Assembly (NCBI GenBank): GCA_022616555.1
Contig: JAKEEG010000012.1
Coordinates: forward strand, 8,263 to 72,262
DNA: 64,000 bases
Source of the DNA: Ignavibacteriota bacterium
GTDB lineage: Bacteria; Bacteroidota; Ignavibacteria; UBA10030
Direction: 5' to 3'
Shown: positions 1 through 64,000 of the stretch, piece by piece
Layout of the letters: the number at the start of each line of letters is the position of its first letter
How positions within the stretch are numbered: position 1 is the stretch's first letter
Notes under the pieces: generated by a model
Seen by the model: only the letters and a program-made list of their open reading frames with translations
Database searches by the model: none
Told to the model about the DNA's origin: nothing
Made by a program: the position numbers and the translations under genes

Positions 1-2
1 TG

Positions 3-560
3 AAATCGCCGGAAGACCCGGCATTGTTCTTCAAACCTCAGAGCTCATTTATCGGTCATCGTGCCCCTGTGATATATCCGAAGGGCGTTGAGTACATGCA
101 CTACGAGGCGGAGCTTGTGGCCGTCATCGGCGAGCGATGCCGGCGCGTGAAGGCCGAGCATGCAGAAAAGTACATCAAAGGCTATACGATTGGCAATGAC
201 GTCACGGTGCGGGACTTCGTCAAAAATTTTTACAGGCCGCCCGTGCGCGCGAAGGGGTACGATACATTCGGACCGGTAGGACCGTATATCGTGACGGCGG
301 ATGAAATCCCCAACCCTGCGCGACTCGGCTTGCGAGCGTATGTGAACAATGAACTTAGGCAGGAAGGCAACACGGCGACCATGATCCGCTCTGTGCCGGA
401 GTTAATCGAGTTTATCTCCATGATTATGACACTCGAGCCGGGCGATATGATCTGGACGGGAACACCCAAAGGTATCTCTCACGTATACGCTGGCGATGTG
501 ATGAGATTGGAAATCGACGGCATCGGCGCGTTGGAAAATCCTGTGATTACGGAAAGTTGA
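3..560 (+). CDS. hpaG: Fumarylacetoacetate hydrolase family protein (HpaG-like isomerase/decarboxylase), 5' end outside window
   Basis: Frame is open to the window edge (KSPEDPALFFKP). FAH motifs HYEAELVAVIG, GYTIGNDVTVRD, LEPGDMIWTGTPKG. First gene of the hpa cluster. Confidence 0.85.
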   Translation, partial: KSPEDPALFFKPQSSFIGHRAPVIYPKGVEYMHYEAELVAVIGERCRRVKAEHAEKYIKGYTIGNDVTVRDFVKNFYRPPVRAKGYDTFGPVGPYIVTADEIPNPARLGLRAYVNNELRQEGNTATMIRSVPELIEFISMIMTLEPGDMIWTGTPKGISHVYAGDVMRLEIDGIGALENPVITES

Positions 561-586
561 AGAGAGCCATCTAAATCATTGATATG

Positions 587-646
587 ATTGCCACGAACTT
601 TAGTTCGTGGATAAAGACTCGTCAAATTAAATGGGGTTTTAACCCC
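587..646 (+). repeat. Left bipartite REP-like end of the transposase cassette
   Basis: ATTG + hairpin CCACGAAC-TTTA-GTTCGTGG (591-610), then GGGGTT-TT-AACCCC (633-646). Inverted counterpart at 1084-1142. Confidence 0.85.
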
Positions 647-660
647 CACATATACCCTTT

Positions 661-1092
661 ATGCCCTACGTACGAGTGTGGATTCATATGGTTTGGTCAA
701 CTAAGGACTTTAAACCAGTTTTGGAAAAAGAGTTGAGAGAAAAACTGTACGCTCACATCAGGGAGAATGCAAAGTCCAAAAATATCTATCTTGATTGCAT
801 CAACGGATTTTTCGATCATGTCCACGTGCTGATCAGTTTAAAAGCGGACCAATCGCCTGCCAAAGTAGCTCAACTATTAAAGGGAGAATCGTCTCATTGG
901 TTGAATGATCAACAACTGACACCGGTAAGGTTCGAGTGGCAAAAGGAATACTTTGCGGTGTCTGTGAGTGAATCTTCGCTTGAAAACGTCCGCTCATATA
1001 TAAACAAACAGGAAGAGCATCACAGAAAAAAGATATTTAAAGAGGAGTATAATGAATTCATGCAAAAATACGGTTTTGCTGAAAGGGGTTAA
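661..1092 (+). mobile_element. tnpA: IS200/IS605-family (RAYT-like) HUH Y1 transposase, stand-alone, no tnpB
   Basis: 143 aa. HMVWSTK N-terminus, HUH motif DHVHVL, KGESSHW, FEWQKEY, catalytic-Tyr helix VRSYINKQEEHH. Confidence 0.9.
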
Positions 1093-1142
1093 AACCCCTT
1101 CTTCCAATTAATCATTATCCCCGACCTAAAGGTCGGGGCAAT
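1084..1142 (-). repeat. Right bipartite REP-like end (inverted copy of 587-646)
   Basis: AGGGGTT-AA-AACCCCT (1084-1099, contains the TnpA stop), then CCCCGACC-TAAA-GGTCGGGG-CAAT (1119-1142). Confidence 0.85.
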
Positions 1143-1178
1143 AAAAAATTGTTTTCGCCTAACTGTTAACATTTTTCA

Positions 1179-2654
1179 ATGATCCAACACTTTATCAATA
1201 ATAAATTCGTTCCGTCTGCCGAGGGGAAGTCGTTTGAGACTCTTAACCCCACGACGAATAAGCCCATCGACAGCGTCGCTTCTGGCACAGCAGCCGATAT
1301 CGACGCGGCGGTGAAGGCAGCTCGCAAGGCATTCGATGAAGGCCCCTGGCCGCGCATGTCCGCAGACGAGCGCGGCAAATATCTCCGCAAGATTGGCGAC
1401 TTGATCATCAAACATGCTGATGAAATTGCCGAAACAGAAATAGAAGACACCGGCATTCCCTCAAGCCAAATTAAAAAGGGTGCAATCCCCCGCGCGGCGG
1501 ATAATTTTTACTTCTTCGCTGAAGAGGCAAAAAAATTAACCAGCGAGGTCTTCCCCGTCGGCGATAAGTTTATGAATTACACCGTGCGCCGCCCTGTTGG
1601 AGTGGCGGGACTCATCACGCCGTGGAACACACCGTTCATGCTCGAAACGTGGAAAACCGCCCCATGCCTCGCGGGCGGCAACACGTGCGTGTTGAAGCCA
1701 GCAGAGTGGTCCCCCCTTTCAGCGGACAAACTCGCGCGTATCATTCAGGAAGCTGACATCCCGCCCGGTGTATTCAACCTTGTGCACGGGTTCGGCGAGT
1801 CGGCTGGAGCCTCGCTCGTCGCGCATCCGCAAGTGCAGTTGATTTCCTTCACAGGCGAAACGAGTACCGGCAAGGAGATCATCCGTAATGGCGCAGGCAC
1901 GCTGAAGCGATTCTCGATGGAACTGGGCGGCAAGTCGCCTACGATTGTCTTCAATGATGCTGATTTCGACCGCGCGCTCGATGGGGCGACGTTCCAGGTA
2001 TACTCGCTCAACGGCGAGCGCTGCACAGCAGGCTCGCGGTTATTGCTTCAACAGGGCATATATGATAAATTCGTCAGCGCGCTCGAAGCACGCGTGAAAA
2101 ATATCCGCGTTGGCGATCCACACGAAGCGCAGACGGAAGTAGGTCCGTTGATCCACCCTGAGCACTGGCAGCGTGTCCGTGCGTATATGGATGTCGCCCG
2201 TCAAGAAGGCGCGAAAATTGCTGTGGGCGGCGAGCGTCCCACGGGTATGACGGACGGAAATTATTTTGCTCCCACTCTTATTACCGGCGTGAAGAACAGC
2301 ATGCGCATAGCGCAGGAGGAGGTCTTCGGTCCGGTGCTCGTCGTGATTCCGTTTAAAGACGACGAAGAAGCTCTCCGCATTGCCAACGACATTCAATACG
2401 GGCTTGCCGCGTATATCTGGACGAGCAATGTTGCGCGCGGCCAACACATTGCGGAACGCATTGAATCCGGGCTCGCGTGGGTGAACTCTCATAACGTTCG
2501 CGACCTGCGGACGCCCTTCGGCGGCTCCAAGAACAGCGGTATTGGGCGCGAAGGCGGGCACTATAGTTTTGAATTCTACATGGAAATGGCAACAGTACAC
2601 GTCGCACTTGGCAATCATCATATCCCAACCATGGGTAAAGAAAACAAGAAGTAA
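1179..2654 (+). CDS. hpaE: 5-carboxymethyl-2-hydroxymuconate semialdehyde dehydrogenase (ALDH family)
   Basis: ALDH motifs PWN, FTGET, MELGGKSP, catalytic Cys in GERCTAGSR, EEVFGPV. hpa context. Confidence 0.9.
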   Translation: MIQHFINNKFVPSAEGKSFETLNPTTNKPIDSVASGTAADIDAAVKAARKAFDEGPWPRMSADERGKYLRKIGDLIIKHADEIAETEIEDTGIPSSQIKKGAIPRAADNFYFFAEEAKKLTSEVFPVGDKFMNYTVRRPVGVAGLITPWNTPFMLETWKTAPCLAGGNTCVLKPAEWSPLSADKLARIIQEADIPPGVFNLVHGFGESAGASLVAHPQVQLISFTGETSTGKEIIRNGAGTLKRFSMELGGKSPTIVFNDADFDRALDGATFQVYSLNGERCTAGSRLLLQQGIYDKFVSALEARVKNIRVGDPHEAQTEVGPLIHPEHWQRVRAYMDVARQEGAKIAVGGERPTGMTDGNYFAPTLITGVKNSMRIAQEEVFGPVLVVIPFKDDEEALRIANDIQYGLAAYIWTSNVARGQHIAERIESGLAWVNSHNVRDLRTPFGGSKNSGIGREGGHYSFEFYMEMATVHVALGNHHIPTMGKENKK

Positions 2655-2663
2655 GGAGATACC

Positions 2664-4169
2664 ATGTCGAGCAAACATCAACACGATGGTAAAGTAAACG
2701 GCGCGCGGCGCGGCGAACAGCTTCTCAAAAAATTGCGCGAGGATTCTCCCGAAATTTACTACGCGGGCGAGCGCGTGAAAGACGTCACCACACACCCGGC
2801 GTTTAAGAATGGCGTGCAAAGCCTCGCGGCGCTGTACGATTTGCAATGGAAACAACCGGACGTGATGCTCTACGATTCCCCCGCCTCCGGCAAAAAGGTT
2901 GGGCGCTCATTCATGATTGCGAAGACGCACGACGAACTCCGCAGCGTCAGCAAAATGATGAAAGCGTGGGCGGACGCGAGCTTCGGCATGATGGGTAGGT
3001 CGCCTGATTATTTAAATCGTGCGATGACGGCGTATGCCTCTGGGGTGGATTTTCTCATTCAGGCAAACCCGAAAGTCGGCAAGAACGCTCGTACCTATTA
3101 TGAGTATCTCCGCGAAAACGACCTATGCTTGACCCATACTCTCATCACACCGCAAGCGAACCGCGCTGTCAACACGGCAAAGCAAGCCGACCCCTACCTC
3201 GCCGCGCGCGTGAAGGAAGAAACCGACGCCGGTATCGTCATCCGCGGCTGCCGCATGCTCGCCACGCTTCCCGCAGCGGATGAAATCATGGTCTTCCCTT
3301 CTACTCTGTTGAAAAATCAGGAGGAGGACGCCCCCTATGCATTCGGGCTTGCGCTGCCGACAAACACGAAAGGACTGAAATTCCAATGCCGCGAGGCAGT
3401 CGACTACGGGCACTCACACTACGACCATCCTCTTGGCTCCCGGTTCGAGGAAATGGATGCTGTCGTGATCTTTGATGATGTGTTCGTGCCGTGGGAGAAT
3501 GTCTTCCTGTATCGCGACGTGAAAAGCTGCAACGAAGCCTATGCCCGCACGGGCGCAATCGTGAACATGTCGCATCAGGTCGTGGTGAAGAACATCGCGA
3601 AAACGGAATTCTTACTCGGCTTGACATCGCTCATGGCGCATACGATTGGGATTGAGACATTTCAGCATATTCAGGAGAAAATCGCCGAGATTTGGGTAAA
3701 CATGGAGACAATGAAAGCATTCCTTCGCGCAGCCGAAGCCGACGCAACGCTCGATGAATACGGTACGATGCGACCGGCGTGGAATCCGCTTGATGCAGCG
3801 CGCAATCTCTATCCACGATTGTACCCCCGCATGGTTGAAATCATTCAGCAGATGGGTGCGAGCGGGCTTGTTGCCATGCCAACCGAAGCAGACATGAACG
3901 GTCCGCTCTCCGAAGAAATCCAAAAATATTACCAAGCCGCACGTGCAGACGCGCACGAGCGCATCCCGCTATTCCGGCTGGCGTGGGATGCTGCGCTGTC
4001 TGCATTTGGCTCGCGGCAAGTACTGTACGAGCGGTTTTTCTTCGGCGACCCTGTACGGATGGCTGGAGCGCTCGTCGCCAATCATGACCGCACAGCCTAT
4101 ATGGACCGCGTGCGCGAGTTTCTCGCCCGCGCCAAGGAAGAAGCGGCTGCTGAAGCGACGAAATCGTAA
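2664..4169 (+). CDS. hpaB: 4-hydroxyphenylacetate 3-monooxygenase, oxygenase component
   Basis: GRSPDY, THTLITPQANR, RFEEMDAVVIFDDVFVPWENVF, RQVLYERFF. AAGGAG RBS upstream. Confidence 0.93.
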   Translation: MSSKHQHDGKVNGARRGEQLLKKLREDSPEIYYAGERVKDVTTHPAFKNGVQSLAALYDLQWKQPDVMLYDSPASGKKVGRSFMIAKTHDELRSVSKMMKAWADASFGMMGRSPDYLNRAMTAYASGVDFLIQANPKVGKNARTYYEYLRENDLCLTHTLITPQANRAVNTAKQADPYLAARVKEETDAGIVIRGCRMLATLPAADEIMVFPSTLLKNQEEDAPYAFGLALPTNTKGLKFQCREAVDYGHSHYDHPLGSRFEEMDAVVIFDDVFVPWENVFLYRDVKSCNEAYARTGAIVNMSHQVVVKNIAKTEFLLGLTSLMAHTIGIETFQHIQEKIAEIWVNMETMKAFLRAAEADATLDEYGTMRPAWNPLDAARNLYPRLYPRMVEIIQQMGASGLVAMPTEADMNGPLSEEIQKYYQAARADAHERIPLFRLAWDAALSAFGSRQVLYERFFFGDPVRMAGALVANHDRTAYMDRVREFLARAKEEAAAEATKS

Positions 4170-4172
4170 AGC

Positions 4173-4204
4173 GAGACCCCCTATAGTCCCCCTAAGAGGG
4201 GGAC
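4173..4204 (+). repeat. Left inverted hairpin repeat of the DUF559 cassette
   Basis: GAGACCCCCT (4173-4182), then hairpin GTCCCCCT-AAG-AGGGGGAC (4186-4204). Confidence 0.85.
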
Positions 4205-4224
4205 ACGTAGGATTGTAGAGTACT

Positions 4225-4623
4225 ATGAAACACAAACATCTCTCAGAGTATACAACGGCTAATGTTCCTATTGCACGAGTGCTTCGAGGGAATATGACCG
4301 TTGCGGAACGAAAGTTGTGGTCTCTACTGCGAAAAAATCAGCTTGGAGTCAGATTCCGGAGACAGGTTCCTCTACACGGTTATGTGCTAGATTTCTATTG
4401 TCCAAAAGCCAAACTTGATGTTGAACTCGATGGCAGCCAACACTACACAAGTCAGGGAGTGCGAAAGGACAAAGAACGAGACAATGATTTACAGAGAGAA
4501 GGGATAGCGGTTCTTCGTTTTGCATCTTCGGAGGTGTTCCAAAACCTTGAGGGTGTTATTCAGGCAATCATCAATGTAACTGAAGAGCAAATCGCACAGA
4601 AAAAAAATCTCTCCCCCTCTTAG
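4225..4623 (+). CDS. DUF559 / Vsr-like endonuclease-domain protein
   Basis: 132 aa. LRGNMTVAERKLWSLLR, FRRQVPLHGYVLDFYC, VELDGSQH, D..L...G..VLRF pattern. Confidence 0.88.
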   Translation: MKHKHLSEYTTANVPIARVLRGNMTVAERKLWSLLRKNQLGVRFRRQVPLHGYVLDFYCPKAKLDVELDGSQHYTSQGVRKDKERDNDLQREGIAVLRFASSEVFQNLEGVIQAIINVTEEQIAQKKNLSPS

Positions 4624-4645
4624 GGGGAGACCAAGAGGGGGTCTC
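4610..4645 (-). repeat. Right inverted hairpin repeat of the DUF559 cassette
   Basis: Hairpin TCTCCCCCT-CTT-AGGGGGAGA (4610-4630, contains the stop TAG), then AGGGGGTCTC (4636-4645), the exact reverse complement of 4173-4182. Confidence 0.85.
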
Positions 4646-4690
4646 AAGTAATCAGAACACCTCTTGCAATCGAAAAAAGATTATACTCCT

Positions 4691-5257
4691 ATGAGCGAAA
4701 TCATAGACCATCGCGCCTATAGACAAACTGTCGGACAATTTGCCACCGGCGTTTCGGTGATTGCGACCGAAACAAACGGCCAAGTGCACGGCATGACCGC
4801 AAATGCACTCACGTCGCTCTCGCTCGACCCAATGCTGATTCTCTTCTGCGTGGATAAGCGCGCGAAGATGACGGAGTTCTTGAAACATACCGAGGGGTTC
4901 TCAATCAATTTTTTGCGCGAAGACCAGCAGGCGCTCTCCACATACTTTGCGGGCGGGTGGAAACAGGAGAAAGCCCCACCCTTTCGCTTTGTGCCGTGGA
5001 CAGTCTGTCCGCGCCTTGAAGGCTGCGCGGCGGCAATCGCATGCAAACTACACGAGATGGTCGAAGGCGGCGACCACTGGATCGTCATCGGCAAGGTGCA
5101 GGCGCTCCACAAGGGCATCGAACCGCGCTACCCGCTGGTTTTTCACGGCGGGATGTATTGCAAACTCGACCATCGCGATCGCCAACCAGCTCCGCCTGAA
5201 CTCGACAAAGGCACTGCGGAAGTGGGAGTCTTCCTTGACCCATGGAAAAACGAATGA
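4691..5257 (+). CDS. hpaC: Flavin reductase, reductase component of 4-HPA monooxygenase
   Basis: YRQTVGQFATGVSVI, GMTANALTSLSLDP, EGGDHWIVIG. ATG 4691 preferred over the TTG start in the ORF track. Confidence 0.88.
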   Translation: MSEIIDHRAYRQTVGQFATGVSVIATETNGQVHGMTANALTSLSLDPMLILFCVDKRAKMTEFLKHTEGFSINFLREDQQALSTYFAGGWKQEKAPPFRFVPWTVCPRLEGCAAAIACKLHEMVEGGDHWIVIGKVQALHKGIEPRYPLVFHGGMYCKLDHRDRQPAPPELDKGTAEVGVFLDPWKNE

Positions 5258-6240
5258 ACATACCCTTTAACATCACCCGTACAGCGCATTTGGAATTTCG
5301 CGTCACCGACCTCGAGCGCGCGAAAGCATTCTACGTCGATGTCCTCGGCTTTGTTGAAACCGCGCGCGATAAGAATAGACTCTATCTCGGCGGATATGAA
5401 GAGCGTGACCTCTATAGCCTTGTGTTGCGCAAGGCAGACTCACCCGGCGTGGGACATATTGCGTTTCGCGTCGCCAACCCGGAAGACTTGCAGCATCTTG
5501 CCAAGCTATACGAGCAGAACGGCTGTGCGATAAAATGGATAGATGAAGGATTCGAAGAGGGCCAGGGTAAAGCCTTACGCGTACAGGATCCGTCCGGATT
5601 GCCGATAGAATTTTTCCACCAGATCGCTCAGCGTGAGCGACTGCTACAGCGCTATGACCTTTACCGCGGCGCACACATCATGCGGCTCGACCATTTCAAC
5701 TGCCAGGTACCTGATGTGCAAAAGGCGTACGACTGGTTTACGCAGAAACTCAGCTTCACCTGCTCCGAGTACACGGTGTCGCAAACCGACAAGCTCTGGG
5801 CGACTTGGCTCCACCGCAAGCAGGATGTGCATGACATCGCGCTCATGAACGGCATCGGTCCGCGTGTGCACCACGGTGGCTTCTGGGTGAATGATCAACT
5901 GAGCGTGCTGAAGGCTTGCGATGTGCTCGCAGCGGCAGGGATGGTCAGCAGTATCGAGCGCGGACCCGGCAGGCACGGACTGAGCAATGCGTTTTTTCTC
6001 TACTTGCGCGATCCCGATGGCAACAGAATCGAGCTATATACAGGAGATTATATCATCGCAGACCCGGATTGGAAACCAATTAAGTGGGATATCAACGACC
6101 CGCGGCGGGCGACGTTCTGGGGACACACGCCGCCACCGAGCTGGTTTAACGACGCCTCGCTTGTGGAGGATATTCAGACAGGAAAGTTTATCCCGACCAC
6201 CGAACCAAAGCAGAAAGACCGCCCGGATTTTGTGACCTAA
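5254..6240 (+). CDS. hpaD: 3,4-dihydroxyphenylacetate 2,3-dioxygenase (VOC/type I extradiol)
   Basis: RLDHFN, HDIAL, PRVHHGGF, IERGPGRHG, YLRDPDGNRIELY. ATGA overlap with the hpaC stop. Confidence 0.9.
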   Translation: MNIPFNITRTAHLEFRVTDLERAKAFYVDVLGFVETARDKNRLYLGGYEERDLYSLVLRKADSPGVGHIAFRVANPEDLQHLAKLYEQNGCAIKWIDEGFEEGQGKALRVQDPSGLPIEFFHQIAQRERLLQRYDLYRGAHIMRLDHFNCQVPDVQKAYDWFTQKLSFTCSEYTVSQTDKLWATWLHRKQDVHDIALMNGIGPRVHHGGFWVNDQLSVLKACDVLAAAGMVSSIERGPGRHGLSNAFFLYLRDPDGNRIELYTGDYIIADPDWKPIKWDINDPRRATFWGHTPPPSWFNDASLVEDIQTGKFIPTTEPKQKDRPDFVT

Positions 6241-6266
6241 GACCTCTATCGATCACAATGTTTTGG

Positions 6267-6327
6267 GTAGCCGCAGGCTTCAGCCTGCGCAATAGCGACG
6301 ACAACGCAACCTAAAGGTTGCGACTAC
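6267..6327. repeat. Inverted GTAG-type REP doublet (REPIN/BIME-like) between convergent genes
   Basis: GTAG-C-CGCAGGC-TTCA-GCCTGCG on + (6267-6289) and GTAG-T-CGCAACC-TTTA-GGTTGCG on - (6305-6327). Confidence 0.85.
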
Positions 6328-6335
6328 CTCAATCA

Positions 6336-7121
6336 TCACGCGTAAAACTCAGGCCTTCTATCATCCAGCAAATGATTACGGGGAGTGACGTTTTTGTTGT
6401 CCGTCACTGTAAGATCGACGTCTTTGACGGCAATCTCAGGCTTATCGGCAGGAGCGCGATGGAGTATTTCTCCACGCGGTGAAGTAATCTGACTTTGCCC
6501 AATGTATGTTAGCGGAGCGACACCGCGGTTTTCGGTGCCAATGCGGTTTGCCGTCGCTGCGAAGACTCGGTTCTCCAGGCAGCGCGTCGGCATACTGTTC
6601 GGGCAATTGGGCAGCACAAGATTTGATGGATGTGCGATGAGTTGCGCGCCTTTCAAGGCGAGCGTACGGGCGCTTTCGGGAAAGTACCAATCGAAGCAGA
6701 CCATGATGCCGACCTTCCCGTGAGGCGTGTCAAAAACCTGAAACGGCTTATCGCCCGGGGCGAAAAATAATTTCTCCCGGTCGAAGAGATGAATTTTTCG
6801 GTAGAGTCCAACAGTGCCGTCGTGGCCGATAATACCCGCTGAGTTGTAGAGTTTACCGTTGCTCTTCTCGGCAAATCCGTACACAACATAACTCCGCTGC
6901 TCGTGCGCAAATTGCTCCAACTCCTTAAAAGTTACTCCTGTACGGAAAGGCTCTGCGAGGTGTTGTACTTCTTCTACGGTGGCAAAGTTATATCCGGTGG
7001 CAAATAGTTCAGGCAGCACATACAAGTCCGCTTGAGTGGACTGCATGAGTTGCAAGGCTTCAGCAATGTTCTTTGACTTTTCTCCGAATGTTGGGTTTGT
7101 CTGAACGACAGCAAGTTTCAT
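6336..7121 (-). CDS. Carbon-nitrogen hydrolase (nitrilase superfamily)
   Basis: Catalytic triad motifs LPELF, YRKIHLF, VCFDWYFPE. Confidence 0.88.
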   Translation of the reverse strand: MKLAVVQTNPTFGEKSKNIAEALQLMQSTQADLYVLPELFATGYNFATVEEVQHLAEPFRTGVTFKELEQFAHEQRSYVVYGFAEKSNGKLYNSAGIIGHDGTVGLYRKIHLFDREKLFFAPGDKPFQVFDTPHGKVGIMVCFDWYFPESARTLALKGAQLIAHPSNLVLPNCPNSMPTRCLENRVFAATANRIGTENRGVAPLTYIGQSQITSPRGEILHRAPADKPEIAVKDVDLTVTDNKNVTPRNHLLDDRRPEFYA

Positions 7122-7124
7122 GCG

Positions 7125-8083
7125 TTACGCTGATCCTGTTTTTCTCAGTGGAACATGAACTGTTGATTCAACATAATCCAGCCATTCGGCGGAGCGCGCG
7201 TGCTTTCCGTGAACGGCGTCTTGAAAAGCATGTTGGATGGAGCGAGTCACAGGCCCCATCGTTCCGTTGCCGATGACACGGAAGTCAATTTCGCGAAGAG
7301 CGATACATTCAGCGGCCGTTCCGCACACGAAAACTTCATCAGCGGCATAGAGCTGGTCGCGCGAGACCTGCGCTTCGACGACCGCGTACCCGACGTCTTC
7401 TGCCAGAGCTATGATTGAGTCACGTGTAATACCTTCTAGCACAGGCGCAAGGTTCGGGGTGTAGATGGCACCGCGTTGTACGATAAACAGATTCTCGCCC
7501 GTGCACTCCGCAACATACCCTTGCGGGTCGAGCATGATGGCTTCGTCGAACCCGAGCCGCACGGACTCCGTTTTGGCGAGGAAGCTATTCGCGTAGTTTC
7601 CCGTTATCTTCGCCTTCGTCATCATCACGTTCGGATGATGACGCGTGAAGGACGAGATGTTTGCCCGCACTCCCCGTTCGAGTGCCTCGGTACCAAGATA
7701 ATTGTTCCACTCCCAAACAGCAATACCGACGCCCGGTTTTCCACCGTCGATGTTAAGATTCCAGCCGCCCCCAGAAAGATATACGAGCGGCCTGATATAG
7801 CACTCGGTATAACCGTTCGCTGCAACAGTACGCTTGGCGGCTTCGACCAATTCTTGGGCTGTATATGGCAGACTGCGAAAACCTAGAATTTTCGCTGAGT
7901 TCACCAGCCGCTCCATGTGCTCGCGGAGGCGGAATATCGCCGGACCGCGCTCGGTCGCATAGCTGCGTATTCCCTCGAATGCCCCGATACCGTAGTGTAG
8001 TGCAGTGCGGGCGTGAGGAAATGCAGTGTCGCGTGTTGATACTCAACCAGTTCGCCGTTCATCCAGACATACTTCGATTGCAT
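7125..8083 (-). pseudogene. ilvE: Branched-chain amino acid aminotransferase, frameshifted by a 5-bp tandem duplication
   Basis: N-terminus MQSKYVWMNGELV...ALHY (ATG 8083, GAGGAG RBS) and C-terminal ORF with CYIRP, AKITGNY, ECTGENLF, LEGITR are out of frame. Removing one TAGTG copy (7993-7997/7998-8002) gives LHYGIGAFEGIRSY and a 317-aa protein. Confidence 0.88.
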
Positions 8084-8104
8084 ACAGCGGGATCTCCTCG
8101 TCTT

Positions 8105-9166
8105 CTATCTAATATGCGAAATAATTTCATCAGTCATGTGTCGCGTCGTGAGTGTGCCGCCCAAATCGGCGGAGCGGGCGCCGCGTGCGATCGCCGTCTC
8201 AACTGCCGACTCAATTGCGCGCGCTTCATTTTCCAACTTAAGCGAATATCTCAGCAGCAACGCGGCACTGAGTATGGCACCAACGGGGTTTGCAATACCC
8301 TTCCCGGCGATGTCGGGCGCGGAGCCGTGAATCGGCTCGTACACGCCGGGTCCGCCGTCGCCTAGCGACGCGGAGGGAAGCATCCCCATGGAGCCGGCAA
8401 GCATCGAAGCCTCGTCGGTGAGTATATCACCAAACATATTTTCAGTAACGAGCACATCAAAGTTTGCCGGACTCGAGATCAATCGCATTGCCGCGGTGTC
8501 CACCAGCATGTGGTCGAGTGCGATGTCCGGATGCTTTTCTTTTACTGTATTAGCTGTTTGCCGCCAGAGGCGGGACGACTCCAGCACGTTAGCTTTATCA
8601 ACCGAGGTCACTTTTTTTCTGCGTCCTCGTGAAAGTTCGAACGCGAGTTTCACGACACGTTCGATCTCGTAATCGTGATACACCAACGTATCTACGGCGC
8701 GGACATAGCCATTTACACGTTCGCGGACACGCGGCTCGCCAAAATACAATCCGCCGGTCAACTCACGAACCACAAGGACATCGACATCCTTGAGTCTCTC
8801 ACTTTTAAGCGGCGAAATTTCAAGCAATGACTGATATGTTTTAACCGGGCGCAGATTTGCATACAGCCCAAGCCCTTTGCGAAGTCCGAGCAAGCCTTGC
8901 TCGGGTCGTACCTTGGCGTTCGGGTCGTCCCACTTAGGTCCTCCTACTGCACCCAGAAGCACTGCATCGGATGATTTGCAGGCATTCAGCGTTTGGTCGG
9001 TCAGTGCACTTCCGGTAGTATCTATCGAGATACCGCCGATAGGATACTCTGAATACTCGAACGCATGTCCGAACTGTTTAGCAATGGCATTGAGTGCGCG
9101 CACCGCCTCTGCAGTCACTTCCGGACCAATACCATCACCGCCCAATACAACGATACGTGCTTTCAT
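8105..9166 (-). CDS. leuB: 3-isopropylmalate dehydrogenase
   Basis: [51 protein letters not shown]. Confidence 0.95.
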
Positions 9167-9180
9167 AAATGTGCGAAGTG

Positions 9181-10056
9181 TTATTTCGACTGAGAACTGA
9201 TAATTGTGCTGAGTTCTTTCGAACGCCGCGTTGCCGTCGCCACCGCATTGATCAGCATTGAGCGCAAGCCGTGTGATTCCAATTCGTGAATCGCGTTAAT
9301 AGCGGCTCCAGCCGGCGTTGTAACTTGATCGCGCAGAATGGCTGGATGTAAACCAGACGCTTTGACAAGTGTCGCTGAACCCAAGACAGTCTGTATCGCC
9401 AATTTAGTTGAGATGTCGCGAGATAACCCCATCTTAACACCGCCATCAATAAGCGCTTCGATGACCATGTAAATATAGGCAGGACCACTACCGCTCAAAC
9501 CTGTAACGGCATCGAGCTGTTCTTCGGCGACAACGACAACTTCGCCGACCGCTTCGAAAATTGAAATCGCAACGCGTTGGTGTTCTTCCGAAACGTTTTT
9601 ACCGAACGCGAGTGCCGTTGCTCCTTCATCGACAGTCGAGGCAATGTTCGGCATGGTGCGGACAACTGGGAGCGCTTTACCGATACGCTCGGTCAGGAAT
9701 TCAATTGTGATACCTGCGGCGATGGAGATAAGCAGATGGCCGTCTCGCAGCGAGGGTTTCATTTGTTCAAGTACGGCAGGCACGGTTTGCGGCTTCACGC
9801 ACAGCAAGATGATTTCCGAAGCTTCCACTGCTTCACGTAGGTTCAGCGTGTGGGCTACCTGCCACTGCGCGCTGAGTTGTTGGAGCTTGTCCAGATGCAC
9901 GCCGCACGCCGTAATCTTTTCACTCGGTGTGAGGCGCGCGTTGATGACGCCCTTCATCAGGGCTGAACCCATGTTTCCCGCCCCAATAATCGCTATCGAG
10001 CGGTTTAAGACGTGATGCTTAGCGGTCTGCGTTGAGTGTTGTTGTGTCGTTTCCAT
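9181..10056 (-). CDS. proC: Pyrroline-5-carboxylate reductase
   Basis: [42 protein letters not shown]. Confidence 0.93.
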
Positions 10057-10072
10057 ATTCGCCTCTCTTCAA

Positions 10073-10660
10073 CTATCTCCTGAGTGTTTCAAATTCGAAA
10101 ATTCGGTCTGTGAACTGCATAAGGTACCCCAATTCATCGACGCCGTTCAGCAAGCATGTTTTCGAGAAATTATCGACTGGAAAGATGATCTGCTTTCCGT
10201 TCGGCAATGCGAGCGATTGCGATGCAAGGTCGATTGTTACTGTCGCCTTCGGATTTTCCTCAAGCAGGACACAAAGCTCATGATGAACAGCAACATCGAC
10301 TGTGACAGAAAGCAGACCGTTCTTCAACGCATTACTACGGAAGATGTCCGCGAACGAGGTGCTGATAACTGCGCGAAAGCCGAAGCCGCGCAATGCCCAG
10401 GGCGCGTGCTCGCGCGAAGACCCGCACCCGAAATTATCTCCTGCTAACAAAACTTCAGCACCGGCGTGCTCCGGTTTATTCAACATAAAATCCGATTTCG
10501 GTGAGCCGTCAGCATTGTACCGCCAGTCGGCGAACAAGTTCTGGCCTAACCCTAGCTTATCCGTCACCTTGAGGAACCGCGCAGGGATAATCTGGTCGGT
10601 GTCCACATCATTGATGAGCAACGGAACAACACGCGATGTATATGGAGGAAAGTGCGACAT
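10073..10660 (-). CDS. leuD: 3-isopropylmalate dehydratase small subunit
   Basis: [37 protein letters not shown]. Confidence 0.95.
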
Positions 10661-10663
10661 TGT

Positions 10664-12076
10664 TTAATCTTTCAAAAGTGTTCGAACATCCGTAATTTTT
10701 CCCGTTACTGCGGTTGCCGCCGCCGTCAACGGCGAAGCGAGGAACGTGCGCCCACCTTTCCCTTGCCGCCCCTCAAAATTCCTGTTGCTGGTGGAAACAG
10801 CATACTGTCCGGGTTCCAACTGGTCGCCATTCATCGCAATGCACATTGAACAGCCTGCCTCACGCCACTCCGCCCCGGCATCTGTGAAAACGCGGTGGAG
10901 ATTTTCAGCCTCTGCCTGACGTTTCACATCCTGCGAGCCGGGCACAACCAACACGCGGACGTTAGGCGCGACTTTTCTATCTTTTAATAATGCAGCAGCT
11001 TGACGCAAATCCGAGATGCGGGAATTCGTGCAACTCCCGATGAACACAACATCAACCGGCTTTCCGAGTAGAGGCTGACCCGGCTGTAAGCCCATGTACT
11101 TCAGTGATTTCTCTAGCGCTAATTTTTGAGATGTATCGCTAACTCGAGCAGGATCCGGTACGCGATCGGAGATCGCCATTCCCATACCGGGGTTTGTCCC
11201 GTACGTAATCATCGGGCTGAGCGAGTTCGCATCGATGGTGATTGTTTTGTCAAACCTCGCTCCCTCATCGGTCTTTAGTGTACGCCAATGTGTAGGACTT
11301 TCCTCCCACGCTTTGCCTTTGGGTGCATATTCCCGATTTGCAATGTACGCGAACGTAACATCGTCCGGTGCAACCATGCCAGCGCGTGCGCCGCCTTCGA
11401 TTGACATGTTACAGATGGTCATGCGCTGCTCCATCGAGAGCGAGCGAATGGCGCTACCACAATACTCAAACACATGCCCCGTACCGCCGCCAACACCAAT
11501 CTTCGCCAGCAGCGCGAGAATGATATCCTTTGCAGAGACACCTTGCGCAAGTGTACCTTCTACGCGGACTTCAAACGTCTTCGGCTTGCGCTGCAACAAA
11601 CACTGTGTCGCAAGCACATGCTCGACTTCGCTTGTCCCAATACCAAACGCGAGTGCGCCGAACGCCCCGTGTGTGGACGTATGGCTATCGCCGCAGACGA
11701 TGGTCATGCCGGGCTGCGTGAAGCCCAACTCCGGACCGATGACGTGCACGATGCCGCGATGAGGGCTGTCCAACCCGTACAACCGAATGCCGAATTCACT
11801 CGCATTGCGTTCCATCTGCTGAATCTGCTTCGCTGCAAGCGGGTCGGCAATAGGCAATACTGGCGTGAGCGTTGGAATGCTATGGTCAACAGTCGCAACG
11901 GTTTTATCGGGACGCCGTACTTTCAGTGCACGTTTGCGAAGGCCATCAAACGCTTGCGGCGACGTCACTTCGTGGACAAGATGCAGGTCGATATACAATA
12001 CAGCAGGAGAATCCGGTTCCTGCGCAACGACGTGCGAATCCCAAATTTTTTCGAATAATGTTTTCGGTTCGTTCAT
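10664..12076 (-). CDS. leuC: 3-isopropylmalate dehydratase large subunit
   Basis: [47 protein letters not shown]. Confidence 0.96.
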
Positions 12077-12085
12077 AGCCCCACT

Positions 12086-13636
12086 TCAGACTGCAACAGA
12101 TGTTTGTTGTTCGGCTTCTTTTTTACGTTTCGATGCGACGAGGAAGCGATTCAGCGCCTCGAGGTATGCTTTCGCGCTCCCCGTGATGATGTCCGTGCTC
12201 ACCGCCCGCCCGTTGTACAGTACGCCGTTGAACTCCGCGCGCACAAATACTTCACCGATAGCGTCTCGGCCTAAACTGACTGATTTGATGGAGTATTCCG
12301 TTAGCTTTCCGGTCACTCCGGTAATTCGCTCAATCGTTTTGTAGGCAGCGTCTACCGGGCCGTCGCCCGTCGCTGAATCGACGAACCGCTGGTCGCCAAG
12401 CCGAAGTTCGAGCGTCGCTGTCGGGCGCACGTTCGTCCCGCTGCTTACCTGAATAGTTTCCAGTTGGTAATAGTCATCCACATCGCCCACCCGGTCTTCG
12501 ATGATCGCGATGAGGTCTTCATCGAAAATTTCCTTCTTCTTATCCGCGACCGTGCAGAATGCTTGGTACGCGCGGTCGAGTTCATCCGCCGGTAATTCAT
12601 ATCCTAATTCCGCGTAACGCTGTTTCAGCGCGTGGCGGCCGGAATGTTTGCCCAGCACTAATGTACTATGTTTGATCCCCACCGACTGCGGCGTCATAAT
12701 CTCGTAGGTAATGGGGCTTTTGAGCATCCCGTCTTGATGAATTCCTGCTTCATGTGCAAACGCATTCGCACCCACGATGGCTTTGTTCCTTTGCACCAAC
12801 ATGCCCGTCAAGCTGCTGAGCAGTTTGCTGGATTTGTAGATTTCGTGCGTGTCGATGTTTGTTTCAATACCGAGCTTTTCACCCCGGGTCTTTATCGCCA
12901 TGACGATTTCTTCGAGTGAAGCGTTGCCGGCGCGTTCACCAATGCCGTTCACTGTGCACTCGATCTGGCGTGCGCCGTTATGGACAGCCGCGAGTGAGTT
13001 CGCTACCGCAAGTCCTAGATCGTTGTGACAGTGCGCGCTGAGGATAACGTTGTCAACTCCGGGAACCCGCCGTCGTATTTCGCTGAACATCGCGCCGTAC
13101 TCCTCGGGCAATGCATACCCTACAGTATCAGGCAGATTGATGACAACCGCGCCGGAGTCAATAGCTGCGGCAACAAGTTCGCACAGGAAATTGATATCGC
13201 TGCGTGAAGCATCTTCGCAGGAGAATTCGACATTGTCGCACAGAGACTTTGCATACTTCACGGCTGTCACCGTATCAGTAAGCACCTGCTCGCGCGTCTT
13301 CTTGAGTTTATGCTTGAGATGGATGTCCGACGTTGCGATGAACGTATGAATGCGCGGGTGTTTGGCATATTGAATCGCTTCCCAGGCACGATCGATATCC
13401 TGCTTCACCGCACGAGCAAGCGCAGCGACGGTAGACTGCTCAACGGTCTTGGCGATGAACTGGACCGCCTCAAAATCCCCTGCGGATGCAATCGGGAAGC
13501 CGGCTTCGATGACGTCGACACGAAGGTGTTCAAGTTGACGCGCCATGCGAACTTTTTCCTCCAGGTTCATACTGCAACCCGGGGACTGCTCGCCATCTCG
13601 CAGCGTCGTATCGAAAATATGGACGCGGTGTTCCAT
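12086..13636 (-). CDS. leuA: 2-isopropylmalate synthase
   Basis: [36 protein letters not shown]-terminal regulatory domain (GDGPVDA). ATG 13636 has an AAGGAG RBS; the ORF-track start 13699 is too far upstream. Confidence 0.95.
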
Positions 13637-13658
13637 AAGGAAAGATCTCCTTGTCGAT

Positions 13659-13904
13659 TTATAAAAACATGTCGTTGATTTGCCGAGTGATTTCCGCACG
13701 GGATTTGATTTCTCCGAACTCCAACTCCAGCTCGGATAAATACCGCGAGCGAATCTCCGCCAGTTTCTTGTACGCCGACTGCACGTTCACGTCGGCAACG
13801 CCTGACATGCGAACCTGCAGGGAATCCATAACAACCTTCTCCTCCTGCACAAAACGCTCGAACACGTCGGCTAGTGTGTGTGTTGTTCTCTGTTTCGCAA
13901 TCAT
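13659..13904 (-). CDS. Hypothetical 81-aa helical protein
   Basis: Fills the cimA-leuA gap. ATG is 4 nt after the cimA stop. No family recognised. Confidence 0.6.
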   Translation of the reverse strand: MIAKQRTTHTLADVFERFVQEEKVVMDSLQVRMSGVADVNVQSAYKKLAEIRSRYLSELELEFGEIKSRAEITRQINDMFL

Positions 13905-13908
13905 GGCA

Positions 13909-15537
13909 TTATCTCACATAGGTAATAGTAATGGGATCATGTGAATTCGATCGCTCTTTGGTGACACCGTCTGCTCCGGTTTTCAGCAGATGGTAATACA
14001 CGCTGTCAACTAATGCTTTCCAGCTTGCCTCGATAATATTTGTTGAAACACCGACGGTATTCCACGCGCCCTGTCCATTTTTTGTCGTGATGAGCACCCT
14101 GACTTTCGCACTTGTTCCATCCTGCCCATCCAACACACGGACTTTATAATCAGCGAGCTGCATATTTTTCAGCGCCGGGTAGAATTTCTCGAGCGCTTTC
14201 CGCAGTGCGTTATCCAACGCCGCGACGGGGCCGTTACCCTCGGCTGCGGTGTGTTCAATTTCATTTCCAACGCGAACTTTGATGAGCGCCTCGGAAACCG
14301 GGTATGCTTCCTTCGCTTCCTTGTGAATAATGACTTTGAACCCCTCGAGTTCAAAAAACTCCTTCCACTCCTGTGCGCGGCGTTTAATCAACAGCTCCAA
14401 TGAACCGTCAGCGTCCTCATACTGGTACCCGTTAAATTCTTTCAGCTTGATATCTTCAACAATCTCCTGCGCGGCTTTTGTATTGCCTTGCAAGTCAATG
14501 CCCAACTCTTGCGCCTTGTACACAACGTTGCTCCTGCCGGAAAGGTCCGACACCAACACGCGCCGCTGATTTCCGACAACCTCGGGTGCGATATGTTCGT
14601 ACGTCTCCGGGGTCTTCATCACTGCGCTCACGTGGACACCACCCTTGTGAGCGAACGCGCTTGCGCCAACATACGCCAAATGTTTGCGCGGCGCGAGGTT
14701 AGCCAGCTCACTCACTGCGAGAGCAAGTCCGGTTAATTTTTTCAACTTTTCTTCTGAAACACAGCTATGACCGAGCTTCAGTTGCAGGTTCGGGATAATC
14801 GCGCAAAGGTTCGCATTCCCACAGCGCTCACCATAGCCGTTGATTGTACCTTGCACGTGTACTGCGCCTTCTTTGACTGCGGCGAGCGTGTTTGCCACAG
14901 CCACCTCGCTATCATTGTGCGTGTGGATGCCAAGAGGAACATTCACTTGTTGCTTCACATCGCGCACGATGGCACTGACTTCATCCGGCATAGTGCCGCC
15001 GTTCGTATCGCAGAGTACGATGACGTCCGCGCCGCCGCGTTCCGCGGCGGCAAGCGTCTGCAACGCATACTCCCGGCTTCCTTTGAAGCCGTCGAAGAAG
15101 TGCTCCGCATCGTATACCACTTCTTTGCCCTTTGACTTGAGATAGGCAACCGATTCCTCAATGACTGCAAGATTCTCCGATTCTGTAATCTGCAATGCGT
15201 GCTTCACGTGCAACAACCACGTCTTACCGAAGATCGTCACCACTGGAGTCTCCGCCTCAATGAGCGCTTGGAGGTTAGGGTCTTCAGCAACATTATTCTT
15301 CGGCCGGCGCGTACTGCCGAACGCGGCAATTTTCGCGTGCTTTAACTTCAGTTCCTTGGCACGGTTGAAAAATTCCAGGTCGCGTGGATTTGAACCGGGC
15401 CAGCCACCCTCGATATAATGAACGCCAAAATCATCCAGCAAACGGGCAACCCGCAGTTTATCCTCGACGGAAAACGAGACGTCCTCGCCTTGCGTCCCGT
15501 CCCGAAGCGTCGTGTCGTAGAGGAAAATATTTTTCAT
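13909..15537 (-). CDS. cimA: Citramalate synthase
   Basis: [52 protein letters not shown]. Confidence 0.9.
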
Positions 15538-15540
15538 CGA

Positions 15541-16599
15541 TTAGTCCTTTTTCCAATTCTCTGGCCGTAATGACCGGACAGCCGCGCCGGCTTTCCACAT
15601 TTCGGATTGTTTCCACTCGTCCAGCTCGCGTTGGAGCTTTTCGCGGTAATCCGGGCTGCTACAGCTATCGAGCACGCGTTTCGTCTCGACTCCTTTTTTC
15701 ACGTTGTCATACAATTTTGTGAAGAGCGGCTTGACTGCTTCTTCGAACTGCTTCGACCAATCCAACGCGCCACGCTGCGCGGTTGTGCTGCAGGAGGCAA
15801 ACATCCAATCCATGCCGTTCTTTCCGATCAGCGGGTACAAACTCTGCGTTGCTTCTTCCACAGTCTCGTTAAAAGCTTCGCTTGGGGAGTGCCCCATCGC
15901 GCGCAGAGTTTCGTACTGCGCTTTCATCACCCCCGCAATAGCTCCCATCAATACGCCCCGTTCGCCCGTGAGGTCGCTGTACACTTCTTTTTCGAATGTC
16001 GTGGGAAACAAGTATCCCGAGCCGACTGCAATGCCCAGTGCAATTGCTCGTTCGCGTGCGCGGCCTGTAGCATCTTGATGGATTGCAAAGCTCGCGTTAA
16101 TGCCGCTGCCAGCGAGATAGTTCGATCGCACGGTACGCCCTGCGCCTTTCGGAGCAACGAGGATCACATCAACGTCAGGAGGCGGAATTATTCCCGTTTG
16201 TTCCTTGAACACCACAGAAAATCCATGAGAAAAGTACAACGCCTGGCCTTTCGTGAGATTTCGCTTGATTGCAGACCATTGGTCTTTCTGACCTGCGTCG
16301 GAGAGCAGATATTGCACCACCGTCGAGCGGCGGGCAACCTCTTCGATGTCGGAGAACAACGTTTTGTCTTCTACCCAGCCGTCCTTCAGCGCATCGTTCC
16401 ATCCCTTCCCGCCTTTGCGCTGGCCAACGATAACCTTGATACCGTTATCGCGCAGGTTGAGGGATTGACCAAATCCCTGCGGACCGTAGCCGATGATGCC
16501 GACAACTTCGTTCTCCAAAACTTTTTGTGCTTTCGAAAGCGGAAATTCTTCACGTGTTACGACTTCTTCTTTCACTCCTCCAAAATCAATAAGAGCCAT
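15541..16599 (-). CDS. ilvC: Ketol-acid reductoisomerase (Bacteroidota/fungal-like type)
   Basis: IGYGPQG, LYFSHGFS, VAPKG, EVYSDLTGERGVLMG, CSTTAQRGALDW. Confidence 0.93.
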   Translation of the reverse strand: MALIDFGGVKEEVVTREEFPLSKAQKVLENEVVGIIGYGPQGFGQSLNLRDNGIKVIVGQRKGGKGWNDALKDGWVEDKTLFSDIEEVARRSTVVQYLLSDAGQKDQWSAIKRNLTKGQALYFSHGFSVVFKEQTGIIPPPDVDVILVAPKGAGRTVRSNYLAGSGINASFAIHQDATGRARERAIALGIAVGSGYLFPTTFEKEVYSDLTGERGVLMGAIAGVMKAQYETLRAMGHSPSEAFNETVEEATQSLYPLIGKNGMDWMFASCSTTAQRGALDWSKQFEEAVKPLFTKLYDNVKKGVETKRVLDSCSSPDYREKLQRELDEWKQSEMWKAGAAVRSLRPENWKKD

Positions 16600-16616
16600 G
16601 GTATTCTCCTTACATA

Positions 16617-19600
16617 CTACAGAATGCTCTGAGGTTGTTGTACAGTTGTTTTTTCTTGTTTGGGGGCTAAGACATCATGTTGCCTCGGCGATACCTTGCG
16701 GAACATCGGCAGGTAATCCTGCCAATTCATTAATATCTCGTGTGCGCGGGTACTGCCAGTCGCTTCGAGATGGCGATAGATCATCGACTGGAGCAACCGT
16801 TGTTCTTCCTGGTCTTCAACAGGTAGTACATCGACAAGCTCGGTGTTACACTTCCATGTGAAATCTCCAAGCAGGTCAAGTACATAGGCGACGCCGCCTG
16901 TCATCCCCGCGCCGAAGTTTCTGCCGACAGTACCAAGCACAACGACGGTCCCTTGCGTCATGTATTCACAGCAGTGGTCGCCGGCGCCTTCGACGACGGC
17001 GAGCGCTCCGCTGTTGCGAACGGCAAGCCGCTCCCCGGCACGCCCAGCAGCAAACAGCGCTCCACCCGTTGCTCCGTAGAGCACCGTATTTCCGACAATC
17101 ACTTCCTGCGCTGCGTGTACCCTGCCCTGCGGTGGAGCGACAATAATTTCCCCGCCAGACATGCCTTTGCCCACATAGTCGTTCGCCTCGCCTGTTAACA
17201 CCATTTTAATGCCATGCACAAGGAATGCTCCGAAGCTCTGCCCTGCGCTTCCCATAAATCGCAATTCAATCGTATGCGACTCCAATCCACGATCGCCGTA
17301 CAAGTACGCGATCTCACCAGAGAGCTTCGTGCCAACAGCGCGATTGGTATTGCGAATTTTATAATTCCTGACGACGGAGACCTTCTCGCGCAATGCATTC
17401 TTCACATCCTGTAGAATCGTATCATCAAGCGGTTTATCGGGCCTGTCGTTGCGGTACCAAATGCGCAGGCGCTGATCGCGCTCATAATCCCTACGCGTAA
17501 GAAGTCCGCTTAAGTCAACAGTATTCGCTTTTACATGGTCACGGATAGTCTTTTGCTTCAGTAAATCCGTACGACCGATAATTTCGTTGAGCGAGCGGAA
17601 GCCAAGCTCCGCCAAAATCTGCCTTACATCTTCCGAGACAGCGTTGAAATACTCGATGAGCATCTCCGGCTTGCCGTCAAAACGCGCGCGCAATTTTTCA
17701 TCCTGTGTCGCAATGCCGACCGGGCATGTATTGAGATGGCATTGTCGCACGTATCGACAACCGAGCGCGATGAGCGCTCCCGTGCCGAAATTAAATTCCT
17801 CCGCACCGAGCAATGCAGCAATGACAATATCCCGACCAGTTTTTAGCCCACCATCGACACGGAGTGTGACGCGCTCTCGCAAGCCGTTCATCACCAACAC
17901 CTGCTGTACCTCAGCCAAGCCCAACTCCCACGGCGCGCCGGCATTTTTGATAGAACTCAGAGGGGATGCACCCGTTCCGCCTTCATGTCCACTTATGAGA
18001 ATCACATCCGCATACGCTTTGGCAACGCCGGCTGCTATCGTCCCAACACCCGCTTCGGAGACAAGCTTCACACAAACACGCGCGCGCGGGTTAGCCTGCT
18101 TCAGGTCGTAAATCAACTGCGCCAAATCCTCGATACTGTAGATATCGTGATGCGGCGGCGGCGAGATTAACGAAATGCCGGGCACCGCTTTGCGCAAGCG
18201 AGCTATGAGCGGGGAAACTTTTCCAGCTGGGATTTGTCCACCCTCGCCCGGTTTCGAGCCTTGCGCCATTTTGATTTCAAGCTCTTTCGCGCTGGCAAGA
18301 TACTCAGCGGTGACGCCAAAGCGCGCAGAAGCGACTTGTTTAATGGCGCTGTTCGCCCAGTCGCCGTTTGGCAACATCTTATATCGACGCGGGTCTTCGC
18401 CGCCCTCGCCGCTGTTGCTCTTGCCGCCGATACGGTTCATGGCAATTGCGATCGTCTCGTGGGTTTCCGGCGAAAGCGCCCCGAGCGACATCGCCGCAGT
18501 GGTAAAGCGCTTCCGGATGTCTTCAACCGGCTCGACCTCCACAAGCGGCACGGGACGATTGATTTTCTTGGTCGTCAGTAAATCTTTTATGCCAAACGGC
18601 GCCTGCTCGCCGATGGCGTTTTTTAAATGATAATATTCTTCGTGGTTGCCTGATTCCCGCAATCGTTGCATAGCTCGCAATGCGTCCGGCGACCAGGCGC
18701 GACGCTCGCCGTTCTTGCGGAAGCGGTACATTCCTTCATCGACAAGCGAGGGCTGCTGCGATGAAAATCCCAGTGCGTGCCGCTCTAAAGCCTCGCGCGC
18801 AATGTCGCGCAGGCTTAATCCTCCAATGCGCGAAGGCGTACCGGTAAAGTGCTGGTCGATGACCTCGCGGGCAATGCCTATTGCCTCAAAAATTTGTGCA
18901 CCGCGATACGAGCCTAACAGCGAGATGCCCATCTTTGAGATGACTTTTAAAATTCCCTGTTCGAGCGCGGAGCGGAAATTTCTCAACGCCTCATCGACTG
19001 TGACATTCTTTAGCTCACCTGCTTCCATCATCGCTCGGATAGTTTCGCATGCGAGGTACGGGTTGACTGCATTCGCGCCGTACCCTACCAGTGTCGCGAT
19101 GTGGTGTACCTCGCGAGGCTCTCCTGTTTCAGCTACGACACTTAACTTGAGTCTCTTGTTTTGCCGTACCAAATGATTGTGAACCGCGCCGACGGCAAGC
19201 AAAATCGGAATAGGGGCTAACTCATCATTCACACCCCGGTCGCTCAGCACGACGAGGAATTTCCCTTCGTCCGCCGCGCGCTCAGCGCCCGTGCAGAGGC
19301 CCTGTAAGGCGTGCTCCAATCCATCTTCGCCTTCACGCACACTGAACAATGCTTTGAGCGTTGTCGATAGAAACGCAGGGTCTTCGAGCGTACGCAAGCG
19401 CTCGAGCTCCTCCTCGAGGAGAATCGGGCTGGCAAGCTCGACCTGTTTTGCGTGCTCAGGGCCCTCACCGAACCAGTTGCGGCGGTAACCCAGTTTGCTC
19501 GTCAGCGACATCACCAACCGCTCGCGTATCGGGTCGATGGGTGGGTTGGTGACTTGTGCAAACTGCTGCCGGAAATATGACGGCAGCAACTTCGGCAGTT

Positions 19601-21107
19601 TCGACAACACTGCGAGCGGCGCATCATCGCCCATAGAGCCGACAGGTTCCTTTGCTGCTTCCGCCATCGGTTTAAGTAACAACGTCAGCTCTTCGGAGCT
19701 GTAGCCGAAGCACAACTGTTCGCGGACAAGCTCTACGCCGCGTGCCGCACGCTCAACACGGGATTTCTCAGCAAGCGGCATGCGATAAATCTGCTTCACC
19801 CACTCGGAATACGGCCGCTGGGCAGCAATTTCGTTTTTGATTTCGAGGTCTTTTAAGAGCACGCCGCGCTCGGTATCGACTGCAATCATTTGTCCGGGGC
19901 CGAGCCTGCCTTTTTCCACAACGGCTGAATCTTCCAGTTTGAGCGCACCGACTTCCGAACCAAGCACAACCAGTCCGTCCGCTGTGACCTTGTAACGCGC
20001 GGGACGCAAGCCGTTGCGGTCAAGCGTGGCTCCGACAATCTTGCCGTCGCTGAACACCAACGCAGCGGGGCCATCCCACGGCTCGCTGAAACACTCGTGG
20101 TAATTGTAGAAATCCTTCACGCGCTGGTTGATGTCCGTGCGTGAGCGCCATGCCTCCGGCACAAGCATCATCATCGAATGCAGAACGTTCCGGCGCGAGA
20201 GCGTAAGAGCTTCAAGCGCATTGTCTAAGTTTGCCGAATCGCTCCCATCCGGCTGGATGAGGGGTTTCAACATCTTAATGTCATCGCCCCAGAACTCGGA
20301 CGCTATCTCAGCTTCGCGAGCTCTTGTCCACACCCTGTTGCCTTGAATCGTGTTAATCTCACCGTTATGCGCCAGCATCCTGAACGGCTGCGCTAGACTC
20401 CACGTCGGGAATGTATTCGTGCTATAGCGTTGGTGATACATTGCAAACGCCGATTCAAAAAGCCGATCTCGCAGGTCTGGATAAAACTTATCCAACGCAG
20501 TGGCAATCATTAGTCCTTTGTAAATGACCGTTCGGCACGAAAACGAACAGACATAAAAATTCTTCACGTCCGTTTTCAGAATATGCTTCTCGATTTCTTT
20601 CCGGCAGAGGTAGAGAATGCATTCAAACTCCGCTTCACTCACGTGCCGCGGTTTGCGGACGAATACTTGCTGCACTTTCGGGGCGCTTAATGCGGCGCTG
20701 TCGCCGATAACCGTCAAATCGACAGGCACGCTCCTCCATCCTAGAAAACCTAACCCGCGGCTCGAGACTACATGTTCCACCAGCGCGCGGCAGAGTGAAT
20801 ATGCATCGTCATCGTTGCCCGGCATAAAGATCATCCCAACGCCTAAGTCCTGCTCCGACTCAAGTTTTTCTGCTAGGCCGGAAACATCGTGCAGGAAAAA
20901 TTTCGTTGGCAGTTGAGTGAGAATACCCGCACCATCCCCCGTTTGCGTATCAGCCGCCACAGCGCCACGGTGAGTCAGGTTGCATACGGACTGGATCGCT
21001 TTCGTCACGATATCGTGGCTTTTCTCGCCGGAAATGCGCGCGACGAAACCCGTTCCACAAGCATCGTGCTCAAACCGTGGGTCGTATAACGGGAATTTTT
21101 CTTGCAT
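16617..21107 (-). CDS. gltB: Glutamate synthase large (alpha) subunit
   Basis: HDACG amidotransferase N-terminus, HQRYSTNT, QGSKPGEGGQ, [3Fe-4S] CRYVRQCHLNTCP, GANDYVGKG-type C-terminal repeats. Confidence 0.96.
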   Translation of the reverse strand: MQEKFPLYDPRFEHDACGTGFVARISGEKSHDIVTKAIQSVCNLTHRGAVAADTQTGDGAGILTQLPTKFFLHDVSGLAEKLESEQDLGVGMIFMPGNDDDAYSLCRALVEHVVSSRGLGFLGWRSVPVDLTVIGDSAALSAPKVQQVFVRKPRHVSEAEFECILYLCRKEIEKHILKTDVKNFYVCSFSCRTVIYKGLMIATALDKFYPDLRDRLFESAFAMYHQRYSTNTFPTWSLAQPFRMLAHNGEINTIQGNRVWTRAREAEIASEFWGDDIKMLKPLIQPDGSDSANLDNALEALTLSRRNVLHSMMMLVPEAWRSRTDINQRVKDFYNYHECFSEPWDGPAALVFSDGKIVGATLDRNGLRPARYKVTADGLVVLGSEVGALKLEDSAVVEKGRLGPGQMIAVDTERGVLLKDLEIKNEIAAQRPYSEWVKQIYRMPLAEKSRVERAARGVELVREQLCFGYSSEELTLLLKPMAEAAKEPVGSMGDDAPLAVLSKLPKLLPSYFRQQFAQVTNPPIDPIRERLVMSLTSKLGYRRNWFGEGPEHAKQVELASPILLEEELERLRTLEDPAFLSTTLKALFSVREGEDGLEHALQGLCTGAERAADEGKFLVVLSDRGVNDELAPIPILLAVGAVHNHLVRQNKRLKLSVVAETGEPREVHHIATLVGYGANAVNPYLACETIRAMMEAGELKNVTVDEALRNFRSALEQGILKVISKMGISLLGSYRGAQIFEAIGIAREVIDQHFTGTPSRIGGLSLRDIAREALERHALGFSSQQPSLVDEGMYRFRKNGERRAWSPDALRAMQRLRESGNHEEYYHLKNAIGEQAPFGIKDLLTTKKINRPVPLVEVEPVEDIRKRFTTAAMSLGALSPETHETIAIAMNRIGGKSNSGEGGEDPRRYKMLPNGDWANSAIKQVASARFGVTAEYLASAKELEIKMAQGSKPGEGGQIPAGKVSPLIARLRKAVPGISLISPPPHHDIYSIEDLAQLIYDLKQANPRARVCVKLVSEAGVGTIAAGVAKAYADVILISGHEGGTGASPLSSIKNAGAPWELGLAEVQQVLVMNGLRERVTLRVDGGLKTGRDIVIAALLGAEEFNFGTGALIALGCRYVRQCHLNTCPVGIATQDEKLRARFDGKPEMLIEYFNAVSEDVRQILAELGFRSLNEIIGRTDLLKQKTIRDHVKANTVDLSGLLTRRDYERDQRLRIWYRNDRPDKPLDDTILQDVKNALREKVSVVRNYKIRNTNRAVGTKLSGEIAYLYGDRGLESHTIELRFMGSAGQSFGAFLVHGIKMVLTGEANDYVGKGMSGGEIIVAPPQGRVHAAQEVIVGNTVLYGATGGALFAAGRAGERLAVRNSGALAVVEGAGDHCCEYMTQGTVVVLGTVGRNFGAGMTGGVAYVLDLLGDFTWKCNTELVDVLPVEDQEEQRLLQSMIYRHLEATGSTRAHEILMNWQDYLPMFRKVSPRQHDVLAPKQEKTTVQQPQSIL

Positions 21108-21112
21108 AGAGG

Positions 21113-21655
21113 CTATACCTCTCCTTGAAATTCTCGTTTCAACGCTACGCGGCCTGTCCGCGCCATTTCTTTAATAACAAACGGCTTGAGCATTTTGATG
21201 AACGCATCAACTTTTTGCTGGCTGCCTGTCGCTTCGAGTGTGAGCGTTTTCGGACTGATGTCGATAACTTTCGCGCGAAAAATCTCCGCTATTTGCATGA
21301 TTTCCGAACGTGTTTCCGGCGTCGATTGCACTTTGACCAACGCGAGATCGCGTTCCACAAAACTCTCGAAGGTCAAATCAACAACTTTAATCGTATCGAT
21401 GAGCTTGTTGAGCTGTTTGATGATCTGTTCGATGATCTGGTCGTCGCCGCGTGTAACGACTGTCATGCGGGACGTGTCGTCTTCCTCCGTCGGTCCAACG
21501 GTCAGGCTGTCGATGTTGTAGCCTTTCGCCGCGAAGAGTCCCGCGATTCTATTGAACGCACCGAATTTATTCTCCACGAGTATGGAGATTGTGTGTTTTT
21601 TCAGTTGCTCTCCATTGCTCGGGCGAGTTGCCGCTGCTGTGATCGGTTGTGTCAT
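21113..21655 (-). CDS. ilvN: Acetolactate synthase small regulatory subunit
   Basis: ACT domain SILVENKFGAFNRIAGLF, QLNKLIDTIKV, EMARTGRVAL. Confidence 0.93.
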   Translation of the reverse strand: MTQPITAAATRPSNGEQLKKHTISILVENKFGAFNRIAGLFAAKGYNIDSLTVGPTEEDDTSRMTVVTRGDDQIIEQIIKQLNKLIDTIKVVDLTFESFVERDLALVKVQSTPETRSEIMQIAEIFRAKVIDISPKTLTLEATGSQQKVDAFIKMLKPFVIKEMARTGRVALKREFQGEV

Positions 21656-21670
21656 AGGGTTATCCTTTGC

Positions 21671-23446
21671 TCATCCTTTACTCAGGGTTTTAACTTCATC
21701 CGTTAACACTTCGCCATCAGCACCTACTTCCACCGATTCGGGAGTATCGAGCATTTCATTGACCGTCTGTCCGGCTGGAATCATTGGATACACATTGTCT
21801 TCTTTCGATACGGCAAATTCGATGAAGAATGGACCACCTTTGTGCTCCATTGCCTTGCGTATTGCCCCCTCTACTTCAGAAGCATTGGTCACACGCATTG
21901 CGGGACATCCGAACGCCTCGGCAAGCTTCACAAAATCCGGATTATAGAGCTCAACGTGTGAGTAACGCCTGCGCCAGAATAATTCCTGCCACTGGCGCAC
22001 CATACCGAGGAAACCGTTATTGATAACGAAAATCTTCATCGGCAGTTTGTGCTCAACGATGGTTGCCATCTCTTGCATGTTCATCTGGAAACCGCCGTCC
22101 CCGCTCACGGATACGACTGGCAAATCCTTGCGCCCAAATGCCGCGCCCATCGCCGCGGGCAACGAGAAACCCATCGTACCTAGCCCGCCGGAGGTAATAT
22201 GGGAACGCGCGTGCACCCACGTGAAGAACTGCGCCGTCCACATCTGATGCTGACCGACATCGGTCACCACAACCGCGTTGCCTTTTGTTACCTCGCCCAA
22301 TTTATGCAACACGTATTGCGCTCTCAACGCGTTGCCTTGTTTGTAGCGCAACGGGTGCTCGGCTTTCCACTGGTCGATGGTTTTCAACCAGTCCGCCGTG
22401 TCCAGTTTGTTCAGCATCTGTACGAGTTTCTGCAACACTTTCTTTACGTCGCCGACAATGGGGACATCCACTTTCACGTTCTTGCTGATGGCTGACGGGT
22501 CTATATCGATGTGCACCTTTTTCGCCTCTGCGGCAAACGCTTCCACCTTGCCCGTTACGCGATCATCAAACCGCGCACCGACAGCGATCAGCATGTCGCA
22601 GTAACTAACCGCGATGTTGGAGTACCACGTGCCGTGCATACCAAGCATGCCGAGCGAAAGCCGGTTCGTTTCCGGGAATGAGCCCAACCCGTGCAGCGTA
22701 GTGGTCACTGGGCATTGGAGTTTTTCCGCCAGCGCCATGAGCTCCTGGGCGGCATTCGATTGAATCACTCCGCCGCCGACGTACAACACAGGGCGTTTTG
22801 CGGCATTGATTAACTCAGCTGCTTTTTTAATTTGCTTCGTGTGGCCTTCGACTGTCGGGTTGTAACTGCGCATGCTGACTTCTTTCGGATACTCGAATGT
22901 CGTCTTCTGCGCCATCACGTCTTTGGGGAGGTCGACCAACACGGGCCCTGGCCTGCCGGTCGACGCGATATAGAATGCCTCCTTGATTGTCTTCGCCAGC
23001 TCACGCACATCGCGTACGAGGTAATTGTGCTTTGTGATTGGCCGCGTGATACCGACAATATCCGCTTCCTGAAACGCGTCGTTGCCGATGAGTTTCAGCG
23101 GCACCTGACCGGAGAACACCACGATAGGAATGGAATCCATATACGCATCGGCGATGCCCGTCACGGTGTTTGTCGCGCCCGGCCCGGAGGTTACCAACAC
23201 GACGCCGGTTTTGCCGGTGGCTTTCGCATAGCCTTCTGCCGCGTGAGTCGCACCTTGTTCGTGCCGCACGAGCACGTGATTAATATCCGACAAATCGACG
23301 AGCGCATCGTACACGCCGATGATAGCCCCGCCGGGGTAGCCGAACACAACCTCGACGCCTTCCTCGATAAGTGAACGCACGAAAATTTCCGAGCCTGTCA
23401 TTATCTTGCCGTAGTGCTGGCTCTGCTGCCCTTTGTGTGGTGACAT
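21671..23446 (-). CDS. ilvB: Acetolactate synthase large catalytic subunit
   Basis: FGYPGGA, RHEQGA, TSGPGATN, RFDDRVTG, DVGQHQMW, GDGGFQMN. Confidence 0.95.
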   Translation of the reverse strand: MSPHKGQQSQHYGKIMTGSEIFVRSLIEEGVEVVFGYPGGAIIGVYDALVDLSDINHVLVRHEQGATHAAEGYAKATGKTGVVLVTSGPGATNTVTGIADAYMDSIPIVVFSGQVPLKLIGNDAFQEADIVGITRPITKHNYLVRDVRELAKTIKEAFYIASTGRPGPVLVDLPKDVMAQKTTFEYPKEVSMRSYNPTVEGHTKQIKKAAELINAAKRPVLYVGGGVIQSNAAQELMALAEKLQCPVTTTLHGLGSFPETNRLSLGMLGMHGTWYSNIAVSYCDMLIAVGARFDDRVTGKVEAFAAEAKKVHIDIDPSAISKNVKVDVPIVGDVKKVLQKLVQMLNKLDTADWLKTIDQWKAEHPLRYKQGNALRAQYVLHKLGEVTKGNAVVVTDVGQHQMWTAQFFTWVHARSHITSGGLGTMGFSLPAAMGAAFGRKDLPVVSVSGDGGFQMNMQEMATIVEHKLPMKIFVINNGFLGMVRQWQELFWRRRYSHVELYNPDFVKLAEAFGCPAMRVTNASEVEGAIRKAMEHKGGPFFIEFAVSKEDNVYPMIPAGQTVNEMLDTPESVEVGADGEVLTDEVKTLSKG

Positions 23447-23481
23447 GTGACTCCTTGTAGTTGTGCCAAACAGTTTTTGGG

Positions 23482-23549
23482 AGCCCTCACCCTTGTCCCT
23501 CTCCTCTCAACTTAATAGGAGAGAGACGTAAGAAGGATGGATGAGGGCT
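23482..23549. repeat. Imperfect palindrome of the CCCTCACCC...CCCTCTCC...GGAGAG type
   Basis: AGCCCTCA (23482-89) pairs with TGAGGGCT (23542-49). Inner CTCTCCT (23499-505) pairs with AGGAGAG (23517-23). Confidence 0.6.
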
Positions 23550-23569
23550 TCCAGTATTCATATACCGCT

Positions 23570-23667
23570 TCATTGCGAAATGGTCCCGCCACGGTAGTGA
23601 CGGGACTGGCGCCCGCGTTGACCAAAGGTTCGCTTTGGCGTTTCGCCGGGTACCGGATTCGCAATGA
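23570..23667. repeat. 98-nt multi-hairpin element with perfect 10-bp terminal inverted repeat
   Basis: TCATTGCGAA / TTCGCAATGA ends. Inner hairpins GTCCCG..CGGGAC (23583-606) and CCAAAG-GTTCG-CTTTGG (23622-38). Confidence 0.6.
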
Positions 23668-23669
23668 TG

Positions 23670-25349
23670 TTATGTTCCGTTCGTATGTAAATCAGTTACA
23701 GCACCAAAACTGCTGCTCGAAACCAGTTTGGCGTACTTCGCCAATACGCCCGCCGTGTACCGTGGTCTCGGCGACTGCCACTTGCGGTGGCGCTCGGCCA
23801 GCTTTTCTTCCGGGACATTGAGCCGCAGCAACAATTTCTCAGCATCAATTGTAATTTCATCGCCTTCTTCCACCAAGGCAATCGTGCCGCCGACGGCCGC
23901 TTCCGGTGCAACGTGACCGACGACCATTCCGTACGTGCCGCCGGAGAATCGTCCGTCACTGATTAACCCTACCGAGTCGCCAAGTCCTGCTCCGATGATA
24001 GCCGAGGTTGGTGCGAGCATTTCGCGCATGCCGGGGCCGCCTTTCGGACCTTCGTAACGAATCACAATCACATCCCCCGCTTTGATTTTGCCGGCGAGAA
24101 TCGCTTGCAAAGATGCCTCTTCCGAATCGAACACGCGGGCGGGACCCGTCATGACCGGCTTTTTCACGCCTGTAATTTTCGCCACCGCACCTTCTGATGC
24201 GAGGTTCCCTCGTAGTATCGCCAAGTGACCTTTGGGATAGAGCGGTTTGTTCCATGGGTGAATAACATCCTGACCTGTGCGCGGTTGGTCTGGTACATTT
24301 GATAACAATTCTGAGATTGTTTGTCCGGTTATAGTCCTTGCGTCACCGTGCAGAGCGCCATTGTTCAGCAGGATTTTCATTACCTGAGGGACGCCGCCTG
24401 CATTGTGAAAATCAGTCGTGACATATTTGCCCGATGGCTTAAGGTCGCACAATACCGGTACGCGCTTACGTACGGCTTCAAAGTCATCCAGAGTCAGCGG
24501 CACATTTGCTGCGTGTGCAATGGCAAGAAGGTGTAGAACGGCGTTGGTGGAGCCGCCCACCGCCATTAAGACTGCGATGGCGTTTTCAAAAGCTTTTCGT
24601 GTGAGAATTTGTGTGGGAAGAAGTTGATTGCGGATTGCGTTGGCGAGGACTTGAGCGGACTGGGCAGTGCTCTGTGCTTTCTCTTCGTCCTCCGCCGCCA
24701 TGGTCGAAGAGTGCATCACACTCATACCCATCGCCTCAAATAACGACGACATGGTGTTTGCCGTGTACATACCGCCGCACGAGCCAGCACCGGGGCAGGA
24801 ATGCCGCTCCACTTCCAACAGCTCGGCGTCACTCATTTTCTTGGCGCTGTGTTGGCCGACTGCTTCGAACGCGCTCAACACGGTCAAATCCTTGCCATTG
24901 TAATGTCCGGGCTTGATAGTGCCGCCGTACACAAACACGGCTGGGATATTCATTCGCGCGATAGCGATCATCGCACCGGGCATATTCTTATCGCACCCGC
25001 CGATGGCAAGCACGCCGTCGAGGCTCTGTCCGTTGCACACAGTTTCGATGGAATCGGCGATAACCTCGCGCGAGACGAGGGAGTACTTCATGCCTTCCGT
25101 CCCCATCGAGATGCCATCGCTCACGGTGATGGTGCCGAAGACCTGCGGCATCACTCCAGCTTGGCGCAACGCTTGCTCCGCCCGCTCGGCAAGTGGTTGA
25201 ATGCCCATGTTGCAGGGGGTGATCGTACTATGGCTATTGGCAATACCGACGATGGGTTTAGCAAAATCGTTATCGCCGAACCCCACCGCGCGCAGCATAG
25301 CCCGGTTGGGAGTGCGTTCTACGCCTTGTTTGATCGTATCGCTTCGCAT
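23670..25349 (-). CDS. ilvD: Dihydroxy-acid dehydratase
   Basis: [56 protein letters not shown]. Confidence 0.96.
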
Positions 25350-25370
25350 CGTTCGCCTTTCGAAAACGGC

Positions 25371-25459
25371 AAAAAAATCCTACTCCGCCTGAGGCGAACT
25401 TTGCTTGACCGGTTATACTTGTTGGGGTATGTTGGGTGTGTGCTTAGTTAGCCTCAGGC
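25371..25459 (-). promoter_or_regulatory. Candidate ribosome-dependent attenuator of the ilv/leu operon
   Basis: On the - strand GCCTGAGGC (25459-51) is the exact complement of GCCTCAGGC (25395-87). The latter otherwise forms hairpin TTCGCC-TCA-GGCGGA, 6 nt before a T7 tract (25377-71). Confidence 0.65.
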
Positions 25460-25464
25460 TCTCG

Positions 25465-25608
25465 TTATCCAATAATAAGGAGGCCGAGAATAAGGAGGTT
25501 AACTAAAATAACGAGGATGCTAATCGGGAGGAGAACAATAATTGGCCGGATAACGCTCAGGAGTGCGTTTGCCAAGAAGGTAAAACCGATATTGTTGCTC
25601 GTTCCCAT
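25465..25608 (-). CDS. Ile/Leu/Val-rich leader peptide (47 aa), absent from the ORF track
   Basis: MGTSNNIGFTFLANALLSVIRPIIVLLPISILVILVNLLILGLLIIG*. 26 of 47 codons are I/L/V. Lies directly upstream of ilvD. Confidence 0.85.
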   Translation of the reverse strand: MGTSNNIGFTFLANALLSVIRPIIVLLPISILVILVNLLILGLLIIG

Positions 25609-25627
25609 TTGAGTTACTGTAATACTT

Positions 25628-25655
25628 AATATAATACTATTTCAGGACTTGTCAA
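25628..25655 (-). promoter_or_regulatory. Candidate sigma70 promoter for leader/ilv operon
   Basis: TTGACA (25655-50)-N16-TATATT (25633-28). The same -10 hexamer precedes the tRNA gene. Confidence 0.5.
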
Positions 25656-25824
25656 GTACAATTTTTTCGTTGTAACCAGTAGAATCGTGGAATGATAAAA
25701 GCATACTTTAATAAAGTAAAGAGCAAAGCTTTGGCTTAGTAAAGATATTTCCATTTTGGGCGCAAAAAACTTCAAAATCTCCTATTTTTTCAATATAACT
25801 AACGGGAGAAGGGAAAAAGCGACA

Positions 25825-25943
25825 TCAACTGCTTTTTACGATACACTTGGAAATTCCCCAAACGGGCTTGGATTTTTCCCACACGCGCGGGGTGGTGTCT
25901 CGGCATAGTGTCGGGGGCAACCTACTCTCTAATGCGAGCTAAT
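25825..25943. repeat. Dispersed 119-bp intergenic repeat, copy A
   Basis: Aligns without gaps to 62556-62674. The first 84 nt match at 72/84. Confidence 0.9.
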
Positions 25944-25987
25944 GCAGGATTTTGAAATCGCTTTTGAAGTGTTTCTGATCGATTACC

Positions 25988-27028
25988 TTACGCGCGGGAC
26001 TTCTCGTTTTTTCCCCGGCAGGTTTCTTCCAAGATGAGTTTGGTGGGAAGTTGTATCTGTTTCGGCTTGAATTCCTTGAGATTCTTGATGTTTTCCAACG
26101 TTAATTCGACAGCAACTCTGCCTAAATTGCTGGTCGGCTGGTCAACATACGTCATTTGCGGTGTGAGAAATTTATTGAGCGGGCTATGCCCAAATGCCAC
26201 AATGTCGAAATCTTTGGGGATGGTCAATCCCAATTCTTTCGCCGCGGTATAGACGCCGAGCGCGACGGGGTAGTTCACAGAAAAAATACACTCGGGCAGG
26301 TGCCCTGTGCCATACCATTTCATAAACGCCCGGTAACCGTCTTCTTCGCCAAATCCTCCGTTGATAATATAGTACGGGTCCACCCGAAGGTCGTGCTGTT
26401 TGAGCGCGTCTTTGAATCCCGCGAGCCGGTATTTTCCGATGCTCGTGTGGAGCGGTCCGCCGATGTGCGCGAGCTTGCGGTACCCGACTTTAATTGCCTG
26501 CTCGGTTGCTGCAAACGCGCCGCCGTGGTCGTCAGCGATAACTGTATTGGAGCCTTTCACGTTCATCACGCGGTCCATAAACGTCAGCGGCACGCCCCGC
26601 TTCACGACAGTTTCGAAGATCGCCAAATCTTCTGTCTGCTGGGAGACAGAGACGATGATGCCGTCAACGCGCATGGAGAGTAACGTCTGAATATGCTTTG
26701 CTTCGCGCTCTGCGCTTTCTTGCGAAACGGTGAGGATGATTTCATACTGATTTTCAAACGCCGCATCGTAAATCGCCTCGATCACGGTTGAAAAGAAAAA
26801 GTGCGCTATCTTCGGAACCACAACGCCGATGGTATTCGACTGACGTGCGGAAAGATTACGCGCCATCAGGTTGGGCACGTACCCCATTTCCACCGCCAGC
26901 TTTTTGATCTTCTTTGCAGTCTCAACGGAAATATCCGGGTGCCCCCGCAGTGCCTTAGAGACTGTGACGTTGGAGACCTTAAGCTTCTTTGCAATGTCGG
27001 CTATTTTCGCGTGTGATTTTTTGGTCAT
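25988..27028 (-). CDS. LacI-family transcriptional regulator
   Basis: AKIADIAKKLKVSNVTVSKAL HTH, GYVPNLMARNL, periplasmic-binding-type core. ATG 27028 preferred. Confidence 0.92.
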   Translation of the reverse strand: MTKKSHAKIADIAKKLKVSNVTVSKALRGHPDISVETAKKIKKLAVEMGYVPNLMARNLSARQSNTIGVVVPKIAHFFFSTVIEAIYDAAFENQYEIILTVSQESAEREAKHIQTLLSMRVDGIIVSVSQQTEDLAIFETVVKRGVPLTFMDRVMNVKGSNTVIADDHGGAFAATEQAIKVGYRKLAHIGGPLHTSIGKYRLAGFKDALKQHDLRVDPYYIINGGFGEEDGYRAFMKWYGTGHLPECIFSVNYPVALGVYTAAKELGLTIPKDFDIVAFGHSPLNKFLTPQMTYVDQPTSNLGRVAVELTLENIKNLKEFKPKQIQLPTKLILEETCRGKNEKSRA

Positions 27029-27066
27029 GCGTTTTGTGCTCCTCGCACAGCGTCGCAACAAACAAA

Positions 27067-28278
27067 TTATTTGTTCGAACCCTCAGTAGAAATTTTTCCC
27101 AACCGCTCCAATTCAATTGCCGCTAATAAGAATGGCCCGTAGCCTTTGAAATCGTCGGCGCGCTGCGGCTCGCCGATATAATACTCGTAGCTGCCATCGC
27201 GATACGGATTTCCGCCAAGCCCAGCAACGCTGCAGACGCGGTGCAGATGGACAAGGCCTTGGTCATCTACTGTAACAAGGTGATCGAGAATTCCGTTGAA
27301 CGACTCCGCCGCGCGGTCTGCATACTCTTTTGGCAAATAGCCCAGCCGAGCGCCCTTTGCGAACGCGTACGTCAACATGGTGCTCGCCGAAGCTTCCGTA
27401 TAATTCCCTTCATCGCCCTGTCGATCGATAACTTGATACCACAGCTTCGTGCTATCATCACGCGGTTTCAGAAGGTCATCGGCAAGGCTTGAGAATATAC
27501 GCAAAAGATCCTTTTGATTGTGGTGATTTTCAGGGAAAATTTCCAACACATCCACAAGTGCCATTGCAAACCAGCCCAACGACCTGCCCCAGAGATGGGG
27601 GGAAGTGCCGGTTTTCGGGTTCGCCCAACGCTGCGAGCGGGATTCATCCCACCCATGGAAATACAACCCCGTCCGCGGGTCACGGCTGTTATTCTCAATC
27701 AATAAGAATTGCTTGGCAATATCGTCATACGAGGATTGCTCGTTATACTGATTTGCATAAAGCGTATAAAATGGCTCACCCATATACAAGCCATCAAGCC
27801 ACATTTGGGATGGGTAAATTTTCTTATGCCAAAAGCCCCCCTCCTTTGTGCGCGGATGTAGCGAAAGTTGGTGCCGCAGGGTATCTGCAGCTTTTTTGAA
27901 TTTCTCATCTCCGAGCATCTGATACATCCTCAGCGTTACTTTACCCGGAGCTACTTTATCGATGTTGAACTCATCAAGCTTATATGTTCGGATGCTTCCG
28001 TTCGGCTGGATGTATGCTTCCAAATTCTTTCTGATGTACGCGACGTATTGGCTATCTTTTGTGTGCTCCCACATCTGGTAGAACCCCTCGAGCACCAAGC
28101 CCATCTCGTACTCCCATTTTGGGGTTCGCTTATCTTCCGGATGGTGCATCGTATCCGGCTGCATGGTCATGAAACTTTGAGCAAGACGGAACGACCACGG
28201 CGCGGTGCGCGAAACACGTTCCTGCGCGTTGCAAGCAATTAGTGTGACAGCAAGAAAAAGAAGAAACCGGTGAAACAT
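27067..28278 (-). CDS. GH105 unsaturated rhamnogalacturonyl/glucuronyl hydrolase, probable lipoprotein
   Basis: GGFWHKKIYPSQMWLDGLYM, LYFHGWDE, WGRSLGW, EASASTM, AGLGG.PYRDGS..Y. Lipobox LIAC. Confidence 0.88.
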   Translation of the reverse strand: MFHRFLLFLAVTLIACNAQERVSRTAPWSFRLAQSFMTMQPDTMHHPEDKRTPKWEYEMGLVLEGFYQMWEHTKDSQYVAYIRKNLEAYIQPNGSIRTYKLDEFNIDKVAPGKVTLRMYQMLGDEKFKKAADTLRHQLSLHPRTKEGGFWHKKIYPSQMWLDGLYMGEPFYTLYANQYNEQSSYDDIAKQFLLIENNSRDPRTGLYFHGWDESRSQRWANPKTGTSPHLWGRSLGWFAMALVDVLEIFPENHHNQKDLLRIFSSLADDLLKPRDDSTKLWYQVIDRQGDEGNYTEASASTMLTYAFAKGARLGYLPKEYADRAAESFNGILDHLVTVDDQGLVHLHRVCSVAGLGGNPYRDGSYEYYIGEPQRADDFKGYGPFLLAAIELERLGKISTEGSNK

Positions 28279-28359
28279 GGTATGCCTTTCCTCGAACGGT
28301 GTATCGCTCGATAATGTGCAGAAATTGATTCTTAACGGCAATCAAAAATTCCGAAGGTC

Positions 28360-29724
28360 TTACTGAAGCTGGGGGAAAGCTTTTTTAACCAATTCGTTCA
28401 GATACACTTCTAGATTACTGTAACCGCTTTTCGAGATAGCAGCTCCGTCCTGCGGGTCATTGGGATTCATTTTTCTGGCATGCTCCCATTCATCCGGCAT
28501 TCCGTCTCCATCCGTATCCATGGGTGGAGAAGCGGAATTCAACGTAGGCCAGCCACCGACTTCAGACTGTGAATCAATAATGCCCAACGCCGTGGATGAT
28601 TTTTTGAATTTATGTTCTGCGGCATAGGAAGGATTCCCGAATGACGCTGTCCCGCTTTGAGCTTCGCGCACAATGCGCTCATCAACAGCATCGCGCCTAG
28701 GGAAAACAACCCCGGCGGATTGCAAAATCATCGGCACAATGTCCGTGGGATGATCTGTTTTGGCAATGACAAACGGGAATGGCTCATTCATTCTCCCATG
28801 CTTGTTATACTCACCCTCAACCCCAGCCCAATTATCGTCTGTGACTGATGCCGACCCTTCGACGACATTCTCAGCAATAAACCATTTGCCGGTTGCATCA
28901 AAGGGCTCTAAAAAGTTTTCTCTGTTGAGAGACGCAGGACCTGGTTTGAAATAATTCGCCACAAGATTCTGTTTCCCATGTTCCCCACCGTAGGCACATT
29001 TAAATCCCCAATTGTACACGAGGTTGTTCCTGAAATCGACCAATTCTTTATCCGGTTTCCCGGACGTCCTGCCGCCGTTAAAGCGCGGGTTGCGGCTTGT
29101 GTTATGAGCGATCAGGTTATGATGAAATGAAGCTTTCTGCCCGCCCCAAATTCCCCCGTACCCATGAGGACCTTTTGAGTGGACGGAGTTATTCAGGCTC
29201 TCCGATATGATTGACCATTGGAGCGTAAAATTTTCGTTATCGTAAAATGAGCCAACCTCATCCGTACCCCAGCTCATAGAGCAATGGTCGATGATAACAT
29301 TTTTACTACTCATCACGCAGAACGCATCGTCCTCCTGCTTCGCCTTATCACCCAACCGAAAACGAATAAACCGAACGATAACATTCTCTGCTATGATTTT
29401 TGTATTGTAATTTTTAATACAGATTCCGTAACCGGGAGCTGTTTGCCCAGCGATGGTGAGGTCGCCGTTGGTGATAAGGAGAGGTGATTTGAGAGCAATT
29501 GTGCCCGAGACGCGGAATACCAGAGTGCGGGCTGCTGATTGCCTGAGAGCATCGCGCAAGCTGCCGGGCCCATCATCGTCTAAATTGGTAACGGCAATTA
29601 CCCTGCCTCCACGCCCACCGCTCACGAATTTCCCGTACCCGTCCGCACCGGGAAATGCAGGTTGCTGAGCTTCGACAGAAGCTGTGCTCACTGCGACTAT
29701 CGCGACAAACAGTAGAGTTTTCAT
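28360..29724 (-). CDS. Pectate lyase (PL1, Bacteroidota-type)
   Basis: AFPGADGYG, GGRGG, DDGPGSLRDA, TIAGQTAPG, VIIDHCSMSW, RNPRF, DTDGDGMPDEWE. Signal peptide. Confidence 0.88.
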   Translation of the reverse strand: MKTLLFVAIVAVSTASVEAQQPAFPGADGYGKFVSGGRGGRVIAVTNLDDDGPGSLRDALRQSAARTLVFRVSGTIALKSPLLITNGDLTIAGQTAPGYGICIKNYNTKIIAENVIVRFIRFRLGDKAKQEDDAFCVMSSKNVIIDHCSMSWGTDEVGSFYDNENFTLQWSIISESLNNSVHSKGPHGYGGIWGGQKASFHHNLIAHNTSRNPRFNGGRTSGKPDKELVDFRNNLVYNWGFKCAYGGEHGKQNLVANYFKPGPASLNRENFLEPFDATGKWFIAENVVEGSASVTDDNWAGVEGEYNKHGRMNEPFPFVIAKTDHPTDIVPMILQSAGVVFPRRDAVDERIVREAQSGTASFGNPSYAAEHKFKKSSTALGIIDSQSEVGGWPTLNSASPPMDTDGDGMPDEWEHARKMNPNDPQDGAAISKSGYSNLEVYLNELVKKAFPQLQ

Positions 29725-29740
29725 AATTTCTTTAAACAAC

Positions 29741-29774
29741 AAGCGGCAAGTAGTGGAGGGTCTACTTGCCGCTT
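29741..29774. terminator. Intrinsic terminator-like hairpin after the T9SS gene
   Basis: 13-bp perfect stem AAGCGGCAAGTAG / CTACTTGCCGCTT with an 8-nt loop. Confidence 0.65.
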
Positions 29775-29797
29775 TGGTTTATCATACGAAGAAGAAA

Positions 29798-31509
29798 CTA
29801 CTTGAGCAACACCATCTTCTTCGTGATTGCGTTGTGCGGCGTGGTTAACCTGTAAAAATACACGCCGGAAACGAGGTTAGAAGCGTCGAAATCAATCGTA
29901 TACGTGCCCGCCAGCTGCCTCTTCCCTTCGACGAGAACGGCAACCCTTCTGCCTAACACATCGAAAACTTCCAGAGTTACCTTCGCTTCAACCGGCACTC
30001 CGTACGTCAATTTAGTTGACGGATTGAACGGATTGGGGTAGTTCTGGGTAAGTGTAAAGTGCACCGGGACTTCATCTTGACCCGGAATACCAGTTGTCGG
30101 GTCATTCTCCCAGAGAGCTTTTTGTGCCGGGAACCAGTTCAAATCACCAGCGGGGTACCCGCTTCTCGCGCCTGTGTATGCAGGGGAAGATGTGGAGTAC
30201 GACGCATCAAGCGTATCTCGGTAATATTCAATGGTTCTGCGGTCGTAGTCGTCCGTCGTCCGGTCAAATACAGCACCCGGTGTGTTTTTCGATCGATTCC
30301 CTCCGGTTGAGTTCTCATACCAGCGCATCATGTTCGTCATCAAACGCGGCGCATTAGCAAGCGCAAGATCCACTTCCTGGAAGGCTATTGTCGAATCGTA
30401 TCCGTCCACAGCAAGCCTACTGTTAATATGCCAGGAAAGCGGAGAAGCTACGCCATAGCCGAAATCATTCAAGAAGGCCGATCCGGAGTCTGAAATCGCG
30501 TAGTAGTTGCCACCGACTCTCCAGCGCGTGCTATCGTTCGGAGCCGTAAACACCCATGTAATTCTGTTCCCACCATTCCCATACGTTTCGCCGGTGTTTG
30601 CCCATTCCGCAGCGCGGGTCGCATCTGTTGAGTCTTCGCCAAGAGCAAATCCATCGACAAATAAGTTGTTCGTGACGTGTATCTCATTTCCCACATTACC
30701 TAACGAGATCAAGCCGTGGAAACCCATGCCGTTGATGAATGTGTTGTGGTCAATCAAGCCATACTGAATCGGGCCTGTCCCTGCACTAGGATTGGAAAAA
30801 TTGTAATGCCGGATTGCACGGTCTTGATAATTGACAAACGTATTGTTTTGAATAATCAAGGTGTCGATCGTTGCCTCGCGTAAATCAAGCCCTTTGCCGG
30901 CACCGAGGTTTGACGTAGTCAGCGCACCCATGTTGGCAAAAATTGAGTTTGTGACCGAAACCTTCACCGCGTTTGAACCGGTGCGAACATGCTGACCGTT
31001 AATGTTTGAGAACACCACCCCGTCGATAATGATCGAAGAGCCAACGGCATTGGTGTTAATGAGCCCACCTTGAACTCCATCTACGCGTTCGGGTTCCAGT
31101 TCATAGTACCCTACAATACAGATGTCGCTTAATTCCAAGTTACCGCCTGCCAGCACAACGAAATTGCCCGGCGGCCTTGTGGGGACTGAGCTGGATTCGT
31201 TGAACCCTGCTCCCAGAGATAGATGATGGGCTTCTCACCCGCCCCCGCTGCGGCTCTCATACGGAGCGTTTGACCGCTTTGGATGGTGATAATTGACCTC
31301 GTGAGGTAGACCGCGTCGCGCTCAAGCTCGTACACACGATTTGCAAGCAGCCCACCCGTATTGGCCGTATCCGCAACAAACTGGGCGTTGATATATTTCG
31401 TGGTATCGCCATCAAACGGGAGAAGCGTGAGTACGCTTTCCTGTCCGTATGACGTCATTACAACTAGAAAAAGGAGCACGAATAGTACTCCAAGTTTTCT
31501 CACATGCAT
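29798..31509 (-). pseudogene. Secreted beta-helix-like protein with T9SS C-terminal sorting domain, split by a 1-nt frameshift
   Basis: Signal-peptide ORF 31509-31129 and ORF 31156-29798 (open from 31234) overlap in different frames; adding 1 nt gives 570 aa. C-terminus LTQNYPNPFNPST...SGVYFYRL...KKMVLLK. Parallel-beta-helix-like repeats (IIQNNTF, IDHNTF, VTNNLF). Confidence 0.8.
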
Positions 31510-31634
31510 AAACCCTCCTACGATTAAGTATGAGTGGATGGTGTTAAAAAATTTTTACGGCAAATCTTTCCTAAGCAACACCTCCTTTTGAGATTTACCA
31601 GTGAACGTTAGGTTATTGTGATTGTGAGTTGGAT

Positions 31635-34600
31635 TTAAAGTTCAACTGTAATTCCGAAATCCGCCGTGAGGCCATATTTCTCGCTCTGGTCAAACCGTGT
31701 TGTGTTTATTAGCCTATTCACAATTGTCCTTCCATCTTCAATATTTGTAACGTTGTTTACATTCAGAAAGACAGTAACATAATCTGCCACTTTTTGCTTC
31801 AGTGCGATATCGAGACGGGTAAACGCTATGGTAACAAGGTCGCTCTCACCAATGGCTGAGAAAGAAACGTTATGTTCGCCCTGATGGAAAACGGAAACCC
31901 TGCCCGAAAACCCTCCATAGTCAAACCCTAAAGCGACGTTGCCGAAGAATTCCGGCATCCCTTCTAATTTCTGCCTTTTCTCGATAAGCGCTGTGTAAGA
32001 CTTTGTCAAAGGGAATGGCCCGGAGGAATCCACATACGATCTCACCTCCGAGTAGTACACCACAGTCTCCGATCGAACGATAGATGCATTGTAAGAAAGT
32101 ACAATTCCGCTGAATGGATCGGGGAGGAAATGAAAATTCATTTGATGCTCAAATTCGAACCCCCACACTTTCGTTGGTGCAGGCGTATTATAGGGAAACG
32201 TTATGTTGTACGGGGTAGTCTGCAATTGGCTTTTCCACGTAATACCGAAACGTTGCATCAGCGTATCGCCCACCGTATTAAAATCATTCAGCATATGAAA
32301 CATATCGTTAATTCGTTTGTAGTATGCCGATACGGAGATTAAACCAAACGAATTATCTAGCAGCGACGTGTTGAGTTCATAGTTCCATGCCTGGGCTACC
32401 CTCAACGACGTATTGCCGACACGCAACTCCGTCTGCGAACCCACCTCCGCCGGCCTTCCAGCGATGTAACGATTCAGCCGCATATTAAAATCGGGACGGG
32501 CAAGCGCTTTGTAGGCGGCTAGCCGTACGTTCAGAAACCCAAGCGGCCTGTAGGAGATGTTGATATTTGGAAGCACAAAGGATTTGCCGAAGGAGGATGT
32601 AGTGTCTCGAAAGGAATTTGCTGGAATAGGAAATCCGCCGACCGGTGCAGGCATGAAGGGAGTCTGGTAATCGTTAAACTCGTTCTCAATTCTTACCCCT
32701 CCGATAATCGTCAGGTCCTGCCCAATATTCAGTGTGTTCATGATATATCCAGCCGCTACGCGCTCTTTGACGAAATAGTCATCGTATCTAATGAGCGGAT
32801 TGACCCAAATTTCCTGCTGGTTGCCGGTTGCATCGACGCCGTATTTATTCAGCTCTCTCCACTGTCGAATCTTATCCCTCATGACGAGCGGGTTGAGTAA
32901 ATACGCGTCATACACATTCCTGGTTTTATTAGTTTCATAGAGGAAATAATCAATCCCAATAAACCCTCCCCCATTTTCAAGCCAATCTTCAAAATGGGTA
33001 CCTGTGAAATCTTTTTGACGTTGCGTGCCGTCAGGCAAACGCTCGTATCGCTGCCATCTGCCCAAATAATACGGTGTAAAATCTTCGCTCCGGCTATTCG
33101 ACCTGTCTTTAAGCTTCAATTTAGCACCGATTTTGACCACCCCCGAAATTGTCTCTCCGATAAGATATTGTTTGCTTGCATCGGTAAACGCTGTTCGCTC
33201 TTTATCGTAGTTATGTTGACGCCGGAAATACGCCCAGTACAGCGAAGCGTTGGCAAAATTATTATAAGCAAGGGGGATGAGTTGTTCGGGATTAGAATAT
33301 ATATATGGAGAAGAGCTCATCCCTGAAGGCTCAACAAAAATCATTTCATAATCATACGGAAAACCGGATTTTGACTCTGCAAATGACAAGCCCCAATTGA
33401 AACTAATCCCTAGGATATTATTATCTCCACGCAGTGAACTGCTCAATGTATTGATTTCTTGTTCACGATCACGGTAATTATACACCACCGAGCCTTGCTG
33501 GCTGCCTCCCCCTAATACTGGGTAATCTCGTATGGAAAGGACGTAATCCCGCTTTGTACGACCGTATACGTTATTGAACCGTATCGTTCCATTATCTGGA
33601 GTATTGAAATCTAACAACACACTCAACCCCTCTCGCTTTCGCGTTTCATCGGTGAACTCGAGGAGAAAATCATTAATAGGGTACGTTGGTACGTTATTAG
33701 GGTCACGCAGGCCATCATAGTTTACGTTGATGCGTTCGTTGCTCCGTAGTCTCTTCTCGAAATTTCCCGTCAACTGCACTCCTACGATGTTATCTAAAAA
33801 TCGTTCACCGTAGTGAAGAGCATAGATGTACTGGTTGAGCGACTTCATCAGTCTGTTGTAGTCTCGCTTAATGTCAAGTTTCAGCTGCCGAGTCTCTGGC
33901 GCTTTTCTCGTCACGAGATTAATACCTCCGGCAACAGCATCACCGTCTTTATCGGGCGTCAGAGCTTTGTAGAGCTCAATTCCTGCAAGTGAGCCTTGAG
34001 AGAGCATACTTAAATCCACCCCGCGTCCTGTCTCATCGGTTGCAGGAATCTTCACCCCATCAATCGTAATATTGGCAAACTTGCCCTCCAACCCGCGCAA
34101 GATAACTTTGTTCGCTTCGCCTCCAGACCTCATGATTGAAACACCGGGAAGTCGCCCTACAGCTTCGGCGGCGTTCGCGTCCGGAAGCTCCTGTATTTTT
34201 TCGCGTGAAACTACATTCATTATCGTGTTCGAGGTGATCTGTTGGTTGATCGCGGCAATCTGTCCACGCGCTTGCGCGGTTACCAACACTTCACCGGCTT
34301 CGATAATATCCGGCGACAGCTCTGCGTTCACGGTGAGTTCGTCGTTACCGACGTTGACTTCGACATCTTTTGACCTGTAACCCAAGTAGGATACCCTGAG
34401 GATATATGCGCCGGCAGGAATTCCAATAATACGATATTTGCCCTCACGGTCAGTTGCACTGCCTAGGCTCGTGCCCACTAAGAACACGTTTGCTCCGATG
34501 AGTTCTGAACTATCTAACGAATCAGTGATCGTACCTTGAATAACACCTTGGCTGAGAAGCTGGGAAGGAAGACAACAGAGGAGCACTGCAATGGCAAGAA

Positions 34601-34655
34601 AAAGCAGCAACTGCCGCGCAATACTTGAGATACAAGACCAACGGCGAGTAAACAT
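31635..34655 (-). CDS. TonB-dependent receptor with carboxypeptidase-like N-terminal domain
   Basis: GTITDS...LIGANVFLVGT, plug IQELPDANAAEAVGRLPGV, DGDAVAGGINL, C-terminal barrel strand. Confidence 0.92.
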   Translation of the reverse strand: MFTRRWSCISSIARQLLLFLAIAVLLCCLPSQLLSQGVIQGTITDSLDSSELIGANVFLVGTSLGSATDREGKYRIIGIPAGAYILRVSYLGYRSKDVEVNVGNDELTVNAELSPDIIEAGEVLVTAQARGQIAAINQQITSNTIMNVVSREKIQELPDANAAEAVGRLPGVSIMRSGGEANKVILRGLEGKFANITIDGVKIPATDETGRGVDLSMLSQGSLAGIELYKALTPDKDGDAVAGGINLVTRKAPETRQLKLDIKRDYNRLMKSLNQYIYALHYGERFLDNIVGVQLTGNFEKRLRSNERINVNYDGLRDPNNVPTYPINDFLLEFTDETRKREGLSVLLDFNTPDNGTIRFNNVYGRTKRDYVLSIRDYPVLGGGSQQGSVVYNYRDREQEINTLSSSLRGDNNILGISFNWGLSFAESKSGFPYDYEMIFVEPSGMSSSPYIYSNPEQLIPLAYNNFANASLYWAYFRRQHNYDKERTAFTDASKQYLIGETISGVVKIGAKLKLKDRSNSRSEDFTPYYLGRWQRYERLPDGTQRQKDFTGTHFEDWLENGGGFIGIDYFLYETNKTRNVYDAYLLNPLVMRDKIRQWRELNKYGVDATGNQQEIWVNPLIRYDDYFVKERVAAGYIMNTLNIGQDLTIIGGVRIENEFNDYQTPFMPAPVGGFPIPANSFRDTTSSFGKSFVLPNINISYRPLGFLNVRLAAYKALARPDFNMRLNRYIAGRPAEVGSQTELRVGNTSLRVAQAWNYELNTSLLDNSFGLISVSAYYKRINDMFHMLNDFNTVGDTLMQRFGITWKSQLQTTPYNITFPYNTPAPTKVWGFEFEHQMNFHFLPDPFSGIVLSYNASIVRSETVVYYSEVRSYVDSSGPFPLTKSYTALIEKRQKLEGMPEFFGNVALGFDYGGFSGRVSVFHQGEHNVSFSAIGESDLVTIAFTRLDIALKQKVADYVTVFLNVNNVTNIEDGRTIVNRLINTTRFDQSEKYGLTADFGITVEL

Positions 34656-34704
34656 GTTCTAAGGTTAATCCTTGTGTTCGGAGGTTGAAAAACATGCACC
34701 ACTA

Positions 34705-34718
34705 CTTAACCGTTTACT
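34705..34718. promoter_or_regulatory. Possible LacI-type operator upstream of the TonB receptor
   Basis: - strand AGTAAACGGTTAAG with central CG resembles the LacI/GalR consensus. A TTGACA lies at 34760-55. Confidence 0.3.
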
Positions 34719-34986
34719 TTAACGCTACCCCAAAATGCAGAACTCTCACTTCTTTGTCAAGTAAAAACTGCTAAACCTACACATTGTGGTAATTATTCCT
34801 ATTATTATACATGAGAGAAAAGGAAATTCTTTATAGTTTTATATATATCCTTATTGTACCGTTGTTCTACGCTTTTCTTATTACTAAAGGCGGGGTAAAC
34901 AAAACCGGATATATCTAAAACTAAATCGTGTTATCCAAAAATAACGTATAAGAAGGTATAGAGCAGCATTTACCTTTTTGAAAAGT

Positions 34987-36177
34987 ATGACCACATCCTC
35001 ATCATTTTACCTCAACCTTCCCGTAACGGAAAACTTTCTCGACATCTCTACCTCCAAGATTTATCAACAGTTGCCTGATGACTGGTTTGTAGTCGTTACC
35101 GACGTGAAGGATTCAACTTCTGCGATACGCCGCGGCATGTATAAAGAAGTAAACCTACTTGGCGCCTCGTCCATCATGGCAATGCTTAATCTGACAAAAT
35201 CGTTCTCCCTTCCTTTTGTTTTCGGCGGCGATGGTGCAACCGTTTGCTTACATGCATCCCTCGTGGAGCAAGCGCGAAGCGCACTCCTGGCAACCCGCCG
35301 CATGGCTCGTGAGGTGTACGCCCTGGATTTCCGTGTCGGTATTGTCCCGGTAACTGATATCCGGCGCGCAGGCTTTGATGTGCTCGTCGCAAGATACCGT
35401 GTCTCCGAACATTTTGTTCAAGCGGTCTTTACAGGATGGGGACTGCAATACGCGGAAAATTGCATAAAGGACTCTACTTTGGGTGAACAATACTGTTTGA
35501 CGGCGGAAGACACGGAGGCAGAAGCGGATTTCTCTGGACTCGAATGTCGCTGGAAAAACGTCCCCAGTGCTCACGGAGAAATCGTTTCACTGATTGTTCA
35601 AGCAACGGCAACCTCAGAACAGAAACGAAACACCACCTACCGTGATGTCATTTCGAAAGTCAGTGAAATTTACGGCTCCGATACGGCCTGCCACCCAGTA
35701 CAAGAAAACTTGCTCAGCGGCAGTTTGACTGAGCGCAGGCTTTCAAGCGAATCAAATATCCGTTCCTATGGTAAAGGTGGTTTCTATCGTATTTTCTATT
35801 GGTTCAAGATTCGATTCAACACCATAATAGGTATACTACTGATGAAAATAGGTTACAAATCAAAAAACATTGATTGGGGGGCATATAAATCTCAACTCGT
35901 ATCGAACAGCGACTTTAAAAAATTCGATGACAAGCTGCGGCAAACGCTTTCGGGTACACCCGGACAACGAAATGTACTTGAAACATTTTTGAATGATCGC
36001 TATAAATCTGGAGAGCTTACTTACGGCATCCACACAGCCCCAACGGCACTTATTACATGCCTGATCTTCAGTTATAACGGGGCACATATTCATCTTGTGG
36101 ATGCCGACAACGGCGGTTACGCGGCGGCGGCAGTGCAATTGAAGGAACGATTGAAACAAAGCACCGCTATTGAATGA
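34987..36177 (+). CDS. DUF3095-family protein
   Basis: LPDDWFVVVTDVKDST, YKEVNLLGA, PFVFGGDGAT, DFSGLECRW, DFKKFDDKLR, HLVDADNGGY. Confidence 0.75.
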   Translation: MTTSSSFYLNLPVTENFLDISTSKIYQQLPDDWFVVVTDVKDSTSAIRRGMYKEVNLLGASSIMAMLNLTKSFSLPFVFGGDGATVCLHASLVEQARSALLATRRMAREVYALDFRVGIVPVTDIRRAGFDVLVARYRVSEHFVQAVFTGWGLQYAENCIKDSTLGEQYCLTAEDTEAEADFSGLECRWKNVPSAHGEIVSLIVQATATSEQKRNTTYRDVISKVSEIYGSDTACHPVQENLLSGSLTERRLSSESNIRSYGKGGFYRIFYWFKIRFNTIIGILLMKIGYKSKNIDWGAYKSQLVSNSDFKKFDDKLRQTLSGTPGQRNVLETFLNDRYKSGELTYGIHTAPTALITCLIFSYNGAHIHLVDADNGGYAAAAVQLKERLKQSTAIE

Positions 36178-36426
36178 AATTCAGTACAACATATTCTTTT
36201 TAATGCTATTTAAGCGATGGAGGCACTTTTGTAAATACTATACTGTGGTGGATACCGTGAGGGAGATTACTGAAGGATCAGTACAAAGTGCGACAGGTAA
36301 AGCGCCTACGCTTTAGAATTTCTGTAAAAGACCTTTTTACACTATTCTAAAGGATTTTGGTGCGGTTAAACTTGCAACATTCTTGTTCTCAGCTTACCTT
36401 CTAGGTATTCTTTATAGAACTATGCC

Positions 36427-37524
36427 ATGACTATGAACACGTTTTTTGTTGCGGGAATGGGTGTTGCCCTCCTCATCGAGCTGCTGCTCGTCAGCAAGAA
36501 GAACAAATCGGAGTCGGACAACATCCTGACCATCTGGATGTTTCTTATTCTTGTACACCTGTTTCTTTTCTATATAAGCTTTACGGAAGATATATACACT
36601 CTGCCATGGCTCTTGGGCGTGGAACAGCCCCTTCCCCTGCTGCACGGAGTGTTTTTATATTTCTATGTCGCGATTTTGACAGACCAAGCGCCCAAAAACA
36701 GGAAATCCCTCCTTCTCCACTTTATGCCAACAATTGCGATCTATACATATCTGCTGGCGACATTTTTTGTTCTACCCGAAGAACAAAAAATTGAGATCTA
36801 TAGAACTCAAGGGGCAGGGTTTGAGCTGTACAATACTCTCAAATGGTATGCGATAGCTTTGTCAGGCGTGCTTTATGTAACCTGGTCTATTATATTATTA
36901 AAAAAGCATCAGCAGAACATCAGCGACCGGTTCTCGGATGTCGAACAACTCAACCTGCGGTGGCTGCAACTTCTCACTTTCGGATTGGGCGGTATTTGGT
37001 TTCTGGTGATATTCTTCGGTGGCGATCCACTGATTTTCTCGGGTGCCGTTGTGTTCATCTTTCTGATAGGATTTTTTGGGGTTCGGCAAGCGAACATTTT
37101 TGCTGAAAGCGCTCCAAATGAGCAGAAAGAAAAATATCAAAAGTCGGGATTGTCCGAGGAGGCTTCTGAAGAGCTGCATCAACGACTCAGGCGCTTTATG
37201 ACTGAAGACGCTGTGTACAAACAGAGCGACCTTTCAATCAACGACCTCGCATCCAGGCTCGGAGTCCATCCTAACTACCTTTCGCAGGTCATCAACCAGA
37301 AAGAGCAAAAGAATTTCTACGATTTTGTGAATGCATACCGCGTCGAGGAATTTAAGCGCTTAATCAGCTTACAGAAAAATCGACAATATACACTCCTCTC
37401 ACTTGCACACGATTGCGGCTTCAGCTCAAAGACCTCGTTTAACAGATTCTTCAAAAAGGCAACCGGACAAACCCCTTCCGAATACGTGTCTTCGTTTACA
37501 GGCCAGAAACCGCAACCCGAGTAG
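36427..37524 (+). CDS. AraC-family regulator with N-terminal multi-TM sensor domain
   Basis: About 7 hydrophobic segments, then YLSQVINQ...NFYDFVNAYRVEE...GFSSKTSFNRFFKK.TG.TPSEY. Confidence 0.9.
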   Translation: MTMNTFFVAGMGVALLIELLLVSKKNKSESDNILTIWMFLILVHLFLFYISFTEDIYTLPWLLGVEQPLPLLHGVFLYFYVAILTDQAPKNRKSLLLHFMPTIAIYTYLLATFFVLPEEQKIEIYRTQGAGFELYNTLKWYAIALSGVLYVTWSIILLKKHQQNISDRFSDVEQLNLRWLQLLTFGLGGIWFLVIFFGGDPLIFSGAVVFIFLIGFFGVRQANIFAESAPNEQKEKYQKSGLSEEASEELHQRLRRFMTEDAVYKQSDLSINDLASRLGVHPNYLSQVINQKEQKNFYDFVNAYRVEEFKRLISLQKNRQYTLLSLAHDCGFSSKTSFNRFFKKATGQTPSEYVSSFTGQKPQPE

Positions 37525-37605
37525 TACCAACCTACAAGAATATACCTGAGTTTCATGTTCCACCTTACAAGGCGAACCGACTTCCCTCGCCGAGCGGCGT
37601 ATATT
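37524..37605 (+). promoter_or_regulatory. Direct repeats plus weak -35 promoter (candidate AraC-activated)
   Basis: GTACCAACCTACAAG (37524-38) and GTTCCACCTTACAAG (37557-71) match 12/15. CCGACT (37577-82)-N17-TATATT (37600-05). Confidence 0.45.
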
Positions 37606-37655
37606 ACACCAGATGTTCAAATAATTCATTTATCAATAATTCACAGAGGGAAGTC

Positions 37656-38477
37656 ATGAAAAACCGACCAGTCACAATACTCATAGCCGCTTTTCTGCTT
37701 GCGTTGATTCAATCAACCGCATTTGCCCATGGCGGCGGCAAAAATGTGAAACTCCACATTAATCCCAGATGGAAAGAATGCTCGGTTCAACTCGACCCAG
37801 CCCTAACTCAAGATGCCTTGCGCGAATTTGCACAGGAAGCGGGTCTGGTTGCGTATTTTCGTCCTCTCGTCGCCGCAAAGCCTATGGGCTCAGGGAATTA
37901 TGAGTTTTCCATTCTCCAATGGGCAACAGCTTTTGACGACACAAAGCCTGCTTGGAACGATACGTTTGTCCATCCTGATTCCACTCATTGGCTCAAGGAA
38001 GGCGATAGATTGGGATTTCCGGGATTAACATTCAGGGCGGGTATAACAGAAAGGATAGATGTTGGCATGTACTTTACTAAAAACCCGGGGGCGAACTATG
38101 GGTTCTGGGGTGGACAAGTTCAGTACAATTTTGCTGAAAGTTCCGAAGACCGCTGGGCTTCTTCTGCCCGCATGAGTTTTGTTTCCTTGCACGGCCCAGA
38201 CGACCTTGATCTCACCGTCTATGGTATTGAAGTACTGGCAAGCAAGGACTATACACTATATTCCGATTGGGTAGCTATTTCGCCGTACGCAGGCGTTTCA
38301 ACCTATCTGTCAACAGCGCATGAAACAACCACCGCTGTAAGTCTCAGAGATGAACGTGTATTCGGCGTACAAGGTATGATCGGCGCAGTGACTCAAATTT
38401 CTATCGCCAGTTTAGCAATCGAATATAATGTTTCCACAGTCAACACGTTATCTTTTAAAATTGGGGTTGCTTTCTAG
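37656..38477 (+). CDS. Putative outer-membrane beta-barrel protein
   Basis: Signal peptide, alternating amphipathic strands, terminal Phe (SFKIGVAF). Confidence 0.7.
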   Translation: MKNRPVTILIAAFLLALIQSTAFAHGGGKNVKLHINPRWKECSVQLDPALTQDALREFAQEAGLVAYFRPLVAAKPMGSGNYEFSILQWATAFDDTKPAWNDTFVHPDSTHWLKEGDRLGFPGLTFRAGITERIDVGMYFTKNPGANYGFWGGQVQYNFAESSEDRWASSARMSFVSLHGPDDLDLTVYGIEVLASKDYTLYSDWVAISPYAGVSTYLSTAHETTTAVSLRDERVFGVQGMIGAVTQISIASLAIEYNVSTVNTLSFKIGVAF

Positions 38478-38489
38478 ACTATCAGCAAC

Positions 38490-38585
38490 ATGAAAAAGGA
38501 AACGGAAGAGCTTCTCCTAAAGATGCTCACCATTATCAGTTTCGCTCTGTGGGCATTGGCTATTTATCTGACTATACAAAAATGA
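38490..38585 (+). CDS. Putative 31-aa single-TM small protein, absent from the ORF track
   Basis: MKKETEELLLKMLTIISFALWALAIYLTIQK*. Starts 12 nt after the OMP stop and ends before a strong hairpin. Confidence 0.45.
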   Translation: MKKETEELLLKMLTIISFALWALAIYLTIQK

Positions 38586-38603
38586 CAGGTAGGTTAGCCA
38601 TCC

Positions 38604-38648
38604 AAACAATGAATCCCAGCCGGGAAAAAAGGCTGGGATTCATTGTTT
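38604..38648. terminator. Strong (possibly bidirectional) terminator hairpin
   Basis: 18-bp perfect stem AAACAATGAATCCCAGCC / GGCTGGGATTCATTGTTT with a 9-nt loop. Confidence 0.8.
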
Positions 38649-38772
38649 ATAAACCTGCTACACAAGCAGCAAGCTTTTCTGTATAGGAATTGAATACCGA
38701 CGAAAATTAAGATATTATTGGTAACAGTTTTTCATTATTGAGGCTAAAACAGTTTCAGTTATAAAAAATACA

Positions 38773-38886
38773 ATGCTTTCAAGAATACGAAATCGCATCG
38801 AAACGACTGCAGCAAAATTAACGGACGGTCACGTCTCCCTCCTACTGTTCCTCGGCTATGTTGCCCTGAGTCTCGTAAAGATATGA
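38773..38886 (+). CDS. 37-aa ORF, probable out-of-frame N-terminal TM helix of the next gene
   Basis: MLSRIRNRIETTAAKLTDGHVSLLLFLGYVALSLVKI*. TGA overlaps ATG 38883. Confidence 0.45.
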   Translation: MLSRIRNRIETTAAKLTDGHVSLLLFLGYVALSLVKI

Positions 38887-40043
38887 GGGCATACCTCGAC
38901 TCAGGCCGTTTTTGGGCTGAAGAGGGCAAAGTCTTTTATGCGGACCTGGTCAATATGCTGTGGTACCAGAGTATCGGATATCTCTATAACGGTCATATCG
39001 AATTGATCACCAACCTTATCGTCTATCTTTCTACGCTAGTGAGTTTCGAAAATGCGCCTCTTATTACCACGTACGGCTCATTTTTTGTTCAATCAATCCC
39101 TGTTCTCTTTGTGATCATACAGAGAAAACATTTTGCCCATCATTGGTTAGGGATTATTGTATTTCTTTTCGTCATTCTCGGCTTAAGGCAGAGCGCCGAG
39201 GTCTGGGCAAATTCCGTTAACTTGCATTTTCATTTCGCGTTGCTGGCTGCCCTGGTCCTCGGCAAACCGTTGGTCGAAGAAACACCCGATTGGACATCAA
39301 GAATCCTGCTTGCGCTCTCGGGCTTGAGCGGGGTTCCTGCAAATTTCCTCACACCGCTCTTCTATGTTGCTGCCTACCGCGAAAGGAATCGAGAGAGGAC
39401 GATACAAGCATTCATTTTGTCGGCAACAGCCATACTCCAAATAGCACTGATTCTCACCCATCAATCGGCAATTGAAAGCCGATTTCTCTCCTTCAATATT
39501 CTTACCTTTTGCTCTGGACTCCTTTCTCAGCAGATGATTTCACCTTTTTTCCCGGCAAATGCCGCAAAGTACCTCATCAATGCTCTCAAGGACCTGCCTG
39601 GCTCTGGATTCGAAGGATGGTTGACGTTTTCAGTTTTCTTAGCTTTGTACGGTTGGCTATTGTCGTACCTTTACAGGTCGCGTTCCGTTGTGGCAAAGTA
39701 TCTTGGCGCAGGCGCTCTCTTGATGGCAATTGCTTCCGTGCTTACTTCTCTGGGCGATAAGTCTCTTATGCTCTCTCTCGATGCATCAGGAAGATACTTT
39801 TTCGTCCCCAATTGCCTTCTTTTCTTGGCGTGGATTGCTACGCTGCAACATTATCGGAAACCTGCGCTAAGAATTGTCATGTTCATCATCGTCCTTATTT
39901 TCGCGGATCGGGCAAATGCCTATATCCATGGCAAACCTTGGAAAACCGCTCTACAGGAATCAGTAGAACAAAACAAGGAAAGCGTTGAAATATGGCCCAC
40001 GGAATGGACAATGAAGAAACCGCCCATTACATCCAGACCATGA
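38883..40043 (+). CDS. Polytopic membrane protein, possible GT-C-type glycosyltransferase
   Basis: RFWAEEG acidic loop, Y.GHIELITN, EVWANSVNLHF, GRYFFVP. Many TM helices. Confidence 0.6.
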   Translation: MRAYLDSGRFWAEEGKVFYADLVNMLWYQSIGYLYNGHIELITNLIVYLSTLVSFENAPLITTYGSFFVQSIPVLFVIIQRKHFAHHWLGIIVFLFVILGLRQSAEVWANSVNLHFHFALLAALVLGKPLVEETPDWTSRILLALSGLSGVPANFLTPLFYVAAYRERNRERTIQAFILSATAILQIALILTHQSAIESRFLSFNILTFCSGLLSQQMISPFFPANAAKYLINALKDLPGSGFEGWLTFSVFLALYGWLLSYLYRSRSVVAKYLGAGALLMAIASVLTSLGDKSLMLSLDASGRYFFVPNCLLFLAWIATLQHYRKPALRIVMFIIVLIFADRANAYIHGKPWKTALQESVEQNKESVEIWPTEWTMKKPPITSRP

Positions 40044-40073
40044 CGCTCTGTAAACACATCAATATTGTGCGAA

Positions 40074-40116
40074 AATAAAGAATCCCAACCACTTCTCGTA
40101 GTTGGGATTCTTTATT
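40074..40116. terminator. Bidirectional terminator between the islet gene and the tRNA
   Basis: 16-bp perfect stem AATAAAGAATCCCAAC / GTTGGGATTCTTTATT. Confidence 0.85.
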
Positions 40117-40124
40117 AGAACTTG

Positions 40125-40197
<73 letters not shown>

Positions 40198-40212
40198 GTG
40201 TTTAGGATAGGC

Positions 40213-40241
40213 AATATACCAAGAAAACAACAGATAGTCAA
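40213..40241 (-). promoter_or_regulatory. tRNA promoter
   Basis: TTGACT (40241-36)-N17-TATATT (40218-13), about 15 nt upstream of the tRNA. Confidence 0.75.
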
Positions 40242-40303
40242 GGCATACCACACTATCCTTCTAACACTGCAGGAGGGAAAGCCCTCACAAATATCTGAAC
40301 ACG

Positions 40304-41674
40304 TTATTCTAACGCCAGCTTCGTGCCGGGAGCAAGCTTGCGTTTTCCGTCCGGCGTCTCTTTCTCCGTCACTTCCATCTTCAACTCCGTGAGTGTCGCG
40401 AATTCAGGGTAAGCAGACATCCCGTGTTCGCCGACATCAAGTCCCTCACGCTCTTCTTCCGCCGAGACGCGGATACCGAGAGTCACTTTCAAGATGTACC
40501 ATAAGATCAACGCAGCCGTGAAGACAAACACACCGACCACTGCGATACCGATAAGCTGGCTCATGAGAAGCGATGTTCCGCCGCCGAAAAATAAGCCGTC
40601 GCCCGTTGTGCCCGGTGTGAAGCGGTCTTCTGCGAAAAGCCCCAACGCAAATGTGCCGAATATACCGTTCACAAGATGCACAGACAGCGCTCCCACCGGA
40701 TCATCGATCTTGATACGATCGAAGAATAGTACTGCTGGAACTACTAACGCTCCGGCAATTGCGCCGATGATGAGTGAGCTTTCGACGCTCACAAATGCAC
40801 ACGGCGCAGTAATCGCCACTAAGCCCGCGAGGCAGCCATTTATCGTCATGCTCAAATCCGGTTTACCGAGCATTATCCATGCAAGAATGGTTGAACTCAA
40901 AATTCCCGCAGCCGCGGCGCTGTTGGTGGTGATCGCAATACGAGAAATGGATTCCGGGTCTGCCGCCATCGTGCTGCCGGGGTTGAAACCAAACCACCCC
41001 AGCCAGAGCACGAACGCACCAATCGTTGCCAGCGGCATACTGTGCCCGGGAATAGGATATACCTTGCCTGACACGAACTTGCCAATACGTGGACCGAGCA
41101 CAATGACGCCAGCGAGCCCTGCCCATCCGCCAACGGAGTGTACTACTGTAGAGCCTGCAAAGTCCCAAAATCCCAAGCCTGCAAGCCAACCCCCGCCCCA
41201 GATCCAATGACCCGTAATTGGATAAATCAACAGCACCAGAAAGAACGAGAAGACGATAAACGAGATATACTTTATTCGCTCGGCAATCACACCTGAGACG
41301 ATAGTTGCTGCAGTACCCGCAAAGACCAACTGAAAGAAAAACTTCGCGAGCAACGGTACAGTTGCCCACCCGATCGAGCTGTACACACCCTGATAGGCGT
41401 CGCCGGTCGCAGGGCTGTTATCTGCGCCGCCAATACCGAAGAGTCCTTCGGTACCCATGAATCCATTGCCGTCCCCAAACATCAATCCCCAGCCAAGAAA
41501 CCAGAACGCGAGAGACGAGATGGCGAACACAATAAAATTCTTCGAGAGGATGTTCACAGCGTTTTTCATTCTCGTAAAACCCGACTCTACCATGGCAAAT
41601 CCCATATTCATAAAGAACACGAGCATTGCCGTGAAGAGCACCCAGAGGGTGTCAAAAATTACCTTTTGGTCCAT
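40304..41674 (-). CDS. amtB: Ammonium transporter
   Basis: FFMNMGFAMVESG, DFAGSTVVH, WFGFNPGS, NGCLAGLVAIT, DDPVGALSVH (twin His present). Confidence 0.95.
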   Translation of the reverse strand: MDQKVIFDTLWVLFTAMLVFFMNMGFAMVESGFTRMKNAVNILSKNFIVFAISSLAFWFLGWGLMFGDGNGFMGTEGLFGIGGADNSPATGDAYQGVYSSIGWATVPLLAKFFFQLVFAGTAATIVSGVIAERIKYISFIVFSFFLVLLIYPITGHWIWGGGWLAGLGFWDFAGSTVVHSVGGWAGLAGVIVLGPRIGKFVSGKVYPIPGHSMPLATIGAFVLWLGWFGFNPGSTMAADPESISRIAITTNSAAAAGILSSTILAWIMLGKPDLSMTINGCLAGLVAITAPCAFVSVESSLIIGAIAGALVVPAVLFFDRIKIDDPVGALSVHLVNGIFGTFALGLFAEDRFTPGTTGDGLFFGGGTSLLMSQLIGIAVVGVFVFTAALILWYILKVTLGIRVSAEEEREGLDVGEHGMSAYPEFATLTELKMEVTEKETPDGKRKLAPGTKLALE

Positions 41675-41745
41675 TGTGATCTCCCAAACAATGAGTAATA
41701 GTTTGAACGAAGCATGTTTCTTTCTTTATTGAACTCAAACACCTT

Positions 41746-42825
41746 TTACAGATTGCAAAAGACTTCGAGCGAAAGCGTGCTGGAATTCTTTGCCGTTCCG
41801 GTTTTCTTGATGAATACCTCTTGATTGGCGTTGTCGAAACGGTATTCCACTCGGAATGTGATGCCATCGTATTTGAACGCAGGTACAACAGTGACGTTGT
41901 ACGCGGCGAGCCCGGGTGCACCCGTTCGTGCCCCTTGGTCGTCCGCAAAATACTCGGCTCGTAAGCCCAAATCGATCGTTGACGAGAGCGGGATAACCGG
42001 CTGGAGACCAAACCCAAACCACTTGGTATCAACGCCGCTGAATGTCTCGGTCCCATAGTTCACTTGAAAATTCAGTGCGATACCCGGAATGGATTTCGTG
42101 ACGCCCGTGAGATCGATGGAGTTCCGGGCATCGCTCGAATTCACCTGCTCGACACCATACGAATGTGAAATTCCGAACGCAAGCGGATCGCCAAGGTTGA
42201 ATCCAAGTCTTGAAATGATCGTCTTATCCGGGTTATTGTCAACCAACAGGTCCCAGCCATTCACGACACCGACCTTAATATCAAACGAGCCGGAAGGGAT
42301 AATATTCACAAAACCACCGACATGAGTAAATGCTTCAGCCAAGCCGAACAGATATCCTCGTGAAATTGTGGGATTTGCGGGAGATTCGATCAGTTCAATC
42401 CCCTGAAAGGTGACGAACTTTCCTCCGGTAAACGTCACCTGGTCGGAAAATGAATACACGAGGTATGCCTCTTGGACATCAACTGCAACCGGTGTAGCGC
42501 CAAGCCCCGTCTGGTGCAACAAACCGTGTACAGCTGCGTCGGTTCCAAAATCAAACTCCGCCACATAGCTTAATTTCTCTGACGGCGAACCGGATGCGAC
42601 GACATGGATATTATTCAACAAAATCTGGTTCGCCCTTGCGTCATAGGAACGCAGGGAGTTCGTCGTACCGCTGCTCAGATTATAATTATACGATGCATCG
42701 ATAAAACCTGAAAACGTCAATCCGCCCTCCTCTTGGGCGACTGCCGGGACAACTGCAACAAGCATTGCCGGAAGCACGAGGAGCACAACGCTTCGGCCTG
42801 CTGCTCGAAGAAAAAATGTCTTCAT
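41746..42825 (-). CDS. Putative outer-membrane beta-barrel porin
   Basis: Signal peptide, FSGFIDASYNYN, DVQEAYL, GGKFVTFQGIELIES, GLRAEYF, FRVEYRFD. Confidence 0.75.
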   Translation of the reverse strand: MKTFFLRAAGRSVVLLVLPAMLVAVVPAVAQEEGGLTFSGFIDASYNYNLSSGTTNSLRSYDARANQILLNNIHVVASGSPSEKLSYVAEFDFGTDAAVHGLLHQTGLGATPVAVDVQEAYLVYSFSDQVTFTGGKFVTFQGIELIESPANPTISRGYLFGLAEAFTHVGGFVNIIPSGSFDIKVGVVNGWDLLVDNNPDKTIISRLGFNLGDPLAFGISHSYGVEQVNSSDARNSIDLTGVTKSIPGIALNFQVNYGTETFSGVDTKWFGFGLQPVIPLSSTIDLGLRAEYFADDQGARTGAPGLAAYNVTVVPAFKYDGITFRVEYRFDNANQEVFIKKTGTAKNSSTLSLEVFCNL

Positions 42826-42867
42826 AAGCGCTCCTTATTTGTCTAATGATGATAGCAATGATACGCT

Positions 42868-43019
42868 ATCTCAAAAAGACCATTCATGCCTGCGGCTTAT
42901 CCTCTTGTTCGGGTCCCGAACAACGGGATAAGCCGGCGTCCTGTGCGGATTCCCGAGAAAAACGTTTCCCAAAGGTTTCTCCTTGGAACGGGAAAGACGT
43001 GAAATAAGACTTTTGAGAT
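42868..43019. other. Structured intergenic element between glnK and the porin
   Basis: ATCTCAAAA(A)G pairs with CTTTTGAGAT at the ends. Long inner hairpin 42893-42935 (CGGCTTATCC / GGATAAGCCG plus TTGTTCGG / CCGAACAA). Second stem region 42950-42995. Confidence 0.6.
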
Positions 43020-43027
43020 GACGACTA

Positions 43028-43402
<375 letters not shown>

Positions 43403-43410
43403 TCAGCTGC

Positions 43411-43439
43411 TTGACTTTCGCCGTCACCGATGCTATATT
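43411..43439 (+). promoter_or_regulatory. Consensus sigma70 promoter with extended -10, divergent from glnK
   Basis: TTGACT (43411-16)-N17-TATATT (43434-39) with TG at 43431-32. Same hexamers as the tRNA promoter. Confidence 0.7.
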
Positions 43440-43445
43440 CGCGAC

Positions 43446-43607
43446 GAGCAGGTTGAACGCAAAAAACGCCCGCGCATTGCCCTTGGGCAATGACGCTGTA
43501 TAGCATGCGGCCGTCAAAACGGTTGCACTGCGACAAAAGTCCTACCCCACGGGAACGCGCCCCGTTCACACGCGTGAGGTACGATTGGCGGTTGCCTCAA
43601 CTTGCTC
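43446..43607 (+). ncRNA. Candidate ~162-nt structured non-coding RNA of unrecognised family
   Basis: Begins 7 nt after the -10. GAGCAGGTTGA (43446-56) pairs with TCAACTTGCTC (43597-607). Four internal hairpins. Followed by TTTCTATT. Confidence 0.6.
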
Positions 43608-43700
43608 TTTCTATTACCGTTCTTCTTGTATTCCTTAATTTATTAAGGATTTATAGTATAATTACTTAACAATTAAAGTAATTTCTAATATCACATTCCG

Positions 43701-43729
43701 AATATAAGGTACCGCCAGAGCGTTGTCAA
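43701..43729 (-). promoter_or_regulatory. Consensus promoter pointing toward glnK, with upstream A-tract
   Basis: TTGACA (43729-24)-N17-TATATT (43706-01). T12 run on + (43733-44) is an A-rich UP-like tract on -. Confidence 0.7.
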
Positions 43730-43814
43730 GGGTTTTTTTTTTTTATTATTTTTTTGTCTCATACAACTACGTTGTTTATGTTAACTTATGCTTCATCCGA
43801 AAGGACAAACGACA

Positions 43815-44534
43815 ATGGATAAACAACAACTTCAGAGCGCTTTTATTACGGGATTCAGTCTTTTCCTTGGCTTGACCGTGCTCGGAATTCTCTTGGGCAA
43901 TGCCGCAGTCAGGTTCAAATCGTTCGAGCGCGCTGTCGTCGTCAAAGGCTTATCCGAGCGTGAGATTCCTGCCAACATCGTTATCTGGCCCGTCACGTTT
44001 CAGGACGCGAACAACAACCTAACCACACTGTTCGAATCGATCCAGAAAAAAAGCTCGCTGGTGATCGATTTCATGACCAGTCATGGCATTACGCGTGAAG
44101 AAATCACCATTGCTCCCCCGGCGGTGGTAGACCGCTACGCGCAAACCTACGGTAGCACCGAGCGCGTCAGCTTCCGCTACACGGCGACGTCGACCGTTAC
44201 GGTGTACTCAACAAACGTTGATCAAGTCCGGAAAGCGATGTCCGCTATTATCGATTTAGGGAAAAAAGGCGTGGCAATTTATGGCGAGGATTATCGGAAC
44301 AGGACGCAGTTTCTGTTTACGGGGTTAAACGACTTGAAGCCAGCTATGATAGAAGAAGCAACAAAAAATGCCCGTGCAGTGGCCGAAAAATTCGCACAGG
44401 ATTCTGAAAGCGAGCTCGGGAAAATTAAATCGGCGCTACAAGGACAGTTCTCTATTGATGATCGGGATGCTACCACCCCGCACATTAAAAAAGTGCGCGT
44501 GGTTTCAACGGTGGAATATTATCTTTCGGATTGA
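43815..44534 (+). CDS. SIMPL-domain protein
   Basis: N-terminal TM, VVVKGLSEREIPA, KPAMIEEATKNARAVAEKFA, QGQFSI, KKVRVVSTVEY. Confidence 0.82.
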   Translation: MDKQQLQSAFITGFSLFLGLTVLGILLGNAAVRFKSFERAVVVKGLSEREIPANIVIWPVTFQDANNNLTTLFESIQKKSSLVIDFMTSHGITREEITIAPPAVVDRYAQTYGSTERVSFRYTATSTVTVYSTNVDQVRKAMSAIIDLGKKGVAIYGEDYRNRTQFLFTGLNDLKPAMIEEATKNARAVAEKFAQDSESELGKIKSALQGQFSIDDRDATTPHIKKVRVVSTVEYYLSD

Positions 44535-44547
44535 CAATATACTGTGT

Positions 44548-46962
44548 TTACCGCTCTGAATCGAATTCCGGAGCGTCGTTACCCTCCCCGTTTTCGCGAT
44601 CTTCTCTCTCGAACTGATTGAGGCTGAAGCGAAGCGTCAGCATTACCATCGGCGATTCTCTCGTCTCAAAGTTGAACGTTCGAAAACCGGGTCCTTCGGA
44701 CGTAAACTCCTCCTGATTCATGTTCAGGATGTTCCGCATCTGGAGGATGGCAGAAAGCCGGTCGTTAAAGAACCCTTGTCGAATGGCAAAATCGCTTCTG
44801 ATCGATTCCTTTTCCCTTCCTTGCGCGGAAACCGTCGGGCTTTCAAATCGTGCGGAAAACTGGACTTCCGTAGATTTGCCCAGTTTCACGACGTTATTCA
44901 TCCGCAAACGCCAGTTAAAGCTGTGCTGGGAAAACGGTTCGCCAAATAATGAACCTTCTATCCGGTAATCGTATACGTTTCCCACGAGGTTGACATTCCA
45001 GCCCTTGTACACATCGAAATTCAGAAGAAATTCCGTTCCAAGCGAATAATCGCGGCCGATATTCTCAGGCACGCGCAGCGTCACGCTTTCTGCGTACACG
45101 GAACGAACTTGTTCTATTTTATTATGAGTGATGCTGTAATACAACTCGCCGGATAGCGAAACAGGCCCAAGGTACGTCTGAGCAGCAAGCTCATACGAGT
45201 CAATAAACTCGGGAATCAAAGCGGGATTGCCAATACGGACATTGTTGGCGTCGAGCCATGTAAAGAACGGCTCCATTTGCCAGCCGCCGGGTCTGTCAAT
45301 CCTGCGGGTATAGCTTGCCATAATTTGCTTCCCTTCGGCAAACTCGTAGGACGTGTGAACCGAAGGAAAATAATCCCACCGGTCGACTAAAAACTCCTGC
45401 CCGGTATTGGTCAGCCGCGTTTGATTCCGTGTGTACTCCGCTCGCATACCAAGCTGATACCCGAAGCTGCCGGCTCCGCCTGAATACAACGAATACAGCG
45501 CGTGTTGATTTTCTTCGTACTTCACGTCATGACTATATTGGGGAAGATTCTCATAGACTCCCGTATTCAGATTATACTCCGCCAGCCCGGTAATCTCGTT
45601 GGAAAACTCCACCTCTCCTTGGTATCCTGCTTCAAATTTGCTTACGTCGCTGAACGGCAGGACGTACTCAAATTTCGACTCCAGCTCGCTCGATGGTCCT
45701 CGCTCGGTCGTTCGCCTCCCGCTGGTGAGCGTCTGATCTTGTAGGAGTTCGCTCACGGTCAATTCATCGGAGTTCTCGCTTTCATACTGGACGTAACCAA
45801 CCAACTCATGTCCGCTTTGCGAAAACCTGTGCCGATAGTCGAGTCCCACTTCCGATGATTCGCCGTTTCTTCCGCGGTCGGTCGCGTTGGTGCGGAACAC
45901 ATGCTGGGGATTCGGTTCTGTCCATTCATCATAAAAAAATCGCGAGGTATTGCTCCAATCCCGCGTTCGGTACCTACCACTGACCGTCAGAAAATCGCGC
46001 TCGCTAAGGTTGAATTCGACTGCGCCGCGAACGCCGGAGAACCTTCTTCCTCTCCTGGTGTCGCCTGATGAATTTATAAACGAACTCGAATCACCGTAAA
46101 AATAACTTCTTTCTTCCTGTTCGGTGCCCGGGAAAAAGCGATTATTATAGTTCGCTCCGAAAAAGGCGTTATAATTCGAACTCTTGTATTCCAGCAACAC
46201 ATCACCGCCGTACTTATCATTCAAACCACCGTTCGCGTTAAGCATACCGCCAAACCCTGCGGCTGTAGCTTTCTTCAGCTTGATGTTAATTATGCCAGCT
46301 GTGCCCTCGGGGTCGTATTTGGCGGAAGGGTTGGTGATGATTTCGATGCTAGCAATGGACGTCGCGGGAATTTGCTGCAGCGCGTCCTGTGCGTCAAGAA
46401 TAGTCGGTTTGCCGTCGATGAGCACGGTAAAGTTACTCCGCCCGCGCAAGCTGACGTTGCCTTCGATGTCGACGGAGACCGACGGAATCGTCTCAAGCAC
46501 ATCAACCGCCGAGCCTGCAAGCGTGGTGTTAAGTCGCTCAACGTCGATCACCTTTTTGTCGATTTGATACGATAACGGCGAGCGCTGGCCTTCTACGACA
46601 ACGTCCTGCATCAGGATTGCTGTTGGAGCCAGCAACACATCATTGAGACGCACAGCAAGATTGCTCTCGCTCATTACGATGGCGTCAATCAATTGCCGTT
46701 CGTATCCCACAAACTGAATGGTAAGATAGTACCTGCCCACAGGGATGTTGGCAAGCTCGAAAACGCCGCTAGCGTTGGTAATCGTCCCGGTAACCTGCGT
46801 GCTGTCCACCGATTGGAACAAAACAATATTGGCATATTCCATCGGCTTGCCGGAATTGGCGTCGATGACCTTGCCGGTTATTGTGCCGCGAATATCCTGT
46901 GATACTGCTGTAAAAGTGAGTGTCAACAGCAACCCATACGATATGAAAAAGTGCTTCATCAT
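44548..46962 (-). CDS. TonB-dependent receptor / outer-membrane beta-barrel family protein
   Basis: Carboxypeptidase-like N-terminus, IDKKVIDV, GNVSLRG, IEIITNPSAKYDPEGTAGIINI, SYTRRIDRP. Confidence 0.88.
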   Translation of the reverse strand: MMKHFFISYGLLLTLTFTAVSQDIRGTITGKVIDANSGKPMEYANIVLFQSVDSTQVTGTITNASGVFELANIPVGRYYLTIQFVGYERQLIDAIVMSESNLAVRLNDVLLAPTAILMQDVVVEGQRSPLSYQIDKKVIDVERLNTTLAGSAVDVLETIPSVSVDIEGNVSLRGRSNFTVLIDGKPTILDAQDALQQIPATSIASIEIITNPSAKYDPEGTAGIINIKLKKATAAGFGGMLNANGGLNDKYGGDVLLEYKSSNYNAFFGANYNNRFFPGTEQEERSYFYGDSSSFINSSGDTRRGRRFSGVRGAVEFNLSERDFLTVSGRYRTRDWSNTSRFFYDEWTEPNPQHVFRTNATDRGRNGESSEVGLDYRHRFSQSGHELVGYVQYESENSDELTVSELLQDQTLTSGRRTTERGPSSELESKFEYVLPFSDVSKFEAGYQGEVEFSNEITGLAEYNLNTGVYENLPQYSHDVKYEENQHALYSLYSGGAGSFGYQLGMRAEYTRNQTRLTNTGQEFLVDRWDYFPSVHTSYEFAEGKQIMASYTRRIDRPGGWQMEPFFTWLDANNVRIGNPALIPEFIDSYELAAQTYLGPVSLSGELYYSITHNKIEQVRSVYAESVTLRVPENIGRDYSLGTEFLLNFDVYKGWNVNLVGNVYDYRIEGSLFGEPFSQHSFNWRLRMNNVVKLGKSTEVQFSARFESPTVSAQGREKESIRSDFAIRQGFFNDRLSAILQMRNILNMNQEEFTSEGPGFRTFNFETRESPMVMLTLRFSLNQFEREDRENGEGNDAPEFDSER

Positions 46963-47146
46963 CTCGCTGAAATCCTTATTCGATGTCTACATCAGTTAAC
47001 GATGCCCGGCTTTTTTGTCAAAAAACGGTGGTGTACAAATAAGTTCCGTGGAGGGGGAAACAATATTGTAATAAACGTTTCTTACTCAAAAAGGTTTCCC
47101 GCAAAAAAGGTTTCCGTAAGGATATTTGTGTATTTTCGATTCACCG

Positions 47147-49147
47147 ATGACAGACCTGATAAAACAGCTTGACACGATCTTCTCCCACAATGGGAAAATG
47201 AGCGAAAATCCGAACTTCGAGCATCGCCCACAACAAGGCGAAATGGCACGGGCAGTCGCCGGGGCATTGGAATCTCGTTCTCATCTATTAATAGAGGCTC
47301 CCACCGGCGTCGGGAAAAGCCTCGCGTATCTCATTCCTGCAATTCTCTATGCCTTGGCACAAAAACGTAAAGCCATTATCTCCACGCACACCAAAAATTT
47401 GCAGGAGCAGTTGCTCCGCAAAGATATTACACTCGCACTGTCACTCATTGACAAAAATGACAAACAAGTTGACGTTGCATCATTTAAGGGACGCAGGAAT
47501 TACCTTTGCACAACGCGGCTCCGGCACGCGATGTCGCGGCAGTCTCAATTGTTCGAGGATGCTGAATCAGACGAACTCAAGCAAATCGTTGCTTGGGCGC
47601 GTGAAACGAAAGACGGAGATATAGAGTCCCTGCCCTTCACATTGCGCACAAACATTTGGCAGCAGGTCTGTTCGGAGAAAGGCGCCTGTAGCCGTCAGAT
47701 TTGTGGGCAGGCATGCTTTTTCCAAAGAGCCCGTGAGCGGGCCCGCAAGGCACCCGTGCTCATCATGAATCACGCCCTCTTCTTTACCCTCCTTGCGCTT
47801 CAATCGTCGGAAGACTACTATCTCTTTCCTGATGATTTTGTGATTTTCGATGAAGCGCATACACTGGAGAATGTCGCAGGGATCGGTATCGGAAAGAACC
47901 TCTCAAAGACCCAGGTGCTGTTCGCTGTCCATCGACTGTTTAATCCAAAAACAGGACGCGGGCTGCTTTCGAAACTCCGCAAGAAAAGCATACTCGAACT
48001 TTGCGAGCGAGTTGAGCGGTCTGCCGAGGGATTTTTCGATGAGATCGGATCTGTTGCTAAAATCCTCAAGCCTTCCTCAAATGTTGTAAGAATCACAACG
48101 CCGCATGTCGTCGCCAATACGTTAGAATTTCCGCTGCGCGACTTACAAGAGGCCGTTCAGCAACTGGAAGAAGGCGAAAAAACGAAAATCAACAAAGAAG
48201 AACTTGTTGCATCCCGGCGTTTGCTGTGGGAAGCGGAAGTCCTTTCCAAAGAATTTCTTGAGCGAGCGAACATTAATTTTACTTATTGGGTTGAGCTGCA
48301 TACCGGGCGAATACGCAACGTTACACTCTGCGCCTCACCGACTGATGTTGCCGAGGCTGTCGGTCCGAAGCTGTTTCGAGAAAAAACGTCCGTCATCATG
48401 ACGAGCGCAACGCTTTCGGTTAAGGGTACTCTCGAATACTTCCAACATCGGCTTGGCGCTCAACATGTGAGGACTCAGATACTCGACTCGCCGTTCGATT
48501 TTCAGCGGCAAATGCGAATCGTGCTCGCGAAGGATATCCCTCCGCCCGACGACCCAGAGTATGGCGTGGAACTCTCCGACTGGATTTATCGTTCAATCGC
48601 TCGATCACAGGGCAAAGCATTGGTGCTGTTTACCAGCTCGGCATTATTGAAACGTATCGCAGAAGAGCTGCGCGAGCGGTTGGAAAACGACGGCATAACA
48701 CTGCTAACACAGGAGCGTGGCGTCTCCCGCCACGCCTTGCTCGAAGCGTTCAAGAAAGATGTCCATTCTGTGTTGTTTGGACTGGATAGTTTCTGGATGG
48801 GCGTTGACGTTCCCGGTGAAGCACTTGAGCACGTGATTATCACGCGGCTGCCGTTTGCGGTACCGGACCACCCGCTTACGGAGTCGCGTATGGAGCTCCT
48901 CGCCAAGCGAGGCGGGCACGCGTTCCTCGACTATCAATTACCGGAGGCGGTGTTAAAACTCAGGCAGGGCGTGGGAAGACTCATCCGCTCGAAAACAGAT
49001 ACCGGGATGGTTACGATTCTTGACTCCCGCATCTTGAGCAAACAGTACGGATATGTGTTTGTTCGTTCGTTGCCACCTTGCAGGGTCGAGATGCTTTATG
49101 CAAACGGGGAAACGATTGAAATGGAAGTTGAAAGACAAGATCCTTAA
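47147..49147 (+). CDS. dinG: DinG/YoaA-family ATP-dependent helicase
   Basis: RPQQ, EAPTGVGKS, KGRRNYLC, Cys cluster, DEAH, MTSATL, FWMGVDVPG, QGVGRLIR. Confidence 0.88.
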   Translation: MTDLIKQLDTIFSHNGKMSENPNFEHRPQQGEMARAVAGALESRSHLLIEAPTGVGKSLAYLIPAILYALAQKRKAIISTHTKNLQEQLLRKDITLALSLIDKNDKQVDVASFKGRRNYLCTTRLRHAMSRQSQLFEDAESDELKQIVAWARETKDGDIESLPFTLRTNIWQQVCSEKGACSRQICGQACFFQRARERARKAPVLIMNHALFFTLLALQSSEDYYLFPDDFVIFDEAHTLENVAGIGIGKNLSKTQVLFAVHRLFNPKTGRGLLSKLRKKSILELCERVERSAEGFFDEIGSVAKILKPSSNVVRITTPHVVANTLEFPLRDLQEAVQQLEEGEKTKINKEELVASRRLLWEAEVLSKEFLERANINFTYWVELHTGRIRNVTLCASPTDVAEAVGPKLFREKTSVIMTSATLSVKGTLEYFQHRLGAQHVRTQILDSPFDFQRQMRIVLAKDIPPPDDPEYGVELSDWIYRSIARSQGKALVLFTSSALLKRIAEELRERLENDGITLLTQERGVSRHALLEAFKKDVHSVLFGLDSFWMGVDVPGEALEHVIITRLPFAVPDHPLTESRMELLAKRGGHAFLDYQLPEAVLKLRQGVGRLIRSKTDTGMVTILDSRILSKQYGYVFVRSLPPCRVEMLYANGETIEMEVERQDP

Positions 49148-49177
49148 GGCGGCATAAAGAGAAAGGGGACACTAGAT

Positions 49178-49711
49178 ATGAACTTCGATCTTTCGCAAGC
49201 CGAAGCGGTGCTTTCGAAAACGCCGGCAACACTAGACGCATTACTCAAAGATTTGCCTGATGAATGGACAAAGAACAACGAGGGCCTTGACACTTGGAGC
49301 CCGTATGATGTCATCGGCCATTTGATACATGGGGAGAAAACCGACTGGATTCCAAGGGCAAAAATGATACTTGAGCATGGTGAATTGCGGACGTTCGACA
49401 CATTCGATAGATTCGCCATGTTTACGGAAAGCAAAGGGAAAACGCTTGAACAACTTTTGGAAGAATTTGGTGTTTTACGAACGGAAAATCTCCGTATATT
49501 AGGCGCTTTACAATTAACCCCGGCACAACTGGAAAGAACGGGTACGCATCCAACACTTGGACGAGTAACACTGAAGCAACTGCTTGCGACTTGGGTCGCT
49601 CACGACCTCGACCACGTAGGACAAATTGTGAGGACGATGGCAAAACAGTATTCGAATGAAGTCGGGCCTTGGAGCGCGTTCCTCTCTATCCTTCGTGAGC
49701 GACAGAAATAG
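49178..49711 (+). CDS. DinB-family protein
   Basis: WSPYDVIGHLIHGE..DWIPR, W.AHDLDH. Confidence 0.82.
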   Translation: MNFDLSQAEAVLSKTPATLDALLKDLPDEWTKNNEGLDTWSPYDVIGHLIHGEKTDWIPRAKMILEHGELRTFDTFDRFAMFTESKGKTLEQLLEEFGVLRTENLRILGALQLTPAQLERTGTHPTLGRVTLKQLLATWVAHDLDHVGQIVRTMAKQYSNEVGPWSAFLSILRERQK

Positions 49712-49734
49712 TTTTTTTGTATCCTCTCAATTTT

Positions 49735-50607
49735 ATGAAATTCAAAGACTGGCTGTACTTCGTGATGCTCTCACTCGCGTGGGGGTCTTCATTCCTGTTT
49801 ATTAAAATCGGCGTGCAAGAGGTCGGCCCGGCAACCCTCGTTTCATTTCGGTTGTTGTTTGGATTGATTGGACTCGCGGCGGTAACGCTCTATTTCAAGC
49901 CTAAATTTCCGACTGAGCGAAACACATGGCTAGCACTGATTCTGCTTGGCATCACCAATACCACACTGCCTTTTGTGCTCATCTCGTGGGGCGAGCAGTA
50001 TATCGATTCTAGCGTTGCAGCGGTGCTGAACGCGACCGTACCGATCTTCGCCGTGCTCCTTAGCCATTATTTGCTGCACGATGAAAAGATCACAGTCGTG
50101 CGGCTGACCGGCGTGGTAATAGGATTTGCCGGAGTCGTCGTTTTGATGAATAAAAGTTTAGGAGTCGAAAACTTCACGCAAAACTTGCTCGGTCAGGGAG
50201 CAGTTGTTCTTGCGTCGCTGTTGTATGCAGTAAGCTCGGTATTTGCCCGCCGGAGGCTTACCGGGGTGCCGCCTATGGTGCAAGCACTCGTTACTGTCGC
50301 CGTCGCGGATTTCTTTAGCTGGATTCTTGTATTCTCTTTCGAACCAATGCAGCAACTTCCACAACTGCCGCTTACCTGGTTCTCATTCGCCTGGCTTGGG
50401 TTGGTGGGGTCGTGCACAGCGTACTTGTTGTACTTCTCGCTCATTCGCAACATCGGGGCGACGAAGACAACGATGGTGACCTACTTCATGCCGCCCATCG
50501 GGGTGGTGTTAGGCCTTGTGTTCCTTGGAGAACAACTCGATTGGTATCTCGCGCTGAGTTTTGTGCTGATTGTCGGGTCGGTGTGGCTGGTGAACAAGAA
50601 GGGATAA
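49735..50607 (+). CDS. EamA/DMT-family transporter
   Basis: Ten TM helices in two repeats. WGSSFLFIKIG, AAVLNATVP, VTYFMPPIGV.LG..FLGE. Confidence 0.88.
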   Translation: MKFKDWLYFVMLSLAWGSSFLFIKIGVQEVGPATLVSFRLLFGLIGLAAVTLYFKPKFPTERNTWLALILLGITNTTLPFVLISWGEQYIDSSVAAVLNATVPIFAVLLSHYLLHDEKITVVRLTGVVIGFAGVVVLMNKSLGVENFTQNLLGQGAVVLASLLYAVSSVFARRRLTGVPPMVQALVTVAVADFFSWILVFSFEPMQQLPQLPLTWFSFAWLGLVGSCTAYLLYFSLIRNIGATKTTMVTYFMPPIGVVLGLVFLGEQLDWYLALSFVLIVGSVWLVNKKG

Positions 50608-50696
50608 GGGTACATCACTTCTCGCAGGAGGAGTTTTTACGATAGTGCTCGTCCAAGTTCCTGCGACGAGCATGAAGTTACAATCCACTACTCTTC

Positions 50697-51623
50697 TTAT
50701 TTATTTTCCCTGATATTTGGCTGCCAGACCGGAGTTTCGTCTCTTTTCGGGTGGTCTGTTAGCCGAACACGGCTCGTCCCATCCGACCGTATTGCCCACA
50801 CATCGTAATTCTTTGACGACCCAGAGGTGTAGGCAATCCATTGACCATCTGGAGACCATGACGGCGAATAATCCTCTGTCGAATCGTTGGTTATATTTTG
50901 GATGTTGCTACCGTCTTTATCCATGATAAAAATATCTAGCATCTTGTTCATTCTGCCATAGAATGCAATATGATTCCCATCTGGCGACCACGCAGCTCCT
51001 GAAGCAACGTCGTCCAGATATGTCAACCGAACTTCGTCTGTACCATCTGCGTTCATTACAAAGATATCAAAGCGAGTCACACCACTTGTATCTCCCGGCA
51101 CGCTCACTTCTCTAGTGAAAGCGAGGCGCTTCACATCAGGAGACCAAGCCGGGACCTCCTCGTAAAGTGTATTATTCGTCAGCCGACGAACATTGGCGCC
51201 GTCGATATCCATAATATACATATCCACTTGCTCCTGCCCGCGGTCGGAGACAAACGCTACGCGTTTGCCGTCCGGCGACCAGGCTGGAAGTCTGTCATCA
51301 GACGGATTCTGTGAGAGATTCTTAGGCTCAGACCCGTCGGCATTCATCATGTAAATTTCATTGTTTCCCTCGCGATTCGAATAAAATAATAGACGAGATC
51401 CATCCGACGACCACGAAATCCAAAAATCTGTCGCTTTGTTGTTTGTCAAGTTTCGGATATTCGACCCGTCAACATTCATTGTGTAAATTTCGAAATTACC
51501 ATCCCGTGTCGAAAGAAACGCAATGTTCCCCTTCGGTTTGTTTTGTGCTGCCGATTCTTGAGTCCAATGAAATGATACCCCAACGGATGCGATAAAAATA
51601 GAGAGAAGAACGTGAATTGTCAT
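50697..51623 (-). CDS. Secreted PD40/WD40-like beta-propeller protein (TolB C-terminal-like)
   Basis: Repeated P.WSPDG..IAF.S.R.G...IY.M..DG units. Signal peptide. Confidence 0.85.
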   Translation of the reverse strand: MTIHVLLSIFIASVGVSFHWTQESAAQNKPKGNIAFLSTRDGNFEIYTMNVDGSNIRNLTNNKATDFWISWSSDGSRLLFYSNREGNNEIYMMNADGSEPKNLSQNPSDDRLPAWSPDGKRVAFVSDRGQEQVDMYIMDIDGANVRRLTNNTLYEEVPAWSPDVKRLAFTREVSVPGDTSGVTRFDIFVMNADGTDEVRLTYLDDVASGAAWSPDGNHIAFYGRMNKMLDIFIMDKDGSNIQNITNDSTEDYSPSWSPDGQWIAYTSGSSKNYDVWAIRSDGTSRVRLTDHPKRDETPVWQPNIRENK

Positions 51624-51635
51624 TGACGATATCCT

Positions 51636-52061
51636 CTATGCTGTTGATTTCTTCTTCCACGTTGCAAGAATAACCCCCATCAGTACAAGCGACACTAGTT
51701 CATATCCCGCTTTGATGGCAAAGAGTCCCAGCGGACGAAGCTCGAACAGTGAGTCTTGCAAAAGCAATACTGCTGCCACGCCGAGCCACATCCAAAATCC
51801 GGTTTGCGCTCCAGTCTTAGCAGTAGTAGCATTCGTGTAATGCACAAAATGCGCAAGCACATAACCCTGCACAAGATACGAAATAAATGCGACTGTGAAC
51901 GTCATACCCATCTGCGATTGCGCCACAGCTTCCTGCGCCTGCGTCCAACCAGTGTACTCCATCCACTGATTGGCAAACAGCAACGGCGTCCAGATTGCTC
52001 CAACGACAAAGCGCACGAGTGCGCTTACAGCAACGGCAATATAATTGATTTGCGGCTGCAT
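51636..52061 (-). CDS. DUF1761-family membrane protein
   Basis: INYIAVAVSAL..FVVGAIW...LFANQW, 4 TM. Confidence 0.78.
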   Translation of the reverse strand: MQPQINYIAVAVSALVRFVVGAIWTPLLFANQWMEYTGWTQAQEAVAQSQMGMTFTVAFISYLVQGYVLAHFVHYTNATTAKTGAQTGFWMWLGVAAVLLLQDSLFELRPLGLFAIKAGYELVSLVLMGVILATWKKKSTA

Positions 52062-52083
52062 AGGTATTTTCCTCCGTTAGAGT

Positions 52084-52500
52084 TTAATGCCACGCGCCTA
52101 AAATCGCACCCATGATAATGAACATCACAACGAGATAGCTTGCGTTGACAAACCAATGGCTTTTTGGCCGCTGTTCGAAAAGATAAATCACGCCAAACGA
52201 CGTTGCGACGAAACCGATGCCGGTTGCGGCGCCCGCGGCGATCCCTGTCGCAAGGTCGGATTGTGGACCGAGAAACATGCCGAGATTGATAGCCGTGATA
52301 AGAATAAACACAAACGCGCCGCCGAATGTTTTCGCGGGATTTGAGTTCTTCGCCATCTCTTCAGAGATGCCAGCCGCCTGCATCCATTGTGCGGCAAACA
52401 TGACAGGCGAATACCAGATACCGCCGAGGATAAACGCCGAGAACGTCGCGGCAAGCACCGCGAGCCAGTTCAGACTTTGAAACGCTGCACCCATATCCAT
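52084..52500 (-). CDS. DUF1761-family membrane protein (tandem paralog)
   Basis: LNWLAVLAATFSAFILGGIWYSP.MF...W, LFEQRP, VNASY. Confidence 0.8.
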   Translation of the reverse strand: MDMGAAFQSLNWLAVLAATFSAFILGGIWYSPVMFAAQWMQAAGISEEMAKNSNPAKTFGGAFVFILITAINLGMFLGPQSDLATGIAAGAATGIGFVATSFGVIYLFEQRPKSHWFVNASYLVVMFIIMGAILGAWH

Positions 52501-52548
52501 TGGTAAGCTCCTTATAGTAATGTGAAAGTGAACCGATGAAGGTGGCTC

Positions 52549-52625
52549 AATCTACACGCAGTTACCGTCGAAAGCAACCCCTCTCTTTCCGAAACAGGAA
52601 AATCGGCTTCCGAAGCAAGAAAATC
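52549..52625 (-). promoter_or_regulatory. Candidate LytTR direct-repeat site plus promoter for the DUF1761 operon
   Basis: TTCCGAAACAGGAAAATC (52587-604) and TTCCGAAGCAAGAAAATC (52608-25) match 16/18, period 21. On the - strand TTGCTT (52577-72)-N17-TAGATT (52554-49). Confidence 0.6.
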
Positions 52626-52676
52626 TTATCCCAAGCTTCTTTTTTTACGTTTTACTTTTAGTTACTTTATCAGCGT

Positions 52677-53723
52677 ATGTATGATGCGAACATCGATACT
52701 GAGCTGAACGATAGAACTATCCGGCTTGTGGTGACACCCTTCTTCGGGCTTGTCATCCCAAACTTAACGGGTATGATCGACAACAGCCAGTACACATGGT
52801 GGGAGTTATGGCTTTGCTACGGGTATTTTACATTTATCGCCTATACCGTCTGGCAGGGCAACCGCTATTTGCTCTTCCGTTTACGACCACGATTCTCGTG
52901 GCTCAACCAGCCCGTGCAAAAAATTTTCACGCTCATCGTTTCCAATATTTTTTACACAATCCCGATTTCGGTCGGACTTTCCGTGCTATGGTATGCGTTT
53001 GCGCGGCAGTCCGTCACCGATTGGGACGCGATTTTTAAAGTCAGTGCACTGTGCGTTATTTGCGTCGTGTTTATCACCCATACGTATGAGACCGTGTTTC
53101 TCATCCGCTCGTGGGAAACGGATAAACTCAAGGGCGAGAAGATGGAGCGCGCCCGTGTGGAAGCGGAGCTCGAAGCGCTGAAGAACCAAATTGACCCGCA
53201 CTTTATTTTCAACTCGCTCAACACGCTCTCGCACCTCATCGAAAAGGATTCGGCCAAAGCGAGGGAATTCAACGATAACCTCGCCGACGTTTATCGTTAC
53301 ATCTTGTTCAACAAAGACCGAAATCTGGTATTACTGAGGGAGGAAATGGAGTTCCTCGAGAAGTATGTCGGTTTAATAAAAATACGTTTTGGGAATGCCT
53401 TCAATTTAGATCTCGATCCAGGCAAAAGACATCAGGACGAGTACCTCATACCGCCAATTTCTTTGCAGATACTCGTTGAAAATGCAATGAAGCACAACGA
53501 ATTCTCAGATTCCCATCCGTTGACTGTTCACGTGACGGTGGACAAAGACGTTATTATCATTTCTAACGAAATACGTCCGAAGCGACAGAACAGGCCTTCG
53601 TCTCGGATCGGACTGAAAAACCTGAACGAACGCTATAAACTGGTAACGGAAAAGGAAATCACAATCGACAGAACCAGTGGCAAGTTTGTTGTCTCGCTGC
53701 CGGTGTTAAAGACAAGCACATAA
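52677..53723 (+). CDS. LytS/YehU-like membrane sensor histidine kinase
   Basis: TM N-terminus, LKNQIDPHFIFNSLN, PPISLQILVENAMKHN, IGLKNLNERY. Confidence 0.9.
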   Translation: MYDANIDTELNDRTIRLVVTPFFGLVIPNLTGMIDNSQYTWWELWLCYGYFTFIAYTVWQGNRYLLFRLRPRFSWLNQPVQKIFTLIVSNIFYTIPISVGLSVLWYAFARQSVTDWDAIFKVSALCVICVVFITHTYETVFLIRSWETDKLKGEKMERARVEAELEALKNQIDPHFIFNSLNTLSHLIEKDSAKAREFNDNLADVYRYILFNKDRNLVLLREEMEFLEKYVGLIKIRFGNAFNLDLDPGKRHQDEYLIPPISLQILVENAMKHNEFSDSHPLTVHVTVDKDVIIISNEIRPKRQNRPSSRIGLKNLNERYKLVTEKEITIDRTSGKFVVSLPVLKTST

Positions 53724-53724
53724 T

Positions 53725-54477
53725 ATGACTATCCTGATTATCGAAGACGAAAAACCTGCCGCCGAAAAACTGATGCACGGCATTAAGCAGTTTGACGCTT
53801 CTGCCGTGCTCGTCGGACCGCTGCGAAGCGTGAAGGAATCCATCAGTTGGTTTGCCGATAATCCAGTACCAGATTTGGTCTTTGCGGATATCCAACTCAC
53901 CGATGGCTCATCGCTCGATGTATTCAAAAAAGTGAGCGTCACGTGTCCGGTTATTTTCGCGACCGCGTACGACGAATATCTCCTTGAAGCTCTCGAGCAC
54001 AACAGCATCGACTACCTGCTCAAACCGTTCAAACAGGAGAAACTCGAAGGCGCGCTCAACAAATACCTTCGATTGAAGCAACACTTTACTGCAAACCTTT
54101 CCCGGTTTGCAGTAAGCTACAACCCCAACTCAAATACCGTAAAAAGCCGGGTTGTCGTCAAAAGGGGGATTGATTTTGTCTCTGTAAAAACAGACGACAT
54201 CGCTTACTTTTATACCGAGCACAAGGTAGTGTTTCTGGTCGATGCAGCGGGAAACCGCTACATCGTCGATAAACCGTTAGCGGATTTGGAAAGTGAATTG
54301 GATAAGCGTTCATTCTTTCGCGTGAATAGGAAATTCCTCGTCCACATTAACGCGATTCAACGTTTTAAATCGTTTGAGAAGGGAAAAATTCTGCTGGAGT
54401 TAAAGCCTCCGGTAACTGAGGAGGTTACAGTGAGTCAGGAAAACGCGGGGAGCTTCCGTGAGTGGATGGGGAAATAA
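53725..54477 (+). CDS. LytTR-family response regulator
   Basis: IIEDE, FADIQL (phospho-Asp), FATAYDEY, YLLKP, FFRVNRKFLV. Confidence 0.92.
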   Translation: MTILIIEDEKPAAEKLMHGIKQFDASAVLVGPLRSVKESISWFADNPVPDLVFADIQLTDGSSLDVFKKVSVTCPVIFATAYDEYLLEALEHNSIDYLLKPFKQEKLEGALNKYLRLKQHFTANLSRFAVSYNPNSNTVKSRVVVKRGIDFVSVKTDDIAYFYTEHKVVFLVDAAGNRYIVDKPLADLESELDKRSFFRVNRKFLVHINAIQRFKSFEKGKILLELKPPVTEEVTVSQENAGSFREWMGK

Positions 54478-54504
54478 TACTGTTCCACTATTATAGGATT
54501 TACC

Positions 54505-55407
54505 GTGAAGCACCAATATTACCTCGCTGATGTATTCACCGATAAAGTCTTTGGAGGAAATCCGCTGGCTGTTTTCCCAAATGCCGAGCGCTTACGGCCT
54601 GAATTAATGCCGCTGCTGGCTCGTGAACTCAATATCTCGGAGTGCGCTTTTGCTTTTCCTCCCTCGGATTCTTCTCACGAACTCAAGTTAAGAATTTTCA
54701 CACCTACAAGGGAACTACCTTTTGCAGGACATCCAACAGTCGGGACTGCATGCGTCTTAGCCGAGACTGGTCGGATACAAACACGAGACGGCAAAACATC
54801 AATCACCTTTGAAGAAGCAGTAGGGCCTATTCAAATAACCATCAGTACCGAATCTGGGAAACCAACGGCAAAATTCTCGGTAGCGCAATTACCTGAATTC
54901 GGTCCTCCCGCACCACCAGCTCAGGATATTGCCAACATGCTCGGGCTTTCTCCCGACATTCTTCTTACCAACCTCTTGCCCCCGACCGCCGTTTCTTGTG
55001 GAGTCCCATACATGTTTATTGAAATCCCTTCTGCTAAACATCTTGCCCAAGTGCAACTTGATCTTGCTCTGTGGAGAAAGATTCTCGCTAATTTCTGGGC
55101 TCCTCATGTGTATGTCATTGCACGCGATAGCAATCCAGAAATCGTCTATGCGCGAATGTTTGCTCCTGCATTAGGGATACAAGAGGATCCCGCAACAGGC
55201 GCGGCGGCATCAGCGCTCGCTGGCTTGTTAGGCATGGCAGACCGGGAGATAGACAAAAGATTTAGATGGAAAATCCATCAGGGCGTTGAAATGGGAAGAC
55301 CAAGCCTCATCGAGGTCGATGCGAACAAACAGAACGGAAAAATAACAGAAGTGCTCGTTGGTGGTGGAAGTGTGTTAGTGGGAAGAGGAGAATTTGAGTT
55401 GTCGTAA
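54505..55407 (+). CDS. PhzF-family isomerase/epimerase
   Basis: DVFT...[44 protein letters not shown]. Confidence 0.9.
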
Positions 55408-55440
55408 AAATCTGTAAGCAACTCTTACTTCGGTTTGCGA

Positions 55441-56412
55441 CTAAACTCGTCCATTCGGTGAAATCCACGTCTGCCCAATCGCTTCAAGAGCAATGCGCTC
55501 AGGCTGTGACGTCAGTGAAGCTTTGAAGCGCTCGATCGGCTCTTCCACCGGCTCATCGCTCATTACGAACGTATTCCAGTGAATGGGCAGGATGGCTTTC
55601 GCATTCATGTGGTTGGACATCTCGATAGCCTGCTCGGGATTGCAATGGTTACGAAGCCACGGATTATAAGTCCCGATGGGCATGATGGCAAGGTCCACAG
55701 AAATGTTGCGCTCGCCAATTACGCGAAAATTCTCGTGGTACGCCGTATCACCGCCGAAGACTACGTGCCGTCCGTTCTTTGAGAGCAGATAGGCGTTATA
55801 ACTTCGCCCGCGCCAGAAGCCTTTGGAGCGGTCGTTTTCCCACGGAAAGCGCCAGCCGAAGTGTTTTACTTCAATCGCCTCGATGTCCACGCCGTGCACG
55901 GTGGCTTTATCGCCCCAATCTAACTCAAACACTTTCTTGCGCGGGGTATTTTCGAGGATATCGGTCGTGTTCTTCGCCATCACCACCGGAATATCGCCAT
56001 CGAATTGCTCCAATGTCGGGATATCCAAATGATCCATATGCCCATGCGAGAGCAGGATAAAATCGATAGGCGGCAATTCGTCGACTCTAAGTGCCGGCGC
56101 GTACAGACGCTTGGGGCCCACGGTGGTCAGCCCGAGCAGGTTGATGCCCACACGATCGGAGAACACGGGATCGGTAATAATCCGTGTCCCAAAAAAATTG
56201 ATGAATACAGTCGCATGGCCTATCCACGCGGCAGTTATGGTCGAATCGTCCCATGCCTTGGGTTCAGGTCGAAAGGGAGCTTCGCGTACGTCTTCGCCCC
56301 CGAGAAAATTTAACCATCTCGTTGTATGTGGCTTCGGGTCCTGCGCCATTACGGCTTGAGGCACAAGCAAACCCGCTCCGAGCGCTCCTAAAAATTTACG
56401 TCGTGATGTCAT
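55441..56412 (-). CDS. MBL-fold metallo-hydrolase with Tat signal
   Basis: SRRKFL twin-Arg, WIGHAT, TDPVFS, SHGHMDHLD, GGDTAY, PIHWNTF. Confidence 0.85.
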   Translation of the reverse strand: MTSRRKFLGALGAGLLVPQAVMAQDPKPHTTRWLNFLGGEDVREAPFRPEPKAWDDSTITAAWIGHATVFINFFGTRIITDPVFSDRVGINLLGLTTVGPKRLYAPALRVDELPPIDFILLSHGHMDHLDIPTLEQFDGDIPVVMAKNTTDILENTPRKKVFELDWGDKATVHGVDIEAIEVKHFGWRFPWENDRSKGFWRGRSYNAYLLSKNGRHVVFGGDTAYHENFRVIGERNISVDLAIMPIGTYNPWLRNHCNPEQAIEMSNHMNAKAILPIHWNTFVMSDEPVEEPIERFKASLTSQPERIALEAIGQTWISPNGRV

Positions 56413-56467
56413 ACGTTTTGATGAACGAAAATCAGGCGTGAAAAATTCCTTCACTCTGTAGGACGAA

Positions 56468-57463
56468 TCAAGGAGAAGAATATTGTAGTTTCTTCCAGAC
56501 CGCTTTTAGAAGCTCATCAATGTTATTGCTTGTCACTGCGGAAATCGGGATCGTTGAGACTCCTCTTTCGAACTTGAGCTTTTTCAGCTTTTTTGCGTCT
56601 TTGTCTTCCAACAAGTCCGTCTTTGTCAGCGCGATGAGCCGCGGCTTTTTAGCGAGGGTAGGATTGTAATCTTTCAGTTCATGCAATAATACCGCATAAT
56701 CGGCTGTCGGATCTTCGCTTGTCGCTTCGACGAGGAACAGCAGGATTTTCGTCCGTTCGATATGTCTGAGAAACTGTATGCCTAGGCCTTTACCTCTGTG
56801 CGCTCCTTCAATTAGTCCAGGGATATCCGCAACTGTAAAGCTCTTCCCTTCCGCGTAACGGACGATACCCAGGTTCGGTGCGAGCGTCGTGAACGGGTAA
56901 TCAGCGATCTTCGGCTTTGCGGCGGAGATAACCGAAATCAGCGTGGACTTTCCCGCGTTCGGGAATCCAACCAGCCCCACATCGGCAAGCAATTTAAGTT
57001 CGAATATGAGCTCTCGCTCTTCACCCTTTGTGCCTTCTTCCGCCGTTCTCGGCGCTTGGTTAGTTGATGTTGCAAAGTGTGTGTTGCCCTTGCCGCCCTT
57101 CCCTCCGCGCGCGACGATAACTTGATCCCCATGCTTTATTAAGTCGGCAACAACTTCTTCGGAAGCAGCGTCTTTCACCAACGTGCCGCAGGGAACCTTC
57201 AGAACGGTATCTTCACCCCATTTGCCGTCCTGGTTTTTTCCCCTCCCCTTTTCACCGTGCTCGGCTTTATACTTGCGCTTATAACGAAAGTCCAGCAGCG
57301 TGTTCAACTGCCTATCGGCTCGTACGATGACGTTACCGCCATGCCCGCCATTGCCGCCGTCAGGTCCGCCTTTGGGAATGTACTTCTCATGGCGGAAGCT
57401 GACTGCTCCATTGCCGCCGTTGCCGGCGCTGACAGAAATTTTTGCTTCGTCTATGAATTGCAC
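56468..57463 (-). CDS. obgE: GTPase ObgE/CgtA
   Basis: Gly-rich Obg fold, GLVGFPNAGKST, YPFTT, DIPG, TKTD. Confidence 0.96.
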   Translation of the reverse strand: MQFIDEAKISVSAGNGGNGAVSFRHEKYIPKGGPDGGNGGHGGNVIVRADRQLNTLLDFRYKRKYKAEHGEKGRGKNQDGKWGEDTVLKVPCGTLVKDAASEEVVADLIKHGDQVIVARGGKGGKGNTHFATSTNQAPRTAEEGTKGEERELIFELKLLADVGLVGFPNAGKSTLISVISAAKPKIADYPFTTLAPNLGIVRYAEGKSFTVADIPGLIEGAHRGKGLGIQFLRHIERTKILLFLVEATSEDPTADYAVLLHELKDYNPTLAKKPRLIALTKTDLLEDKDAKKLKKLKFERGVSTIPISAVTSNNIDELLKAVWKKLQYSSP

Positions 57464-57496
57464 GAGAAAGGGACTACGAATTGATGAGAAAAAGAA

Positions 57497-58780
57497 TTAC
57501 GCGGACTTCTGCTCGCCAGGATGAAACCAGGCGTACAGTTTATCGGTGAACTCTATCGCTTCTTTGGAAAACGGGTCAACACCCGTTGTAAGGAACAGCT
57601 TATCGAGATACTGCGACGCTTCATCCCATGTTGCGATCATGCTCAGCGTATCCATCGCTTCACGGAACGATACTTCATCTTTGTTAAATATTTTTTTGAT
57701 AAACCACTTCTGTTGAGAGCGCGAGAAGAATCCGTGTATGCCTTCCCCGGCGATTTCTTCATGGCTTGCTTGCGCAGGAACTTTACCGCCTTTAGTCTCA
57801 GCCCCCTCAATCGTGCTTTTTGCACCGGGCGTCGGCGTAAAGAACTCGGCCGGGTCCTGCGCCCGGAACGGAATTGGCACCTTAGACGGTTGGGTTGGCG
57901 ATTGATCTCCGGAAGTCTCAGACGAAGGCGTGCGCTTGGTACGAGGCGTTTTGCGCGCAGGCTTCTCAGGTTGAACCGCCACAGCCTCCTCGTTGCTCGT
58001 GCGGACGCGTTCGACAAAGTTCGCCAGATCCTGCACGGTCAGTTCGTTCAAATTGTTGGCGTCGCGCTCTTTTTCCAGCCGTTCCTTGATTTCAATTTGC
58101 TTCTTGTCCTCAAAGAACACCACAGCGGCGTTGATAGGGAGCGTCGGCTCGCCTTCTTTTTTCTGTGTTTCGGGCAACCCCGTATCCACGAACGCAAACA
58201 GCGCTTTCAGCATCCGCACTAGCTCCCAGCTTGTGTGGCTGTTGATGATTTCGCGATCGATCTTGTCGAGCATCGATTCAAATTCTTCGTACGAGATTTT
58301 TGCCAGCCCGTTATCGATGATGTACCGCTTAATGATCTCGCGATAATAGCCGTATTCAACACAGTATTCCAGCTTTTGTTCAATTTCCGCTACCGGAACC
58401 TTGCGCTTGTTGTCAAACAAAAAATTCAGCAGTGTAAATTGGGGACGACAAAGATAATTAAATTGAAAATGCACGGCTTCATCCAGAAGCGTATCGAAAT
58501 CCTTCTGGTCGAATTCATAATAATACTGAAGCAGCAAATCCATCTGTTCCTGCAGACGCGCGATCTCCAGAAGAGCGTACGGAAACTTATTGGAGCGTAC
58601 TTCCTTCTCGCGTTCTTGCTTCAGCAGCTTACGCACCTCAGCGCGGAAGTACGCCTTGATGCCCGGATGAACGTTCGCCGCGAGCACTTCGCCAAGTGTG
58701 ATCGCCTCTGATTCCCCGATCGTGCGCGCGCGAACGGAATGCAGGATACGCTCTATTTCAGATTCAAAAATGTAGCCCAT
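57497..58780 (-). CDS. Hypothetical cytoplasmic protein (427 aa)
   Basis: Long clean ORF between the TPR gene and obgE. Helical N-terminal domain, Pro-rich linker, short C-terminal domain. Confidence 0.75.
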   Translation of the reverse strand: MGYIFESEIERILHSVRARTIGESEAITLGEVLAANVHPGIKAYFRAEVRKLLKQEREKEVRSNKFPYALLEIARLQEQMDLLLQYYYEFDQKDFDTLLDEAVHFQFNYLCRPQFTLLNFLFDNKRKVPVAEIEQKLEYCVEYGYYREIIKRYIIDNGLAKISYEEFESMLDKIDREIINSHTSWELVRMLKALFAFVDTGLPETQKKEGEPTLPINAAVVFFEDKKQIEIKERLEKERDANNLNELTVQDLANFVERVRTSNEEAVAVQPEKPARKTPRTKRTPSSETSGDQSPTQPSKVPIPFRAQDPAEFFTPTPGAKSTIEGAETKGGKVPAQASHEEIAGEGIHGFFSRSQQKWFIKKIFNKDEVSFREAMDTLSMIATWDEASQYLDKLFLTTGVDPFSKEAIEFTDKLYAWFHPGEQKSA

Positions 58781-58785
58781 GGGTG

Positions 58786-61700
58786 TTATCGTTGAGACTT
58801 GACCAACGCGTTAACTCTATCGATCTCTTTTTGCGCCGCCGCTTTGAACTGCGGGTCGATGTTCTGGCGTTCGAGGATCTGCTGGTACATGGAAATCGCC
58901 TGGTCGAACCGCGACATTTTTTCGTACGACTGTCCCGCCATGTAAAACGAAGCGGCAACCCAGTCCACGCTTGTCCGGCGCGTCACAAGATACGGAACTT
59001 TAAGGAATTCCAAAATCGCTTGTTGATGGTCGCCTTTGTAATAATACGCTTCGCCGATATAATACCGCAATTCCGCCTCAATATCCGGCTCGGCGTTCTC
59101 GATCAAACTCTGTAAATGTAAGACCGATTGGTCGAAATACCCAAGCTTTTGATACAAGACTCCAATGTCGATGCGTTTGTTCAACACGCTGGAATCACCG
59201 GGAAAACGCTCGATGAATTTGCGAGTAAGCTCGAGCGCAGCGTCAAAAAGCGATAGTTCCTTGTACGTGAGAATTAAGTTCGTCATAGCGAACGGCACGA
59301 CATCCGGTGCAATCTGCTCGTTCTCGAGTATGATGCGGTACTGATCGACAGCAGGCTCCCACTGCTCGGCAGTGTAAAACATATTGCCAAGGCTTAACCG
59401 GGCGCGGAAAGCAATCGGGTGGTTCGGGTAGCTCTTAACCACCGCTTCATACGTCTCGCGTGCAGCCTGCACTTCGCCCTTTGCTTCAATGACTCTCCCA
59501 AGCCAATATTGCGCATCGACCGCTATTGGTGCGTCCTCGTACTTATCGAGGAGCGTTTCAAATGCGGTTTTTGCCTTATCAAACTCTTCGCGGCGTAAGA
59601 GATACCGCCCGCGCTCGAATTCGAATTCTGCGGCCTCATTGCGCGCATTGGGGCGGGCTTTGACGAAAGCCGCAACAAGCTTGCTCGCTTCCCCAGCATT
59701 GTTCATCCGGTAATAGCTAATAGCGATTCGAGCCTGTGCGTATTGCTTGAGCGAATCGGCAGTGGTTTCTTTGACCACATCGTTGTAACGAGCGATGGCT
59801 TCTCGATAGCTTTCACCGCGGAACAGGAGATTAGCCGCTTCTAACGCCGCTCGCACACGTTGATCTGCACTACCGCCCGATGCGCTGCCTGCACGCTGGA
59901 GATACTGTGTCGCAAGCTCAACGTTTCCCTCTTCGCGAGCGATCGATGCGAGCGCAAAATATATCTCGCCGGCTTCGGGAGCATCTGGGTTCTGCGCCAG
60001 CGCTGCATGATAATAGCGTTTTGCTTCGGCTTTGTTCCCAGCGAGTTCGTAACAACGCGCGGCGCTATACAGCACTTCCTGTGTCGGTTCGGAAAACGAG
60101 TAGTAGTCAGCTTCCAAACGATGAAAGTATTGTTCATACGCAGCGAGTGCGTTTGCATTGTCAGCGGCTTCAGAAAACGCTTTCGCACGGGCAAGAGCGA
60201 CACCATTTGCAAACGACGAGTACGGGTAAAGTTTTTCGATGCGGTCGTACGCCTCCAGTGCGCGTTGAATCTCTCCTCGCTGCGCGGCCATTTGTCCTAG
60301 CATCCACACTGCCTCGGCACTGCGGAAATGCTCTGCGTATGTCGCAGAAAAGCTCTGCAGCAGCACAAAAGCGGAGTCCTCTCTGCCCGTCTCACGCAAA
60401 GCGAGCGCGAGCTGGAACATCGCTTCCGGCGTTTCTGGCGAGGGTTGCGATTGGAGAATTGAGCCGTATGTTGCAATGGCGTCTTCATCCCCATCCAGCT
60501 TTCGGTACGCATCACTGATGCGAAGCAAGATTTTTTCTCGGCTTTCGATGTCGGGATATTCTCTCGAAAATTCGTCGTGCAGTGTACGGATTTCGGTGAG
60601 GCTTTTCGCTATCTGAAGTCTCAACGTGAACAACGAAACCACCGCTTCATTGCGGAACTCACTCACTGGAAATGCTCGAAGCAGCAGCTCATAGTTCTTT
60701 AACGCTTCCGCAATGAGGGCTGCATCCTCCTTACCATCAAGCGAAACTTTCCACGCCAAAATTTCATACGAGCGGGCAAGGGCGTAGCGTGCGGCTGGGC
60801 GTTTTGCCGCTTCGACGTCAGACTCTAACGCAAGCTCGTATTGCTGTGCTGCTCGGTCGTATTCTTTGAGGTCGTGGAAATAAATCTCCCCAAGCCTAAA
60901 CGCTAAATCACCTTTCGATTTTTGAGCAATGACATCGCCGATCAGCAGAGCGAGTTTTTCGAGACCTGCCTCGCGGCTTTTCAGCGCAAAGTGCTTTATG
61001 CGCCAAGCTTCATCGCGCGCACGTTCAACCAATTCACTGCCCGGAAACTGACCCTCAAAATTCTCCAGCACCTGCAGTGCGCCTTCGGGGTTAGCAGACT
61101 GTGCCAGTGCCGTTCCCGCGCCAAGCAAGGCGTCGTCAGCCCATTGGCTGGACGAATACTCTGTAACAACGCCTTTATAAAGCTGAGCAGCAAGCTGGGG
61201 ATCTTTCATCTGCACGAGTGCAACCTGAGCCGCTTCATACAGGATACGCGACGTGAGCGGGTCGTTTGGGAATTCTGATTTAAAGAGCGACGCATATCGA
61301 GTGGCTTCAGCATAGTTCTGAAGAAACGTCGCACCCTTAAAAGCACCGACAAGGAGATTCTGCTTTGCCCCATCACTAGAATCCACACGTTGCGCGTGTA
61401 TATAATACTCGCCTGCTTTCTTGAATTGTTGTGCTTTCTCGGCCACAACAGCTGTCCTGTAAAGAACCTCGCTTGATCTCATCGGATCTGAGTACGTAAG
61501 CGCTGCGGCAAGTTCAAACGCACTCAACGCCTTGGTATAGTCCCGAACCATTTTGTAACTCTCACCAATCTCCAGCAGAGCAGTCAGTCTTAACCCAGCG
61601 GGGGCACGTTGTGAATCGGACGCAACGATCTGCCATGTAGCAACAGCTTCCTGTGTATTTCCCGATAGCAGTTGTTTCATCAATCCTTTTATGAGCAATG

Positions 61701-62442
61701 CTTCGAAATACGCGGAGGACTGTTGATTTTTAAGAATCTCGTTCAATGTCTTTTCAGCGTCTTGATACAGGGAAAGCCCCATGAGCGCCCGAACGAGAAG
61801 AAGCTGGGCTCTGGCCTTTTCTTCCGCATTTTTTGTCGTTGTAATAATCCGTTGGACTTCTCCACGTGTTGTTTCGAACTCACCGGCATTGATGGAGAGC
61901 TCCGCTAATTCTAATCGCGCAGAGGTTGCCTCCTCTGCCGAAGGATACTCACGCACAAGAGAGCGGAGCATCCGTACAGCACTGGCACGGTCGCCTGCAG
62001 TGTCAAAATATTCGCTCGCCTTCAGCAAACCCGACGAAGCGAGCTTGCTTTTCGGATGGAACACCTTAATACGCTCGTACGAAACCGCCGCCTCGCGGAA
62101 ATTCTTCTGCGCGGCGTACGCTTCCGCGACATTCCACCATGCTTCAGGCGCGCGAGGATTGTCGGGATAGCTCAGAGCGAAATTCTGGAACGTAAAGCGG
62201 GCATCTTCGTGGCGCCCTAATTTTGATTGCGCTTGCCCGAGGTAGAATTTTGCTTCTACCGCTTGTTGAGAATTGGGATAGCGGGAGATAAACTGCTGGA
62301 ATTGTTCGAGCGCGAGGTCATAAAGCTTATCGTTATACAGATTGACGGCAAGCTTGAAGTCAGCGTTCTCTTTGGTATCTTGTGAAAACGCAGGAAAAAC
62401 GCTTACAAGGAGAGTAATAACAAGTACTTGGAAAAATCGCAT
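58786..62442 (-). CDS. Large exported tetratricopeptide-repeat protein
   Basis: Signal peptide (MRFFQVLVITLLVSVFPAFS). Many TPR units of the F...YP.S..A..A type. ATG 62442 preferred. Confidence 0.88.
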   Translation of the reverse strand: MRFFQVLVITLLVSVFPAFSQDTKENADFKLAVNLYNDKLYDLALEQFQQFISRYPNSQQAVEAKFYLGQAQSKLGRHEDARFTFQNFALSYPDNPRAPEAWWNVAEAYAAQKNFREAAVSYERIKVFHPKSKLASSGLLKASEYFDTAGDRASAVRMLRSLVREYPSAEEATSARLELAELSINAGEFETTRGEVQRIITTTKNAEEKARAQLLLVRALMGLSLYQDAEKTLNEILKNQQSSAYFEALLIKGLMKQLLSGNTQEAVATWQIVASDSQRAPAGLRLTALLEIGESYKMVRDYTKALSAFELAAALTYSDPMRSSEVLYRTAVVAEKAQQFKKAGEYYIHAQRVDSSDGAKQNLLVGAFKGATFLQNYAEATRYASLFKSEFPNDPLTSRILYEAAQVALVQMKDPQLAAQLYKGVVTEYSSSQWADDALLGAGTALAQSANPEGALQVLENFEGQFPGSELVERARDEAWRIKHFALKSREAGLEKLALLIGDVIAQKSKGDLAFRLGEIYFHDLKEYDRAAQQYELALESDVEAAKRPAARYALARSYEILAWKVSLDGKEDAALIAEALKNYELLLRAFPVSEFRNEAVVSLFTLRLQIAKSLTEIRTLHDEFSREYPDIESREKILLRISDAYRKLDGDEDAIATYGSILQSQPSPETPEAMFQLALALRETGREDSAFVLLQSFSATYAEHFRSAEAVWMLGQMAAQRGEIQRALEAYDRIEKLYPYSSFANGVALARAKAFSEAADNANALAAYEQYFHRLEADYYSFSEPTQEVLYSAARCYELAGNKAEAKRYYHAALAQNPDAPEAGEIYFALASIAREEGNVELATQYLQRAGSASGGSADQRVRAALEAANLLFRGESYREAIARYNDVVKETTADSLKQYAQARIAISYYRMNNAGEASKLVAAFVKARPNARNEAAEFEFERGRYLLRREEFDKAKTAFETLLDKYEDAPIAVDAQYWLGRVIEAKGEVQAARETYEAVVKSYPNHPIAFRARLSLGNMFYTAEQWEPAVDQYRIILENEQIAPDVVPFAMTNLILTYKELSLFDAALELTRKFIERFPGDSSVLNKRIDIGVLYQKLGYFDQSVLHLQSLIENAEPDIEAELRYYIGEAYYYKGDHQQAILEFLKVPYLVTRRTSVDWVAASFYMAGQSYEKMSRFDQAISMYQQILERQNIDPQFKAAAQKEIDRVNALVKSQR

Positions 62443-62555
62443 AGTATGGTAAGGTACCACTAATTCGAGGCTATATCAAGGTTAGACGTATGAGGAAACC
62501 TGCTGGTTCGGTGCAATTTCTCACATACTCTGGTGGAAAAGGCGTTCTCGGCATT

Positions 62556-62674
62556 TCAACCGCTTACTACGATACGTGTGGAAACTCCCCAAACGGCCTT
62601 GGAATTTTCCCACACGGGCGAGGTGGTGTCTTGGCATAGGGCTGAGCGCGAACGTCGCTCTAACGGGAGCTAAT
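62556..62674. repeat. Dispersed 119-bp intergenic repeat, copy B
   Basis: Direct, ungapped homolog of 25825-25943. Confidence 0.9.
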
Positions 62675-62713
62675 AGCGATTTGCGAGACACTGATTCTCC
62701 ATAAAAACACAAA

Positions 62714-62732
62714 AGGCGACTGCAGGTCGCCT
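62714..62732 (-). terminator. Intrinsic terminator after sdhB
   Basis: AGGCGAC-CTGCA-GTCGCCT followed by TTTGTGTTTTT on the - strand. Confidence 0.7.
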
Positions 62733-62762
62733 CTTGTGATACGTCCAATTACGAATCGGACT

Positions 62763-63503
62763 CTACCTAATCTTCGCTAAAATATACTCTGTATTCATGC
62801 GCGCGATGTTGGAGACGGAAATTTCCTTCGGGCATTCCGCCTCGCACGCGTAGTTGTTAGAGCAATTGCCAAAACCCTCCGCATCCATCTGCGCAACCAT
62901 GCGCTCAACACGGCTCTTGCGCTCAGGTTGCCCTTGTGGCAGTAATGCGAGATGGGAGACTTTCGCGGCAACGAAGAGCATCGCGGATGAATTCGGACAC
63001 GCTGCAACACACGCTCCACAGCCGATGCAGGCAGCTGCGTCCATCGCCTGGTCGGCGATTGGTTTGGAAATGGGAATGGCATTGCCATCCGGAACACCGC
63101 CGGTCTTTGCCGAAATGTACCCACCGGCTACCATAATGCGGTCGAACGACGAGCGGTCAACCACTAAGTCTCTTAACACCGGGAATGGCTTAGCGCGCCA
63201 CGGCTCGGCGACAATCGTCTCATTATCCTGAAACGCTCGCATGCGCAACTCGCACGTCGCTGCGCCGTGCCCCGGACCGTGTGCCCGTCCGTTGATCATG
63301 ATGCCGCAGCTTCCACAAATACCCTCTCGGCAATCGTGGTCGAAAGCCACCGGCTCTTCGCCCCTTCTGGTTAATTCGACGTTCAACACGTCAAGCATTT
63401 CAAGAAACGATGCATCAGGCGAAATGTTCTTCACCAGGTACTCGACAAATCTGCCCTTGTCGGTGCTATTCTTTTGACGCCAGATTTTGAGTTTGAAGTT
63501 CAT
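62763..63503 (-). CDS. sdhB: Succinate dehydrogenase/fumarate reductase iron-sulfur subunit
   Basis: [35 protein letters not shown]. Confidence 0.94.
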
Positions 63504-64000
63504 TTATTTGTAGCTTCTCTGCGAGGGTTTTACATATTCGAATTTCAATTGTTCTTTATTGAGAATCGGGGCTTTATTCGCTCCGGCATATTCCCATGCG
63601 GCGACATAACTAAACTTTGCGTCGTTCCGTTTGGCTTCGCCTTCCTCAGTCTGGTGCTCTTCACGGAAATGTCCGCCGCAGGATTCTTCGCGGTGTAGAG
63701 CGTCATACGCCAACAGCTCGCCAAGTTCCAAGAAGTCAGCCACCCTGCCCGCTTTCTCCAGCTCCATATTCAACTCGCTTGCAGTGCCGACGATTTTCAA
63801 ATTGCTCCAGAATTCCTCACGCAGCTTCGGGATTTTCGCCAGAGCTTTCTTCAAGCCAGCCTTATTGCGGCCCATGCCGACGTTATCCCACATAATTTTT
63901 CCAAGCTCGCGGTGAAATTCTTCCGCCGACTTTTTGCCGTTGATCGACACCATCTTCTTGACGTAATGGCCGACTTCCCGTTGTGTCTCTTTGAACGATG
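63504..64000 (-). CDS. sdhA: Succinate dehydrogenase/fumarate reductase flavoprotein subunit, 3' part only
   Basis: Frame is open to the window edge. [30 protein letters not shown]. Abuts sdhB. Confidence 0.92.

Follow-up and report, generated by a model that had tools for sequence, protein, structure and literature searches.

IS200/IS605 elements are processed on one strand, insert 3' of a fixed tetra- or pentanucleotide with no duplication of the target, and are present in several near-identical copies. Their two ends carry unlike hairpins, both on the same strand, and are not inverted repeats (PMC6006769). The reference classification of Y1 transposases places close to IS200 TnpA a group, TnpA_Y1 subclass 1.2, that has few copies, does not display IS behaviour and is found in Bacteroidetes (PMC6006769). 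Its hallmarks are the motifs DH[IV]H, WQ and Y---Q--HH, a short core, a total length of ~148 aa, and conservation of the C-terminal tail (PMC6006769). Subclass 1.2 was described as having neither REPs nor IS-type ends (Quentin et al. 2018, BMC Genomics 19:475; PMC6006769) and therefore has no known substrate. The REP search in that study demanded a GT[AG]G foot (PMC6006769).

The RAYT/REP/REPIN/REPtron systems of E. coli, Pseudomonas and Stenotrophomonas (4ER8; PMC8266576) have a single-copy, vertically inherited Y1 gene, inverted flanking hairpins with a conserved 5' tetranucleotide, arrays on the side of the gene and inverted doublets that carry no gene. These properties are found again in the family described here, and its perfect short palindromes with conserved loop positions are similar to those of the group-3 REPs. 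TIRYTs are also Y1 genes with flanking inverted repeats, but the proteins have HTH domains and are members of class-2 subclasses (PMC6006769).

The cassette analyzed here is located in the window, i.e., the whole 64-kb stretch of DNA that was analyzed, and consists of a short tnpA-like gene between two inverted modules of two hairpins each. Judged by sequence comparison, it is probably a resident master copy, similar to a REPtron, of an undescribed system in which a Y1 enzyme of subclass 1.2 is paired with hairpin modules.

Organization of the cassette and its gene product

The features of the cassette and its neighbours are listed in Table 1. The cassette ends are inverted repeats, with 31-nt arms that are 84% complementary and 14-nt arms that are 100% complementary, and the tag and loop of the two ends are on opposite strands. 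The repeated unit is a module of 64 nt that opens with an ATTG-type tag on its 5' side; an 8-bp hairpin follows, then ~22 nt of spacer and then a short second hairpin, and both hairpins have a TTYA loop. Since the modules are inverted on either side of the gene, each reads tag-first on its own strand. When folded as ssDNA, each module gives exactly these two hairpins (z = -3.4 to -5.0).

Table 1. Positions of the cassette features and adjoining genes in the window
Feature	Position	Strand	Remarks
Whole cassette, ATTG tag to CAAT tag, 556 bp	587..1142	+	~39% GC vs ~56% in flanks
Left 5' tag ATTG	587..590	+	
Left outer hairpin CCACGAAC-TTTA-GTTCGTGG, 8 bp, 4-nt loop	591..610	+	
Left spacer, 22 nt, A-rich	611..632	+	Length constrained, sequence variable
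Left inner hairpin GGGGT-TTTA-ACCCC, 5 bp	633..646	+	Ends 14 nt upstream of ATG
tnpA-like gene, 143 aa, HUH-Y1 nuclease by sequence	661..1092	+	
Right inner hairpin, bottom strand GGGGT-TTTA-ACCCC	1085..1098	-	Loop contains TAA stop codon 1090-1092
Right spacer, 20 nt	1099..1118	-	
Right outer hairpin, bottom strand CCCCGACC-TTTA-GGTCGGGG (top-strand loop TAAA)	1119..1138	-	
Right tag, CAAT on top = ATTG on bottom strand	1139..1142	-	
Left neighbour, hpaG-like FAA-hydrolase gene, 3' part	3..560	+	Outside element, marks insertion site
Right neighbour, hpaE, 5-carboxymethyl-2-hydroxymuconate semialdehyde dehydrogenase	1179..2654	+	Outside element; TIGR02299 757 bits vs cut-off 638

A preliminary description of this DNA had reported the hairpin pairs, the ATTG feet and the facing ends, and all of these elements are present at the positions given there. 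The left and right outer stems differ at two positions, and a check of the sequence agrees with the earlier statement that both differences are compensated and that structure is kept over sequence. The stop codon of TnpA is inside the right hairpin as had been claimed, in the loop of the inner one, and the HUH-Y1 gene is indeed a stand-alone gene in that no tnpB is present. A search of Rfam gave no family above threshold on the cassette region (the best score is 22 bits vs a gathering score of 100), and none for the modules in 20 loci.

The 143-aa product matches Pfam Y1_Tnp (PF01797) with an E value of 1e-25. Its motifs are D52-H53-V54-H55, W93-Q94 and Y113-INK-Q117-EE-H120-H121; 25 homologues have the HUH, Tyr and Gln residues without exception and conserve the C-terminal tail. 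By its published motifs, its length of 143 aa and its conserved tail, the protein fits TnpA_Y1 subclass 1.2, with which it also shares the short core, the low copy number and a position near IS200 without IS behaviour. The NCBIfam model transpos_IS200 scores 68 bits, above its cut-off of 55, and REP_Tyr_transpos (NF047646) scores 26 bits, below its cut-off of 80. In a profile search of the PDB, the TnpA proteins of ISDra2 and IS608 are found at E ~1e-11, and the RAYT structure 4ER8 is absent at E <= 1. An AF2 model (pLDDT 84) resembles IS608/ISDra2 TnpA (E 3e-8); Foldseek ranks 1–29 are TnpA of IS608, ISDra2 and IS200, and 4ER8 is rank 30. The tyrosine motif is Y-x3-Q-x2-HH (YINKQEEHH) and not the YIxxNP of RAYTs. 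The RAYT identity proposed earlier for TnpA is not borne out by the NF047646 score, the rank of 4ER8 or the tyrosine motif. A profile search of the six-frame translation found no second Y1 gene in the window.

Copy number and history at the hpaG|hpaE junction

The outer and inner hairpin patterns have no second match in the 64-kb window, where shuffles predict 0.00–0.02, and the window has no further copy of the ATTG two-hairpin module. The source metagenomes have no second contig that is at least 80% alike, and there is one contig per module in four runs. A population of these hairpins is not seen in this genome, and the enzyme has no visible substrate population beyond its own flanks. A GTAG-tagged doublet at positions 6265–6330 has the same hairpin geometry as the cassette but the inner hairpins are absent; it may or may not be cognate to the enzyme. 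A search of the contigs of the source metagenomes revealed no excision joints or empty-site alleles, and none of the RNA runs contains the cassette stretch.

The hpaG-tnpA-hpaE context is also present in locus L001 and in run X4, and three diverged genomes share the orthologous insertion. The match of the window to L001 begins exactly at ATTG and stops exactly at CAAT. The hairpins are kept between these two sequences, with one compensated pair change, and the spacers have diverged. A comparison of the two tnpA genes gives a dN of 0.063 and a saturated dS of 1.69 (omega 0.037), and the omega values of the neighbours are similar (0.042 for hpaG, 0.029 for hpaE). X4 shows 50 differences over positions 550–1200, and the 40 of them that are listed are all within the ORF (705–1047), where divergence is ~10%; both modules (128 nt together) are 100% identical.

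A comparison of hpaG-hpaE junctions in relatives, which the preliminary description had proposed as a way to define the empty site, did reveal empty sites (L203, L206 and L207), where hpaG and hpaE overlap or stand 5 nt apart. Other relatives have decaying solo modules (L201 and L204), and the third module of L001 is a further one. The cassette's own hairpins are, by these alignments, more conserved than synonymous sites, and the solo hairpins at the same site decay. The insertion is not recent, since it is orthologous in three diverged genomes with a saturated dS and an omega of 0.04; the cassette in this lineage appears to be both solitary and old. Selfish transposition alone does not account for purifying selection on an element that is solitary and apparently immobile.

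These data bear on a reading of the cassette as an ordinary autonomous IS200-group IS that was recently transposed into the operon, with hairpins that represent the usual subterminal LE and RE structures. This reading is unlikely, despite a number of properties that agree with it: the transpos_IS200 score, the nearest solved structures (TnpA of IS608, ISDra2 and IS200), the compact unit with a GC content below that of its surroundings, and the presence or absence of the element at the same site in different relatives. The cassette also has in common with IS200/IS605 elements the HUH-Y1 fold and catalytic residues and a hairpin preceded by a 5' tetranucleotide where the guide sequence would be; IS200 itself is similarly compact (~0.6–0.7 kb) and has two stem-loops at its left end. 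However, the cassette ends are mirror images, i.e., true inverted repeats whose tags are on different strands, and the gene is solitary and in single copy. The insertion is ancient by the criteria of orthology, dS and omega given above, and subclass 1.2 is said not to share the properties of ISs (PMC6006769).

The two-hairpin module in the gene family

Homologues with a flanking module are found in Bacteroidota, Ignavibacteriota, Acidobacteriota and other phyla, and the distribution of homologues also takes in KSB1, Zixibacteria, Cloacimonadota and Marinimicrobia. This range is wider than that published for subclass 1.2, to which Ignavibacteriota, Acidobacteriota and the last four phyla are additions. 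A further difference from the published subclass is that tagged two-hairpin modules flank almost every member examined here, and that gene-less copies exist. Among loci that can be assessed on both sides, 69 of 76 have a module no more than 200 nt from the gene, as compared with 0 of 1520 shuffled flanks. Tagged hairpins number 201 in 456 kb vs 0.6 in shuffles, and those with an inner hairpin 151 vs 0. A covariance model gives 292 matches at E <= 0.01 over 80 loci.

The tag is ATTG in 51 of 104 modules and N-T-[TA]-G in most; the family consensus is gAATTG, with the variants ATAG, TTTG, GTTG and CTTG, and GTAG is rare (L090). In the family, 19–33 nt (mode 23–24) separate the outer hairpin's end from the inner hairpin's 3-bp core, and the stop codon is located within the loop of the right inner hairpin in 16 of 40 right modules. 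In an alignment of 70 modules, 94% of cells are paired and both sides changed in 12 of 13 pairs, a result reached by 0 of 500 shuffles; the hairpins in the alignment had been selected for pairing, so that the evidential weight is in the diversity of pair types and the fixed geometry. Both sides change at 8 of 8 pairs of the outer stem, and stem covariation is also present between paralogs on one contig (L199). The ATTG tag and second hairpin noted earlier at this one locus are features of the whole family. No description of these modules was found in the literature on RAYT/REPIN, Bacteroidetes, TnpAY1 and IS200 with MITE, and no relative of the cassette was found in viral contigs.

Modules are also present without the gene. 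Among metagenome loci that carry the hairpin, 105 of 120 have no tnpA. Gene-less doublets of 120–245 bp have the form ATTG...CAAT, with these exact termini in 45. Some module copies are 1.5–7 kb away from the gene on the same contig, hairpin arrays adjoin the gene in other genomes, and gene-less doublets with both ends intact are found far from any tnpA as well. Behaviour like that of REPs or REPINs is in this respect present in other genomes. Several of the metagenome copies share flanks and may represent orthologous loci or belong to larger repeats; for this reason doublets with common flanks cannot be counted as independent insertions. An isolate of Runella limosa has no second copy of the locus with 80% identity or more, a threshold at which diverged copies are invisible. 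The bases 5' of the tag vary (e.g., TATG, TTAC, GACA), and no common motif or target duplication was seen to flank the cassette and the 45 doublets.

Gene-less derivatives that retain both ends of a gene-bearing element are also characteristic of bacterial MITEs (Nezha, Correia, RUP). MITEs differ in that no target-site duplication was seen here, and in that the cassette ends are tagged local hairpins instead of plain terminal inverted repeats to which a DDE enzyme binds. A pair of classical MITE and DDE transposon was rejected on the basis of the HUH-Y1 enzyme and the lack of duplications that flank the cassette or doublets; the MITE Nezha, a TIR/DR element, is unrelated.

The preliminary description had filed the cassette as a RAYT/REP subfamily with an ATTG foot and an accessory second hairpin. 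The foot and the second hairpin stand, and gene-less copies exist in other genomes; the RAYT protein is not supported, and a hairpin population is not seen in this genome. A canonical RAYT (TnpA_REP) with its REPs is now very unlikely, even though the single-copy vertical gene, its inverted flanking hairpins with a conserved 5' tetranucleotide and the arrays beside the gene in other genomes are all as expected of one. Several homologues bear the JGI annotation 'REP element-mobilizing transposase RayT'. In contrast, the profile score is below the REP_Tyr_transpos cut-off, 4ER8 is missing from the PDB profile search and is only 30th by fold, and a glutamine, in place of the asparagine of YIxxNP, follows the tyrosine (Y-x3-Q); by its motifs the enzyme would belong to another Y1 clade (class 1, IS200-like), the one in which subclass 1.2 is placed in PMC6006769. 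The recognition unit differs as well. The tag is ATTG or ATAG where that of REPs is GTAG (GT[AG]G), the unit is bipartite with hairpins ~22 nt apart, and left and right stems are systematically unlike. This genome has no further module copy that was found, the doublet at 6265–6330 being without inner hairpins, and other genomes have local arrays and some dispersed copies.

A role of the hairpins in RNA or transcription, as insulating terminators, by start-site occlusion or as stabilizers of the tnpA or operon mRNA instead of DNA recognition sites, has a similarly low probability. It would suit the inner hairpins, one just before the ATG and the other across the stop codon, and the conservation of modules adjacent to tnpA as opposed to the decay of solo modules at this site. 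IS200 provides a precedent, with a hairpin terminator at the left end and a stem-loop that occludes the start site (PMC4513863). The symmetry of the modules, however, is one of DNA: only on opposite strands do the tag and TTYA loop read alike, so that a transcript has UAAA in its right-end loops and the tag on the 3' side. No sense-strand hairpin scores as an intrinsic terminator, and intact gene-less doublets are located far from any tnpA. A scan for sigma-70-like sites, which leaves out Bacteroidota-type promoters, found none upstream. The idea that the palindromes arose by chance, or are hairpins of a generic intergenic kind with no relation to tnpA, has in its favour only that small palindromes are generally abundant in intergenic DNA; it is already refuted by the shuffles of the window (0.00–0.02 expected), of the flanks and of the tagged hairpins, and by a geometry, loop and tag that are constant across phyla.

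Proposed mechanism and significance

The preferred reading is that of a resident master copy of a Y1/hairpin-module system, and the following steps are proposed for it. The cassette would have entered the hpaG|hpaE junction of the homoprotocatechuate operon, probably from a low-GC donor, and has later been inherited vertically as a solitary copy, with purifying selection on both gene and modules. For binding, the cleavage site, the oligomeric state and any host benefit, what can be said is what we infer by the following scheme. While the DNA is transiently single-stranded, the protein would bind its tag, loop and hairpin. It is probably a dimer like that of IS608 and could hold the outer and inner hairpins in its two hairpin sites. 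Cleavage may be adjacent to the tag, by Y113 with a metal site of H53, H55 and Q117, and rejoining of strands would then move or copy the DNA bounded by modules. The mismatch between left and right stems would make each end fold on itself. The module pairs that are joined without the gene in other genomes of the family resemble MITEs or REPINs, and the arrays beside the gene resemble a REPtron.

A broader proposal has about an even chance of being correct. Subclass-1.2 Y1 proteins and ATTG two-hairpin modules may constitute a separate partnership of a hairpin repeat and a Y1 enzyme, rooted in the IS200 clade and distributed in the FCB group and Acidobacteriota, with master copies, REPIN-like doublets and a recognition code of its own. 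This code would consist of the tag, the loop, the 8-bp stem length, the 22-nt spacing and the second hairpin, and would be unlike those of IS608 and REP. Between the selfish IS200 and the domesticated RAYT, the partnership would occupy an intermediate place, and it would stand beside the two RAYT/REP groups that have been studied experimentally.

What is new here is the module as the candidate partner of a subclass that was listed without one; the observation in the preliminary description is confirmed and its interpretation is partly supported. The name that pipelines give to these genes, 'IS200/IS605 family transposase', suggests an active IS, and the modules stay unannotated. The module is a candidate substrate for subclass 1.2, whose function is now directly testable with oligonucleotides. 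In hundreds of modules the stems vary and the tag, loop, stem length and spacing are fixed, and thus the determinants of recognition are mapped in advance. The finding also bears on how selfish single-strand transposons turn into resident genes, in that an IS200-like enzyme here behaves in the manner of a RAYT, i.e., it is single-copy, vertically inherited and under selection.

Anatomy of the cassette and class of its protein

The tnpA-like gene is bracketed by two inverted two-hairpin modules (see table). Sequence inspection finds every element of the preliminary description where it was placed, including the base changes it took to be compensated: at two positions the left and right outer stems are unlike, and pairing is kept at each by a compensating change. 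Folded as single-stranded DNA, each module forms precisely this hairpin pair (z = -3.4 to -5.0). Neither hairpin pattern has a further copy in the window's 64 kb (0.00–0.02 matches by shuffling). The start codon is 14 nt downstream of the left inner hairpin. The cassette has a GC content of ~39%, compared with ~56% in its surroundings, and has as its neighbours the 3' end of an hpaG-like FAA-hydrolase gene on the left and hpaE on the right. Just outside the cassette, on both sides, is an inverted 8-nt match, ATCATTGA / TCAATGAT (575–582 and 1176–1183), the right copy of which overlaps the hpaE start. This match may be due to chance (~0.05 expected for such short flanks).

Features of the tnpA cassette in the window
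Feature	Position	Sequence or property
Left tag	587–590	ATTG, top strand
Left outer hairpin	591–610	CCACGAAC-TTTA-GTTCGTGG
Left spacer		22 nt, between outer and inner left hairpins
Left inner hairpin	633–646	GGGGT-TTTA-ACCCC
tnpA-like ORF	661–1092	ATG at 661; 143 aa
Right inner hairpin	1085–1098	mirror image of left; loop contains TAA stop (1090–1092)
Right spacer		20 nt
Right outer hairpin	1119–1138	CCCCGACC-TAAA-GGTCGGGG
Right tag	1139–1142	CAAT

TnpA matches Pfam Y1_Tnp (E 1e-25) and passes NCBIfam transpos_IS200 with 68 bits (cut-off 55). The RAYT identity proposed earlier is not borne out by the sequence: the protein fails REP_Tyr_transpos (26 bits, cut-off 80), and a PDB search with a profile of 25 homologues, which finds ISDra2 and IS608 TnpA at E ~1e-11, does not recover the E. 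coli RAYT structure 4ER8 at E <= 1. Structure matches of the AlphaFold model (pLDDT 84) are led by IS608, ISDra2 and IS200 TnpA (ranks 1–29, E 3e-8 to 3e-6); 4ER8 follows in 30th place with E 2e-4. Residues H53, H55, W93, Q94, Y113, Q117 and H121 are among those invariant in the 25 homologues. The motifs DHVH, WQ and Y-x3-Q-x2-HH, the 143-aa length and a conserved C-terminal tail fit TnpA_Y1 subclass 1.2 of Quentin et al. 2018 (PMC6006769), described there as without either REPs or IS-type ends. The automatic REP search of that study demanded a GT[AG]G foot, and an ATTG tag would therefore have escaped it.

Modules across the family and gene-less copies

Homologues of TnpA number >3400 at cluster level. 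At least 561 matches are present among species-representative genomes, which span Bacteroidota, Ignavibacteriota, Acidobacteriota, KSB1, Zixibacteria, Cloacimonadota and others. Flank architecture was compared in the best 80 loci. The tag is ATTG in half of the modules and ATAG, TTTG, GTTG or CTTG in the remainder; the outer stem is 8 bp, almost always with a CC start, and its loop is TTTA or TTCA. The inner hairpin is GG(C/T)-TTTA-(G/A)CC, and 19–33 nt (mode 23–24) lie between the outer hairpin's end and the inner 3-bp core. The stop codon is within the right inner loop in 16 of 40 right modules and 2–6 nt upstream of the right inner hairpin in another 17. Both flanks could be assessed in 76 loci, and a strict rule places a module in both flanks of 36 and in a single flank of 33, compared with 0 of 1520 shuffled flanks; of the seven loci scored as module-less, six or more have modules according to the covariance model R1. 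In Flavobacterium (loci L060, L070 and L071, probably orthologous; about 5030–6420) the tnpA homologue is ~1.6 kb upstream of a CRISPR array with 46-nt repeats (Rfam CRISPR-DR50).

An alignment of 70 modules has two-sided changes in all eight outer pairs and four of five inner pairs, and 94% of cells are paired; no shuffle or slid register approaches these values. The aligned hairpins were selected for pairing, and the weight therefore falls on how varied the pair types are while geometry, tag and loop stay fixed. The single-stranded features (tag and loops) are conserved and the stems covary freely. The left and right stems are unlike in 21 of the 25 loci where both were found, i.e., as in the window, each hairpin is perfect and the two ends are mutually mismatched. 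No Rfam family matches the cassette or modules, and no account of these modules was found in the literature that could be searched.

R1 matches at E <= 0.01 total 292 in the 80 loci, far above two per gene. A simple scan of these loci gives 201 tagged hairpins (0.6 in shuffles), 151 of them with an inner hairpin (0 in shuffles). The majority are <500 nt from the gene, with left and right types alternating, and such a series is a REPtron-like array. Locus L199 has seven modules in 11 kb, two of them 6–7 kb away from the gene. All seven have tag TGCTGAAATTG and the inner hairpin in common; their outer stems vary at the apical 3 bp, compensated every time.

The window-type outer hairpin was also sought in metagenome contigs, which gave at least 120 loci; among the 120 listed, only 15 have a tnpA homologue. 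Gene-less doublets of 120–245 bp with exact ATTG...CAAT termini number 45 among the 120 loci listed. They keep both inner hairpins with a short linker between, i.e., the cassette minus the ORF. Several doublets have common flanks and may be orthologous loci or pieces of larger repeats, and a Runella limosa isolate has no second copy of the locus at >=80% identity; because of these two points multiplicity is established and REP-like abundance is not. Locus L083 (7960–9745) has four nearly identical doublets of 120–121 bp that share the right flank GACAGGGTTTGACGGG, and therefore the repeat unit exceeds the doublet or the doublet lies within another repeat.

History at the hpaG-hpaE junction

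The order hpaG-tnpA-hpaE is also present in L001, a Bacteroidota MAG locus (TnpA 88% identical), and in a relative from sequencing run X4. The stretch of similarity shared by the window and L001 has ATTG and CAAT as its exact limits. The spacers have diverged and the hairpins are retained; a T-A pair of the right inner stem is replaced by C-G, a compensated change. From this comparison tnpA (dN 0.063, dS 1.69, omega 0.037) has co-diverged with hpaG (0.069, 1.63, 0.042) and hpaE (0.077, 2.64, 0.029) under purifying selection. GC3 of tnpA is 0.44 in both the window and L001 (3001–3432), compared with 0.61–0.69 in hpaG and hpaE of both. The low-GC composition has not drifted towards the host despite saturation of synonymous sites. 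X4 has 50 differences from window positions 550–1200, and all among the 40 listed are inside the ORF (705–1047). Over the 128 nt of its two modules X4 has no difference from the window, an outcome with a chance of roughly 1e-6 at ~10% divergence. A single unitig, at single-copy depth, carries the cassette in the source metagenomes, where no second contig is >=80% like either module.

Relatives retrieved through HpaE have the junction in other states, and relatives overall differ in whether the cassette is present. The junction is empty in L203, L206 and L207, where hpaG and hpaE overlap or are 5 nt apart. L201 has a left-type module on its own, and its loop is disrupted. In L001 a third module, of left type and decayed, sits at 3521–3585, past the right end of the cassette and before hpaE; the window and X4 do not have it. 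The same three-module arrangement is found in L163 (third module at about 965; TnpA 87% identical), whose 2561-nt contig appears to be the one encoding the HpaE homologue P0123 (87% identical). The solo module of L204, with mismatches, is a mosaic of the first and third L001 modules, which fits gene loss through recombination of modules in direct repeat. The other reading is that the solo module represents the ancestral state, to which the gene-bearing part was added. At this junction solo modules decay and tnpA-adjacent modules remain perfect.

Other small elements were observed. The L202 junction has a ~460-nt unrelated repeat-rich insert (2540–3000) with GGGATCCCGC-type palindromes, and the junction seems to be a collector of small elements. 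In the same operon of the window, a DUF559 gene (Vsr-like endonuclease fold, 4225–4623) between hpaB and a flavin-reductase gene forms a second hairpin-bracketed cassette (4173–4645). Its left flank is GAGACCCCCT plus TCCCCCT-AAG-AGGGGGA, and its right flank is TCTCCCCCT-CTT-AGGGGGAGA plus AGGGGGTCTC, with the TAG stop within the right hairpin. In L202, L203 and L207 the reductase gene directly follows hpaB; the same hairpin pair is also in the L204 hpaG-hpaE spacer. Between convergent genes at 6265–6330 are two inverted GTAG-tagged hairpins 15 nt apart, a REPIN-like doublet (CGCAGGC-TTCA-GCCTGCG; bottom strand CGCAACC-TTTA-GGTTGCG). These resemble the tnpA modules in stem length and TTYA loops, but have a GTAG tag and are without inner hairpins; the doublet may belong to this TnpA or to a different enzyme.

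Proposed mechanism and relation to known systems

Sequence data indicate that tnpA encodes an intact HUH-Y1 enzyme under selection. In IS608/ISDra2 and TnpA_REP, a hairpin and a 5' tetranucleotide direct cleavage of single-stranded DNA (PMC6006769, PMC8266576). The cassette is symmetrical at the DNA level, and each end is therefore read tag-first on its own strand. By analogy, TnpA would bind the folded module on transiently single-stranded DNA and cut adjacent to the tag, using Y113 and a putative metal site of H53, H55 and Q117; the strands would then be rejoined. The conserved loop and perfect palindrome resemble recognition of group-3 REPs, where loop bases are essential (PMC8266576). An IS608-like dimer has two hairpin sites, and one of these could be filled by the inner hairpin, which repeats the loop at a fixed distance; the mismatch between left and right stems would prevent pairing between the ends.

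The cassette would work like a RAYT/REPtron, yet its protein fails RAYT membership by sequence. The protein is IS200-like, yet the end architecture and copy number do not fit the definition of IS200/IS605. The cassette does fit TnpA_Y1 subclass 1.2, a group that had no known partner repeats (PMC6006769). Gene-less derivatives exist in the family; for the solitary copy in this lineage, a host-level role and continued activity in cis are possible reasons why it is kept under selection.

Follow-up and report, generated by a model that had tools for sequence, protein, structure and literature searches.

A 473-bp unit lying between hpaB and hpaC in the window, as the whole 64-kb stretch of DNA analysed here is called, raises the question of whether a small DUF559 nuclease gene and the two inverted repeats that bracket it form a selfish unit, with the enzyme acting on the repeats as RAYT does on REPs. 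The original prediction had described a cassette between these two genes with perfect 10-nt terminal inverted repeats, an inner hairpin at either end, a single gene and no evident target-site duplication, and each of these features was recovered upon re-analysis. The locus is arranged as follows.

2664-4169, plus strand: hpaB (4-hydroxyphenylacetate 3-monooxygenase, oxygenase component), the left host flank
4170-4172, plus strand: AGC, separating the left repeat from the hpaB stop; locus L248 has these 3 bases as well
4173-4204, minus strand: left triplex-type repeat, BoxC/PIT/TM-like, class II purine motif, 7 triads with 0 mismatches (hairpin 4186-4204; spacer 4183-4186; third strand or "tail" 4173-4182)
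4225-4623, plus strand: DUF559/YcjD-like gene for a predicted Vsr-fold nuclease, 132 aa, with a PF04480 match
4610-4645, plus strand: right triplex-type repeat, 9 triads with 0 mismatches (hairpin 4610-4630; third strand 4634-4642)
4646-4690, plus strand: 45 nt from the right repeat to the hpaC start, with no counterpart where hpaB abuts hpaC
4691-5257, plus strand: hpaC-like flavin reductase, the right host flank

The terminal repeats are GAGACCCCCT (4173-4182) and AGGGGGTCTC (4636-4645), and the inner hairpins read GTCCCCCT-AAG-AGGGGGAC on the left and TCTCCCCCT-CTT-AGGGGGAGA on the right. At the eighth base pair the left hairpin has G:C and the right one C:G, so that the outer pair is swapped yet still paired, as expected of a compensatory change, while the 17-nt cores of the two hairpins are 100% complementary. 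Because the loops AAG and CTT are reverse complements, the two copies are inverted with respect to each other, and the tails of both are directed away from the gene. The 132-aa DUF559 reading frame is the only gene of the unit, and its TAG stop (4621-4623) falls within the right hairpin, in its loop and 3' arm. The AGC at 4170-4172 may be part of the unit, given that the same bases precede the left repeat of L248. A "TAA" is present on either side of the unit and is too short to carry any meaning. The G+C content of the unit is about 44-45%, against 55-60% for its neighbours.

The 10-nt "terminal repeat" was rejected as a separate element, being the third strand of a three-part motif in which a pyrimidine arm, a loop and a purine arm are followed by a short spacer and then by a mirror image of the purine arm that is rich in G and T. 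Judged by their sequence, the window repeats are assignable to the known BoxC/PIT/TM intrastrand-triplex motif type and not to mere hairpins. By the published definition of that type, the purine arm is followed on its 3' side by an antiparallel mirror third strand that pairs in G.G and A.A/T.A triads, the loops being 1-6 nt long (PMC4666352). In the window, perfect Watson-Crick stems of 8 and 9 bp with 3-nt loops are accompanied by third strands forming the 7 and 9 mismatch-free triads listed above, across second loops of 4 and 3 nt. The left repeat reads TCCCCCT-CTT-AGGGGGA-CTAT-AGGGGGT(CTC) on the minus strand, and the right repeat, on the plus strand, TCTCCCCCT-CTT-AGGGGGAGA-CCA-AGAGGGGGT(CTC). 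As single-stranded DNA the left hairpin folds at -8.9 kcal/mol (z -2.6), a calculation that models hairpins only. Where the purine arms of homologue loci were clearly asymmetric, the tail was a mirror copy of the arm in 70 cases, a direct copy in 13 and a tie in 13, and an alternative hairpin formed by a direct-copy tail was rejected on this 70 to 13 preference. A G-quadruplex is possible for GGGAGAGGG...GGGTGAGGG variants; it is not general, the window units having two G5 runs each. The unit matched none of the known RNA families. On the minus strand the right repeat is followed by a T8 run and resembles an intrinsic terminator.

Chance occurrence of the repeats was considered at three levels. 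The 10-mer alone, with up to one mismatch, gave 3 matches in 64 kb against 2.0 expected, which is not significant. By comparison, CCCCCTNNNAGGGGG occurred twice per 64 kb against 0.06 expected, and the full triplex-type motif was found twice in the window and in none of 20 shuffled windows. Both full motifs lie at the DUF559 gene, and no further copy of the gene or of the repeats was present elsewhere in the window.

Motifs of this kind have been known since 1992, as BoxC (Bergler 1992; Bachellier 1999), PIT elements (Hoyne/Maher 2000) and "TM" (Holder et al. 2015, PMC4666352), and occur in more than 260 genomes, including those of E. coli, Haemophilus, Neisseria, Pseudomonas and cyanobacteria. 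Triplex formation by a single strand was established by CD and NMR for the E. coli sequence only, and Holder et al. detected a stable triplex neither on duplex DNA nor in vivo (PMC4666352). The same study associated the repeats with polymerase stalling and local instability, sought a mobility function and found none, and treated the motifs as orphan repeats, with no mention of ycjD, DUF559 or any endonuclease (PMC4666352). In the literature searched, no paper was found linking DUF559 nucleases with BoxC/PIT/TM repeats, nor is a biochemical link known between any DUF559 protein and these repeats.

The protein encoded between the repeats belongs to the DUF559 family, matching PF04480 over profile positions 6-107 of 109 with 111.5 bits (cut-off 20.6; E 2.4e-32). 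A database gene call places its start at an internal ATG (4294; 109 aa); the start at 4225 is supported because the N-terminus M(K/H)(K/R)H..Y is kept in the closest homologues. Among 32 sequences, T25, W32, R46, D56, F57, D69, G70, H73, D82, R85, G93 and R98 do not vary, and E67 hardly does. The nuclease core is thus intact, and an AF2 model (pLDDT 88) shows a restriction-endonuclease-like fold. The best structural matches of the model were 3hrl (TM 0.88, rmsd 2.2 Å), which was also detected by phmmer (E 2.9e-15), and the catalytic domain of the homing endonuclease I-Bth0305I, the closest characterised match in Foldseek (prob 1.0, TM 0.80), marginal by sequence (E 0.07). As its score against the YcjD equivalog model NF007294/PRK09767 was 73.3 bits, below the cut-off of 218, the protein is a relative of YcjD and not an equivalog. 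Proteins of this kind carry the JGI label "very-short-patch-repair endonuclease"; for the window protein, PF03852 gave no match and 1vsr only a weak one (E 0.07, TM 0.40), and no cytosine methyltransferase lies beside the gene, its neighbours being hpaB and hpaC. Membership of a defence system was not adopted, PADLOC returning weak matches only.

The cassette, which had been put forward as mobile, is not fixed at hpaB-hpaC. The closest relatives of the window's HpaB come from "Bacteroidota bacterium" MAGs, and four relatives with HpaB 86-91% identical lack the unit: in two (L096 and L097) hpaC overlaps or abuts the hpaB stop, and in the other two (L094 and L095) a different insert is found. 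One further locus, L248, carries a module at the same site as the window, and L094 is without it even though its hpaC is 97.8% identical to that of L248 at the nucleotide level. Between the window and L248 the left repeats are 88.6% and the right repeats 87.8% identical, compared with 80% for the neighbouring genes and 65.5% for the nuclease ORF, which makes the repeats the most constrained part of the unit. Similarity ends directly after GGTCTC, and the 45 nt at 4646-4690 show no detectable similarity to the 44 nt in the same place in L248 (p = 0.17). No target-site duplication was seen at the window unit, at L248 or at the gene-less doublets described below.

Insertion at the same place after the hpaB stop in two lineages, with a close relative empty, is also what a free-standing homing-endonuclease gene might produce, by cutting an empty allele or a doublet and being copied in by recombinational repair, the triplex repeats then serving as landing pads or homology arms and not as substrates multiplied by the enzyme. 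The likeness to the I-Bth0305I catalytic domain and a weak PADLOC "homing endonuclease" match agree with this explanation. The empty hpaB-hpaC sites, however, contain no repeat at all, so that here the repeats came with the gene, and we consider homing an unlikely account of the unit.

If nuclease and repeats belong together, homologous genes should carry such flanks, and this expectation was borne out across many phyla. In a sample of 84 DUF559 loci, a pyrimidine/purine hairpin was present within 150 nt of the gene in 75 and on both sides in 40. The density of these hairpins within 150 nt was 5.6 per kb upstream and 5.5 per kb downstream, falling to 0.08 per kb beyond 1.5 kb and to 0 inside the DUF559 gene. 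Full motifs occurred at 2.7 per kb within 250 nt of the gene against 0.055 per kb far away (more than 1 kb), a difference of about 50-fold, and the type of repeat follows the protein clade across phyla. Extra hairpins are polymorphic, and they sit exactly where the spacer meets the third strand (L001 against L002; L004 against L008), pointing to that junction as a break site. A 33-nt repeat flanking the L001/L002 module was considered as a long target duplication and judged less likely; it more likely represents two copies of a methylase-like C-terminal motif, "YELYGLTEEE", also present in L250. Co-orientation of the gene with its neighbours (83% upstream, 78% downstream) was not taken as a signal, as it does not clearly exceed the usual level for pairs of bacterial genes.

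This co-location could in principle be passive, with independent REP-like repeats gathering at a neutral acquired gene, or insulating or terminating it, without any enzymatic relationship. Most repeats do lie far from any DUF559 gene: when 93 motifs were selected by pattern from 549 kb of metagenome DNA, a DUF559 gene was found within 300 nt of 10 (11%), leaving about 89% with none nearby. Likewise, the gene at L022, L014 and L064 adjoins arrays of 4-7 units, which recall junk-tolerant spots, and the terminator-like right end of the window unit would suit a terminating role. Against this, full motifs in other non-ORF DNA of the same 84 loci reached only 0.24 per kb, so that an 11-fold enrichment near the gene persists even relative to non-coding DNA. 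DUF559 was also the commonest neighbour family of the pattern-selected motifs, albeit narrowly (4, against 3 for ABC transporters and helicase domains, in 127 ORFs and 170 Pfam families), and no other specific family recurs; the 25 families listed as the commonest neighbours include neither a transposase nor an integrase nor Y1. Since the window holds exactly two motifs, both at the gene, since its repeats are conserved better than the gene itself, and since PIT elements showed neither promoter nor terminator activity in earlier work (cited in PMC4666352), passive gathering is judged improbable.

The orientation of the flanks bears on a further alternative, in which the inverted repeats are recombination sites of a programmed inversion switch that flips the gene. 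An inverted-repeat survey found "DUF559 domain-containing protein" 14-fold enriched among predicted programmed-inversion targets (PMC9881135), an enrichment most simply seen as a by-product of flanking inverted repeats. All four combinations of flank orientation were encountered, tails-in outnumbering tails-out by about 2:1, and direct-orientation flanks, which do not suit such a switch, are common (27 of 81 loci). With no recombinase nearby, and with a whole-gene flip altering no coding sequence, an inversion switch is highly improbable.

The repeats also occur away from the gene, as the original prediction required of a mobile unit, in the form of gene-less singlets and doublets with the same termini and, in E. 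coli, of the BoxC family of about 20 copies. The window's repeat sequence type is itself dispersed in other metagenome contigs, and gene-less tails-out doublets of about 110-140 nt with the window termini AGACCCCCT...AGGGGGTCT were found at L133, L169, L135, L174 and L178. Two different sites in HrpA, and one in an aminotransferase, carry whole modules inserted in frame. At one of the HrpA sites an ortholog carries a gene-less in-frame doublet where others have the doublet plus gene, a pattern that again suits homing. At L062, on the other hand, the gene lies beside a doublet and not within it, and homing leaves unexplained both the hundreds of gene-less repeats and a repeat type that tracks the protein clade.

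In E. coli, a degenerate motif covers the stop codon of ycjD, and about 170 nt downstream lies a full BoxC that matches the published TM_ECO type A; this BoxC is upstream of fabI (envM), the place of the first BoxC description. The ycjD module alternates at this locus with the eef operon, at least two independent replacements being inferred by the authors (PMC12817139), which would also be consistent with homing; the BoxC adjoining ycjD is absent in the alternative eef allele. Among the genomes sampled, the median number of BoxC-like places was 18 where the ycjD allele was present (37 genomes) and 4 where it was absent (23 genomes), a difference confounded by phylogroup, as O157-type genomes without ycjD have 12-13 copies, like some ycjD-positive genomes. 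BoxC-like copies are kept in all 5426 of 5426 E. coli genomes, 38% of which are without ycjD at the locus.

The DUF559 family is very large, with about 24,000 clusters at 50% identity at E <=0.001 and about 9,800 at E <=1e-10, and is rarely carried by phages (28 matches among 2.9 million viral contigs, many of them at the end of a contig) or plasmids (35 of 72,556 records, for the most part megaplasmids). Synteny of the gene extends across genera, between Pseudomonas and Azomonas and between Haemophilus and Bibersteinia. Synteny in Pseudomonas and the Pasteurellaceae suggests a long-term resident that is not actively hopping, so that any mobility is low; it would also fit allele-level spread by homing. 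Long-term, syntenic conservation is equally expected of a host maintenance nuclease that processes or repairs the hairpin/triplex structures or mismatches made by the repeats in replication, and that adjoins them by co-inheritance or local regulation without spreading them. Vsr, a fold relative, is a repair nickase; the Caulobacter DUF559 protein VsrA acts on chromosomal DNA, with an SOS response when the methylase is missing (PMC12907096); and the polymerase stalling and local instability mentioned above point the same way. A trans-acting repair enzyme, however, needs no repeats within 150 nt on both sides, yet about half of the loci have them, and neither the in-frame repeat-gene-repeat modules in other genes, nor doublets with module termini, nor arrival with foreign G+C content is explained. 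A maintenance role is accordingly rated as distinctly unlikely.

The explanation that we favour, at even confidence and no higher, is that the unit belongs to a widespread nuclease-repeat partnership, RAYT/REP-like in its logic and built on an unrelated enzyme, in which the DUF559 family may be the missing partner of the BoxC/PIT repeats. The nuclease would recognise its cognate repeat, in which the hairpin and the mirror G/T strand can fold as a triplex on single-stranded DNA, and would nick at or beside it, most likely in the short xTAx spacer that separates the purine arm from the third strand. The repeats would then be spread and homogenised by repair or copy-choice, appearing as singlets, gene-less doublets and occasionally a whole repeat-gene-repeat module, while the gene would persist mostly as a single copy, vertically inherited and occasionally transferred. 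Binding, cutting, the position of the cut and the origin of the copies are here all inferred. More tentatively, and with doubt prevailing, DUF559/YcjD proteins might recognise the folded hairpin-plus-third-strand itself and so be the source of BoxC/PIT repeats, and the agent of their spread and homogenisation, in hundreds of bacterial species.

Several observations weigh against the partnership. A PD-(D/E)xK-type nuclease of about 110 aa cuts DNA and cannot rejoin it, there is no target-site duplication, and the flanks come in four orientations, unlike fixed transposon ends. The large share of repeats with no DUF559 gene nearby, the absence of any other copy from the 64-kb window, the retention of BoxC in every E. 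coli genome, the phylogroup confounding of the E. coli copy numbers, the cross-genus synteny and the negative triplex results of Holder et al. for duplex DNA and in vivo are further counterpoints. The selfish unit with RAYT/REP-like logic that was originally proposed stands as the best reading, but is supported only in part: cutting of its own repeats by the nuclease is presumed, the repeats are not new, being of the BoxC/PIT/TM type, and the gene behaves as a long-term resident in Pseudomonas and the Pasteurellaceae.

A link between BoxC/PIT/TM repeats and DUF559 would give each, both so far without a function, a testable role, and would address a repeat family whose origin has gone without explanation for 30 years. 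It would also provide a second, mechanistically different case of a repeat family plus guardian gene, so far represented by REP/RAYT only. As E. coli K-12 carries the pair (ycjD and 23 TMs), the hypothesis is open to standard genetics and biochemistry. The in-frame modules in HrpA and the aminotransferase bear on the tolerance of selfish DNA within proteins, and recognition of structure, if true, would define a new class of non-transposase, DNA-structure-guided selfish element, present even in frame in genes.

Compared with known systems, the window repeats share with BoxC/PIT/TM the three-part design, the second loop of 3-4 nt, the class II purine motif and an inverted pairing also seen for some E. 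coli TMs; they differ in having C5/G5 arms instead of CCCTCTCCC/GGGAGAGGG and in bracketing a nuclease gene, the published motifs being orphans. A classical DNA transposon or IS was rejected: terminal inverted repeats are present, but the single ORF encodes a nuclease of about 130 aa, with no DDE, HUH, serine or tyrosine transposase and no target-site duplication. Rickettsia palindromic elements and MITEs are short palindromes that can insert in frame in protein genes and persist there, and the doublets share termini with the gene-bearing unit as MITEs do with their parent transposon; here, in contrast, there is no transposase and no target-site duplication, and structure and taxonomic range differ. 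With I-Bth0305I and homing genes the unit shares the predicted catalytic fold, presence or absence at one site and a compact, selfish-looking form, whereas it has no intron or intein, known homing genes are not bracketed by dispersed repeats, and I-Bth0305I has an extra DNA-binding region. With Vsr it shares the fold superfamily, differing in the weak structural match, the absence of PF03852 and the lack of a methyltransferase neighbour. A classical RAYT/REP example happens to lie within the same window, at 587-1142. With RAYT/REP(IN) systems the unit has in common a small gene between inverted copies of a cognate hairpin repeat, numerous singlets and inverted doublets without a gene elsewhere, a repeat type that tracks the protein clade, and a gene that is mostly single-copy and vertically inherited. 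It differs in that its nuclease is of the Vsr-like PD-(D/E)xK type and not HUH/Y1, without HUH cleavage and rejoining, and in that its repeats, on which the enzyme would act, have a third, triplex-forming strand. As the gene is a DUF559 and not a PF01797 member, the unit is best described as an analogue of the RAYT/REP system and not as one of its members.

The sequence features of the DUF559 unit claimed in the original prediction were borne out at window positions 4173-4645. A perfect 10-nt inverted repeat (GAGACCCCCT, 4173-4182, and AGGGGGTCTC, 4636-4645) encloses two inner hairpins, whose copies are inverted since their loops (AAG and CTT) are reverse complements, and the bases said to differ while remaining paired were found at the eighth base pair, G:C in one hairpin and C:G in the other. 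The single gene inside the unit is a DUF559 open reading frame, with its stop codon within the right hairpin. In 64 kb the hairpin core is present twice where 0.06 occurrences would be expected, the G+C content of the unit is about 44-45% versus 55-60% in its surroundings, and no other copy of the gene or of the repeat was found within the 64-kb window.

Features of the unit and its flanks (window positions)
2664-4169: hpaB, flank of the unit
4186-4204: left hairpin, GTCCCCCT-AAG-AGGGGGAC
4225-4623: DUF559 open reading frame (profile match to PF04480, E 2.4e-32)
4610-4630: right hairpin, TCTCCCCCT-CTT-AGGGGGAGA
4691-5257: flavin reductase gene hpaC, flank of the unit
Left repeat in full, minus strand: TCCCCCT-CTT-AGGGGGA-CTAT-AGGGGGT
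Right repeat in full, plus strand: TCTCCCCCT-CTT-AGGGGGAGA-CCA-AGAGGGGGT

The 10-nt "terminal repeat", present and perfect as described, proved to be no separate feature, being instead the G-rich third strand of a three-part motif. Each purine arm is followed by a spacer of 3-4 nt and then by a G-rich stretch that mirrors this arm, except that T stands in place of the terminal A in both repeats. The two repeats obey the pairing rules of an intrastrand triplex of the purine motif (G.G-C, A.A-T and T.A-T) over 7 and 9 triads, with no mismatches; no other triplex motif lies in the window, and none turned up in 20 shuffled versions of it. At those homologue loci whose purine arms are clearly asymmetric, the third strand fitted a mirror copy better in 70 cases and a direct copy better in 13, with 13 ties. 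Judged by sequence, the repeats share the three-part design of a known class, termed BoxC, PIT elements or "TM" intrastrand triplex motifs (Holder et al. 2015, PMC4666352). BoxC was first reported upstream of envM (fabI) in E. coli; 23 TMs are present in MG1655 and others in more than 260 genomes, and a TM single strand folds as a triplex in vitro (PMC4666352). That paper mentions neither ycjD nor DUF559 nor any endonuclease. At window 4600-4641, read on the minus strand, a T8 run comes after the hairpin of the right repeat, and the whole matches the intrinsic-terminator pattern, which could provide a stop for antisense transcription entering the nuclease gene.

The encoded protein has an N-terminus, from 4225, that is conserved in its closest homologues, and its residues D56, F57, D69, G70 and H73 are invariant, with E67 nearly so. 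The predicted structure is confident (pLDDT 88). The structures most similar to it are 3hrl, itself a DUF559 protein (TM 0.88), and the catalytic domain of a homing endonuclease, I-Bth0305I (probability 1.0, TM 0.80), the match to Vsr being weak. On the YcjD equivalog profile the protein reaches 73 bits where 218 are required, which marks it as related to YcjD but not as its equivalog.

Similar flanking hairpins, as sought by the original prediction, were found at most homologues. The 84 non-redundant loci examined encode proteins 41-64% identical to the window protein and span Pseudomonas, Pasteurellaceae, Nitrospirota, Clostridia, Alpha- and Betaproteobacteria, Melainabacteria, Saccharibacteria, Chlorobaculum, Planctomycetota, WOR-3 and others; 75 carry at least one hairpin within 150 nt of the gene, and 40 carry hairpins on both sides. 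Pyrimidine/purine hairpins reach 5.6/kb in the 150 nt upstream and 5.5/kb in the 150 nt downstream, compared with none inside the DUF559 gene and 0.08/kb beyond 1.5 kb. Full triplex motifs reach 2.7/kb within 250 nt of the gene, versus 0.055/kb far away and 0.24/kb in the remaining non-ORF DNA of these loci. The repeat sequence varies by lineage (CCCTCTCCC/GGGAGAGGG/GGGTGAGGG; TCCCCCTTT/AAAGGGGGA/AGGGGGATT; CCTTCCCCC/GGGGGAAGG/GGATGGGGG; and others) while the design stays constant, and repeat type tracks the protein tree, even between phyla. Passive co-location of repeats and gene is a less likely reading of this pairing. Third strands pointing at the gene are the most frequent arrangement, by about 2:1; the opposite, tails-out arrangement of the window is also frequent, and direct orientations and arrays occur as well. 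Programmed inversion of the gene is unlikely: DUF559 is enriched among predicted inversion targets (PMC9881135), but this enrichment is probably a by-product of the flanking repeats.

The pairing was also viewed from the side of the repeat. Searching metagenome contigs by pattern for the window repeat type yielded 93 motifs at 80 loci (549 kb); for 10 of them (11%), a DUF559 gene is no more than 300 nt away. The ORFs next to the motifs number 127, and among their 170 Pfam families DUF559 ranks first by a narrow lead: it has 4 members, and generic families (ABC transporters and helicase domains, for example) have 3. The 25 neighbour families listed as most frequent include no transposase, integrase or Y1 family. 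The remaining motifs are singlets and doublets. Gene-less doublets of about 110-140 nt at five loci (L133, L169, L135, L174 and L178) share the termini AGACCCCCT...AGGGGGTCT and the tails-out geometry of the window unit.

Comparison of hpaB-hpaC spacers showed the module to be variable in relatives. In L096 and L097 (HpaB 86-87% identical) the stop codon of hpaB overlaps the start of hpaC or directly adjoins it, and in L094 and L095 (91% identical) the junction is occupied by a different two-gene insert; none of the four has a triplex motif. L248, with the closest homologue of the nuclease (61-64% at the amino acid level), carries the module directly after the hpaB stop, the same place as in the window, with repeats nearly identical in kind and ahead of a two-gene insert of the L094/L095 type. 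Its hpaC is 97.8% identical in nucleotides to that of L094, and of this pair L248 alone has the module. Between the window and L248, identity is 88-89% in the repeats, which are therefore the most constrained part, about 80% in neighbouring genes, 65.5% in the nuclease ORF and 50% in the spacer ahead of the ATG. On the right-hand side of the unit, similarity stops exactly at GGTCTC. The pattern may reflect either a single old insertion that was later lost in some relatives or several insertions at the same site. The first gene of the insert encodes a 159-aa membrane-like protein of no Pfam family, its start codon displaced by the DUF559 module in L248, and the other a 211-aa protein with repeated helix-hairpin-helix motifs and a signal-like N-terminus.

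Two-gene insert at hpaB-hpaC
L094, 5522-6623
L095, 3067-4168
L248, 715-1777

Elsewhere the module lies between sdhA and sdhB (L003) or in frame inside other genes, its repeats being translated as linker peptides, and the family search lists several long proteins with a DUF559 stretch inside.

In-frame DUF559 modules
L062, 4239-8636: HrpA helicase, first position
L037, 4194-7700: HrpA helicase, same position as L062
L024, 344-5032: HrpA helicase, other position
L031, 3990-5942: class-III aminotransferase, between FACEQA and GVP..PD

At the HrpA site where L062 and L037 have doublet and gene, the ortholog L024 has a gene-less in-frame doublet; its HrpA contains two such doublets in total. The main rival explanation is a homing-endonuclease-like gene for which particular alleles or doublets serve as landing sites. 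The DUF559 gene is syntenic between Pseudomonas and Azomonas and between Haemophilus and Bibersteinia, and is rare in viral contigs and plasmids, so that it behaves mainly as a chromosomal resident; a host repair role of the nuclease is a less likely alternative. At three loci (L001, L002 and L250), closely related modules are found at the 3' end of genes that terminate in "YELYGLTEEE(R/I)KI", a motif typical of DNA-methylase-like proteins, with a second copy of it downstream of the module.

In E. coli K-12, ycjD (b1289, DUF559) lies between sapF and fabI, with a degenerate motif over its stop codon and a full BoxC (CCCCTCGCCCCTCTGGGGAGAGGGTTAGGGTGAGGGG) about 170 nt downstream, in the very region upstream of envM (fabI) of the first BoxC report; a duplicate of about 44 nt of the ycjD 3' end separates the two (L098 7160-7430, the ycjD-fabI spacer). 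The ycjD allele is present in 3,346 of 5,426 complete E. coli genomes, the others having the eef efflux operon at that place (PMC12817139), and the eef strain inspected has no BoxC next to fabI. Counted in 60 evenly spaced genomes, BoxC-like places had a median of 18 (range 12-26) where the ycjD allele is present (n=37) and of 4 (range 1-13) where it is missing (n=23; Mann-Whitney p = 5e-10), a difference that is only suggestive, being confounded by phylogroup. The published TM_ECO 1+2 inverted doublet (L251, K-12 164,547-164,631) directly follows hrpB, whose paralogue hrpA is the gene with in-frame modules in Gallionellaceae; this placement is probably a coincidence.

In the preferred model, the predicted nuclease would nick at or beside the repeat, folded or duplex, and repair or copy-choice would then spread repeats and sometimes the whole module. 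The spacer/third-strand junction is a possible cut site, as this is precisely where small additional hairpins are present in some loci and not in others: L001 and L002, and likewise L004 and L008, differ by a hairpin-containing segment of 40 or 55 nt, placed upstream of the DUF559 gene where the spacer (TTAG) of the upstream triplex motif meets its third strand. In Alphaproteobacteria and Clostridia this position holds a fixed second hairpin. Repeats and protein family are both known; full-text searches, over an incomplete set of journals such that an earlier mention is possible, returned no paper linking DUF559, COG2852 or ycjD with BoxC, PIT or intrastrand triplexes.

A classical RAYT-type example lies 3.5 kb from the DUF559 unit, at window 587-1142. 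This one-gene unit (G+C about 40%) has a like architecture and sits between an FAA-hydrolase-like gene and an aldehyde dehydrogenase gene; a Y1_Tnp gene is present at the corresponding place in L094 and absent from L096 and L097. A short-hairpin doublet further on resembles the hairpins around the RAYT-like gene and may represent REP copies belonging to it.

RAYT-like unit and doublet (window positions)
587-617 and 1112-1142: outer inverted hairpins, CCACGAACT-TT-AGTTCGTGG and CCCCGACCT-AA-AGGTCGGGG
633-646 and 1085-1098: inner inverted hairpin repeats, GGGGTTTTAACCCC and GGGGTTAAAACCCC
661-1092: IS200/Y1-type (RAYT-like) transposase ORF (PF01797, E 1e-25)
6272-6322: short-hairpin doublet just after a dioxygenase gene, CGCAGGCT-TC-AGCCTGCG and CGCAACCT-AA-AGGTTGCG

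The DUF559 enzyme differs from RAYT in its unrelated fold, and in that it can cut but cannot rejoin. In other respects it resembles REP/REPIN and RAYT: a small enzyme gene is enclosed by two of its own repeats in inverted orientation, many singlets and doublets lack the gene, repeat type varies along with the protein, and inheritance has been vertical over long periods.

Follow-up and report, generated by a model that had tools for sequence, protein, structure and literature searches.

How does a short open reading frame (ORF) crowded with isoleucine, leucine and valine (ILV) codons, placed between a strong promoter match and the ilvD gene of an ilv-leu operon, act on the genes behind it? The locus lies in a metagenome-assembled, uncultured Ignavibacteriota genome, of which a stretch of 64,000 nt (the window) was analysed; every attenuator feature is on its minus strand. 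The original prediction was of a leader-peptide attenuator, in which a ribosome at the leader stop codon masks the first of two complementary 9-nt arms, and a ribosome stalled upstream frees it to disrupt a terminator built on the second. We conclude that the locus is probably an ILV-sensing, ribosome-mediated attenuator that in the window acts mainly on translation, by sequestering the ilvD ribosome-binding site.

The leader ORF starts 19 nt past the -10 box, leaving a short 5′ UTR, and the 11/12 promoter match is unique on the minus strand between 6000 and 25800 in a promoter scan. No Shine-Dalgarno sequence precedes the 47-codon ORF; efficient translation of the leader, as one without a Shine-Dalgarno sequence, is assumed in the model developed below. 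The predicted ILV bias of the peptide is borne out by the codon count, since 24 of the final 32 codons specify Ile, Leu or Val (binomial P 3.6e-10 against an I/L/V fraction of 0.223 in the window's proteins), as do 17 of the final 22 (I6 L9 V2). Real proteins encoded in the window reach at most 16 I/L/V in any 32 consecutive residues, and of its 1155 stop-to-stop frames with 32 aa or more the leader alone reaches 24/32 or higher. A public gene-call collection carries the 47-aa ORF as a gene without a Pfam match, and a protein search with the peptide returned only the window's own sequence; because it matched itself alone, we do not regard it as belonging to a conserved protein family. Rfam (4227 families) gave no match within 25345-25660 even at E <= 10.

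The leader stop codon TAA (25467-25465, minus strand) is followed by a 5-nt spacer, CGAGA, and then by the DNA sequence GCCTGAGGC at 25459-25451, whose exact reverse complement, GCCTCAGGC, stands at 25395-25387. The 9-nt complement starting 5 nt after the stop and the run of seven U residues (U7) downstream are thus found in the sequence just as had been described. The start context of the leader, AUGGGAA (or GUGGGAA), is conserved in most members of the family (25606-25600, minus strand, in the window), and in the minimum-energy fold the leader-start GGGA is paired with UCCC deeper in the ORF, an arrangement that could tune leader translation.

Features of the ilvD leader region and the operon that follows, in window coordinates.
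Feature	Coordinates	Strand	Remarks
Promoter	25628..25655	(-)	TTGACA (25655-25650), 16-nt spacer, TATATT (25633-25628); 11/12 consensus match
Leader ORF, 47 codons and stop	25465..25608	(-)	Peptide MGTSNNIGFTFLANALLSVIRPIIVLLPISILVILVNLLILGLLIIG
Segment 1, UUAGUUA-A-CCUC	25495..25506	(-)	Codons 35-38 (L V N L); pairs with segment 2
Hairpin P2 (UCUCG:CGAGA, UCC:GGA)	25460..25489	(-)	Final ORF codons, stop, 5-nt spacer; weakly supported
Segment 2	25442..25459	(-)	First arm GCCUGAGGC (25459-25451) and UAACU..GC; conserved pairing
Apical C/A-rich, G-poor region of the 2:3 hairpin	25405..25441	(-)	Length and sequence vary, except ACC:GGU
Segment 3	25387..25404	(-)	GCAAAGUUC and second arm GCCUCAGGC (25395-25387); pairs with segment 2 or segment 4
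Purine tract and U7	25371..25386	(-)	GGAGUAGGA and U7 (25377-25371); weak terminator-like hairpin with second arm
Segment 4, ilvD translation-initiation region	25346..25358	(-)	AGGCGAAC-GA-UGC; Shine-Dalgarno AAGG, AUG 25349-25347
ilvD, first operon gene	23670..25349	(-)	NF002068, 854 bits
ilvB, ilvN, gltB, ilvC, cimA, leuA, leuC, leuD, proC, leuB, ilvE (frameshifted), nitrilase-family gene	6336..23446	(-)	Co-directional, 3′ of ilvD

Comparison with relatives shows that the leader is not peculiar to this genome. Sixteen distinct homologous leaders were found in metagenomes and MAGs labelled Bacteroidota or Ignavibacteriales, gathered through look-ups of the closest ilvD proteins and one metagenome pattern scan anchored mostly outside the arms; that scan also gave two false positives, inside coding region. 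All 16 lie directly 5′ of ilvD or of a short ORF coupled to ilvD (relatives L092 and L096). A scan of a genome collection for ilvD yielded few relatives because ilvD is too conserved: it returned 80 loci, mostly from cyanobacteria and proteobacteria, with the element in L014 only. The family covariance model (R1) finds exactly one copy in the window, at 109 bits, and picks out L014 only when run on 82 further loci, 81 being ilvD loci of other phyla (the fragment L044 was untested). The leader family is lineage-restricted and has no Rfam match.

In members complete at the 5′ end the leader ORF is 44-59 codons long; the N-terminal half diverges while the frame is kept, and the C-terminal run takes forms such as ...ILvLVNLLvLGLIIIs, with I/L/V at 14-17 of the final 22 codons in 15 homologues. 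The gap between stop codon and first arm is 4-7 nt in the family and 5 nt in the window, and a TTGACA-N16/17-TAtATT promoter is kept 17-28 nt 5′ of the leader start in 14/14 homologues complete at the 5′ end. Conservation of the ORF, of its ILV-rich C-terminus and of the short stop-to-arm gap, scored in the homologues complete at the 5′ end (L087 is cut), supports the leader-peptide attenuator of the original prediction. The check proposed with it, an alignment of the ilvD upstream regions of relatives, likewise finds the leader frame conserved and the 9-bp stem maintained by compensatory changes.

The helix between the two arms, 2:3, is the most securely conserved element of the structure. 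The arms are 55 nt apart, separated by a C/A-rich stretch, and their pairing is the RNAalifold consensus helix, extended by AACy:rGUU and GC:GC, with three covarying pairs; at one position of the 9-bp pairing A:U, U:A and G:C are all found. A pair count scores 97% of the 2:3 cells as paired, the whole structure with slid 3′ partners giving 26-41%. Permuted arms paired as well as cognate arms in 0/20000 trials, a shuffle statistic that overstates independence, as family members are related by descent. The conserved 'loop' sequences were also considered as a ligand or protein site, and this was rejected, the 2:3 extensions and the complementarity between segments 3 and 4 accounting for them.

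A further pairing partner of the first arm, missed by the original prediction, lies inside the ORF itself. The conserved GUUAACCUC in the ORF can pair with the first arm, matching the arm's 3′ half and extension, and this 1:2 pairing accounts for the conservation of the sequence at the nucleotide level; in the OFF-state fold, segment 1 is paired with GAGG-C-UAACUAA of segment 2. Across the family 85.8% of cells are paired in 1:2, compared with 23-49% in slid controls, and there are two compensatory pairs, a thin covariation. As in classical attenuators, the helices 1:2, 2:3 and 3:4 overlap and are mutually exclusive, the stop codon is placed close to the first arm and segment 1 falls inside the ILV run. 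The two global folds are close to equal in energy: the window folds to -56.9 kcal/mol in the ON state and -53.6 kcal/mol in the OFF state, the difference ranging from -10 to +5 across the family. The minimum-energy fold of the free RNA in the window is thus ON, by 3.3 kcal/mol, and because of this preference the OFF state would depend on ribosome traffic or kinetics.

The region between segments 1 and 2 can itself form a hairpin, P2, the two helices of which are 85.7% and 76.5% paired in fixed-column counts, with three covarying pairs. By eye P2 seemed to covary strongly, but cognate-versus-permuted duplex tests of it were non-significant or marginal (P = 0.14, 0.04, 0.11), a poor result that we attribute to slippage of the helix register between members. 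P2 might conceivably serve as a pause or stacking hairpin, a weakly supported role. A closing helix CUCC:GGAG with a three-way junction was also considered; it is 4 bp long and without covariation, and was rejected in favour of 1:2 plus 3:4.

Identification of the alternative partner of the second arm is the point at which our reading departs from the original prediction, which had named a terminator. The complement of the second-arm strand is the Shine-Dalgarno sequence and start of ilvD (25358-25346), beyond the coordinates covered by that prediction. The initiation region of ilvD is matched by the strand GCAAAGUUCGCCUC (25404-25391), within which GUUCGCCU (25399-25392) forms 8 contiguous Watson-Crick pairs with AGGCGAAC (25358-25351); a GCA:UGC pairing spans the start codon. 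For this duplex the computed energy is -19.0 kcal/mol, against -9.6 +/- 2.6 kcal/mol for the shuffled region (z = -3.7). AAGGAG-type Shine-Dalgarno sequences are used by the window's genes. The start of ilvD at 25349 (559 aa) is backed by homology; the public ilvD gene call (L081) uses an internal Met start 17 codons late (542 aa; 25299-25349 of the window, minus strand), and with this late start the ribosome-binding site complementary to segment 3 goes unseen.

The 3:4 pairing is strong in 10/13 non-redundant members (permutation test P ~0.02), and it is maintained through sequence change. Compensatory variants are seen in L087 (CACCU:AGGUG), L014 (GGUUCUCCUCU:AGAGGAAGAACC), L091 (GGUUCGCCUCU:AGAGGCGAGCC, -22.4 kcal/mol) and L089 (AAGGUUC:GAACCUU), and L084 has GCAAGGU:ACUUUGC over a UUG start. 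In an independent alignment 3:4 is the sole consensus helix returned by RNAalifold, with GC4/GU4/UA2/AU1 at the variable position. Both the Shine-Dalgarno sequence and the start codon of ilvD would therefore lie in a predicted helix, as in translational attenuators of the ermC type and the mycobacterial Cys attenuators. It had been allowed as a caveat that control could be translational, and the 3:4 pairing with the ilvD initiation region makes this the better reading. The same logic appears to extend to L092 and L096, in which a 44- or 65-aa ORF lies between attenuator and ilvD (about +32 to +167 after the second arm in L092, +35 to +233 in L096) and its stop overlaps the ilvD start (ATGA). 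There the partner of segment 3 is the initiation region of the small ORF, the pairing being strong in L096 and weak in L092, and the ATGA overlap suggests translational coupling of the small ORF to ilvD.

The consequences of ribosome position were modelled by constraint folding, an equilibrium model, in which a ribosome whose A site is at the leader stop was taken to extend ~10 nt past that stop, over the 5′ half of segment 2. With the ribosome at the stop, 2:3 is abolished or truncated and 3:4 is formed, in the window and in most relatives; with the ribosome 6 or 12 codons upstream, 2:3 stays and the ilvD initiation region is unpaired with segment 3 in most members. Accessibility of the Shine-Dalgarno region is lower in the OFF state in 11/13 members. 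The masking originally proposed stands in silico as far as the first arm is concerned, whose pairing is abolished by a ribosome at the stop and kept when the ribosome stalls upstream, but the alternative partner of the second arm is not a convincing terminator in the window.

We propose that the leader RNA switches between two pairing states, 1:2 plus 3:4 (OFF) and 2:3 (ON). When charged Ile-, Leu- and Val-tRNAs are ample, ribosomes would translate as far as the leader stop, covering segment 2 or unwinding it; when no ribosome is present, 1:2 could form. With segment 2 either masked or held in 1:2, segment 3 would pair with the ilvD initiation region and ilvD would go untranslated, and this would probably lower expression of the downstream genes by polarity. 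When these tRNAs are scarce, a stall in the run over segment 1 would allow 2:3 to form and leave the ilvD ribosome-binding site free. A caveat to the model is that segment 1 would stay free if the ribosome stalled early in the ORF. The sequence features, their conservation, the covariation of 2:3 and 3:4 and the in-silico switch are observed; the amino-acid response, the stall positions, the kinetics, the operon polarity and any extra termination at U7 are the inferred parts of the model. The model predicts that breaking 3:4, for example by changing GUUCGCCU to GAAGGCCU, would make expression constitutively ON.

The main rival to ribosome-binding-site sequestration is classical transcription attenuation, with the second arm forming a terminator before U7 whenever the first arm is masked and the transcript ending at ~25371. 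Continuing 3′ from the second arm are GGAGTAGGA and then T7 at 25377-25371, with GAAAGGCGAACG between U7 and the ilvD ATG (25349). The imperfect terminator that the original prediction had flagged is present as described: the hairpin before U7, UUCGCC-UCA-GGCGGA, has a stem of 6 bp including one G:U and a 6-nt gap before U7, and a consensus terminator scan of the window called none there, so that the terminator is not upheld as the partner of the second arm. The family speaks partly for termination, in that a U-run follows segment 3 by 9-17 nt in 12/15 members and fair hairpins stand beside the U-runs of L091, L092 and L014. L095 even has a canonical terminator, GCCUCU-GGCGA-AGAGGC followed by U8, with the second 9-mer as its 5′ arm and with no 3:4 pairing to the ribosome-binding site; an intrinsic terminator in this position is found in L095 only, and not in the window. 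L085 and L101, however, keep the rest of the element and have no U-run. In many members the purine tract and a U/C-rich tract form a small hairpin that separates segments 3 and 4, so that the U-tract is explicable as the 3′ arm of that hairpin, and the U-run is enclosed by the 3:4 helix instead of following a helix. We therefore regard termination as an unlikely main output for the window and sequestration of the ribosome-binding site as the better supported one, to which weak termination or Rho may contribute.

Two other explanations fare less well than termination. In a Rho-dependent attenuator the C/A-rich, G-poor stretch between the arms would load Rho when 2:3 is unformed or ilvD untranslated. 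The stretch 25441-25405 is indeed C-rich and G-poor, as it is in all relatives, and an untranslated gene, as ilvD would be here, in any case invites Rho polarity; yet it is only ~40 nt long and partly paired (ACC:GGU, AUAC:GUAU), and its conserved parts are accounted for by the 2:3 and 3:4 pairings, making this quite improbable as the mechanism. Alternatively, the ORF might encode a small hydrophobic membrane peptide, with the helices forming a separate cis-element, unrelated to it, for a protein or ligand to bind. The final 22 residues would pass as a transmembrane helix and the LVNLL motif is conserved, but the hydrophobic run is almost entirely I/L/V: pooled over the final 22 codons of 15 leaders there are L128, I75 and V33 against F7, A8, M0 and W0, a near-pure run that favours codon selection over a membrane helix. 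Moreover, the conserved LVN codons are those of segment 1, the stop codon keeps a fixed distance of 4-7 nt to the first arm, the protein search matched nothing beyond the window itself and Rfam offers no match for a cis-element, and we find a membrane peptide hardly credible.

What sequestration of the ilvD ribosome-binding site would govern is set by the genes behind it. The co-directional run comprises 13 genes, from ilvD down to 6336, and no second strong promoter match occurs on the operon strand (6000-25800). Control of the whole ~19-kb operon by the attenuator is plausible and is what we infer from these 13 co-directional genes and one strong promoter. Within or appended to the ilv-leu operon, all on the minus strand, are gltB (16617-21107; glutamate synthase large subunit, 1496 aa), proC (9181-10056) and a nitrilase-family gene (6336-7121), which would share the operon's ILV-dependent control; if the model is true, expression of gltB and proC is tied to ILV supply.

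Several other features of the neighbourhood were recorded. The ilvE gene appears to be split by a frameshift (7917-8104 and 7125-7916, minus strand), its N-terminus MQSKYVWMNGELVEYQHATLHFLTPALHY and its continuation ALHYGIGAFEGIRSY... lying in different frames, and the match of the called ORF to the ilvE profile begins only at position 49/58; the split is either an assembly error or a pseudogene. The gap between ilvD and ilvB is 223 nt (23447-23669, minus strand; 60-560 nt in relatives) and contains the GC-rich hairpins GUCCCGUCAC-UACC-GUGGCGGGAC and CUCUCUCC...AGAGGAGAG, together with a DsrA-like Rfam match at chance level (E = 1.7); it is a possible second control point. On the 5′ side of the leader, 25988-34655 (minus strand) holds a polysaccharide-utilisation-like cluster with genes for a LacI-family regulator, a glycoside hydrolase, a pectate-lyase-like protein, a T9SS sorting-domain protein and a TonB-dependent receptor (TonB/SusC-like). 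The LacI gene adjoins the leader in L083 too. The T9SS-sorting and TonB/SusC-like genes and the names of the closest ilvD proteins (Bacteroidota, Ignavibacteriales) agree in assigning the DNA to Ignavibacteria-like Bacteroidota.

Taken across its members, the element could represent a previously undescribed, lineage-restricted family of ILV attenuators in Ignavibacteria-like Bacteroidota, in which one sensor is joined to interchangeable expression platforms; we put this forward tentatively, as a serious possibility. In that reading most platforms, that of the window among them, would be ribosome-binding-site sequestration, two would act on the ribosome-binding site of a small ORF and one would be an intrinsic terminator. 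If true, this would amount to riboswitch-style platform swapping in an attenuator that senses through the ribosome, and the range of output types would make the family a useful case for the evolution of attenuator output. The literature searched yielded no description of such attenuators in Ignavibacteria, and candidate leader sORFs in Bacteroides are mentioned there only in passing; a comparative study of 2004 reportedly predicted some attenuators in Bacteroidetes/Chlorobi. With the element comes an RNA family absent from the curated libraries, along with a specific regulatory model, open to testing, for an operon of 13 amino-acid genes in a mostly uncultured lineage that has received little study. 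The usual approach of looking for a leader ORF followed by a terminator can, as this case indicates, misjudge attenuators that work by sequestering a ribosome-binding site. No new regulatory principle is involved; the switch is of a known kind, here in an unstudied lineage.

The closest parallels in architecture are the ilvGMEDA (ilvL) and ilvBN attenuators of E. coli and Salmonella, which have a leader ORF of ILV codons and mutually exclusive 1:2, 2:3 and 3:4 pairings. As in those systems, a short ORF of mixed Ile, Leu and Val codons precedes a branched-chain operon, exclusive pairings are read by ribosome position, and codons for the end products are enriched between the promoter and the first ilv/leu gene, an arrangement shared with trp. 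The window element differs in having no sequence or Rfam homology to them, and in its longer leader (47 codons) with ~20 regulatory codons and no Shine-Dalgarno sequence. It also departs from the classical transcription attenuator in one defining trait, since its 3:4 helix is not an intrinsic terminator. The enterobacterial ilv leader attenuators are summarised in PMC5794164, which also describes a Leu-rich attenuator peptide in the ilvD leader of Staphylococcus aureus, and an attenuator is likewise reported for the ilvD leader of Listeria (PMC5864092). These two resemble the window in the position of a leader with Ile/Leu codons directly 5′ of an ilvD that heads an ilv-leu operon, and in a proposed ribosome stall that switches alternative folds. 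Their output, in contrast, is a terminator hairpin with a poly-U tail, accompanied by CodY, and they belong to another lineage and are unrelated in sequence.

In its output the window element comes nearer to translational attenuators. The four-segment logic of ermC is that a ribosome stalled on the leader frees a sequestered downstream ribosome-binding site. Amino-acid sensing with a translational output is found in the mycobacterial attenuators with leaderless poly-Cys uORFs (bioRxiv 10.1101/834739). Both share with our model the step from leader stall to release of a ribosome-binding site; the signal there is a drug-bound ribosome or Cys, whereas here it would be the supply of Ile-, Leu- and Val-tRNA, and among relatives of the window element a terminator can replace the pairing with the ribosome-binding site. 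Leader ORFs with runs of Leu or ILV codons, like that of the window, are also present in the actinobacterial LEU element, whose Leu-codon run pairs with the leuA Shine-Dalgarno sequence (PMC1262725), and in the Corynebacterium ilvBNC leader, with its ILV/Leu codon run (PMC11857589). The codon run of the LEU element is thus the direct partner of a Shine-Dalgarno sequence; in the window this part would fall to a separate element, segment 3, and the codon run, as segment 1, would pair instead with the anti-sequestor.

Follow-up and report, generated by a model that had tools for sequence, protein, structure and literature searches.

Gene content and signals around the glnK-SIMPL intergenic gap

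The window analysed here is a 64,000-nucleotide stretch (64 kb) of an Ignavibacteriota genome, in which an operon of glnK, a BBP2/OmpL-like porin gene and amtB is read on the minus strand and a SIMPL-domain gene on the plus strand, the overall gene order being tRNA-Met, amtB-porin-glnK, the element described below, SIMPL-TonB and DinG (Table 1). The stretch has a match in an Ignavibacteriota-type MAG contig (GCA_973857345.1). The intergenic gap between glnK and the SIMPL gene measures 420 bp and is AT-rich (24-33% GC), except for a patch of 55-60% GC at ~43440-43610. This patch coincides with a structured RNA core that is preceded by a predicted promoter on the plus strand and faced by a predicted operon promoter on the minus strand.

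Two observations concern the flanking genes. The SIMPL open reading frame probably starts at ATG 43815 rather than at 43788, giving a protein of 239 aa as in nearly all homologs; its nearest named homologs (~62-68% identity) come from Steroidobacteraceae and other Gammaproteobacteria, while relatives in an Ignavibacteria context are few, which suggests that the gene was acquired horizontally. At the other end of the region, a 386-aa open reading frame adjoining tRNA-Met (38883-40043, plus strand) gave no Pfam match.

Table 1 Coordinates of genes, predicted signals and RNA structural elements in the window
Feature	Position	Strand	Basis or remark
tRNA-Met	40124-40197		ARAGORN; sole tRNA reported by ARAGORN
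amtB	40304-41674	-	Pfam Ammonium_transp, 2.8e-125; after porin
BBP2/OmpL-like porin	41746-42825	-	Pfam BBP2, 1.9e-48; after glnK
glnK (P-II)	43028-43366	-	Pfam P-II, 1.8e-34; first gene of operon
glnK Shine-Dalgarno (SD) AAGGAGG	43372-78	-	Precedes glnK
Predicted antisense-RNA promoter	43411-43439	+	-35 TTGACT 43411-16, 17-nt spacer, TG 43431-32, -10 TATATT 43434-39
Structured RNA core, 162 nt	43446-43607	+	Minimum-energy fold and covariance-model matches
P1 closing stem, 11 bp	43446-56 with 43597-607	+	Minimum-energy fold
P1a (GCAA/UUGC)	43459-62 with 43592-95	+	Extends P1
P1b (CGCC/GGCG)	43467-70 with 43587-90	+	Extends P1
Arm A	43472-96	+	Enclosed by closing stem
Arm B	43497-535	+	Enclosed by closing stem
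Arm C	43538-86	+	Enclosed by closing stem
Most conserved block, CACGGGAACGCGCCCCGTTC	43548-43567	+	Holds arm C inner hairpin
Arm C inner hairpin	GAACG 43553-57, loop CGCCC 43558-62, CGTTC 43563-67	+	Homolog comparison
U-rich tail, TTTCTATT	43608-43615	+	Directly after 3' strand of P1
AT-rich spacer, 24-26% GC	43616-43700		Between RNA 3' end and operon promoter
A/U-rich hairpin, TCCTTAAT-TT-ATTAAGGA	43632-49		Inside AT-rich spacer
Predicted operon promoter of glnK-porin-amtB	43701-43729	-	-35 TTGACA 43729-24, 17-nt spacer, -10 TATATT 43706-01
SIMPL-domain gene	43788-44534	+	Other side of gap from glnK

A compact fold outside the known RNA families

The core folds with a minimum free energy of −72.9 kcal/mol (z −4.43), and 0 of 200 shuffled sequences folded as well. 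A first-pass annotation, made from the letters of the window alone, had drawn an 11-bp stem extended by GCAA/UUGC and CGCC/GGCG, together with hairpins CATTGCC-CTTG-GGCAATG and TGCGGCCGT-CAAA-ACGGTTGCA, and all of these are part of the minimum-energy fold. Its two smaller hairpins, ACGGG/CCCGT and TCAC/GTGA, had to be given up, as the homologs described below support a CACG/CGUG helix enclosing GAACG-CGCCC-CGUUC (43548-43567) instead.

The suggestion that the structure is novel held when known families were searched. With Rfam 15, 6S RNA included, there was no match to the window at gathering score on either strand, and a relaxed search (E<=10) of the 551 nt at 43300-43850 returned nothing relevant, neither 6S RNA nor a glutamine riboswitch. 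In the homologous loci L003, L006, L007 and L040, a search at E<=1 found no 6S RNA and no RF01739 or RF01704. ARAGORN reported no tRNA or tmRNA at the element; the first-pass annotation had recognised no tmRNA or glnA riboswitch motifs there. Nor does the element behave as a repeat in the DNA searched: it occurs once in the 64-kb window and once in each homolog locus, and blastn in distant mode found no match to it in plasmid and phage collections. The element is a conserved, structured RNA missing from Rfam and a member of a small RNA family for which we found no prior description in the literature.

Other interpretations of the patch were discarded on the way. A conserved small open reading frame is ruled out, since every member has stops in each of the six frames. 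The GAAC-N-GTTC motif was rejected as a transcription-factor operator because its spacing varies (6, 7 or 8), which argues for an RNA hairpin rather than an operator, and an integron attC-like site was rejected by eye, the inverted core motifs standing in the wrong order. Between the start of the RNA and glnK, a sigma-54 promoter was considered and dropped, since GG-N10-GC is seen by eye in the window and L043 and not in L040.

Predicted face-to-face promoters and a U-rich tail

A consensus scan of the region detected 4 sites resembling promoters, as compared with 1.4 +/- 1.1 in shuffles, and the predicted antisense promoter scores 10/12 in it, with an extended -10. Its predicted +1, G43446, is the first base of the 11-bp stem, and its hexamers and spacing are those of the tRNA-Met promoter (TTGACT-17-TATATT), both as first noted. 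At the other end of the core, the antisense RNA probably ends in the region of the U-rich tail. This tail is not called by the terminator scan, and its U-rich stretch follows a long-range stem, not a local hairpin. All five full-length family members, GC-rich L003 included (TTTGTTTTCA), are T-rich over the 10 nt that follow P1 (34 T vs 11 A in total), and there is no such bias on the other side. A promoter with its +1 on the first base of P1 and a U-rich tract after P1 thus predict a compact, end-paired RNA of ~165 nt with two to three internal arms.

The opposing promoter that had been proposed on the minus strand is present as well, scoring 11/12 and reading across the element toward glnK, with a minus-strand A-tract (T-run 43733-44 on the plus strand) just upstream of its -35. 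The predicted start of the operon transcript lies near 43694, which gives a 5' UTR of ~328 nt containing the full complement of the antisense RNA. Operon transcription would cross the whole RNA gene as well as the promoter of that gene on its way to glnK, and the two transcripts would therefore be perfectly complementary over ~165 nt of leader, upstream of the ribosome-binding site. The same annotation had further read GCGGGCG-TTTTTT on the minus strand as the end of the element on that strand. This minus-strand sequence is there, but it is not a terminator: the scan does not call it, and its U-run is not conserved, being missing in L040 (GGCTTGTTCGC) and L043 (GGCGTTATTGC).

Homologous elements precede nitrogen-uptake genes in other Ignavibacteriota

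The glnK loci closest to the window (L040-L042, GlnK 88%) have a DinG helicase gene, a 770-bp gap and then glnK-porin-amtB. A single-sequence covariance model (R1) matched the gap at L040 with a score of 89 bits (E 1e-20), with the same result for L041, L042 and L045. The matched strand is the one opposite glnK, so that element and gene are oriented to each other as they are in the window. L043 (GlnK 95%) holds the promoter and the first 91 nt of the element, which is cut at its 3' side by the contig end (38 bits). Among the porin-anchored loci from GTDB genomes, blastn, nhmmer and model R1 found nothing, and the distant members were detected only by a three-sequence model (R2) with filters off. 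These are L003 ('Bacteroidota bacterium MFD09378', 24.5 bits), with a full-length element between amtB and porin-amtB; L006 (Melioribacteraceae, 24.4 bits), with the element before an open reading frame that runs off the locus end and is listed as a NarK transporter; and L007 (Rosettibacter primus 4148-Me, 18.2 bits), with the element at L007 5272-5416 before narK, a gene 86 nt from the element 5' end that reads away from it and encodes a NarK-family nitrate/nitrite transporter (TIGR00886, 317 bits, above cutoff).

A third model (R3), built without L040 and L007, recovered these two at 70 and 66 bits, respectively, and over ~280 kb of loci found nothing beyond the known members, the other Ignavibacteria loci searched being without the element. 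A hand-made descriptor for RNAs of 120-180 nt that are closed by a 10-bp stem, contain AAC...GTT internally and run into a T-rich stretch matched the members on the antisense strand only, along with three chance matches. Of the matches to a conserved 19-mer in a metagenome scan, one was a true locus with the sequence of L040 and four were due to chance, so the 19-mer block is evidently not kept outside the L040 clade. The resulting set, all from Ignavibacteriota and ~140-167 nt in length, comprises five full-length sequences (window, L040, L003, L006 and L007) and one partial sequence (L043), and covariation statistics are therefore thin.

Position and orientation are constant. The elements stand the same way round before glnK-porin-amtB, porin-amtB and narK. 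In every lineage the RNA begins at a distance of 80-245 nt from the start codon of the nitrogen-uptake gene (glnK, porin or narK) and is directed away from that gene. In the window, L040, L006 and L007, which represent four lineages, the element sits between the nitrogen gene and its predicted promoter; in L003 it is intercistronic, and a promoter upstream of the element on the gene strand was not found there.

Both sets of transcription signals recur. On the antisense strand, the GC-rich members (window, L043, L040 and L003) share a TTGAC(T/A) -35, a 17-nt spacer and a TAnnnT hexamer 6-7 nt before P1: TTGACT-17-TATATT in L043 and TTGACT-17-TACATT in L040, each 6 nt from P1, and TTGACA-17-TACTTT in L003, 7 nt from P1. 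These four score 9-10/12. In the AT-rich L006 and L007 a -10 hexamer (TATATT and TATTTT, respectively) stands 5 nt before P1 and the -35 is weak, and with scores of 8/12 and 7/12 these promoters are not called by the scan. On the gene strand, the operon promoter region forms an aligned block (AATATAAGGTAC...TTGTCAAG), with TTGACA-17-TATATT in L040 (11/12), TTGACA-17-TATAAT in L007 (12/12) and TTGACA-17-TATTTT in L006 (10/12). It is found 90-105 nt beyond the RNA 3' end in four of the five full-length members (window, L040, L006 and L007), where the spacer counted from its predicted transcription start to the element measures 87-104 nt, and no other promoter was seen in these between it and the start codon. 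The position of this promoter makes it very likely that the gene strand, too, is transcribed across the element.

Conservation of the fold rather than of the sequence

The elements of the window and L040 are 69% identical (118/171), and the block at 43548-43567 is identical in both. When the window, L040 and L043 are aligned, 93.8% of cells pair, and 6 pairs are changed on both sides as compared with 0-1 in slid controls. P1 covaries at five of its 11 pairs (1, 2, 9, 10 and 11), for example from UUGA/UCAA to UAAG/CUUA, and its outer pairs (GAGCAGG/CCUGCUC-like) are kept across the five full-length members. Further compensatory changes occur in arms A and B, which vary in length and number, with three arms in the window and L040 but only two in the L006 and L007 folds. 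Arm C keeps an inner hairpin in which (G)AAC pairs with GUU(C) around a loop with GCC: the window and L040 have GAACG-CGCCC-CGUUC, L006 and L007 have GAAC-CGCCAA-GUUC, and L003 has UAACGU-GCCU-ACGUUA. Compared with shuffles, the antisense strands of the full-length members reach z values of −4.4, −6.9, −7.4, −9.5 and −8.0, and the minimum-energy and centroid folds of all members are multi-branch junctions with two or three arms.

The element and its neighbours

Most porin-anchored loci from GTDB genomes differ from the window in gene order, and the closest loci show which neighbours the element keeps. L028, the closest syntenic SIMPL-TonB locus (SIMPL 81%, TonB receptor 80%), has tRNA-Met and its promoter directly beside the SIMPL gene, with an AT-rich spacer and with neither the glnK operon nor the element, whereas L040-L042 have neither SIMPL gene nor TonB receptor. 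The element therefore travels with the glnK operon and not with the SIMPL gene. The tRNA-Met and its promoter (TTGACT-17-TATATT; window 40124-40261, minus strand) are 86% identical to L028 1-108. In the window a 3.4-kb block of amtB-porin-glnK plus element separates tRNA-Met from SIMPL-TonB, and in L040 DinG adjoins the element instead. These differing neighbours in L028, the window and L040 imply that the nitrogen-uptake cassette has been moved or lost repeatedly.

We also note that the BBP2/OmpL-like outer-membrane porin, whose relatives are named Melioribacteraceae and Ignavibacteriaceae, sits inside glnK/amtB operons of many Ignavibacteria-type genomes (L003-L011, L040), in the orders amtB-porin-glnK, glnK-porin-amtB and glnK-amtB-porin-amtB. 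It bears no NCBIfam name and may have a role related to ammonium.

The DinG-glnK gap of L040 contains features of its own. A second GC-rich stretch (L040 3340-3500) has several strong hairpins and a terminator-like site at 3409-3434; it has no Rfam match and is absent from the window. At L040 3599-3618, a perfect palindrome, GTCTTGAC-GTTT-GTCAAGAC, is followed by T7 and overlaps the -35 of the operon promoter. This palindrome could serve to stop antisense transcription as a backstop terminator, or it could be bound by a regulator; it is not kept in the window, where the T-run alone remains. Separately, the top-scoring match to the window GlnK is P0241 (L039 43-591), a 182-aa P-II protein with two partial P-II matches that lies in an unrelated context, beside a periplasmic binding protein.

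A candidate family of cis-antisense RNAs in nitrogen-uptake leaders

The predicted signals place the RNA gene on the strand opposite the operon, within its 5' leader, divergent from and near the regulated gene, which is the arrangement of a cis-encoded antisense RNA. The first-pass annotation had proposed an RNA antisense to the glnK-porin-amtB leader with its own promoter, and had tied it to nitrogen uptake; the predicted signals and the orientation of the homologs support the first proposal, and the same-way-round homologs before porin-amtB and narK the second. Our best explanation, to which we assign a probability of roughly one half, is that the elements constitute a new family of cis-antisense small RNAs, each forming a convergent-promoter module in the leader of a nitrogen-uptake operon of Ignavibacteriota. 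A convergent-promoter cassette is the simplest account of all the signals. Reading from the operon promoter, an AT-rich spacer would be followed by the gene for the structured antisense RNA, placed within the leader, and then by a Shine-Dalgarno sequence and a nitrogen-uptake gene.

Such a cassette could act in several steps. Polymerases from both promoters would collide over an overlap of ~250 bp. Both transcripts would fold into mirror-image stem-loops, and the folded antisense RNA would then pair with the mirror-folded leader, beginning at complementary hairpin loops; the conserved arm C loop is a likely starting point, with CGCCC or CGCCAA set against GGGCG or UUGGCG. The resulting duplex would lead to cleavage or premature loss of the operon transcript, and this loss would set the level of GlnK, porin, AmtB or NarK. 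Simple translational occlusion is excluded, since the ribosome-binding site lies outside the stretch complementary to the antisense RNA. The analysis shows the sequence signals and their conservation, the compensatory changes and the gene context; from these we infer the firing of both promoters, the direction of regulation and a dependence on nitrogen status.

The main rival, possible but less likely, is that the functional molecule is the gene-strand mRNA leader, acting as a riboswitch or as a binding site for a nitrogen-responsive protein, with the antisense promoter incidental or secondary. Control of glnK-amtB and narK would then be exerted after initiation from a constitutive near-consensus promoter. 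The gene-strand promoter is indeed the better conserved of the two (11/12, 11/12, 12/12 and 10/12), and its closeness to consensus suggests that no activator is needed, leaving regulation to the long 5' UTR. As with riboswitches, the element precedes non-homologous genes of one regulon (glnK, porin-amtB and narK).

Folding itself is even-handed between the two strands. The gene strand folds equally well, its energies lying within 2 kcal/mol of those of the antisense strand (z −3.7 to −8.5), and G-U pairs are more numerous in its minimum-energy folds (19 vs 12). Two positions of arm C that are C-A or A-C mismatches on the antisense strand can form wobble pairs on the gene strand. In P1 the reverse holds, its four wobble pairs all being G-U in the antisense RNA and A-C mismatches if read on the gene strand. 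As far as modelled energies and wobble counts go, thermodynamics does not separate the strands. The transcription signals favour the antisense transcript, because a conserved -35/-10 stands before P1 and a T-biased tail after it. A leader acting by itself does not explain why that -35/-10 lies exactly before P1, nor the T-biased tail or the four P1 wobble pairs. The leader also shows no expression platform: no gene-strand terminator follows the element in the window, L040, L006, L007 or L003, the sole gene-strand U-run, that of the window, is not conserved, and conserved anti-Shine-Dalgarno pairing was not seen. Junctions and arm number vary, with only P1 and one hairpin kept, unlike a ligand-binding core, and there was no match to the Rfam glutamine riboswitch models. 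It is unlikely, in our estimate, that the mRNA-strand fold represents a new class of nitrogen-status sensor, either a riboswitch or a dock for a P-II-controlled or nitrogen-responsive protein, which would gate ammonium and nitrate uptake, possibly as a two-strand switch together with the antisense RNA.

We consider it improbable that the RNA is a trans-acting or housekeeping small RNA, such as the atypical 6S RNA that had initially been offered as an alternative, and merely adjoins nitrogen genes. A strong promoter with the hexamers of the tRNA-Met promoter, a compact RNA with paired ends and a conserved loop with C-rich sequence that could pair with Shine-Dalgarno regions would all suit such an RNA. 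The lack of 6S matches in the window segment and the homologs speaks against it, as does a multi-branch junction fold in place of a rod with a central bubble. Its constant orientation and placement in nitrogen-gene leaders would be unexpected for a free-standing gene, and the other Ignavibacteria loci searched lack the element.

Highly improbable is a non-functional relic, be it a MITE bounded by inverted repeats of 11 bp, a site of recombination or a piece of decayed coding sequence at a rearrangement junction. The region is rearranged between relatives (L028, L040 and the window), and the patch has a GC content like that of coding DNA and inverted repeats at both ends; yet it is single-copy in the 64-kb window and in each homolog locus and missing from the plasmid and phage collections, no target-site duplication or flanking direct repeat is visible at the window element, the reading frames are closed in every member, compensatory changes keep the helices at 69% identity, and the position relative to promoters and start codons is conserved. 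Finally, a 5' leader of the co-directional downstream gene, likewise raised at the outset because the antisense-RNA promoter points at the SIMPL gene 370 nt away, is scarcely credible, as the other element loci (L003, L006, L007 and L040) encode no SIMPL gene, the SIMPL-anchored loci, among them L028 with tRNA-Met in that place, lack the element, so that the two are not linked, and the U-rich tail, AT-rich spacer and opposing promoter separate element from gene. We accordingly reject 6S RNA, a repeat element and a SIMPL leader as readings of the patch.

Relation to known systems and significance

Among known systems, the proposed cis-antisense family most resembles the DonS-type RNAs of Bacteroides, whose host belongs to the same FCB superphylum as Ignavibacteriota. 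As described in PMC7366714, which cites Cao et al. 2016, DonS-type RNAs are cis-antisense RNAs that are divergent from susC genes and repress their operons. By that account, the likeness extends to a small RNA gene placed divergently a short way upstream of the gene that it regulates and running antisense to the leader of that gene, to one family placed before several operons of one functional class (envelope uptake systems), and to a negative effect on its own operon, the same effect being proposed for the nitrogen-uptake element. Compared by description, DonS RNAs are 78-128 nt long and serve susC glycan uptake (PMC7366714), whereas the members of this family are 140-167 nt long and accompany glnK, porin-amtB or narK. 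The Bacteroides promoter type also differs from the sigma-70-type TTGACA/TATAAT promoters of the element loci.

In their layout, the elements recall plasmid countertranscripts: two promoters that face each other and overlap over ~200-250 bp, a stable antisense RNA, highly folded, that mirrors the stem-loops of the target leader, with pairing likely to start at complementary loops, and an effect upstream of the coding region through interference, attenuation or cleavage. Convergent-promoter countertranscripts of this type include prgQ/prgX Anti-Q of pCF10 and, in plasmid copy control, CopA/CopT and RNAI/RNAII; they are plasmid-borne and control replication or conjugation. The nitrogen-uptake element differs in being chromosomal and concerned with nutrient uptake, and no attenuator terminator was seen downstream of the overlap.

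Glutamine riboswitches (glnA RNA, RF01739, and Downstream-peptide RNA, RF01704) are likewise structured RNAs in nitrogen-assimilation leaders, including those of ammonium transporters, and are hosted by cyanobacteria and marine metagenomes rather than Ignavibacteriota. The element has no match to their covariance models, is ~2.5 times larger and has a variable architecture of two or three arms. With 6S RNA (RF00013 and relatives) it shares its approximate length, a long stem that joins the 5' and 3' ends, and a strong promoter, and it differs in its branched form, the lack of a model match, its tie to nitrogen-gene leaders and its absence from the related loci searched.

To our knowledge, the control of nitrogen uptake in Ignavibacteriota has not been studied previously. 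Near-consensus and seemingly activator-independent promoters, long structured leaders and an opposing RNA gene together suggest that ammonium and nitrate transport in these bacteria is set at the RNA level. If confirmed, the element would add a new RNA family to Rfam and would be, as far as we know, the first regulatory RNA described in the phylum. It would also be a chromosomal case of a portable convergent-promoter antisense cassette that is reused across a regulon; if the leader strand were instead the sensor, it would represent a new class of nitrogen-responsive RNA.
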